In this document: positions 1 to 39,795 of the stretch, in pieces
How the letters are laid out: each line of letters begins with the position of its first letter
Position numbering within the stretch: position 1 is the stretch's first letter
Source of the DNA: Octopus bimaculoides
Lineage: Eukaryota
NCBI RefSeq assembly: GCF_001194135.2
Contig: NC_068997.1
Span: 50,954,183 to 50,993,977 of the forward strand
DNA length: 39,795 bases
Direction: 5' to 3'
The notes under the pieces: generated by a model
What the model was told of the DNA's origin: nothing
The model's input: the letters and a program-made list of their open reading frames with translations, nothing else
Database searches by the model: none
Translations under genes and position numbers: made by a program

Positions 1-1255
1 CACCACCACCACCACCACCATCATCGTCGTCGTCGTCGTCATCATCATCGTCATCATCACGTGCCATTTCACAGACCATTATCAATTAGATGCAATAAAT
101 AGACGAAATGTCCTTGTTTTGTTTCCGAAATGCTAACCCCTTTTCTCTTACACATGTTTATCAATTCCTTTAACAACCAGAGAGAGAGAGAGAGGGAGGG
201 AGAGAGAGGGAGGGAGCCGATCCCATCATTGGTGCTATTCTTTATCCTAGTGTAGGATATCTCACATTAGATTCAAATCATCATCGCCATTGTGCATATC
301 CTGTTACGGGCGTTGTAGCTATGATGTCATGATAATAATTTTGGGAAGTAAAATAAATTTATTTTGGGGGAGAGAAGGAGAGTTGTCTGTGTGTATGTGT
401 GTACTGGAATTGAAATGCCACCTATCCCCCTTGGGGTTATTCAGGGTACGTTTGTTGACTTCGTACCACGTACCAAACCAGCATGGCGGCCATCACCTCC
501 TTCTGGCAGTACACACACTCACACACCTCACGTCACTATTCTTATCTTTCTCGTACACACGCACGCACACACACACACACAGAGCTATAAATAGCAGCAT
601 GTAAATATATAGTTGAAAAGCCTTTTTTGGATTGAAATTGTTGATGACTGATGACTGCCCGTGGGACACGAACTCACATCTCTTGTAGACATGGCAGGCG
701 TCTTAAACTATTTACGTTCCCATAACTTAGCGGTTCCGCAAAAGACACCGATAGAAGGACTAGGCTCCAATGAAAGAAATTTGGTCAGGGGCCTTTTGTA
801 ATTATGGCTTTGTTTTTGGATAAACACTTTACGCCGGGTCTTCTTTATTAGATTTTGAACAACCAGATTACTGGGTTTATGATAATGGTATGGTTCCCCG
901 ACTCTGAGCACTCACCATCACAACTTTACCAATTACAATGTAACATAATTAACTCATTACTTTAGAAATGTATTTTGAGGTTACTGTAAAAGATGGTGGT
1001 AGGAAAGCGACGATTTTATTACATGTATTGGAGAGGGAGGTGGGGGTGAGGTGGGGTTTTTTAAATTTTTTATATGTATCATACCTTTTATGACGATGAA
1101 CAAATTTATGCGAAAACAAATAAATTTACAAGCGTTTTATTTCAGCCCAGAAAATTATTTGATTTATGAGAGTAATATGTTCCAGATGATTTAATCTCAG
1201 AAAAAAAAGTAAATTTTGTTTTTTAATCGCTACTTGATTATATTTCATGTAAAAG

Positions 1256-1293
<38 letters not shown>

Positions 1294-1530
1294 TGTAAAA
1301 ATATATATGGTATTTTGATAAGTATGTTACCGATAGTGCAACAGTAGATCAATTTATCGGGAAACCAAATCACATCGTGAGAATAAAATTGTTTACTGCA
1401 GTCATTCAACATGATAGTTAGTTGATAGAAATATCTTAAGACGTATGAACTTGTTGAACAGCAAGCAAGATACGTGGATAAGGTATATCTATTAGTTACG
1501 ATGAAGATAATAAATATTAATTTAACTTAA

Positions 1531-1766
1531 TCCTTTACCTGTCCTGTGTATCACTTGTGATAGACAGGACATATTTCCCTAGTTTCATGCATTATACATG
1601 ATACATATTCTTAATTTATTTTTTACTCATCAGTGTTTATTGGGACTTATGAAAGGAAAGGTTTGCACTATTCAGAACGAATGATAGAAGGGCTAGACTA
1701 AAAGTCTGAAAACAAGCATGGACGTTTCAGGACAAACTTATGAAAATATTTTGGACAGGCAAAGGG
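1531..1766. mobile_element. piggyBac-type MITE, with a second degenerate copy at about 2090-2316
   Basis: TTAA|TCCTTTACCTGTCC ... GGACAGGCAAAGGG|TTAA. Internal sequence (GACAGGACATATTTCCC..GGGACTTATGAAA..CATGGACGTTT) is repeated at 2090-2316. Confidence 0.7.
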
Positions 1767-4700
1767 TTAACCCTTGACCAGCGTGACCAAACGAACCAAT
1801 AATCAAAGGTGGTCCAACGTAATTATTTATTTTTTTTAGATATAGTGTATCAAAGAATGCATTAGTGTTATGTACCTTAGTTGAAATTTATAGAAAAGCA
1901 AAAAACGAAGACAGGTGTATGGACAACAAGCAAGTGTATTAGTTTGACGCTCGGGAAAATGAACAAGACTTTTACGCTTCGAGCCTACGCTCTTCAACAG
2001 AAAGGGAAGAAGAGAAAATAAACAGAGAGAGAGAATGAAGAAAACTGGTAGCGGTCAGCCGTCCAACATGTACCTTACCTTGTTCTTGTTTAATACTTTG
2101 CTTGTCCCTGTCTCATATGTAATACAGACAGGACATATTTCCCCGGCTTTTGTGCATCGTATCTGATGCAGATCCTCAATTTTTGTTTCAAGCACCAGAG
2201 TAACTTGGGACTTATGAAACGAAAGCTTTGCATTACTAAGAAAGTATGAAACAAGGGCTAAAAGTCTTAAAACAAACATGGACGTTTAAGACAACTTATG
2301 AAAATGCTTTGGACATTAACCCATTCGAGTTAAAATTATTGAATCCCACTCAAGTCATATTATTGAGGTTCCACCCGAATTAAATTTATTCAGGTGTTAC
2401 TCGAGTCATATTTATTCAAAATCCACTCGATTCCCTATATTCAGAGAATATTTATTGTCAAACCTATGACTAGCAACCATTTATTCGACCTCGAAATAGT
2501 TTCACCATTTGGCTCGATTAAAATAAACAACATCATTATTCCCTCTCAACAGCAAAAGACGATTCCGTTACTAAACAATTTCCTGAACTATTCAAAGATA
2601 CCCATGGCTAAATTAGAAGTCATTATGTTAAAATTATCGCTCAACCGTGATATAAAAGCCAGTAAAGCAACCGGTGACACAAAGACAGTTTTCTATAAAG
2701 GAAAAATAGAAAAAAAAAACAAAGACGGAAAAAAAACTGGACGTTTGTTAACCTGCTTAGGAAGATTACTTTGCAAACGAATGTTTTCGGGTTTAGTGCC
2801 GTTGCGTAGCACCTTGGGCAAGTGACTTCTATTGTAGCCCTTGGACATCACAATGCCTTGAGAGTGAATTTGGTCGATGGAAACTGTGGAAGCCCGTCGT
2901 GTATATATATCTATATAAAAATGTAAGAACTTACTGTGGACAAGGGTGCGTGTACTTAATGTGTGTGTGTGTGTGTATATATATATATGGCTGCAGTCTC
3001 ATGACTGAAACAAGTGAAAGATAAAAGATGGTGGCGGGTTAAAGACCTCAACATAACTCTAAACATCTGATTTACGATATTGCATCTCATTACTCTCTCT
3101 CTCTCTCTCACACACACTAAATCGGTAGAAACGCACTTTTAGTATAGAATGAGGCGGATTGAACAGTTTAGCTTTATTGTTTTAAATCTTGGAATTGAAC
3201 CGACACGGAATTAAATCAGCGATGTGACTTACTTCAAAAGTCTTACAGCACGGATTTAATTAAGAAATTAATGAGGATTAATCATCTTCCTTGGTTGCTC
3301 CATGCCACGTTTAATCATTACGGCAGACGTCCCACGGAAACTGGCAAACAAAAAAAAAAAAAAAAAAAAAAGGAAAAGAAAGAGAAAAAACAGAAATTGT
3401 TGGGGGGCGGGGGAGTATCAGTAGGATGGTAAACAAGAGAAGACGAAAAATTCCAGGAATTAAAGCGATGCATAACATCTCATGAAATGTTATCACATTT
3501 TGACACTTGATTGAAAGCTATTTATGATGATAGCATCTTCTCTGTTGGATTGGGCGCCATATCGACATAACTTGACTCTAGGGGAGAATGTCACGATATT
3601 TTTACGTATCCAAATTCTATGAGTTTGCGAAAAATTACACACACATACGTGTATGCATGCGTATATCTATCTATCTATGAAAGCAAATAGAACAAGAGGC
3701 AAGAATTTTAATACTGCTGTAGAGGTTACACCTGTTTCATAATCCACTCATAATTACAGCATCAAATTCAATGTAAACACGCATAACATATAGTTATATA
3801 TGAGGCAATATTTCATGCCCAGATGCTCTTCCTGTCACCAACTCTCATTTTTTTTTTTAGTAAGAAATATTTTTATTCCAGAGTTCTTCGGAAGTGTAGA
3901 GCGATCGGTCATAATGTCAACATCATAAACATTTTGCTCAAACGGTGACCAGTATAAAGTATCAACATTCTTGCACACTAGCGCATATATAATGAGCATT
4001 ACATATTTCTTTATTTGTGCATTTTTGACTGACAGCTGTTTCTGATATGCATTATAAATGCGTTCATAGTTCTGTTTACTCAATCGGTCTCTTGATCGAC
4101 TGAAAAGAATTGAACGACATTAAAATAGATGTCACCATCACACACAATAACTGGCCCTTTTTGTCTATGCAGACGGTCAGTTTAGCTTAGAGGTCACTTA
4201 ATCGAACATATCAGGGGCTCCTTTTCTTGCAGCTTCTTCCTGTGATTGAAGCACAGCTTGTCACAGTACTTGCATACACATATACACACACGAAGTTCTT
4301 CCTGCAGTTTCTGTCAACCAAATCCACCGAAAAAAAGACATCCACCCTAGGTGCTGCAGTTGGGACTGAACCCAAAACCACGTGATTGAAAAGCGGACTT
4401 GTTAGCCAAGCCTATACATATTTAGTATAAAGACTTGTCACATTATTGTCCTCAGTTTTATGTAGGGTCTCAATTGATATAAATTGTCAAACACTTATAA
4501 TTTTATCAGTGGCCCTTATAATACTAATGCGAGTCCTCCAAAATCTTATATGAAACCCCAGTCTCAGACAAATTGATACCTGTATTCTTTTTGCTGAACC
4601 ACTGAGCTACAAGAAAAGAAACAAACCTAGTTATCATCAGTGCATGGGTGTGGACAAAGACACACAATGTTGGGCTTCTTTCAGTTTCTGTGAACTAATC

Positions 4701-5699
4701 ACAGTGGTACTGATGCTATTGGTCTCCTTTTGCCAAACTGCTAAGTTACAGGGACAAAAACAAACCAACACTAGCTGTCAACTTGTGGCGGAGGACATAT
4801 ACACACACAATGGGCTTCTTTCAGTTTCCATCACTCACAAGAAGACCCAAAGCGTGATACAGAGGAGGTGAACCTAATACCAGCATTCTTACAACTACTA
4901 ATTCAACCTGGTTCAACACCACTACCAATGTTTAAAAGAATGGCATTTCACCTATATAATCATTTACAGAATAGAAATAAAAACAAAATGCACATATAGA
5001 AATAATCTGTTTACATACACCATATCAAATAGTGCCCTTGAAAGGGATAACCCATTTGATGCCACCCTGTCTAAAGTGATCTAAGCTAAAACCCCTTGAA
5101 ATTTTCATGATCATGTTCCAGATGGACTCAGCAACATAAGAGTCAAGACCAGTCCCTCCGGTGGGGCCATGGAAGTGCCACACAAAACCACCCAGCTGTA
5201 GAAACAATATCAAATCAGAGTCTGAGGTAGCTCTGCACAAACTGTCCCATACCAGCATAGACAATGGACGTTAGATGATGATGATAGCAGTTATGCAAAA
5301 GGGACTAAGAATACAGGAACTTAAAAGTGTAGTTCTGCTGCAATAAGCCCTAAAATGGTAATAAAATATTTACATATCCCAGCTGAGTAAGTCATCCCAC
5401 AAACACACTGCAATTAAATTGTTTACAAAGGAAATTACAGAAAAATAGATAAATGCAGAGATGCAAGACCATCCCATAATTAGCCAGACAGTCAGAACTT
5501 GATAGACAATAAAACAACCTAAGCAATTAAAATGTGACCCAGATCAACAATGATAGCCACAACACAGTAACCGGATACTAGAAAACCAATCTTGTTACAA
5601 TAACTAATAAAGGTAAAAATATTTTCCAGTGAAATGCTTCAGCATGGCAGCTAACAGGGAATGTGAAATTGTAGCTCTGTAAAACAGACATAGCAAAGA

Positions 5700-6364
5700 T
5701 GTAGCTTCAAGGATTGGAGTCGATGCCAAAAGAGTTCATAATGTCATGAAACACTAGTGTGATGGGTTCAAATGACATCTAATTGGATGCCATTAGAAAG
5801 AGAGAGTCACAAAATCCACAGAGAAGAACAAGGTAAATGGCTAAGTCACAATATCTCCCAGACAACCATGCAATGGGTTGTAAATCATCAAAATTGCAAT
5901 TGCTTCCAGACAGGTGCAAGGAATTGGCAGGAGATTCAGAGTGCCAGTGACAATGTCTCTCCATCTAGGTAGACAAAAAGACATTCACTGTAGAGGCTAT
6001 AGCAAATCAAAATAACAGGATCTTGGCATGAGGTTGGATGCGGTCCCAGAAGGTACCTCCAGGGCGTTTCACTGAATGAAACCCACCAGTGATGGTTTGG
6101 GTGGCAGTGTCATTCAATGCTGCAAAATCTCTGGTGTTCACTAAAGAGAAAATGGAAGTCAATTTACATGAAAACATTTCGCCATGGATGACCGAAGAAT
6201 GTGGAGACAATTGTTCACACAAAATAGCAGTTGTACAGGAGCCATTTCAGCAGGTTCCCCACCCCATGGACTTCGCTAGTTGGTCCATTCTAGAAAGGGA
6301 CACTTCAAGAATTTCTCAAAGATATCACTCTGAAGACAGCCATAGTCATGTGGTATTCATGTGA
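5700..6364 (+). pseudogene. Decayed Tc1/mariner transposase, DD37D (maT)-like
   Basis: Frameshifted fragments VDKKTFTVEAIANQNNRI (like SDEK.FTVE..N.QNDR), VMVWVAVS...LVF, PHPMDFASWSILE. Confidence 0.7.
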
Positions 6365-6514
6365 CTGATGTCAGCTGGCGATGGGCAATTGTAAAGGCTG
6401 ATGGAACTAGTTTCCTGGTTTCTAATCTAAGGGAAATAACCACAGTATAGCGAAGGGAGGCTACTTGTTTGAAGTGTAAAACGAGATCTAAAAATTCAGT
6501 AATGTTTGAATACT

Positions 6515-6550
6515 TTTATTTGAATAAGAAAGTCATGGAAATCATTTATT
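6515..6550 (-). terminator. ATIC polyadenylation signals (two AATAAA)
   Basis: tttatt on + at 6545-6550 and 6515-6520, about 38 and 68 nt downstream of the stop codon. Confidence 0.6.
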
Positions 6551-6587
6551 AGAAAAACACGAACAGAGATTCAGTATTGGTGGAGAA

Positions 6588-6707
6588 TTAATGATGGAAC
6601 AGACGCAGATTGGTGTGAGCCAAAGCAATGCCAAGGCCGTTGCAAGCCTCAATAACAACCGCATCATTAGCAGAACCAGCAGGAGAGGCAATGTACTGTA
6701 CTCCACT
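6588..6707 (-). CDS. ATIC: ATIC exon 19, terminal ([39 protein letters not shown])
   Basis: cag| acceptor, TAA at 6590-6588, canonical LFHH C-terminus. Confidence 0.97.
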
Positions 6708-9700
6708 CTGAAATAGAAACAATGAAAACAGTTTTAAAACAAAATTAACCACTTTTTAAAAGAAAATTCCAGAAATCAACGAAAATATTTGAGTAAACTT
6801 CAGAAATGCTAAGTGTGTTCAGAGGAAATTCCAGAAGAATTACCATCACACGAACGAGACTAAACTTTCATCATGAGTTTACTTAACACGAATGTGGAAT
6901 ATCTACTATTTACATACCCGATAGGCACGATCTATGTTGTCCCTGAAAGGGAAGAAGGCGTCGGAACTCAGAGAAACTCCATCTAGACGTTTTATCCAAT
7001 CAATACGATCTTCCTGAAATTTAGAGAAAAAAAAAAAAAAAAAATCACCATTAAAATAATGAAGAATTTGGAAGTTGTGCAGTTCTAATCTTCCTAGCTA
7101 AAAACTTACTTTTGAAGTCTCACAGCCCCCTTAACTGCATAGGGTTCACTACCCACCCAAAACATATACAAACTAAAAATCGTATCTCATCCTGTTATCA
7201 GTTCTGCTTATCAATAACTTGTGATTTTAAAATTTGATGCTCATTTATGTCCCAAACACCTGCCTAATAGATAGCGAGCTTATTTTAACAAACCCATCAA
7301 ACTTAATTGAAATATGGCAGTGTTGATTCAGACAGAAACAACCAACAGGAATTCTACCTTGCCTCAAAATCTCTAAAATGGTGGAACAAAACAACATGCA
7401 CAAACCTCTGTGAACTCTGGTGGACGTTCCTCAAACAGATCTTCCCAAGTTGAAAGGGTCATATCCTGCAACGACAAAAAAAGAAAAAAGATGGTTATAA
7501 ATTCACATGAAAATATAGGCTTTGAGTCATAATCCCAATTGACTAAATAAGCTGAAAATCTCAACATACCTCACCAACAGTTCCAAGAACATAAACATCA
7601 ATAGCATTGGACATTTCTGCTCGTTTCACACCCTTCTTGAACTTCATGCCAAGAACATTAGGATGCTGTCGCAACCACCTTAGAGGAAAAGAAATACAAG
7701 AAGTTAATGCCCACAGGAGATAAATGATGGATTGAGACTACAACAAACAACTGGAATAATACAAAGTTTGGTTAGAACTCAGATACAGCCTCTTCAAATA
7801 TCTCCATAATGAAATCAGAAGAAGAAATCATCACAGCTCTCCAAAGAAATCAACCAGAAAACTGACACTCACCAGTTGTCAGCCTTGTCTCCAGCCAACC
7901 GTGTACAATGAATTCGCGATTGCTGGCCAGCACCGATACCAATCACCTAAAAATTAACCAGAGAAAACCGTTTTGAATAATACCCAGATTAACACAGCTT
8001 ATCAAAGAAGAGGAAACTCAGGAAGAGAGAGAGAGCAAAGCAACTGTACCTGTCCATCACGAGCATAGCAAACGGAGTTAGACTGGGTATACTTCAAAGC
8101 GATGGAAGCCACCAACAAATCACGGATAGCAGAATCAGGAAGCTGTAACAAGCAGAGAGAATGAGACACCATAATTATGAAGGGAGGGCAAAATTCTCAC
8201 CATACATATTAAACATAGAAACGTATAAAAGCAATCCACTTAAGAATAAAGTACTCATCCCCCACCACACCAAAGGTTACCCTGCCCAGGGGTCCCTTTT
8301 CGTTATTATACTTGCAAATCACTTGACAACTCCACCCATGCCAGCACCAGAACACCGAGTACAACTTAAACAATCAAGAGGGGATCCAATAAAGTATTTC
8401 TTAAAAAAAAAAAAAATTTTTTTCCTTATATATGGAGACTTTTGAAACAGCCGGTACATTAAGCAATATCGATAGAGCAAGCCTTAACACCTCTTGCTTT
8501 AGAAACTTGGTCTTAATACCATTACATGAAAGCAAATATCTTTCAAAGATTCCATAGCTTCGTATGCAAACCCTGAGAGAAAGTACTCAATAAGCTGCAC
8601 GGCGCAAAATAACACTCACCTTCTTGCCATCTGTCACCACGTTGTTGAAGAGATCTTTAGTAATAGGAGCATTATTACGGAGTTGCTGCAACTGCAACCC
8701 GAACAAAGTTCTGGTTTCAACAGGAGGGGCATCATAGTTGGGATCAATCTGAAAACCAGGAATCACATGATCAGCCAAAGCGAAAAAAAAAAAGCAGCAT
8801 AACTTAATAAACTCAGCAATTCAATAAGTTGTAGAAAATAAGATTTACGTTACAAACTAATTAGCAATTAAACACGAAATTATTATCAAAGGAGGGGATC
8901 AGAATTATAAGTTATGATCATCCACCCGTGGACAGGGAATGCAGTCAAGAACTGACCACATTCCTGTGACACAAAGGGTCAGTTGACACGCATGTAGAAT
9001 ATCATCATCTCCCCATACCTTAAATATAGATATCATCAGAAGAACAGGTAAAACAATAACCCCTTACCTGTAACACACAATAGTTGCCACCCTTTTTCTT
9101 CTTGAGAATTGTAAGAGCATTTGCCTCGTATCCAGGAGCTATGACGCCGTCTGAGACCTGAGAGGAAGAGAAAAAGAATTACTGAAACCATTCTAGCAGA
9201 TTAATAATGCAAACGGACAGGCATAGAATTCTATATAAATAAATGGCGGAGACGGACTATATGTAATCTGAACCCCCCCCCCTTATTAATTTTTTTTTAC
9301 GGAATCCCACGTTTTAGGCTATGGAGATTCCGATTCTGAAAAAAAATTTCAATTCCTCCCTCCNNNNNNNNNNAAAAAAATTTCAATTCCTCCCTCCCCC
9401 CACCAAACAGGCTATTTACATGCTAGAAATAACAGCTAAATCTCACAAAACTGGCGTTAGGGTTAGGTTTACCCTGTGGATCTATATAAAAACCGGGGAG
9501 GGGGGGAATCGAATTTTTGTTTACAGAATCGGAATCTCCATAGCCTAAAACGTGGGATTCCGTAAAAAAATAAATAAGGGGAAGGTTCAGATTACATATA
9601 GTCCATCTCTACCTAGAATTCTATATAAATAAATATCTGCCAAATGTAAATAAAACGCATAAATAGGTTTATAAAATTAGTTGCTTCAGAACAGCGAGAT

Positions 9701-12700
9701 GCCCAATAATCACCTGGAGAGTTACAGTAGTAAATCAGCTTAAACCCCCTACTTATGCAAATTAACATCTCAAATGTCCCTGCCTCATAAGTTGAAAAAC
9801 ACGAAGCCTTTTTTTAGGTACTACTGAAACAGCGCGGACCCGAACGCGCAGTCGCGAGTGGTCGATCCTAACCCTAACCACGTATTCATTTGCACACGCG
9901 GGTTAGGATCGACCACTCAAGACTAGCTAGCGCGGACGCTCTGCTTTAGTAGCACCCCTTTTTTATAAAGCCCCTGTTACTCGAAAGTTGGGAAACGTGT
10001 ATTAAAGAAATACACACACGAACAGTTTTCGGCGAAAATACCGGGTGTGTGTATTCCTTACCTTCGCCAAAACAAGAATAAATAAACACTACACTTTGAA
10101 TATTCAACAATCTCAGCGTCGTAAAATAGAGCAAAGGGGACAAACAGTAAAAGACTTTTAACAAGGCCCCACATTACCATCAGATTTCGCCTAATTATCT
10201 CAGCACTTAACTAAACCAACACTAGATTAGTATTTATAAACACGGTTCACCCGCCCGATCGCTTTAAAAATCATCTAAGAAAGCTAAAGTTCGCAATTAA
10301 AATAATGATTGTTAATCATTTAACGGGATTTGCAGTAAATCATGCAAGTGACCGGTAGTAGCGGTCGAGCACTGGGCAAACATTCAAGTCGCAAATCTCA
10401 AAACGAAGGGACGGCGGACACCACGAGGTCGGAAAACAATCATCGGTGATCGCTTACAATAAAGCTGATGTTTTAATAATGTTACAAACATTGATCAAAA
10501 GACAAAAAAAAACTTGATACTAAACTTGAAGACACCGAGACAATATTATGGTGCTTTCTTTGTTTTCCGTTCCTAAATTTTATACATGGAAAAAGTAAAT
10601 TAACCTAAATATACAAAGATCGTCTAATTACAGCTTAGTGCCCCACTGGCAGTTTCCTCACACATTTCCGTACATATTTACTCATCAAATCTGGTAGATA
10701 CATCGCAGAAGGTGCAGATTATAATCGGACGAATAAAATTTCGAAGGAAAAAGGTTTCGGATCATCAAAACTCTTCGATCGATTTTATTACCAATCTTAT
10801 TTTTTATCTACCTCACCCCTTAAATCTGTTCGAAATATAAAAATTACGTAGTTTACTCTCGAAGATGGATATTAATGAGATGAATACACTAATTCGAGTA
10901 AAAGGAGCGAACGATTCCGAGCATTCTCCAGAAAATCCTTTTCTGATTTTTAGCCTTGGAGTCGTAATCCACACCCTCGAAAATGCTTCATTGCATCTTT
11001 TTATTTATAATAAAATGCACTAACACATACCCGTAAAATAAATTTAAAAAAACCAATATAATAAAGTATGAATTTTTCTTTCTTCCAAATTTTAAAAATC
11101 ACTCCCCATGATCTTTTATGTAAACCACACGTATTTAATTATACGCAATATATTCTAGAAAAAATACACGTGTAAGTACATATAACTGTAGTTAGCAAAA
11201 TGAAATAAGAAGAAACGCGATCGCTTGGTTCTAAGAATTAAAGGTACTAAATATTGTGAAGCAAATAAATATCGCACGTGTTCCGAGAAATCGAGTCAGA
11301 GGAGACGAATAATACTCACCAGTTGAGACTGTAAAAGGGAGAAAGAAAGGAAACGAGACTTTATATAGTGAGGGAGACAGGAAGAGAAAAAGTACGGTAA
11401 ACTGACGCATGCGCTGAAAAACAGCAATTTTTTCCCTCCGAAGAGCAGGTAACTCTGTATTTTTAATTGAGGGCCATGAGATTTTGAAGGTTACTACTAA
11501 TAAACCCTTTCTACTATGGACGCAAAACCTGTATTTGGCGGAGGTTTCTAGTTGATTACGTAGACCCTGAAAGGATGAAAGGCAAAATCGACCTTGGCGG
11601 AATTTGAACTCGAGGTTAATGATTATTGAGTTTATTATATGTAGTTCTTTGGTGTGCTCCAATTTATTAGAAAGGTTAAAAAGAGGGAACAGAAAGCCAA
11701 GGAAATAAAGGCAGAAGCGAAAGCCAAAAGCACGAACACAGAATAAAACACAAAAATAGAGCAAAAGAAACAGTAAAAGAGACTTAGAGGAGAAAGTGCT
11801 TTGGTGTAGCAAGAGGAATTTGAAGAAACAGAATTTTTGAAGGAGGCAGTGTCCTGACAATTAACAATGGAGAATAGTTTAATTCCATACTTTTGACAAT
11901 TCTGAATCAAACAGAATGAAATAAAAAAAATATATACCAACTCCCCACCACCACCAGACAACAAAAAAATGAAAAATGTTTAACCCATTACCTCCCATAA
12001 TTCTATTAACTGGAATTTTTTTTTATGAAACTTTGATTTCTAGCATAAAACAGCCTTAGAAACACACTGGAATGATCAAAATAACATTTTAAATAGAAAT
12101 AAGCGAGATATTGGGTGAAAAATTAGCAAACCTCATTTGAATATCAGAGAAATGTACCTGGTAGATATAGCAAAAAGGTTAGATATGTGTAAATATTGAC
12201 AGATAATTACGAAATTTGTAATTTTTAAGCGATCTCATACGAGATCACTGGTAGGTAATGGGTTAAGGATTACAGAGTGATGAAAATGTTTCTATTTATT
12301 TATTTTTTATATAACATGAGATTTTAGAGACTGGAGCAGATAAAAATCCAGGCTAGAAAGGTTTCATAGCTAGTGGATTACCCCTCGTTTGGTTAATTAC
12401 TACTTTTGAGGTTCTGCTAGCTATGAAACATTGGCAGCCTGGATTTTATCTATGCCAGTCCCTAATTTTGGAATTCTATTCGCAAACACAGCAACCACTG
12501 CTGATAACTGTGAACTTTAACTTTTCCCAGATTATTCAACTTCAATACAGGAAAAATTTATGTTTTACATCAATAAACCATTATTGTTTCTGAAAGATGT
12601 TTTTTTATACCTTCATTGGACAGCTCAAAGCTTACTATCTTCACTCACCATAATCCTTGCATCTTACCATTTCATATTCCTGAGCATCAAACTAATACAC

Positions 12701-13017
12701 CTGTCTTCGTATTTTGTTTTTCTGTAAATTTCAACTATCTATCTATATATATATGTATCTCTCTCTCTCTCTCTTTTTATATATATATATATATATATAT
12801 CTATATATATATATATATATATCTATCTATAGTTAGCTATATCTATCTATCTATATATGTATCTCTCTCTCTCTCTCTCTCTTTATATATATATATATAT
12901 AGCTAGCTATATCTATCTATCTATATCTATCCATCCATCCATCTATATATCCATCTATCCATCTATCTCCATCTATCCATCTATCCATCTATATCCATCT
13001 ATCCCCATCTATATCCA

Positions 13018-13052
<35 letters not shown>

Positions 13053-16000
13053 CATATATATATGTATACATATTTGTTTTCACCGTCCTGTTTATGTTAC
13101 CTATTTAGACCCTCCGTAAAATCCCAAATTTAATTTAATTTGCTTTGCGGGGCCAACTGTTTTATCAAAAGCGTATATTGTTGTTAAATGCTCGAAATAC
13201 GAGACTAGAAAAACAGCCAACAGCTGATGAAGGGTCGTTCATTATGTTGTTTTCCATTTGTGTCTTTTGTTGTTCGAAAAAATAGTTCATGTTCCATGAG
13301 GCTATAAGAGAAGACACCTGCCCAAGGTGCCACACAGTAAGACTGAACTCAGAACCATGTGGTTGGGAAGCAGGCTTCTTACCATACAGTCATGGAAAAA
13401 AAAAAACATGCAATTACCTCTCTTGATATGACTTTAGCTGTTGAGACATCACAGGGTTCGGAGAGAGCAATGAAGTCCCCAAATGATGACATGCGGTCAG
13501 CTCCTTCAGAGAATATAAACAATCAAAGTTAGAATCTGATTGGAGAAATCAGACATAGAATCATTTATTAAGTTGCTGTGTGTGGAAGACGGGGCAGGGC
13601 CCATGGCACTTGCTGGCCCTCTAAGATTGGTAAAATTGAGGCTGTTTACATTTTGTTTAAGCTGTTGCTGGGCAACCCTTGCTAGGAGACGATTCCAGTG
13701 GGAGGGAAGGAAGATCTGACAAAGGATTGGTCACAGTGATTTGTGCAGAAAGGAACATTGCAAGTTCACCTATTGCTGCTGTTCAATGAATTAAGAAGAT
13801 CAGATTGGTAAATTGAGATATGGGCCTTAGCTTGGCTTGAACTCATAATCATGTGATTAAATATCCAGCATCTTAACCTCATGCCCAAAGTATGTGTTGA
13901 ATAGAATTTTACTATTATAGTAAAATGGCAGTATAGTTAAGTGTGTTTCCCAGTCACATGGCTTTGGGTTCAGTCCCACTGCAAGGTACCTTGGACAAGT
14001 GCCTTCTACTATAGCCCTGATCTGATCAAAACATTGTGAGTAGATTTGGTAGATGGGAACTGAAAGAAACCCAATGTATGTCTTTGCAGTACTATGTTCC
14101 TTGGAAAAGGCTTTCATATCACACTAGCCAGATTTTAAAGAATTAGCTGTAAAAATTAAGACTCAACAAAGATCTTCAATAAGTAGAGATTAACCAATCT
14201 AGTTCAGCCAGCAAAACTATTGTGTTGGTGCAGAATTATTGCAGCTTTTTTTTCAACAAATTTTATTCAACAAAAGCAATAACAATATTTAACAAAAACA
14301 TCTTTAAATGACGGTCTGACCGTCTGCCAAGCAAATGGGAAGCAGGAATTGAAGTAGATGGTGAATATGCTCCAGAATAATCATTTCAAAGATGTTTTTG
14401 TTACATGCTATTGATTTTGTTGAAAAAAACCGCATTATGTACCAACCCAATATGTAGAGTTATCTTTTCTTACTCATAATTTCAAAACATGTCTTGTAGC
14501 TCTTGAACATAAATAAACATGGAGTTCCTCTTCTAAAAGAGTTTGGATTCTCTTATATAATATATAAAAGCTTGTTTAATATACTCACCACGGGCTCTTG
14601 CATAAGCAACAGCAAGGGGACTCAGATCCTCCATATCATTTACCATACACAGTTGAGCCTGTTCAGGACTAAGGGGTGTTCCTACTGCAGCACCTGACGA
14701 TAAAATAGACAAACAACATTGAAGAAAAAAAAAAGAAAAGAAAAAACCCACCAAAACAATCATTTGGGTATAATGGATTCTTTAATATCTCATGGTTCTT
14801 CTATACAAGATCTTCATAAGACATAAGATCCTGCTTAGAGAAATATTATGAGAGTCCTTTAGAAGAATATAAAACTCTGAAAGAAATTTCACAGATTAAA
14901 GGTTTCAGAAGAATTGTGAAGGAATGATCATGTCTTTCCTTTGGGATCAATAATATCAATAGAACAGTCAGGAACTGAGATGGAACCTGGAGACTTGATT
15001 TGGTGAGAACTGAATCTTCATTAGGCCGCACTGTATTTATTACAAAGAAAATCTCAGTCCTTGAAATTCAACAAACTGCCTGAAGACAAGAAAGACATTG
15101 ACAACACAGACATACTGCTTCTTTTATTCCCCCTTTTTTTTCATTTTAACATTCACTTTTCCATGTTTGTTTGAGTCAGATGAGATTTTCCCAAGACACC
15201 TGATGAAGACTGGAAGGTATATCAGCCGAAACATTGTGTTAACAAACAAGATGAGGACAAATATCTATCAAATGCAAATAATGTACTTGATCAGATATGT
15301 TTAGTTTACAGGGAAGACTGGAAATGAGGGACTCTGCTTGAATAATGAAATGCTTTTACAATTTTCTCAATGTTAACACAAGATCAAAATGAACACACAC
15401 ACGCACAGCTATTATTGAGCCAAAGAACATACCTGCAGGGCTGACATGTTTAAACGAGGTTGCTGCTGGCAAACCAAGAGCATTTTTCAGTTCTTTCACC
15501 AATTGCCAAGCATTGAAAGCATCACAGAGGTTGATAAATCCAGGGGAGCCATTTGCAACTGCAACAAAAAGAAAACTCCATTAATTCCAGATCCTAAATT
15601 TATCACCAGATCAGTCTTAGGAATGTAAATCTACCACCAAAGACAATCCAATCATGACCCTCCTGTTGATTTTTCAGACACAATGTATCTAGGGCTATAT
15701 TATCCAATGTGTGTCACTTTTATCATATCTTTTAGCAAAGATGTAATTGAACCAATTTGGTAACAACCCACCTCTCGGTTCTGTGGTACAAAATTTCTAA
15801 AATTAGTTTAACAACAAAATCATTTTATTTTCTTATTTTTTAAATCAACTGAAATAAAAAGAGGATGTTTCTAGATAACAGAAGAATTGAAAGGGCTTCA
15901 GTTATTCCTTGTAGGCTGAATGACCTGTAGAAACTAGTTGGGTTGTATACAGGTGAAGGAAGAGTTTGTGGGTGTCTACATGATACCACCTGTAATGAGT

Positions 16001-19000
16001 ATCCTGCACAAGTTGGAATATTTTATTTATAATTAGAGTCCTAGATTCTCAAACACTAACTTGGGGGGTTTAGGGGGAAGTGATGATGATGGTGGGCTGA
16101 CCACAAGGAAAAGTCCTTGCTGTGGTGTGGTGGGCCTGTAAACCATGCTAATATGGTCCATCTCTTTCCAGAGGTAAAAACGAGTTTACATACAGCCAAC
16201 ACCCCTACCAGTCCTTGTTGTGATGTTGTGGCTTGTATGGCCCAATGACCCTGAAACACATGCCAGCAGAGTGTCAGCTCCTAGTAGGGTCTCCCATACA
16301 GGATAGGTAAAAAAAACAGAGGCCAAACTAAGAGGGACCACCCTTTTGAAGTGATAAAATTGCATTTGCATAAGATCAATACCTGTACTTAGTGAAAAAG
16401 GCAAAAGTAGAGGAGAATCGAAGATAAATCAAAACCTGGGAGAGGAAGGATCACTCTCTCAGGGACTCCCACATACTGAGGTTGTGGCCCCAACAACTCA
16501 GAGTCAAGAACAGTAGAGAAAAGCTAATGGCATATGCTCTACAGGAAGTGAAGAACTTAAGGGCTATGATGGTAGTGATAGCCTCACCATGTTATTTTAG
16601 AATTGAGACTGAAATCTTCAAGAGAGAATCACTGACTGAAACAGGTTTTTGGATAGATTGAAGAATATTTACCTTTCAAAGGTAATTCTGATGAATTGGT
16701 AAAGAGCTGTGCTGGTTTCTGATGAGGATTCATACCATAGCGCAGGGGTAAGTGGGAAACATTCTGGCTAAACTGCTTCCGGAAGTAATCAGAGATAGCA
16801 GCATCATACTCTGCTGTATGGTTGAAAGCCTGCAAATAAAGAAGGCATGCATAAAATTTAGGAACATCTGCATCGTTTCATGCCCCATCGTTTCCATGAT
16901 TTCAAGAGTCAGGCGAAAGTTGTGGCGGATTTTCAACACTTGGATGGCCCTTTCAGTCGTCAACTCTCACATGTCTCCAAGCAAGGTAATAATTTCCACA
17001 GCTAGACATGGCTTTCATGAAAGACTGGAAATGAATGACATTGGTTGCATCATAATGATGATGTCCACACACACACACATGTGATGGATACTCCTGTCAA
17101 AGACAATGTATGAGCATTCAGCTTTTGACCTGTGATTTGTTTATAGTGATCAAATGTTTGTGCCACATGTTTATAATGATCAAATGTTCGTGCCACATGT
17201 TTATAACAACCAAATGTTTGTGCCACATGTTTATAGCAATCAAATGTTAGTGCCACATGTCAGTCCACTCTCTCCATCAAAAGCGACATTGTCTGAAGGG
17301 TTGCATCGTGTACCATGCATCAGGTGTTGAAGTGGTCGCAGAGCTGTGTGAAATGAAGCATTTTGTTCAAGGCGTTTGTCAGCCTTTGAGTGCAGCAGAA
17401 TACACTCGGCCCACAGTACCATGCTGTAGGACTGAACCTGAAACCACAAGTTTGGGAAACGAACTACTTAACCTCGCAGCCTCTTTAAATAAACGCCAAC
17501 AATAAAGGAGGAATGTCTCACCTTCACAGCAAGTCTTTTTCTGGTTTCAAGGGTTGAATCTTTCGTTGGGGAGTTCTTCATTTCTTCAATTATTCTAGAA
17601 AAGGATAAAAAAAAAAATCAAAAAAAAAAAAAAATCTAAGGAACAATAATTCATTCTTTGTTCAGTTCTATTTGTCTTAATGTTCTCAAGGTTTTACCAT
17701 CATCATTGTTGTTTTAACGTCCACTTTTTCATGCTTGCATGCATCAGATGGAACTTGTTTCAGGTAAATTTAATATGGTCAAGTGCCTTTCTGTTGTCAA
17801 GTCTCACCTGTTTCTAAGCAAGATGGTATTTCCCATGGACAGACATGATATGCAAAATCATTACCTAAAGTCCGTTTCTCATGCTGGTACAAGTTGTGTG
17901 TGAAATTGCATGCATATATATTATATAAATTCATGGCTCAGTGGTTAGAACGCTAAGCTTATGATCATGAGGTTGTGAGTCCGAATCCCGGACCAGGCTG
18001 CATGTTGTGTTCTTGAGCAAGATACTTTATTTCACGTTGCTCCAGTTCACTCAGCTATAGAAAGGAGTTGCGACGTCACAGGTGCCAAACTGTATCGGCC
18101 TTTGCCTTTTCACTGGTGGCGTGGAAAGGGGAAGGTGGTATGCATGGGCGACTGCTGGTTTTCCATAAACAACCTTGCCCAGACTTGTGCCTGGGAGGAT
18201 AACTTTCTAGGTGCAATTCCATGGTCAGTCATGACCGAAGGGGGCCTCAGTATATACTACACACACACACACACATCAGCTAAATCGCCTTTAACTTTTT
18301 TTTCCATAGTGAAACCATATTCAACACCGTATTTATGTATTTTTTTCTCTCACCACAACACATGGGATCTTTTTCCAAAACAATTTGCTATTACTCAAAC
18401 GTAAAATAAATGAATGTAAAAAAATTTTCAAACTTTTATAAAGAAAAAAATTGGATCTTGTGAATTTTCCGAAAGTCCCCTCCCCCATCCAGTTCGTTAG
18501 AACAACTTTTTGTTTTCATATTTGTTTAATACATTTTTTTTACACCTATTACACTTTTTTTTTGTTTTTGCTTTGGTAGCCGGGTGTTAAAGTAAACCTT
18601 AATCCAGTTTCCATCTACCAAATCCACTCAAGGCTTTGGTCAGCCCGAGACTATAATAGAAGCCACTGTCAGATTGAAACCGAAACATGATTGGGACGCA
18701 AAATTGGGCAAGACTTCCTTTTGTCCCACCCTACCCGCGAAGGGACGTAAGTCTTTCCCAAAGTTCTTCCAGGCGCTAATGTGTGTGCGTGCGTACATAC
18801 ACACACACACAACGGGTTCGACACTTGGTTGTAAAGAACCGAAATGCTTACGGGTCAAGGTGAACGAATGCGGGCGAAAATAAAGGCAAGGGAGTTAATC
18901 TCACTAACATATATTCTTGTTTGTTATCTCCCCTTCCTTTGTTTTCTCTATCACAATTTGTTTTATGATCTCTTCTATGGAACTACAGTAATACCTCACT

Positions 19001-22000
19001 TCACGAGGACCCGCTTTACGAGACCCCAGGTTTACGAGTTTTATTTTATAAATATAAAAAAAAAGGCTAATTAACCATTTTGCGTGTGTGTATGTGTGGC
19101 AAATCCGGTTCTGACGCGTCTAAACAGCTGCATATGGCAACAGAATTAACTACGGCCTAAAATTTCAGTCGGTGCGTGCAATTTGTTGAGAGATTAATTA
19201 ATTATAAGTAAAAGTGGACACCGTTGATCGAAAAGTTAACTTCATTAATCATTAATCGGTTAACCAAAAAGTTAAGTTCGATAACCGTTAATCAGTTAAT
19301 TATTTCGCAATGTAACGGAAGTTATCGATAAACCGTCAACGTTAATTTTCATAATAGAAAAAAAACAAAACAAAACAAAAAGTTTTAGCTCTAAAACGAA
19401 CTACAAACACCTTTAAAACGGGCCAAAACTACAAAATCCGTAGAATCAACGGAATTCAATTAGTCCGATAATGATTTCCGGGGTTAACTTCAAAAGTTAA
19501 ATCGTTAGCGAAAATGTTAACTTCGTTAATTAATGGATTAATGGTCCGATGCCCAAGTTTGATTATAAGCTAATTCTTCGTACCACATTTTTATATTGTA
19601 TACGTGTATTTACACTGTTATTTTGGGCATTTTTTAAACCCACCTAAAATGTTGAAACGAAAGTGTACAACGGACACCGACGGGAAGAAAAAGAAACGAA
19701 AAGCCATCACTTTGGAAACGAAGTATGAAATTGTGAAAATGCACGATGGTGGTACAACTGTGAAGAACATCAGTGACAAATTTTCACTTAACTCGTCAAC
19801 TGTCTGCACAATTCTCAAAGAAAAACAAAAATATTTATCTCAAGTGAGAAATGCGCAGCTTTTGTACTCAACCTGGTCTCGTAAAAGAGATTCTGGAAGC
19901 ATTATTCCGGAAATGGAAAAACTTTTAAACGTATGGATAAGTGACACAACACAACGCATGCATATGAATGTCAACCGAGCGGCGATTCGGAGCAAAGCCT
20001 TGTCTCTTTTCAGTATGCTTAAAGAAATGAAAGGTGNNNNNNNNNNNNNNNNNNNNNNNNNNNNNNNNNNNNNNNNNNNNNNNNNNNNNNNNNNNNNNNN
20101 NNNNNNNNNNNNNNNNNNNNNNNNNNNNNNNNNNNNNNNNNNNNNNNNNNNNNNNNNNNNNNNNNNNNNNNNNNNNNNNNNNNNNNNNNNNNNNNNNNNN
20201 NNNNNNNNNNNNNNNNNNNNNNNNNNNNNNNNNNNNNNNNNNNNNNNNNNNNNNNNNNNNNNNNNNNNNNNNNNNNNNNNNNNNNNNNNNNNNNNNNNNN
20301 NNNNNNNNNNNNNNNNNNNNNNNNNNNNNNNNNNNNNNNNNNNNNNNNNNNNNNNNNNNNNNNNNNNNNNNNNNNNNNNNNNNNNNNNNNNNNNNNNNNT
20401 TCTGGAAACGTATGCCATCCAGAAGTTACATTGCTAAGGAGGAATCTGCGCGGCCTGGTTTCCAAGTTGCTAAAGATCGGGTGACATTATTATTTGGAGG
20501 AAATGCATCTGGAGATTTAAAATTAAAACCGATGCTAGTTTATCGAGCGGAAAATCCGAGGGCACTTAAAGGCATCTTAAAAAGTACCCTTCCAGTTATA
20601 TGGAAATCTAATAAAAAAGCTTGGGTGACAGCAACATTATTTGAAGAATGGTTTTCATATCACTTTGTGCCAGAAGTTAAGGAATATTGTGATAAGAACG
20701 AACTTCCATTTCATGCAATGCTACTTATTGGCAATGCACCTAGCCACCCTCCAATTCTGAAACATCTCCATCCTAACGTCAAAGTTATTTTTTTGCCTCC
20801 AAATACAACATCACTTCTGCAACCAATGGATCAGGGTGTTATTGCCACTTTTAAAGCCCATTATTTACGTTTCACATTTGCAATGTTGAATGAAGAAACA
20901 GACAGAGAAGGGGCACCAACTCTAATGGAATTCTGGAAAAATCACAATATTTATTCCGCAGTGAAAATCATAAGTAAAGCTTGGGATAACATCCCTCAAA
21001 AGAATATGAAGGGCACTTGGAAAAAACTTTGCCCTCAATTTCTTGATGATTTTGAGGGTTTTGAATCCCTGCAAGAAAATGTAGATAAAGAAATAGAAGA
21101 AATTGTAAAGCTGGCGAATGAATTGAATCTCAATGTGTCGGCAAGTGATATCGTTGAGCTGCTTCAATCACACAGTGATGAACTCACTAACGAAGACCTT
21201 ATTGCAATGCAAGAGCAGGCAACAAAAGAAGAAAAGGACACGGTTGAAGAGGCGCCAGTTAATGCATTCACTTTTAAAGGACTCAAGGAAGCGTTTCAAC
21301 ATTTGGATAAAGCCTTGGAAATTTTTCAAGCACAAGATCCAAATTTTGAACGAAGTGCAAAAATTTCTACCACCATAACAAATGCTTCTGCGTGTTACCG
21401 AGAAATTTATAAAGAGCAAAAAAAAAAAGCTAAGCAAACAACTGTAGAAGTGTTTATCAAAAAGGAATCAACAAATGCTTGTGAGTTGGAAATTGCATCT
21501 ACAAGTGATGGTGTGCACGAGCCTAATGCAAGGGAATATGATTCTGAAAACAATTCTAATTATAATATTTTTTTATTATAAATGATTCTTGACATTCTTT
21601 TTACTTTACACGAAATATTCTTTACATTGTTCTGTTGTTTTATTGCCATTTATTTACAAGTATTATAAATTTTATAAGTAAAATATTTTTCTGGGGACCA
21701 AATTACGATTTATAACATTGTTATTATGGGAAATTATTGCTCTGCTTTACGAGCAATCTCTGGGAACAAATTAACTTGTATATCGATGCATTTGTGTATT
21801 AGACATTTCATTTCTTTCTGATGAAGAGTTCTGTCTTCACAGGAAGTAAAACTTTGCTAAGTTTTTCTATTCACTATTTCACTGGATGACCGAATAGTCA
21901 GAACCTCTTTAATACAAAATTACTATTTGTAAATCTCACAACGCGAGATATTCAGCAACAGTACTTTGTAGTAAAGATTGTTTGCCAACATAACATAGCA

Positions 22001-23135
22001 GTCCTGGTTAAGCCAGCTGGAGACGATGCCTCCTGGGGCTAAATTACAGCAACATTAGTCCTAAACCAGGACTGTCATGTTATGTTGGAAAACAATCTTT
22101 ACTCTTTAATACACTTCATAACACTAATAATATATTTAACAACAGCAGTAATATACTCCATGTATTTACTTCATAACAACCATAATCAATACAAATGTAA
22201 TTTTAAAATCCTGGTAACGAGAGGATCGTTTTGGAAACGGGCTCTCATGTAACTATGCTAAATCCTTCAAGTATTTACTCTCTCTCTTTTACTCTTTTAC
22301 TTGTTTCAGTGATTTGACTGCGGCCATGCTGGAGCACCGCCTTTGTAGTCGAGAAATTCGACCCCAGGACTTATTCTTTGTACTTATTCTATCGGTCTCC
22401 TTTTGCCGAACCGCTAAGTTACGGGGACATAAACACACCAGCATCAGTTATCAAGCCATGCTAGGGGGACAAACACACACACACACACACATATATATAC
22501 AACGAGCTTCTTTCAATTTCCGTCTACCAAATCCACTCACAAGGCTTTGGTCAGCCCGAGGATATAGTAGAAGACACTTGCCCAAGGTGCCGCGCAGTGG
22601 TACTGAACCCGGAACCATGTGGTTGGTAAGCAAGCTACTTACCACACAGCCACTCCTGCACCTATATACACTTATATAATTTTATATTAATATTGTTACT
22701 TTACCCCTTATAGTCGTCAGGGTCACAAATGACAGTAACACGTGCAAAGTTCTTTGCAGCAGCACGGAGGAGAGTAACGCCACCTGGTGAGAAAGGAAGG
22801 AAGGATTAATTAATATCATAATTGTCATGTGCATTTGAGTTAAGAGATTAAGCAGCATCTGATTAAACTTATTAAATGACATGGAGTCTAATGAGGCTTT
22901 GCATTCAAAGTAATTCCATGATCAAATTTATGGTGACATCCGTTTTATCTGATATTACACGGATGCAGGAGGGATGGCTGTGCGGTTAAGAAGCCTGCTT
23001 CACAACCATGGAGTTTCTGGTTCAGTTCCACTGTGTGACACCTAGGGCAAGTGGCTTCTGTTAGAGAGCTGTGTTGACCAAAACTTTGTGAATAGATTTG
23101 GTAAATGGAAACTGGAAGAAGCCCATTGCGTGTAT

Positions 23136-23168
<33 letters not shown>

Positions 23169-24422
23169 CACGGTCATCATCTAATGTGTGGCATGGGTTG
23201 GACAATTTGACAAGTGCTGGTCAGCTGGAGACCTGCCCAAACTTCATTTGTTTTGGCATGGTTTCTATGGCTGGATGCCCTTCCCAATGCCAACCACTTC
23301 AGAGTGTACTGGGTGCTTTATACATGGCACCAGCATGGTGTACCCTTGTCTAGATATAATGTAATAATTGCAAATTAACATTACCATACAAGCGAGGTTG
23401 TTTGTTTCCAGCTTCTGTAAACGTCTGGCATTGATAAAATATTATTTTGTTTGGAAACTGATGAGGACTGGCTACAGAAAGGGCAGCAAATTACATCTGA
23501 CCCATGCAAGCATGAAAAAGTAGACATTAAACCACACACACCTGTGTGTGTCCGCCGGCCTTGGTCTCACAATTGTGAAACAAGCTGTGTCCATTTCCAA
23601 TATTCTGTGAAAACCTAACTGACCACGGGGAAATAAAAACAAGTGAATGTTAGTAACATGAAGGGTATCTGGCAACAGAAAACCTAAAGTAACCAAGCCA
23701 TCACAGTATATTACTGGTACATGTAGCATGACAATGTAAACACCATAAAACATTTGTGTCTCATTAGCAATTTTACCAACCCCTGTGCTAATCAGAATGA
23801 TTAATTAACATCCTAATTTTTGTGATATTTTAAAGCATGTCTTAGTATGTTAAATGCAAAGTCTTACCTATGTCAATTTGTTCCACAGCCTGCTCAGCAG
23901 TGACATCGTCTGAGGCAACCGTTTCCACAAATGGATACAGGTTACAGACAACAACACTAGGGAAGAAAAAAAAAAGATAAAACATTATATATACTAGCTG
24001 GCCCTGTGCCATCAAAAAAATTATAGCTAATTGTAGTATTTTATATATAAATATGGATGGTAAATGAAATTAATACACTTGTCAATGTCATCTAGTGGTT
24101 GTCTTTTGAGATGTGACATCGATCATCATTTGTTACTGAAAGAATGCTGGTTCACAGATACAAATATTCACATACTTTCCTTGTACACACACATACACTC
24201 ACAGAGTTGAAACGCTGTTTGATTTTTTCTTTTCAACATTGAATGTTTATCATCCCACTTCCGTTGCACACACAGAGTTGAAATGCTCCCACTACCAGTT
24301 TGCCATCACTCCTTCCTTTCTCATTCATATGTTGTGACAGAGTAGAATATACATACACACACATACATACATATATACAGATTTGGTAACACAAACAGGA
24401 AAATAAAACTGAAAACACGAGA

Positions 24423-24453
<31 letters not shown>

Positions 24454-27400
24454 CTTCGCGTTTGGCCGTACGACTTTTTAATGTTTTCACTGTCCAATTT
24501 TTCCTGTCTTGGTTTGTGTTTGTCACCTTGGAATCCTCTGTTGAGTGGGTCGATCCACTACTCAGGAAGAGACTATTCTAGAGTACGTTCTGCCTTATCT
24601 TCAAAACGTCTAGTTAGAATAGAGGCAGCTGACGAAGGATTAATTCCAAGTGGCTATCTGTTTTCCTATGTGTTCGTTCCGTTGTCTGTAGTTCTAACGT
24701 CCTGTACCCTGATATGCATATATATACACATGGAGATGTAAGTATGTACATATATGTGTGTATACATGCATATATATTCTTTCTATTATTATATGTATAT
24801 ATATATATATATACACTTTTCATTTGATTAGCACAAGTTACAAAGTGGCCCAAGGGCCGAGAGCTTCATGCATTGGTGCTTATCAATTTCTTCTCACACA
24901 AGATTCTTGGCCCTGGAGTCACTTTGTAATTTCTTACAATCGTCTTATACTTTTAGCCAGGATAACCTTCATGGCCCCTGCAAGTAATTCACTTAGGCCT
25001 CATTGTACCAGGCTACAGAATATGGCTTCTTCAGAGCAACAGACAAAAAAACCATTAAAGTGACAAGGACACAATAACATACCGGATCAAATTGAAGTTA
25101 AGATCTTCAACTTCTTTCACATCTTCAGGGGTTGGCTTGGCCAGAATTCCTGGAAATTAAAGAATGAAGTAATAAAAACAGGTTAAATTCTTTCTTTAAT
25201 AACACCACAAGTCACTGCTAGTAACAACTGAGAGAGAGAGAGAGAAAGAGAGTAAACGCTTAATCGCATCGAACATAATCAACCATAGACATACAAAGCA
25301 AGCAACTGTTAATTAGAATTATCATTACATCTTTTAATTGTTTCACTCATTGAACTGTGGCCATGCTGGGGCACACTGCCCGAAGGGTTTTAGTTGAACT
25401 CAACCCTAATACTTATTAAGCTCAAGTTCTTAGTTATTCTATTGGTCTCTTTTTGCCAAACTACTAAGTCACAGGGAAATAAACAAACCAACATTTGTTA
25501 TTGTGCAGTAGTGGGGGGGGGGCAAACACAAAATTATTGATGTGAGGATGTGGTAGCGGGAAGAGTAAGAGTATAGTTACTGTTGGTGGGAAGAGGAGGA
25601 GGAAGAGGAAAGGTTTTTGTGGGTCCAGTACTTGTGAGGTCACTGCTGCAACCAAAAGAAGATGAGAAAAGGGGTGGGTGAAGATTTTGGGTGAGGTAAT
25701 GAAAGGGGTGAAGTGTAATTAAAGAAAAGGAATAGGGATTACAGACCCACAAAACCAGACTCGATTCCATAATCTGGTCAAATCTGAAAACAACAGCAAA
25801 TAAATTGAGAAACCTAATTATTTTTATTCTAAAATAATTTCATTAATGACAAAATTTATGCACAATCACAGGTGCAGGCATGGCTGTGTTGTAAGAAAGG
25901 GTTCAGCCCCACTGTGTGGTCCCTTGGGCGAGGGTCTTATACAAATCCCTTGTGAATGGATTTGGTAGATTGGAAACCGAAAAGAAGCCCATTATCTGTG
26001 TGTGTGTGTACACATGTATGCATGTGTTTGTGCCATTTGTTCCTTAATACCCATTAACTGGTGTAGGTTTGTTTACATCCCTGTAACTTAATTCAACAAA
26101 ATGGTTCAATACAATAAGTACAGGAATACTAAAACCCTTCAAGGCCCCAGCATGGCCCATTATCCAGTGACTGAAACAAGCAGAAAAAATCACACACACT
26201 TAAGCAGTAATAATATAAACGACCACTTACCACCGTGTATGGCAGGATGGAGGGTTTTCACCCGACCTTTCAACATCTCAGGACATTTTGTTACATCAGA
26301 GACTTCCCTGTAAAATATTAAAATTCCTTTAAATGACATTTTATACCTATTGTTGATGGCTGTCCTATTCCGAGATGTAAAACTAACAATGTTTAAACTG
26401 GTGCTGTGGCAGCAATAGTCTGTAATGGCAGTAGTTATTGCTAGAAGTAGAAGGCAAGCCAACACAGGCCGGAGCTTGGAGCAGTTCTCAAGCTTACTAT
26501 CTTCAGTTAGACTGTCTAACCCATGCCAGCATGGAAAACCGATGTTAAATGATGGTGATGAATGGGGGGAGTCTCCATGTAGCCACTCAACCAGCTAGAA
26601 ATAGCAGTCAAATTTCCCTAAAAATCACTTATTATAAATAAAGGACACATTAGATAATGGGGTCCTAAATGTTTTTTTTTTCAAAAAAAAAAAAAAAAGG
26701 AAAAAGAAAAGACAGGATGGCCAAAGCTAGAATCTCTGATCATAGATGTACTCCATCAGGGTTGACATAAGACAAAATGACAAGTGCTCAAACAGATACA
26801 AATTTCAGGAAGTACTTACACAATAGATATTCCAGCATTTTTGATGGTTTGAGCTGTTCCTCCAGAACCAACCAGTTGTAGACCAAGCTCACTTAAGCTC
26901 TTTGCAAACTCCACAATCCCACTTTTGTTGGACACACTCAATAATACTGAAAGGAAAAAAAAAAAAAAGTTTAGCATAAAAAAAGGGGTTTTTTTTGGAG
27001 TGTTTGGTGTTAGGAAGGGCATCCAGCCATAGAAACCATGCCAATTCAGACTGGAACTTGGTACACCTTACTAGTTTCAGTCGAACCATCTAACCCATGC
27101 CAGCATGGAATATGGACGTTAAATGATGACGATACGAGGTGCAGGCACAGCTATGTTATTAAGCTTGCTTCCCATGACACCTTGGACAAGCATTTTCTAT
27201 TATAACCACAGGCCAACAAAAGCCTTGTCATATGATTTGGTAAGTGGAAACTGAAAGACACCTGTTTGTGTGTGTGTGTGTGTGTGTGACATAGTTTGCT
27301 GGTGATGTGCTGACAGGTCAGTTTTCACTGGTTCTGTTGTCTTGATGACAACATAGTTATCATTTATAAGAGGTGACATGGAGAATCAACACCCAGTAAA

Positions 27401-30400
27401 AGCAAGGACAAATGGGTTTGGAACTTGGCATTTATCATTAAATTGAGGGTCAGCTTAACCTTTTTCTTACCAGTTCTATTGAAATGTACTGCATTTGTCT
27501 CAGTTAATTTTTCAAAGTACGAAGAATTTAGTAAAAACTCATTATTAAGCGAATGTTTGGAAGATAACGAAATTTTGATGAATGCTTTTAATTTATACCA
27601 TTTTCATCACACGGACGCTCCAAGACACATCACACGGACGATTTTTGGCAATTTTCCGGAATCTCCGGAAACGTGGGTTTTTGGAGAAAAAAAAAAGCGA
27701 GAAAATGGGGGTGGGGAGGAGGAGGAAGTATTTCCTACTTTTCTCCCCCACTCCCACCAGAATTGTCATTTTTCACGACGAAGATAGAAATACTAAAGAA
27801 GTTGTCAGAAAAAAAAAATCAACCGGTTTCTGTTGTGCTCCAACANNNNNNNNNNNNNNNNNNNNNNNNNNNNNNNNNNNNNNNNNNNNNNNNNNNNNNN
27901 NNNNNNNNNNNNNNNNNNNNNNNNNNNNNNNNNNNNNNNNNNNNNNNNNNNNNNNNNNNNNNNNNNNNNNNNNNNNNNNNNNNNNNNNNNNNNNNNNNNN
28001 NNNNNNNNNNNNNNNNNNNNNNNNNNNNNNNNNNNNNNNNNNNNNNNNNNNNNNNNNNNNNNNNNNNNNNNNNNNNNNNNNNNNNNNNNNNNNNNNNNNN
28101 NNNNNNNNNNNNNNNNNNNNNNNNNNNNNNNNNNNNNNNGAACCCCCCCCCCGCTGAAAACTAAAGCAATTGGCAAGAATGTGTGTGTGTGTGTGTTTTG
28201 AATGATAGCTACTTCCAGTGTGACAGCATAACGGTTAATCGTTGTTTAGAATTCGATGTATGTCTAAACTTCCAATAAAGTTTTAAAATAATGTCCGCAG
28301 ATTGTTTTTTTTATTGTTATTGTATACATCTATGGGTTAATTGACCGCACGCATAGCTGTGTGGTTAAGAAGCTAATTTTGCAACCATATGGTTTCAAGT
28401 TCAGTACCACTGCATGGTATCTTGGGCAAGTGCTTTTTGCTATAGCCCCAGGTCGACCAATGCCTTTGTGAGAGGATTTGATAGACAGAAACCATGGAAG
28501 CTCAGTGTGTGTGTGTCACACCGCTTGGAATGCAACCGGTGTTCGTTTGTTTACGCCCCTCCCCAACTTAGCAGTTCGGCAATAGAATCCGAAAAAATAA
28601 GTACCAGATAAAAAAGTACTGGGTCGATTTGTTCCACTAAACCCTTCCAGGCGGTGCTTCAGCATGGCCGCAGTCTAATGAGTAGGGAAAAAAAATTTAC
28701 GTAAGTGACGGGATGGCTCCTACAACAAATGTACTCGAACAGGGCTGACAAGATGACAGACCCTGTCTGACCTCAATTCCACACAAATATAGTTATCTTG
28801 TCGTTGCTTCCCCTATGAAATAATATGTAAAACCTTAAAACACATAATATTTCCGCGCCTTTCTCGGTCAAACCCTTTGGTTTGACCCCTTTCTCAAAGC
28901 CGGTCGACCTCTTGCCTTTCACGAAAGGNNNNNNNNNNTTTACTCTTTTATTTGTTTCAGTCAGTTGACTGTGGCCATGCTGGAGCACCGCCTTTTAGTC
29001 GAGCAAATCGAACCCAGGACTTATTTTTTGTAAGCCTAGTACTTATTCTATCGTCTCTTTTGCCGAACCGTTAAATTACGGGGGACGTAAACACACCAGC
29101 ATCGGTTGTCAAGCGATGTTGTGGGGGGAGGACAAACACAGATACACAAACACACATAAACATATATATATATATATACGACGGGCTTCCTTTCAGTTTC
29201 TGTCTACCAAATCCACTCAGAAAGCTTTGGTCGGCCCGAGGCTATAGTAGAAAACACTTGCCCAAAGTGCCACGCAGTGGGACTGAACCCGGAACCATGT
29301 GGTTAGCATTTTTTGAGCGGAAGTCGATTACATCGATCAAAGTACTTGACTGGTACATTTTTTTTTTTAATTTATCGACCCTGAAAAGATGAAAAGCAAA
29401 GCTGATGCCAGCGGAGTTTGAACTTAGAACATAAAGACAGACAAAATGCCACTTTATATCCGGCATACTAACAGTCTGTTTATCTCACCGCCTTATATGT
29501 ATATTTTTTGATAAGCTTTAACACTGAAATATCCGTTTTACTGATAATAAACAAATCTTGCAGGTGTAACATAAATATTGGCGCGGTGCCAGATAAACTT
29601 CCCGTCATAAACAAAAACACAATTTCAATGAATGAAAATGAATTATTACAACAATGGAGATCTTGTTAAATTCCTTCCAACCACTAAGTATTTTAAATTT
29701 TCAGATATTTTTTCCCTACCAAATAGAGAGCTTTCAAAGATTTTAAATATATGATTGCACTTCCTTTATGCTGGGACAAGACATTAAACATGAGATCAAA
29801 AGATTGTTTTGGAGTGTGGTTTTTTTTCGAACAACTAACAGAGATTCTTCGCTTTAAGTTACTCTTTTAATACGGTCGTATACATTTCTATATGTATGCA
29901 TGTACGTATATATATATATATATATGCTTATTTCGTTGCAGGCTAGTTTAAGAACTGAGGGTTTCGTTAATTTTTTTTAATATATTTAGGAGATAACAAT
30001 TAAAAATTTTAGCTTCGTTTATTGATTTATTTAAGGTGAACACACACACAGTAATTGGTGGCGGGAATTTCGCCACGTGAGAAGTAAGTCGACGCATAAT
30101 GAAACAATAAAAACACCGAACAAACTAGCGTTAGATTAAAGTTTTTGCCTTACAAAACATAAATGAAAACAATAAACAAGGCTAAGGTTCTTAATAAAAT
30201 ACAATCGCTGAAAGTAAAAAGAACAAAACGAAACCCCCAGCTTTAAAGAAACTAACCAACAACTATACAGACATATATATATATTCAGGCATAAACATAT
30301 ATAGGACATAAATTCAAAGGCCGGCAACATGACAAATATGTCTTACCTCCCCTCCTACTATTGAGTTTTAGCGCTATAATTTGCACTGGTTGATATGGAA

Positions 30401-30739
30401 AGATTGTCTGCAGTAAACTACATATGGGTGTTATACCCGATTATTTATGTAGGTTTGCTTATGTATATATATTAATCTATATAGTTATATTTACGCTTGT
30501 CTTGCATTGTGCATTTTATTTTATATATAAAATCTAAAGCCGCGGGGGGCACTAATGTGTACTTATACACACCAGTAAAACAGGCCATTTTTTAATTTAA
30601 GCCCATAAAAACGAAAATACCTCAATACATGAGTATGTGTGTGTGTGTGTGTCTGTATGTAGAGATAGATAGATGTGGAGTAATATTTTTTCGTATTACC
30701 TCGTTCGCATCTTGTAGCCGTGTACGGTAAAGTTGCCAT
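6588..30739 (-). CDS. ATIC: Bifunctional purine biosynthesis protein ATIC/PurH, 19 exons, 598 aa
   Basis: Exons in transcript order: 30700-30739, 26820-26946, 26231-26307, 25083-25149, 23868-23956, 22705-22783, 17522-17594, 16673-16829, 15433-15558, 14589-14693, 13418-13503, 9068-9157, 8620-8748, 8050-8142, 7873-7946, 7570-7678, 7406-7465, 6918-7013, 6588-6707. Total 1797 nt, all introns GT..AG, phases consistent, no internal stops. PurH motifs present: [79 protein letters not shown], terminal HTNLRLFHH*. Confidence 0.97.
6792..6883 (-). ncRNA. Box C/D snoRNA, SNORD30-like (18S Am1383-equivalent guide), ATIC intron 18
   Basis: 8-bp terminal stem AGUAAACU/AGUUUACU, C box AUGAUGA (6874-6868), D CUGA (6803-6800). 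A 12-nt guide AGUCUCGUUCGU is followed by D'-like GUGA and is complementary to the conserved 18S ACGAACGAGACU. Confidence 0.78.
6918..7013 (-). CDS. ATIC: ATIC exon 18 ([32 protein letters not shown])
   Basis: cag|...|gtatgt, 96 nt, [10 protein letters not shown] motif. Confidence 0.97.
7073..7140 (-). ncRNA. Candidate H/ACA-type hairpin with ACA box, ATIC intron 17
   Basis: Lower stem GCAGUU/AACUGC followed directly by ACA+3 nt, internal pocket, upper stem GGCU..GAGACUU/AAGUUUU..AGCU, about 60 nt from the 3' splice site. No convincing adjacent H box or 5' hairpin. Confidence 0.3.
7406..7465 (-). CDS. ATIC: ATIC exon 17 ([20 protein letters not shown])
   Basis: cag|...|gtttgt, 60 nt. Confidence 0.93.
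7570..7678 (-). CDS. ATIC: ATIC exon 16 ([36 protein letters not shown])
   Basis: aag|...|gtatgt, 109 nt. Confidence 0.97.
7774..7840 (-). ncRNA. SNORD95: Box C/D snoRNA, SNORD95-like, ATIC intron 15
   Basis: Stem AGAGCU/AGUUCU, C box GUGAUGA (7834-7828), D' CUGA (7818-7815), D CUGA (7782-7779). The D guide AGAGGCUGU is complementary to 28S ACAGCCUCU, with D+5 on the A of CAG. Recalled human U95 has CAGAGGCUGUUUCUGA. D box is about 100 nt from the 3' splice site. Confidence 0.78.
7873..7946 (-). CDS. ATIC: ATIC exon 15 ([25 protein letters not shown])
   Basis: tag|...|gtgagt, 74 nt. Confidence 0.97.
8050..8142 (-). CDS. ATIC: ATIC exon 14 ([31 protein letters not shown])
   Basis: cag|...|gtacag, 93 nt. 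Confidence 0.97.
8620..8748 (-). CDS. ATIC: ATIC exon 13 ([43 protein letters not shown])
   Basis: cag|...|gtgagt, 129 nt. Confidence 0.97.
8894..9014 (-). ncRNA. SNORD10: Box C/D snoRNA, SNORD10 (mgU6-77)-like, ATIC intron 12
   Basis: Terminal stem GGGGA/UCCCC, C box AUGAUGA (9008-9002), D' CUGA (8982-8979), D CUGA (8902-8899). The D' guide CAUGCGUGUCAA pairs with U6 UGACACGCA, placing D'+5 on U6 C77, and with 28S UGACGCGCAUG. Recalled human SNORD10 has CAUGCGUGUCAUCUGA. Confidence 0.85.
9068..9157 (-). CDS. ATIC: ATIC exon 12 ([30 protein letters not shown])
   Basis: cag|...|gtaagg, 90 nt. Confidence 0.97.
9245..9613. mobile_element. Foldback MITE with ~120-bp TIRs, flanked by a 21-bp direct repeat
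   Basis: TIRs GGCGGAGACGGACTATATGTAATCTGAACC... / GGTAGAGATGGACTATATGTAATCTGAACC...; TAGAATTCTATATAAATAAAT at 9224-9244 and 9614-9634. Confidence 0.8.
9817..9956. mobile_element. Small foldback MITE (MULE/Merlin-like)
   Basis: TIRs GGTACTACTGAAACAG / GGTGCTACTAAAGCAG, inner 19-bp inverted repeat GAGTGGTCGATCCTAACCC, near-identical 9-bp flanks (ctttttttA / cctttttta). Confidence 0.65.
11318..11414 (-). promoter_or_regulatory. Putative internal Pol II promoter (TATA + TCT/5'TOP initiator) with short first exon and splice donor, ATIC intron 11
   Basis: TATATAAAG (11367-11359) lies 30 nt upstream of CCCTTTT (TSS about 11337-11339), then about 19 nt to CTG|GTGAGT (donor 11319). GCGCATGCGTCA motif at 11414-11403, E-boxes CACGTG at 11275 and 11167, locally CpG-rich. 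Confidence 0.6.
11984..12262. mobile_element. piggyBac-type MITE
   Basis: TTAA|CCCATTACCT ... AGGTAATGGG|TTAA. Confidence 0.75.
12325..12464. mobile_element. TA-flanked foldback MITE
   Basis: Long imperfect inverted repeats GAGACTGG..GATAAAAATCCAGGCT..TTTCATAGCTAG / CTAGCTATGAAAC..AGCCTGGATTTTATC..CCAGTCCC. Confidence 0.65.
12735..13070. repeat. Compound microsatellite (TA/CT/TCTA/TCCA)
   Basis: Read directly from the sequence. Confidence 0.95.
13418..13503 (-). CDS. ATIC: ATIC exon 11 ([28 protein letters not shown])
   Basis: aag|...|gtaatt, 86 nt. Confidence 0.96.
14220..14450. mobile_element. mariner-type MITE
   Basis: TA|TTGTGTTGGTGCAGAATTATTGCAGC ... CCGCATTATGTACCAACCCAA|TA; Hsmar1/MADE-like TIR pattern. 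Confidence 0.75.
14589..14693 (-). CDS. ATIC: ATIC exon 10 ([34 protein letters not shown])
   Basis: cag|...|gtgagt, 105 nt. Confidence 0.96.
15433..15558 (-). CDS. ATIC: ATIC exon 9 ([41 protein letters not shown])
   Basis: cag|...|gtatgt, 126 nt, catalytic Lys-His pair of the FKHVSP motif. Confidence 0.97.
16673..16829 (-). CDS. ATIC: ATIC exon 8 ([19 protein letters not shown]...[15 protein letters not shown]...)
   Basis: cag|...|gtaaat, 157 nt. Confidence 0.97.
17139..17258. repeat. 30-bp minisatellite x4
   Basis: GTTTATA(G/A)(T/C)(G/A)A(T/C)CAAATGTT(T/C/A)GTGCCACAT repeated four times. Confidence 0.9.
17522..17594 (-). CDS. ATIC: ATIC exon 7 ([24 protein letters not shown])
   Basis: tag|...|gtgaga, 73 nt. 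Confidence 0.94.
17934..18250 (+). mobile_element. tRNA-derived SINE of a further family
   Basis: TGGCTCAGTGGTTAGA (A box), GAGTCCGAATCCC (B-box-like), TTCTTGAGCAAGATACTTTA central motif. Confidence 0.6.
19209..19561. mobile_element. hAT-type MITE nested in the 5' region of the Tigger element
   Basis: Exact 8-bp TSD ATTATAAG (19201-19208 and 19562-19569), imperfect ~14-bp TIRs (TAAAAGTGGACACC / CAAACTTGGGCATC), many subterminal GTTAAC/TTAAT repeats. Confidence 0.75.
19649..21581 (+). CDS. Tigger/pogo (TIGD1-like) transposase with CENP-B-type HTH and DDE_1 domains, interrupted by an N gap
   Basis: N-terminal part: [39 protein letters not shown]-terminal part: [63 protein letters not shown]. 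No stops in the sequenced parts; frame across the 20037-20399 gap is unknown. Confidence 0.85.
22287..22662 (-). mobile_element. Full-length tRNA-headed SINE with internal (TA)(TG) tract and (GAGTAAAA) tail, octopus-type
   Basis: Head GGTGCAGGAGTGGCTGTGTGGTAAG..GGTTCCGGGTTCAG with A/B-box-like motifs and body ending GGATTTGGTAGACGGAAA. Related copies at about 2778-2900(+), 4300-4420(-), 13280-13390(-), 13935-14070(+), 22970-23130(+), 25870-26180(+), 28345-28680(+), 28939-29305(-), 31020-31240(-), 31810-31975(+), 33085-33220(+). Confidence 0.85.
22705..22783 (-). CDS. ATIC: ATIC exon 6 ([27 protein letters not shown])
   Basis: cag|...|gtaaag, 79 nt. Confidence 0.96.
23868..23956 (-). CDS. ATIC: ATIC exon 5 ([29 protein letters not shown])
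   Basis: tag|...|gtaaga, 89 nt, NLYPF and EQIDIG motifs. Confidence 0.96.
25083..25149 (-). CDS. ATIC: ATIC exon 4 ([22 protein letters not shown])
   Basis: cag|...|gtatgt, 67 nt, phase-compatible. Confidence 0.93.
26231..26307 (-). CDS. ATIC: ATIC exon 3 ([25 protein letters not shown])
   Basis: cag|...|gtaagt, 77 nt, GRVKTLHP motif. Confidence 0.97.
26820..26946 (-). CDS. ATIC: ATIC exon 2 ([41 protein letters not shown])
   Basis: cag|...|gtaagt, 127 nt, IMP cyclohydrolase (MGS-like) N-terminus. Confidence 0.95.
30700..30739 (-). CDS. ATIC: ATIC exon 1, putative ([14 protein letters not shown])
   Basis: gaagATGG start context, 40 nt to a G|gtaata donor. Phase 1 matches exon 2 (G+TA=Val). 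Lies in a CpG-richer stretch. No homology support for this peptide, and an alternative exon 1 in the 27846-28139 gap cannot be excluded. Confidence 0.6.
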
Positions 30740-32021
30740 CTTCAGCGAAGTTTCTCAACAATGTTTCTGCAACACGTGCAACGAAAAATAAGGGAGGTAA
30801 CTGTCACAGATGCAAAACTAATTGCTCCATTCATTAAGGAGACGTTGTTAATTTATACGTCCCACTTTTCGGGGGACGGCGGAAGCCGGGATAATCGTTA
30901 GAGCGTCAGACAAAAAAATATTTTGTGTTGTTTACGGTCTGAGTTCAAATCCCACGTAAGTTAACTTTGCGTTTTAACCTTTTAGCGTCAAATAAAATAG
31001 AGTACCCGTCACTATCATATTTACTCTTTTACTTGTTTTAGTCATTTGACTGTGGCCATGCTGGAGCACCGTCTTTAGTCGAGCAAATCGAACCCAGGAC
31101 TTATTCTTTGGAAGCCTAGTACTTATTCTATCGGTCTTTTTTTGCCGAACCGCTAAGTTACGGGGACGTAAACACAACAGCATCGGTTGTCAAGCGAAAT
31201 TAGGGGGACAAACACAGACACACAAACACACACATATATNNNNNNNNNNNNNNNNNNNNNNNNNNNNNNNNNNNNNNNNNNNNNNNNNNNNNNNNNNNNN
31301 NNNNNNNNNNNNNNNNNNNNNNNNNNNNNNNNNNNNNNNNNNNNNNNNNNNNNNNNNNNNNNNNNNNNNNNNNNNNNNNNNNNNNNNNNNNNNNNNNNNN
31401 NNNNNNNNNNNNNNNNNNNNNNNNNNNNNNNNNNNNNNNNNNNNNNNNNNNNNNNNNNNNNNNNNNNNNNNNNNNNNNNNNNNNNNNNNNNNNNNNNNNN
31501 NNNNNNNNNNNNNNNNNNNNNNNNNNNNNNNNNNNNNNNNNNNNNNNNNNNNNNNNNNNNNNNNNNNNNNNNNNNNNNNNNNNNNNNNNNNNNNNNNNNN
31601 NNNNNNNNNNNNNNNNNNNNNNNNNNNNNNNNNNNNNNNNNNNNNNNNNNNNNNNNNNNNNNNNNNNNNNNNNNNNNNNNNNNNNNNNNNNNNNNNNNNN
31701 NNNNNNNNNNNNNNNNNNNNNNNNNNNNNNNNNNNNNNNNNNNNNNNNNNNNNNNNNNNNNNNNNNNNNNNNNNNNNNNNNAAATGTGTGTATGTAACTT
31801 CGAAGTGTGGGTGCAGGCGTGGCTGTGTGGTGAGAAATATGATTCTCAACCACATAGCTGCGGGTTCGATCCCGCTGCGTGGCACCTTGGGCTAGTGTCT
31901 TCTCCTATAACCCCGGGACGACCAAACCCTTGTGAGTGGATTTGGTAGACGGAAACTGAAAGAAGCCTGTTGTGTGTGTGTGTGTGTGTATTTGTGCTAA
32001 CGTTCCTGCCAGTTCGCCGCC

Positions 32022-32058
<37 letters not shown>

Positions 32059-35000
32059 TCCAAGATTTAAAAACCCTTGGCTGATAAAAAAAGAAAAGTT
32101 CCAACCTTTGACCATTCAAGATTTTTATTTCAGCCCAGGGTTTTTACCCTCGGATAAATATATTGGTTTTAAGTTTTGGCCCAAGGCCAGCAATTTGGAT
32201 GAGGGGGGAGGGACTCAGTTACATTACCTCCGGTGTTCAACTGGTACTTATTTTATCGACCCTGAAAGGCAAAGTCGACCTCGGCGGAATTTGACCTCAG
32301 AACGTAAACATTTTGCCCGGCGTGCTAACGGTTCTGCCAGCTCGCCGCCCTAAGCCGCGGATTAATAAATTTGATACTAGTATTTCTAGTTGATTTGCCG
32401 GACAAAATGCTTAGCGGCATTTTTGCTAATTGATTCCACTTGGAGACTCGAACCATGCCTGGCTCATTAGGGGCCGGTTTCCCGGTTTCATTGGCGTATA
32501 GGTTCCCCACCTGGACGGGATGCCGATCCATCACAGGTGAGATGCTAGATGCAGGAGGAAAGACTGAAGGAAAGTTGTGGTGAAAGAGTCAGCAGAAGTT
32601 CACCAGTACCTTCTGCCGGAGCCATGTGGAGATTAGGTGGTTCGCTCATAAACACACACATCGCCTGGTCTGAGATTTGAATCCGTGATCGCTCGACCGC
32701 GAGTCTGTTACTCTAAACAATAAGCCATGTGCCCCCAGAAAGAATTATGGATGTAGTTATCTCTTTCAAAAAATAAGACAGTTCGAGCTTAACACGAGAA
32801 GCAAGATTTATGTCCCCGTAATACAAACGAGGGCAAATCAGGAGGATTTTTCAAAGGTATTTGTCAAAGAAAAAAGAAAAATGAATTACTTGGGCAGTAT
32901 TTATCATTGCATGATTAGAATGTAACACATGTCACCCTTGGCATATAAAATGACCCGGTACATTCCTTATCAATGCAGGTCGAAGTGAAGATAATAGCTT
33001 GAAACGAAGGTGGTGCAGTACGATGCAGTTATTGTGCTGTTGATTGTACAGTTGACATCAGCAGAGTTGGTCAATTCTGTTTTAGTTTGCTTCCCAGCCA
33101 CATGGTTCCGGGTTCAATCCCACTGCATGGCACCTTGGGCAAGTGTCTTCTGTTATAGCCTTGGGCTGACCAAAGCCTTGTGAGTGGATTTGGTAGACGG
33201 AGACCGAAAGAAACCCGTCGTATCTCATCGAAACGCTTAGTTTAGAATAGGGGCAGCTGATGAAGGAAATGTTCTCTATGTGGCCTGTGTGTTTTCTGTG
33301 CTCTGTTTATGTTCTGTTTTTCATTTCGTCCATGTTTTTTTTGTGACGTCCTGTACCCAGATATGCATCTATATATACATGTAGATGTAGGTATGTACAT
33401 ACATGNNNNNNNNNNNNNNNNNNNNNNNNNNNNNNNNNNNNNNNNNNNNNNNNNNNNNNNNNNNNNNNNNNNNNNNNNNNNNNNNNNNNNNNNNNNNNNN
33501 NNNNNNNNNNNNNNNNNNNNNNNNNNNNNNNNNNNNNNNNNNNNNNNNNNNNNNNNNNNNNNNNNNNNNNNNNNNNNNNNNNNNNNNNNNNNNNNNNNNN
33601 NNNNNNNNNNNNNNNNNNNNNNNNNNNNNNNNNNNNNNNNNNNNNNNNNNNNNNNNNNNNNNNNNNNNNNNNNNNNNNNNNNNNNNNNNNNNNNNNNNNN
33701 NNNNNNNNNNNNNNNNNNNNNNNNNNNNNNNNNNNNNNNNNNNNNNNNNNNNNNNNNNNNNNNNNNNNNNNNNNNNNNNNNNNNNNNNNNNNNNNNNNNN
33801 NNNNNNNNNNNNNNNNNNNNNNNNNNNNNNNNNNNNNNNNNNNNNNNNNNNNNNNNNNNNNNNNNNNNNNNNNNNNNNNNNNNNNNNNNNNNNNNNNNNN
33901 NNNNNNNNNNNNNNNNNNNNNNNNNNNNNNNNNNNNNNNNNNNNNNNNNNNNNNNNNNNNNNNNNNNNNNNNNNNNNNNNNNNNNNNNNNNNNNNNNNNN
34001 NNNNNNNNNNNNNNNNNNNCATTGATATAAATTCATACATGATATATGTAAATACTTCCTTGTGTACGTGTGTGTGTGTGTGTCAGTGTGTGTGTGTGTG
34101 CCATTGTGTGCGTGCGCGTGTAGCGTCTTTGTATGAAATCCATTCAAGAATTCCTCGTCTCGTCCAAAGATTTCCATATTTCTTCATATTGTCATTATGA
34201 CGTCACAATATCAGAAACGTCTTCTCCAAGACTTTCGTTTCCAATAATATCCAGTCTCTTTCAACCTTTCGCGGTGATTAGAGGCTAGGGAATGTGTGCG
34301 TCGGGGGACACACTCGGACACCTGAAGACTAGAGTGAAGTCAGGGTCATCTTCACCTTGGTTTTGGTGTTTGTGGGGACATTTGGAGCGGACCCTCACAG
34401 GTGTGCCCTCCACACAATTGTTTCCTCATAACCTTCAGAAAACAATGGACATCTTTATGGCAATATTCTACAAATACCTCTCAGATAGCGTATATTACGA
34501 CTCTATCGGAATTTAATGTGAGAAAACTAGAGGTCGCGCACACATAGATACGGACACACATCACAATTTATTTTCAAAATTTCAAGTTCCATTTTGTGGG
34601 TATATATGTTATGTGTGTCGGTATACATGTGTGTTCTTTCGCGACTTTTTGTTTTTCATATTATATTCCGATATAATCGCAATGTACAACATCTGAGAAG
34701 TATTTGTAGAAAATTTCTTTTAAAATATAGCCATTTTGCTGGAAGTTATCAGGAAACAAAGTCGGGGACACAATTGTGTTGGTCTGCCGTTTTATGCACC
34801 TTTGAGTTCTTAAACACCCTCTGTAACATGCTGGTTGGTACCATAACATAGTTACAAGGTGCCCGGTACTGTTCCTTTAACCGTATGAACTCTTAGTCAG
34901 GCAATTTCAGGACAGGAAACCTGGAGGTTCCAACCAGAAACGATACGGTTTCGGATCATTGCTTTAAAGTCTATGAAATAAACAACTTGTTGAAGTTATC

Positions 35001-36814
35001 TCCCTTGCACTGCTACGCTGGTAAAAAATGACGGAAATCAGTTGTCGACTCATTATGTTAAATTTATATTTAATTGTAATAATTTCCTTTTATTTATGAA
35101 ATCAAGGCTTTTCAAACAGAAAAATCGTGACAAATCTCATCATTTTCTTTCCTTTATAAATACGTTATCTTCAGTCCATGNNNNNNNNNNNNNNNNNNNN
35201 NNNNNNNNNNNNNNNNNNNNNNNNNNNNNNNNNNNNNNNNNNNNNNNNNNNNNNNNNNNNNNNNNNNNNNNNNNNNNNNNNNNNNNNNNNNNNNNNNNNN
35301 NNNNNNNNNNNNNNNNNNNNNNNNNNNNNNNNNNNNNNNNNNNNNNNNNNNNNNNNNNNNNNNNNNNNNNNNNNNNNNNNNNNNNNNNNNNNNNNNNNNN
35401 NNNNNNNNNNNNNNNNNNNNNNNNNNNNNNNNNNNNNNNNNNNNNNNNNNNNNNNNNNNNNNNNNNNNNNNNNNNNNNNNNNNNNNNNNNNNNNNNNNNN
35501 NNNNNNNNNNNNNNNNNNNNNNNNNNNNNNNNNNNNNNNNNNNNNNNNNNNNNNNNNNAGAAGGATCGTCAGCCCACCCGGTAGAATGTTTTGCGGCGTT
35601 TCGTTCGTCTTTACGCTCCGAGTTCAAATTCCGCCGAGGTCGATTGTACCTTTCATCCTATTGGAGTCGATAAACAATTGAACATTGGGGTCCACGTAAT
35701 CGACTTATCGCCTCTTCCGAGATTGCTGGTCTTGTGCAATAATTGGAAGCTTATGTATGCAATCCAGTGTAATAAGTACACAACGCTTTGATTCGTATGC
35801 AGTAAGTTTTGATTGCGGTGCTTGCCGGCGTATAGGACGCGAATGTTTAAAGTATTAAATGTAGGAAATATTCAAATTGCCCCGCATCAAATGCGGCGGT
35901 ATTACGGATAGGACATCGAGTGTTCGGGGCTAAAGAGTCAGATAAGCGTAATTCCGCTAAGGACAATAATTGTTACTAATATTAAAGTTGAAAGGGCTGC
36001 GGGCTGGCAGAATCGTTAGCATGCTGGACGAAATGCTTAGCGGTATTTTGTCTGCCGTTACGTTCTCGGTTCAAATTCCGACAAGACCGAATTTACCTTT
36101 CATCCTTTCGAGTCCGATGAAATAATTGCCAGTGAAATACTAGGGTCGATATAATCGACTGGCCCCTTCCCCCAAATTTCAGGCTTTAAGCTTCTAATAG
36201 AAGGGATTATTATTATTATCATTATTATTATTATTATTGTTGTTGTAGATTGACAGAATCGGGTGAGCATCGGACGAATTGCTTTACGTTGTTTAGTTAC
36301 ATCCCATTATTTCAAGTTGCCAGTGAGGTCAACGTAGTTTTTCGTCTCTATGAAATCGATAGAATAAAGTATCGTCCATGAAGTAAAAAAGGTCGATGGT
36401 TTTAATCGGCTTTTTTCCTCCTCGAAAATGCGTCGCCTGTGGCCAATGCGAGAAACAACAACAACAACAACACTGATGATAATGATTACTTCTACTTGTC
36501 ACAGGCATCAGACGAGGAGGGCAGAACTAGGGTAATTTACAATTTGTGTGGTGGTTTACATGAAAGATGAGGTGAAGAGAAGCAGAGGGGAGGGAGAATC
36601 GAGAGAAAAAAGTCTACAGGGGAACTTCCTGACTGGGGCCAATCAAGGAACCTCATAGATTCAGGATCATTCTGACCACCAAGGACAAAAGCTCTCGCCG
36701 ATTTGTTGTTCTCCAATCGCACTGGGGTCGATATAATCGACTTAATCCGTTTGTCTGTCCTTGTTTGTCCCCTCTGTGTGTAGCCCCTTGTGGGCAATAA
36801 AGAAATAAGAAACG

Positions 36815-37000
36815 TTAGCACGTCGGGCGAAATGCTTGGCGGTATTTCGTCTGCCGCTACGTTCTGAGTTCAAATTCCGAGGTCGACTTTGCCTTTCATC
36901 CTTTCGGGGTCGATAAATTAAGTACCAGTTGCATACTGGAGTCGATCTAATCGACTGGCACCCTCACCAAAAGCTTCGGGCCGTGTGCCTAGAGTAGAAA
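36815..37000 (+). mobile_element. CORE-type SINE
   Basis: tRNA-like head, then GGTCGACTTTGCCTTTCATCCTTTCGGGGTCGATAAATTAAGTACCAG (CORE-like domain). Related copies at about 35995-36200(+), 35580-35700(+), 32215-32352(-), 29340-29440(-), 11540-11610(-), 39380-39520(-). Confidence 0.8.
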
Positions 37001-37540
37001 AGAATATGGTCGATGGGAGCTCTCTATGCGGGTGTTCTATAGTGGATTAGTGGAGGGCAAAAGCAACGAGGTTCTTGGGGTAACTCTGGACGTCGAGGAA
37101 AATCAATTGGTTGATCTGTTCCAGAGAAATTTCGAGCATGGACAATTTCTGTAAACTCCTGGTCTGACAATGCTACCGGGTGTCATTGCCGGTTCGTGAT
37201 AAATTCTCTCGGTACTGAAGAGTCGTCAGTCAGGCAGAGTAACGAAACCGTTTTGCACGGATTGGAAATATATCCAAATATTGTTGATTTGTGAAGTTCT
37301 GCCCAATACCTGTTGTTACACGTAGAACGGATCCGGCACTTGGCTGAGTCTACTGTGAGGATCGTACGGCTATTTTCCTTGGTTAGGGGGTAAATACAGG
37401 CAGTGTTTTTTGTCTGATGGCCTTAGCGAAGGAAACTTGTTGAAAGATGGATGAAAATGGCGAGCATAGTCAGCGTATAAACCTGTAGACTGAGGCAGGA
37501 AAATAAGGAGATGGCCCTTGCCCTAATAGTCAGGATGACC
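37000..37540 (-). mobile_element. Possible decayed non-LTR retrotransposon RT fragment
   Basis: GC-richer non-repetitive block, broken frames, LYADY resembling the YADD motif; weak. Confidence 0.3.
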
Positions 37541-37574
37541 GTGGCTTTGTAGGGCCTCCAATTGCAGTCTACAG

Positions 37575-37675
37575 CAATCGCTACCACTACTATCATCGTC
37601 CGTCATCATCATCATCATCATCATCGTCGTCGTCGTCGTCATCATCATCACCGACATTACCACTACTATCATCAC

Positions 37676-37712
<37 letters not shown>

Positions 37713-37825
37713 GTCGTCGTCGTCGTCGTCGTCATCAGAATCATCATCATCACCAATACCACTTCATCATCATCACCACCACTACCACTGCTATCATCAC
37801 CATCATCGTCGTCGTCGTCATCATT
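37575..37825. repeat. Compound trinucleotide microsatellite (CAT/CGT/CAC); a similar tract is at 1-60
   Basis: Read directly from the sequence; explains the poly-His/Met ORFs. Confidence 0.95.
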
Positions 37826-37964
37826 GGTCGTGTAGAACGCCCATCTAATGTATTCTGGAGATCGATAAAATAAGAACCACTTAAATACTTACGTTTAATT
37901 CAATTAACGACTCCTGCAGCCCTGAACGATTATCATGCCGTCAGACCATGGCAGAAATTCCTCC

Positions 37965-38007
37965 CCCCTCCTCCTCCTCCTCCTTCTTCTTCTTCTTATC
38001 ATCATCA

Positions 38008-38059
<52 letters not shown>

Positions 38060-38176
38060 CGATAGTTCTCCCTCTAGGTTNNNNNNNNNNNNNNNNNNNN
38101 NNNNNNNNNNNNNNNNNNNNNNNNNNNNNNNNNNNNNNNNNNNNNNNNNNNNNNNNNNNNNNNNNNNNNNNNNNNN

Positions 38177-38263
<87 letters not shown>

Positions 38264-38265
38264 TT
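37965..38265. repeat. (CCT)n-(TCA)n-(TTA)n and (CTTT)n microsatellites around a gap
   Basis: Read directly from the sequence. Confidence 0.95.
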
Positions 38266-39006
38266 AATGTATGTATGTATGTATGCAGTTTTGCATGCAA
38301 TGTACGCACGTTCTGATATTGTTAAATTTTCTCACAATTGGGAAAAATATCCTTGTTTTTAGCTTAGAAACAAGTAGCTTCCTTTGGAATTTGGCCAACC
38401 ACTTGACTGATGTGTGTATATATGTATATATACATATGTAAACGTGTATGTACATATATATATACACACACACACACACACAAATTCTTATAGCATACAT
38501 AATTACCCATTATCCATTTTATCATAGAATTTTAAAATGTTTTAGGTTTTGGTTAATGAAGGTTTGCACGTTGATTGTTATATTTGATGGCAACATTTTA
38601 CACAAAATTTACAATTCAAAATGGTCACAGTTTGCTTTCTTCTTAGAACTTAATCTTTTCTCAACTGAAGTGTATGATTTATGTTTAGATAACGAGTAAA
38701 TGTATGTGCCGCACCCGGTATATACCCGGTATACACACTGGCATTCCGTCGGTTACGACGACGAAGGTTCCTCTTGATCCGATCGATGGAACAGCCTGCA
38801 CGTGAAATTAACGTGCAAGTGGCTGAGTATTCCACAGACACGCGGCCGTTACGTTCCAAAATCCACCACGATAGATGAAAATCTGCGAAGTAGAAACAGT
38901 ACTGTACCGTATATTTTTTTAAATTGCTTTCATGATTTGAATATATTTATTTTATTATAAATGCAAAACAACACCACGAAGGAATCGACGTAAGCTTAAA
39001 TAATAA

Positions 39007-39060
39007 ACCGCGATAGGTGAACCGCGATAGGTGAACCGCGATAGGTGAACCGTGATATAG
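39007..39060. repeat. 14-bp tandem repeat AACCGCGATAGGTG x~3.5
   Basis: Read directly from the sequence. Confidence 0.9.
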
Positions 39061-39795
39061 CGAGAGATTACTGTACATGTCCAGTAAGCTCGTCGTCATC
39101 AATTCATCGTTTTTTCTTTTTAGTAAACTAGTTTTTAACTATTAATGGCGAGACACTATGGATGTATTTTCTTGGTGAACCTTCTTCGTGATGAACTTGC
39201 CTGTAAACTTAACACTATGTTAGCAATTGGTAGATATGTCCACCACTGTTTACAACAACGCTTTTCTCTGGAGTTTTTTTTTTCCCGACTCCATTACAAA
39301 AACATTCTATCATTATTCTTTCATATTGGTTTCAAATTTTAGCACAATGCCAGCAGTTTCAGTAGGGGAGTGTGTATAAGTCGATTACATAGATATTCAG
39401 TTCTCAACTGGTGTTTATTTTATCAACACAGAAAGGGCGAAACACAAAGTCGACCCTGGCGGCATTTGAACTCAGACAGTAAAGACGAACGAAATGCTGC
39501 TAAGCATTTTGTCCGGCGTCATTATTCTTTTTAATTTCATGATTTTCCTATCCAAAGTTTGCGTTGAACAGTGTTTTGCTTGCATCATACGTCAGGGGCA
39601 GATGATAACGCGATGAGATTTTCAAACGGGAGGTCATGGCGAATTTTATTTTCTTTTTCTTTAAATACAATTTTTAGTGATTGTCAGAGAATAAGTAACT
39701 CAAAAAACCAGAACAGAATTCAGTGTAAATGGAATCATTTATTACTTTTTAACTTTTTCAATACATGTTAATAAAAAGTTACTTGTTTATATATA

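Follow-up and report, generated by a model that had tools for sequence, protein, structure and literature searches.

The window analysed here, 39,795 nt of Octopus bimaculoides DNA, carries the ATIC gene on the minus strand. Exons 2-19 have GT-AG borders throughout. Intron 11 (13417-9158) separates exon 11, placed at 13418-13503 by the gene model, from exon 12 at 9068-9157. The exon 12 acceptor has a pyrimidine fraction of 0.89 and ends in CAG. A first-pass annotation of this DNA had proposed it as the splice partner of a donor at 11320 inside intron 11, and the exon start it gave, 9157, agrees with the gene model. Exons 13-19 follow at 8748-8620, 8142-8050, 7946-7873, 7678-7570, 7465-7406, 7013-6918 and 6707-6588, the last including the stop codon. 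ATIC has a promoter of its own, which together with exon 1 occupies 30700-30857. There, TATAAAT (30857-30851) is followed by a pyrimidine run (30797-30783), a CACGTG (30778-30773), the ATG at 30739 and the end of exon 1 at 30700. This promoter is 19.5 kb upstream of the candidate promoter in intron 11 that is discussed below. Intron 11 also contains a foldback (MITE-like) insertion at 9224-9634, outside the proposed unit. The insertion is 370 nt long, has inverted arms at 9249-9346 and 9516-9609 and a 21-nt flanking direct repeat, and is absent from O. sinensis. It holds an assembly gap (9364-9373) with an identical 24-mer on either side of the Ns. Neither the promoter motifs nor any reading frame is affected by this gap.

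The 3' introns of ATIC host box C/D snoRNAs. A strict box C/D scan of the gene returned exactly three canonical candidates, one each in introns 12, 15 and 18, all on the minus strand. The snoRNA in intron 12 (8895-9013) is SNORD10 (RF01290). Its Rfam score of 46.3 bits exceeds the gathering score of 37; it has the C and D boxes and a terminal stem, and is the only match in the whole genome, with no other detectable copy. Its ortholog in O. sinensis is 93% identical, with boxes and guide conserved. Despite the 93% identity, Rfam scores for the orthologs in O. sinensis and O. vulgaris do not reach the reporting threshold. The candidate in intron 15 (about 7774-7840) has C, D' and D boxes and a terminal stem, is 96% identical in O. 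sinensis and finds weak Rfam matches only. The candidate in intron 18 (about 6793-6882) has an 8-bp terminal stem and is 93% identical in O. sinensis. All three had been picked out by eye in the first-pass annotation, which had also seen none in introns 1-10; the Rfam search likewise returned none in introns 1-11. The fourth snoRNA that it considered possible, in intron 17, fell away, as neither a snoRNA nor a conserved island was found in that intron (identity 0.75).

A set of promoter-like motifs is present upstream of these snoRNAs, in intron 11 and on the ATIC strand: GCGCATGCG, TATATAAAG, a pyrimidine tract ending in CCCTTTT, a GTGAGT donor after CTG, and two CACGTG boxes. The palindrome-like GCGCATGCG, possibly an NRF1-type site, occurs once in the window, at 11406-11414 within the conserved GCGCATGCGTCAGT; relative to the putative +1 it spans about -77 to -69, and it is identical in O. 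sinensis and O. vulgaris. CTTCCTGT at 11377-11384, inside the conserved block TCTCTTCCTGTCTCC, contains the reverse GGAA and may bind an ETS/GABP-like factor; it is invariant in three Octopus species. The TATA-box-like TATATAAAG at 11359-11367 is also invariant in the three species. It is followed by the 21-nt tract TTTCCTTTCTTTCTCCCTTTT (11333-11353), whose CCCTTTT at 11339-11333 supplies the putative TCT/TOP initiator, with the start C at 11339-11337. The 5'TOP/TCT pattern, taken here as a +1 C followed by at least four pyrimidines, is present, and CCC(+1)TTTTA at 11339-11332 fits the TCT consensus YYC(+1)TTTYY at seven of eight positions, in a tract that equally fits a 3' splice site. The putative non-coding first exon would be about 20 nt long (11320-11339; 22 nt in O. 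sinensis), without an ATG, and would end in ..CAACTG at 11320. The donor GTGAGT follows at 11314-11319. Its 9-mer CTGGTGAGT scores eight of nine to the consensus, is identical to the donor of ATIC exon 15 and equals the best donors of the gene in strength. The two E-boxes, at 11275-11280 (about +58) and 11167-11172 (about +166), are both conserved. The donor, GCGCATGCG and the E-boxes were thus found as first described, and the core needs correction in two respects. The spacing of 30 nt between TATA and initiator holds for the C of CTTTT (11337) and is 28 nt for the first C of CCCTTTT. The pyrimidine run, said to be initiated by a C at 11339, begins at 11353, so it reaches 14 nt upstream of the proposed start.

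Since the tract is followed by ACAG (11332-11329), it can also be read as part of a 3' splice site, with the pyrimidines as its polypyrimidine stretch. This second reading, together with the upstream reach of the run, counts against an internal promoter. The nine nucleotides up to the donor, TCTCAACTG (11328-11320), could then be an in-frame micro-exon or a poison exon of ATIC, which would insert Ser-Gln-Leu between ..ISRE and VSDG. A pyrimidine tract and ACAG acceptor followed by a GTGAGT donor is the textbook layout of a 3' and then a 5' splice site, and 9 nt would preserve the frame between the phase-0 exons 11 and 12. However, neither O. sinensis nor O. vulgaris has kept the AG, a 2-nt indel there would break the frame, and the searches returned no ATIC protein with such an insert. 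We consider a micro-exon very improbable.

The motifs are located at the upstream edge, in minus-strand terms, of a single-copy, non-coding domain of 1.4 kb (10040-11420) that retains CpG. Its CpG observed/expected ratio (o/e) is 1.2-2.1, as opposed to 0.0-0.6 in the flanking, CpG-depleted ATIC gene body. For calibration, the ratio is 1.3-1.5 at ATIC's own promoter and 1.2-2.0 in the promoter island of RPS3A. In the 2.34-Gb genome, the candidate promoter segment occurs only once, as does the adjoining 1.3 kb downstream, and the island is therefore not a repeat. The features of a promoter CpG island, namely a ratio near or above 1, CpG-depleted flanks and non-repeat sequence, are all found in this domain. 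Other CpG-rich windows in ATIC, at 19.0-19.7 kb and 9.8-10.04 kb, come from transposons. An orthologous CpG-retaining domain is seen at the same place in O. sinensis, where 33 of the 58 CpG sites of the domain are kept versus 6 of 20 in the 3' introns (Fisher P = 0.03). The CpGs of the domain decay at close to the neutral rate, since non-CpG identity would lead one to expect a kept fraction of 0.68. In the octopus methylome, constitutively expressed genes have methylated bodies and unmethylated TSSs (PMC9476566). The methylation state at this locus is read from CpG o/e and CpG decay, with CpG retention as a proxy for open chromatin; on this reading, the motifs probably stand at the edge of a germline-unmethylated island. 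The island is almost wholly downstream of the proposed TSS instead of straddling it, which counts against an internal promoter.

Comparison with other cephalopods gives further support to the motifs. O. sinensis matches the six motifs singled out at first at 44-45 of their 46 positions (P = 0.01-0.04 by permutation), and function-compatible versions of the six are present in O. vulgaris. The initiator tract is CCCTTTC in O. sinensis and CTCTTTC in O. vulgaris, and so stays pyrimidine, and the GTGAGT donor is kept in both species after a 3-nt deletion. The order and spacing of TATA, pyrimidine initiator and donor, which the first-pass annotation had set as a check, are retained in both. Taken whole, the promoter segment shares 78-83% identity with O. 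sinensis and does not exceed the mean for introns, 0.85-0.89, and this counts against the proposal; the snoRNAs, at 93-96%, stand out from that mean. In Sepia pharaonis, the island, the TATA-TCT-donor composite and all three snoRNAs are absent together. This joint absence, a single contrast, would fit a linked origin of the element and the snoRNAs. At the level of sequence, the testable predictions of an internal promoter appear weakly favoured.

Chance could also have produced this picture. In an AT-rich intron, a TATA-like word may by accident precede a polypyrimidine-AG pseudo-acceptor and a decoy GTGAGT donor, and the domain may be CpG-rich for another reason, for instance because its sequence arose more recently or because few mutations occur locally. 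Within the 266 kb scanned, the composite TATAWAWR-TCT-GTRAGT turns up at this site and at its ortholog and nowhere else. Genome-wide, it has 767 matches versus 1865 for a reversed-pattern control, mostly in TA microsatellites and SINEs. It is thus not enriched, and taken alone it has little predictive value. Layouts of this kind are common for pseudo-exons, and ATIC introns contain five decoy GTGAGT sites. Identity of the segment at or below the intron mean also agrees with chance, as does the ability of transposons to give CpG-rich windows in this gene, and the motif set was defined after the sequence had been inspected. Against this, only about 0.004 composites are expected in the 24-kb gene strand, and the one observed falls on the border of a CpG island that is single copy. 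Both O. sinensis and O. vulgaris retain every CpG-containing motif, GCGCATGCG and the two CACGTG boxes, and the near-neutral decay of CpG in the domain also argues against this explanation. We regard chance as unlikely, if well worth weighing.

The island may instead be a real unmethylated regulatory element that does not feed the 3' exons of ATIC. It could be an intragenic ATIC enhancer with E-box, NRF1-like and ETS-like sites, or it could act as promoter for a non-coding RNA, unstable or independent, that terminates within intron 11 or is transcribed from the opposite strand. The conservation of both the CpG island and the motifs suits such an element, and the island reaches 1.3 kb beyond the proposed TSS on its downstream side, like a unit of its own. 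AATAAA signals are present inside intron 11 on the minus strand. Neither an ORF nor an Rfam family was found in the domain, and its indels, which are not multiples of three, rule out coding. Yet an enhancer needs no TATA, TCT-like start and strong donor in the orientation of ATIC at the island edge. Between 11319 and 9158, neither an internal exon nor another conserved acceptor came to light, and the C-box-like sequences of the domain are not conserved. A regulatory element of this type is rather unlikely in our judgement.

Downstream of the donor at 11320, no acceptor other than that of exon 12 is both strong and conserved. In the predicted product of splicing 11320 to 9157, the first ATG is at nt 58, is out of frame and leads to a stop in exon 13, so the predicted spliced RNA would be prone to nonsense-mediated decay (NMD). 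As first claimed, no in-frame ATG precedes exon 16. That ATG opens a 117-aa ORF to the normal stop, and the intron 11 element could accordingly be a promoter that drives a shortened ATIC protein, lacking the N-terminal part and starting at the exon-16 Met. We find this hardly credible: eight out-of-frame ATGs come first, the exon-16 Met is Leu in O. sinensis, and the fragment would miss most of the AICARFT domain. In the collections searched, no such product is on record, and neither a transcript-derived nor a partial or truncated ATIC product from octopus was found.

The reading we prefer is that intron 11 holds an internal TOP-type promoter that feeds a nested snoRNA host transcript, which is plausible but short of an even chance on the sequence evidence. 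In this model, a germline-unmethylated island of promoter type would lie in intron 11, with a TATA plus oligopyrimidine core at its upstream edge pointing in the same direction as ATIC. RNA polymerase II would start at a C at about 11339-11337. The 20-nt leader exon would be spliced from 11320 to the next strong acceptor, that of exon 12 (9157), and the transcript would continue through ATIC exons 12-19. Removal of introns 12, 15 and 18 would release SNORD10 and two further box C/D snoRNAs, and the spliced RNA, lacking a usable ATIC frame, would be non-coding and NMD-prone. The three snoRNAs would then have a promoter of the ribosome-biogenesis type, separate from the one of ATIC 19.5 kb upstream. 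ATIC's own promoter, which carries an E-box, can explain snoRNA expression without a second promoter. We also propose, more tentatively, that an enzyme gene doubles as a nested snoRNA host, in which an NMD-targeted RNA would reuse exons 12-19 solely for snoRNA release, and that promoter and snoRNAs arose together in the octopod lineage, because both are absent from Sepia. New here are the single-copy status, the CpG-retaining domain, the conservation of the motifs in Octopus, the likeness to RPS6 and the exon 12 acceptor.

That likeness emerges from a calibration with two ribosomal-protein genes of the same genome, RPS6 and RPS3A (n = 2; the first exon of RPL19 was left out). In RPS6, TATAAAT is followed 30 nt later by the C-start pyrimidine run CCTCTTTCTC, and then by a short 5' exon and a donor. 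The layout of the candidate is comparable, with its TATA-like box, the pyrimidine run at the same distance, a short putative first exon and a donor. RPS3A lacks a TATA; it shares with the candidate a CACGTG core, in CCACGTGG adjoining its TOP run, and a location in a CpG island. The first exons of both genes carry or precede the real start codon of a translated mRNA, whereas the candidate leader has none. The candidate also resembles intragenic 'orphan' CpG islands that serve as alternative promoters, and the unmethylated TSSs within methylated gene bodies of invertebrates (in octopus, pattern MP2, PMC9476566): it is a CpG-retaining island in a constitutively expressed gene whose body is otherwise depleted of CpG and presumably methylated. 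Most orphan islands lack a TATA/TOP core, unlike the candidate, whose methylation is judged from CpG o/e and decay.

The 5'TOP/TCT non-coding snoRNA host genes GAS5, UHG/SNHG1 and U17HG (Smith and Steitz 1998; Pelczar and Filipowicz 1998, both as cited in PMC6954239) are among the known systems closest to the proposed unit. Such hosts have a C-start oligopyrimidine initiator, a short leader exon and one snoRNA per intron, as in the candidate, where introns 12, 15 and 18 downstream of the start hold one each. Their spliced product lacks a conserved ORF and is an NMD substrate; the same absence of a conserved ORF and a premature stop are seen in the candidate, on its predicted splice product. 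GAS5-type hosts are free-standing genes with their own exons, whereas the candidate, past its 20-nt leader, is predicted to borrow the 3' half of an enzyme gene. Dual-initiation snoRNA host promoters combine a YC/TOP start tied to snoRNA output with a canonical start for the host mRNA (PMC6954239, Nepal et al. 2020; PMC8176728, Fafard-Couture et al. 2021). Their logic would be common to the candidate: the levels of snoRNA and host are uncoupled, and NMD clears the by-product. In those promoters, however, YR and YC starts are intertwined in one core promoter, while the TOP-type start of the candidate would be in intron 11, 19.5 kb further downstream, and would take in no part of ATIC but the one that bears the snoRNAs. 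The candidate would therefore work alike without being a member of this class, and, if real, it would represent a spatially split version of the dual-initiation principle.

The candidate promoter lies in intron 11 of ATIC, a purine-synthesis enzyme gene on the minus strand. The ATIC exons were located with a guide protein, used for location only, and their borders were then set by hand. Exons 2-19 have GT-AG at all borders and give a 584-aa open frame with 94% identity to O. sinensis ATIC, and exon 1 (ATG at 30739) is positioned by the O. sinensis N-terminus. In the rebuilt gene model, exon 12 starts at 9157, as the first-pass annotation had claimed, and intron 11 spans 13417-9158. This intron contains an N run (9364-9373) at the centre of a 370-nt foldback element, a MITE-like insertion at 9224-9634 with inverted arms of ~100 nt (9249-9346 and 9516-9609) and a 21-nt flanking direct repeat. 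Because both sides of the Ns carry an identical 24-mer, the gap is probably artefactual and its two flanks overlap. The entire element is absent from O. sinensis, and neither the element nor the gap overlaps an exon or any of the candidate-promoter motifs.

All of these motifs were found where the first-pass annotation had placed them. On the minus strand they are GCGCATGCG (11414-11406), the TATA box TATATAAAG (11367-11359), CCCTTTT (11339-11333), a CTG/GTGAGT donor whose intron begins at 11319, and two CACGTG E-boxes (11280-11275 and 11172-11167). The TATA box had been put exactly 30 nt before a C-initiated pyrimidine run (CCCTTTT). The spacing is indeed 30 nt to the C of CTTTT but 28 nt to the first C of CCCTTTT, and the run actually begins at 11353 rather than 11339 and is followed by ACAG. 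The pyrimidine run and ACAG can also be read as a 3' splice site, after which come a 9-nt in-frame pseudo-exon (TCTCAACTG) and the donor. A chance collection of motifs around such a pseudo-exon is a somewhat unlikely explanation of the site. Use of the 9 nt as a genuine micro-exon is disfavored because both O. sinensis and O. vulgaris have lost the required AG and carry a 2-nt indel that disrupts the frame; we regard this reading as very improbable. An RNA polymerase III or snRNA-type unit was rejected because TTTT occurs at +4 to +7.

Conservation within Octopus bears on the chance reading from both sides. O. sinensis is alignable across intron 11, where identity in the promoter segment (78-83%) does not exceed the average for the intron (0.85-0.89). 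The six motifs of the first-pass annotation, chosen ahead of any comparison, retain 44-45 of 46 positions in O. sinensis with a single T to C substitution, and random segments of the same lengths match this retention in 1-4% of draws. O. vulgaris retains GCGCATGCGTCAGT, TCTCTTCCTGTCTCC, TATATAAAG, a CTCTTTC start, GTGAGT, and both E-boxes. The two species amount to roughly one comparison because they are close relatives.

The rarity of the motif combination was assessed with a composite defined as TATAWAWR, YYCTTTY 28-33 nt on, and GTRAGT within the next 130 nt. Only the candidate site and its O. sinensis ortholog match the composite in 266 kb of cephalopod ATIC loci, read on both strands; the number expected in the 24-kb ATIC strand is ~0.004. 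Genome-wide, there are 767 matches versus 1865 for a reversed-pattern control; the matches are mostly TA microsatellites or a SINE. As a class the composite is thus not enriched, and by itself it says little. A genome-wide GCGCATGCG-N-TATA pattern was uninformative, since microsatellites and a repeat family dominate its matches.

Two octopus TOP genes, RPS6 and RPS3A, served as calibrators; RPL19, with its exon 1 unplaced, was left out. RPS6 has TATAAAT, CCTCTTTCTC 30 nt on, and a leader of ~38 nt, followed by ATGAAG/gtatgt. RPS3A has CCACGTGG and CTCTTCCTTTCTCACTTCT, followed by ATG, and is without a TATA box. From these layouts, every component of the candidate is found in genuine octopus ribosomal-protein promoters (n = 2 genes). 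The promoter of ATIC (30773-30857, minus strand) carries TATAAAT, a pyrimidine run (CCTCCCTTATTTTTC) ~60 nt downstream, and CACGTG 34 nt before the ATG; it may support canonical as well as pyrimidine starts.

The candidate promoter stands at the upstream edge of a CpG-retaining domain. The CpG observed/expected ratio is 1.2-2.1 at ~11420-10040 versus 0.0-0.6 in the flanking ATIC gene body. Similar values are seen at the ATIC promoter (1.3-1.5) and at the RPS3A promoter of the same genome (1.2-2.0). In the octopus methylome, constitutively expressed genes have methylated bodies and unmethylated TSSs (PMC9476566). The island is present at the orthologous position in O. sinensis. Between the two species, 33 of 58 CpG sites are kept in the domain, for which non-CpG identity predicts 0.68, and 6 of 20 in the 3' introns, for which 0.62 is predicted. 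The difference in retention gives Fisher P = 0.03 against the 3' introns and P = 0.054 against all outside sequence. Together, the CpG ratio and CpG retention point to low germline methylation of the domain. That intron 11 holds some form of unmethylated promoter or regulatory island is probable. A regulatory island that does not feed the ATIC exons is a version we consider somewhat unlikely; an enhancer would not need the TATA box, TCT-like start, and strong donor placed in ATIC orientation at the island edge. A nested protein-coding gene was rejected: neither strand has a convincing ORF, frame-breaking indels separate the species, and annotation of the O. sinensis locus calls ATIC only.

A repeat or transposon origin of the candidate promoter and the domain was also rejected, because the 181-nt promoter-like segment is single copy, as is the adjoining 1.28 kb on its downstream side. 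Young transposons too create CpG-rich windows in ATIC, as shown by the 700 nt before a transposase-like ORF in intron 6, where the ratio reaches 1.7-2.3. This long ORF (19574-21581, plus strand) contains an N run and resembles by eye a pogo/Tigger-type DDE transposase with an N-terminal HTH. A CpG-rich palindromic repeat at 9810-10036, which contains short telomere-like runs of TTAGGG/CCCTAA and a GCGAGTGCGCGCACCGGGA..AGTACC motif, adjoins the domain and was left out of it. The repeat is arranged differently at the same spot in O. sinensis (30696-31010 of the comparison locus L002), and a related copy lies upstream of RPL19 (2590-2720 of locus L011). Copies of a SINE-like repeat (translating as ..FKFRQGR..LSS..) occur at ~11500-11700, ~35600, ~36050, ~36850, and ~39450, and the copy directly upstream of the candidate promoter is 88-94% identical in O. 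sinensis. Elsewhere, a hairpin in intron 6 (21971-22102) gives sub-threshold miRNA-model matches on both strands (mir-7131, 45 bits vs 74) and is most likely an inverted-repeat element. ORF fragments at 5000-6400, downstream of the ATIC polyA site, look by eye like a decayed Tc1/mariner-type transposase (..NPPVMVWVAVS..). A long low-complexity block at 37500-38300, with His, Asp, Ser, or Ile runs depending on the frame, adjoins a (GAAA/GGAA)n repeat and an N run.

The candidate donor, the 9-mer CTGGTGAGT, is identical to the ATIC exon 15 donor and agrees with the consensus at 8 of 9 positions. Of five pyrimidine-rich YAG acceptors downstream of the candidate donor, the best is that of exon 12 at 9157. 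The AG is lost in O. sinensis at 11185 and 10888, and the acceptors at 9481 and 9230 fall within the species-specific foldback. In the proposed mechanism, the 20-nt leader (11339-11320), which ends in ..CCCTTTTACAGTCTCAACTG, would be spliced from 11320 to 9157. The first ATG of the predicted RNA (leader plus exons 12-19) is at nt 58 and out of frame, and the stop falls in exon 13, well ahead of the final junction. As the first-pass annotation stated, this RNA has no in-frame ATG until exon 16, and that codon is Leu in O. sinensis. Judging from sequence, any RNA starting here would most likely join exon 12, be non-coding and NMD-prone, and free three snoRNAs on splicing. A truncated ATIC protein begun at the exon 16 ATG is the least probable of the alternatives, and extremely so. 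In protein collections, the exon 12-19 protein query found no octopus product above 76% identity, exact look-ups of truncated ATIC products found none, and the Octopus ATIC protein cluster holds three full-length NCBI proteins and no Logan members; all three results are uninformative on transcription.

A strict scan for C and D boxes plus a terminal stem of 4 bp or longer finds exactly three box C/D candidates in ATIC, in introns 12, 15, and 18. These had been named beforehand; intron 17, which had been listed as possible, shows nothing. The reported lack of snoRNAs in introns 1-10 was borne out by the strict C/D scan and by a relaxed-threshold Rfam search of introns 1-11, although for H/ACA snoRNAs the background identity of introns 1-10 (0.87-0.91) is too high for conservation islands to discriminate. 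Intron 11 downstream of the candidate start likewise has no snoRNA by Rfam (E <= 5). C-box-like spots at ~10767 and ~10445 were rejected, as both are missing D boxes and the ~10767 C box is lost in O. sinensis. The intron 12 candidate (8895-9013) is SNORD10 by Rfam (46.3 bits vs 37), with a single detectable copy in the 2.34-Gb genome, within ATIC. Rfam does not report the O. sinensis and O. vulgaris orthologs of SNORD10 at the gathering threshold, although they are 93% identical. In O. sinensis, all three snoRNAs are 93-96% identical and keep their boxes and guide regions, versus 75-87% identity for the rest of their introns. In human, SNORD10 is hosted by EIF4A1, a TOP gene.

In Sepia pharaonis, the ATIC locus shares its exon structure with octopus. 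No box C/D candidate or composite occurs there, nothing in it matches the three snoRNAs, and its 7.8-kb intron 11 has no CpG island and two TATA-like words without TOP context. No snoRNA was detected in ATIC of Patella and Crassostrea, the strict C/D scan covering Patella only. As far as sampled, snoRNA hosting by ATIC is thus octopod-specific on these scans. The joint presence of island and snoRNAs in Octopus and their joint absence in Sepia is a suggestive, single contrast. A U2 snRNA match (48.7 bits vs gathering 46) lies in Sepia ATIC intron 12 (L004 42156-42288), on the strand opposite to ATIC.

Taken together, a nested snoRNA-host RNA that starts at an internal TOP-type promoter and joins exon 12 is the leading reading but a tentative hypothesis, possible rather than probable. 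If it is not real, three octopod-specific ATIC-hosted snoRNAs and an orphan CpG island remain. If it is true, the promoter would be among the first dissected cephalopod core promoters, and a datable case, since the candidate is found in Octopus and absent in Sepia. It would also allow the study of how newly settled snoRNAs gain translation-coupled control. The uncoupling of intronic snoRNAs from their host mRNAs is an active question, and the known routes are dual-initiation promoters and NMD isoforms (PMC6954239, PMC8176728). A third route would be a dedicated internal TOP promoter, placed in a non-TOP gene so as to cover just the 3' introns that carry snoRNAs; our literature search found nothing on ATIC as a snoRNA host, nor on internal-promoter snoRNA hosts or such a split arrangement. 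Among described systems, free-standing TOP snoRNA hosts and dual-initiation promoters come closest (PMC6954239, PMC8176728). The candidate would work like the latter, but their starts are intertwined in one core promoter, whereas it lies 19.5 kb from the ATIC promoter and therefore falls outside that class.
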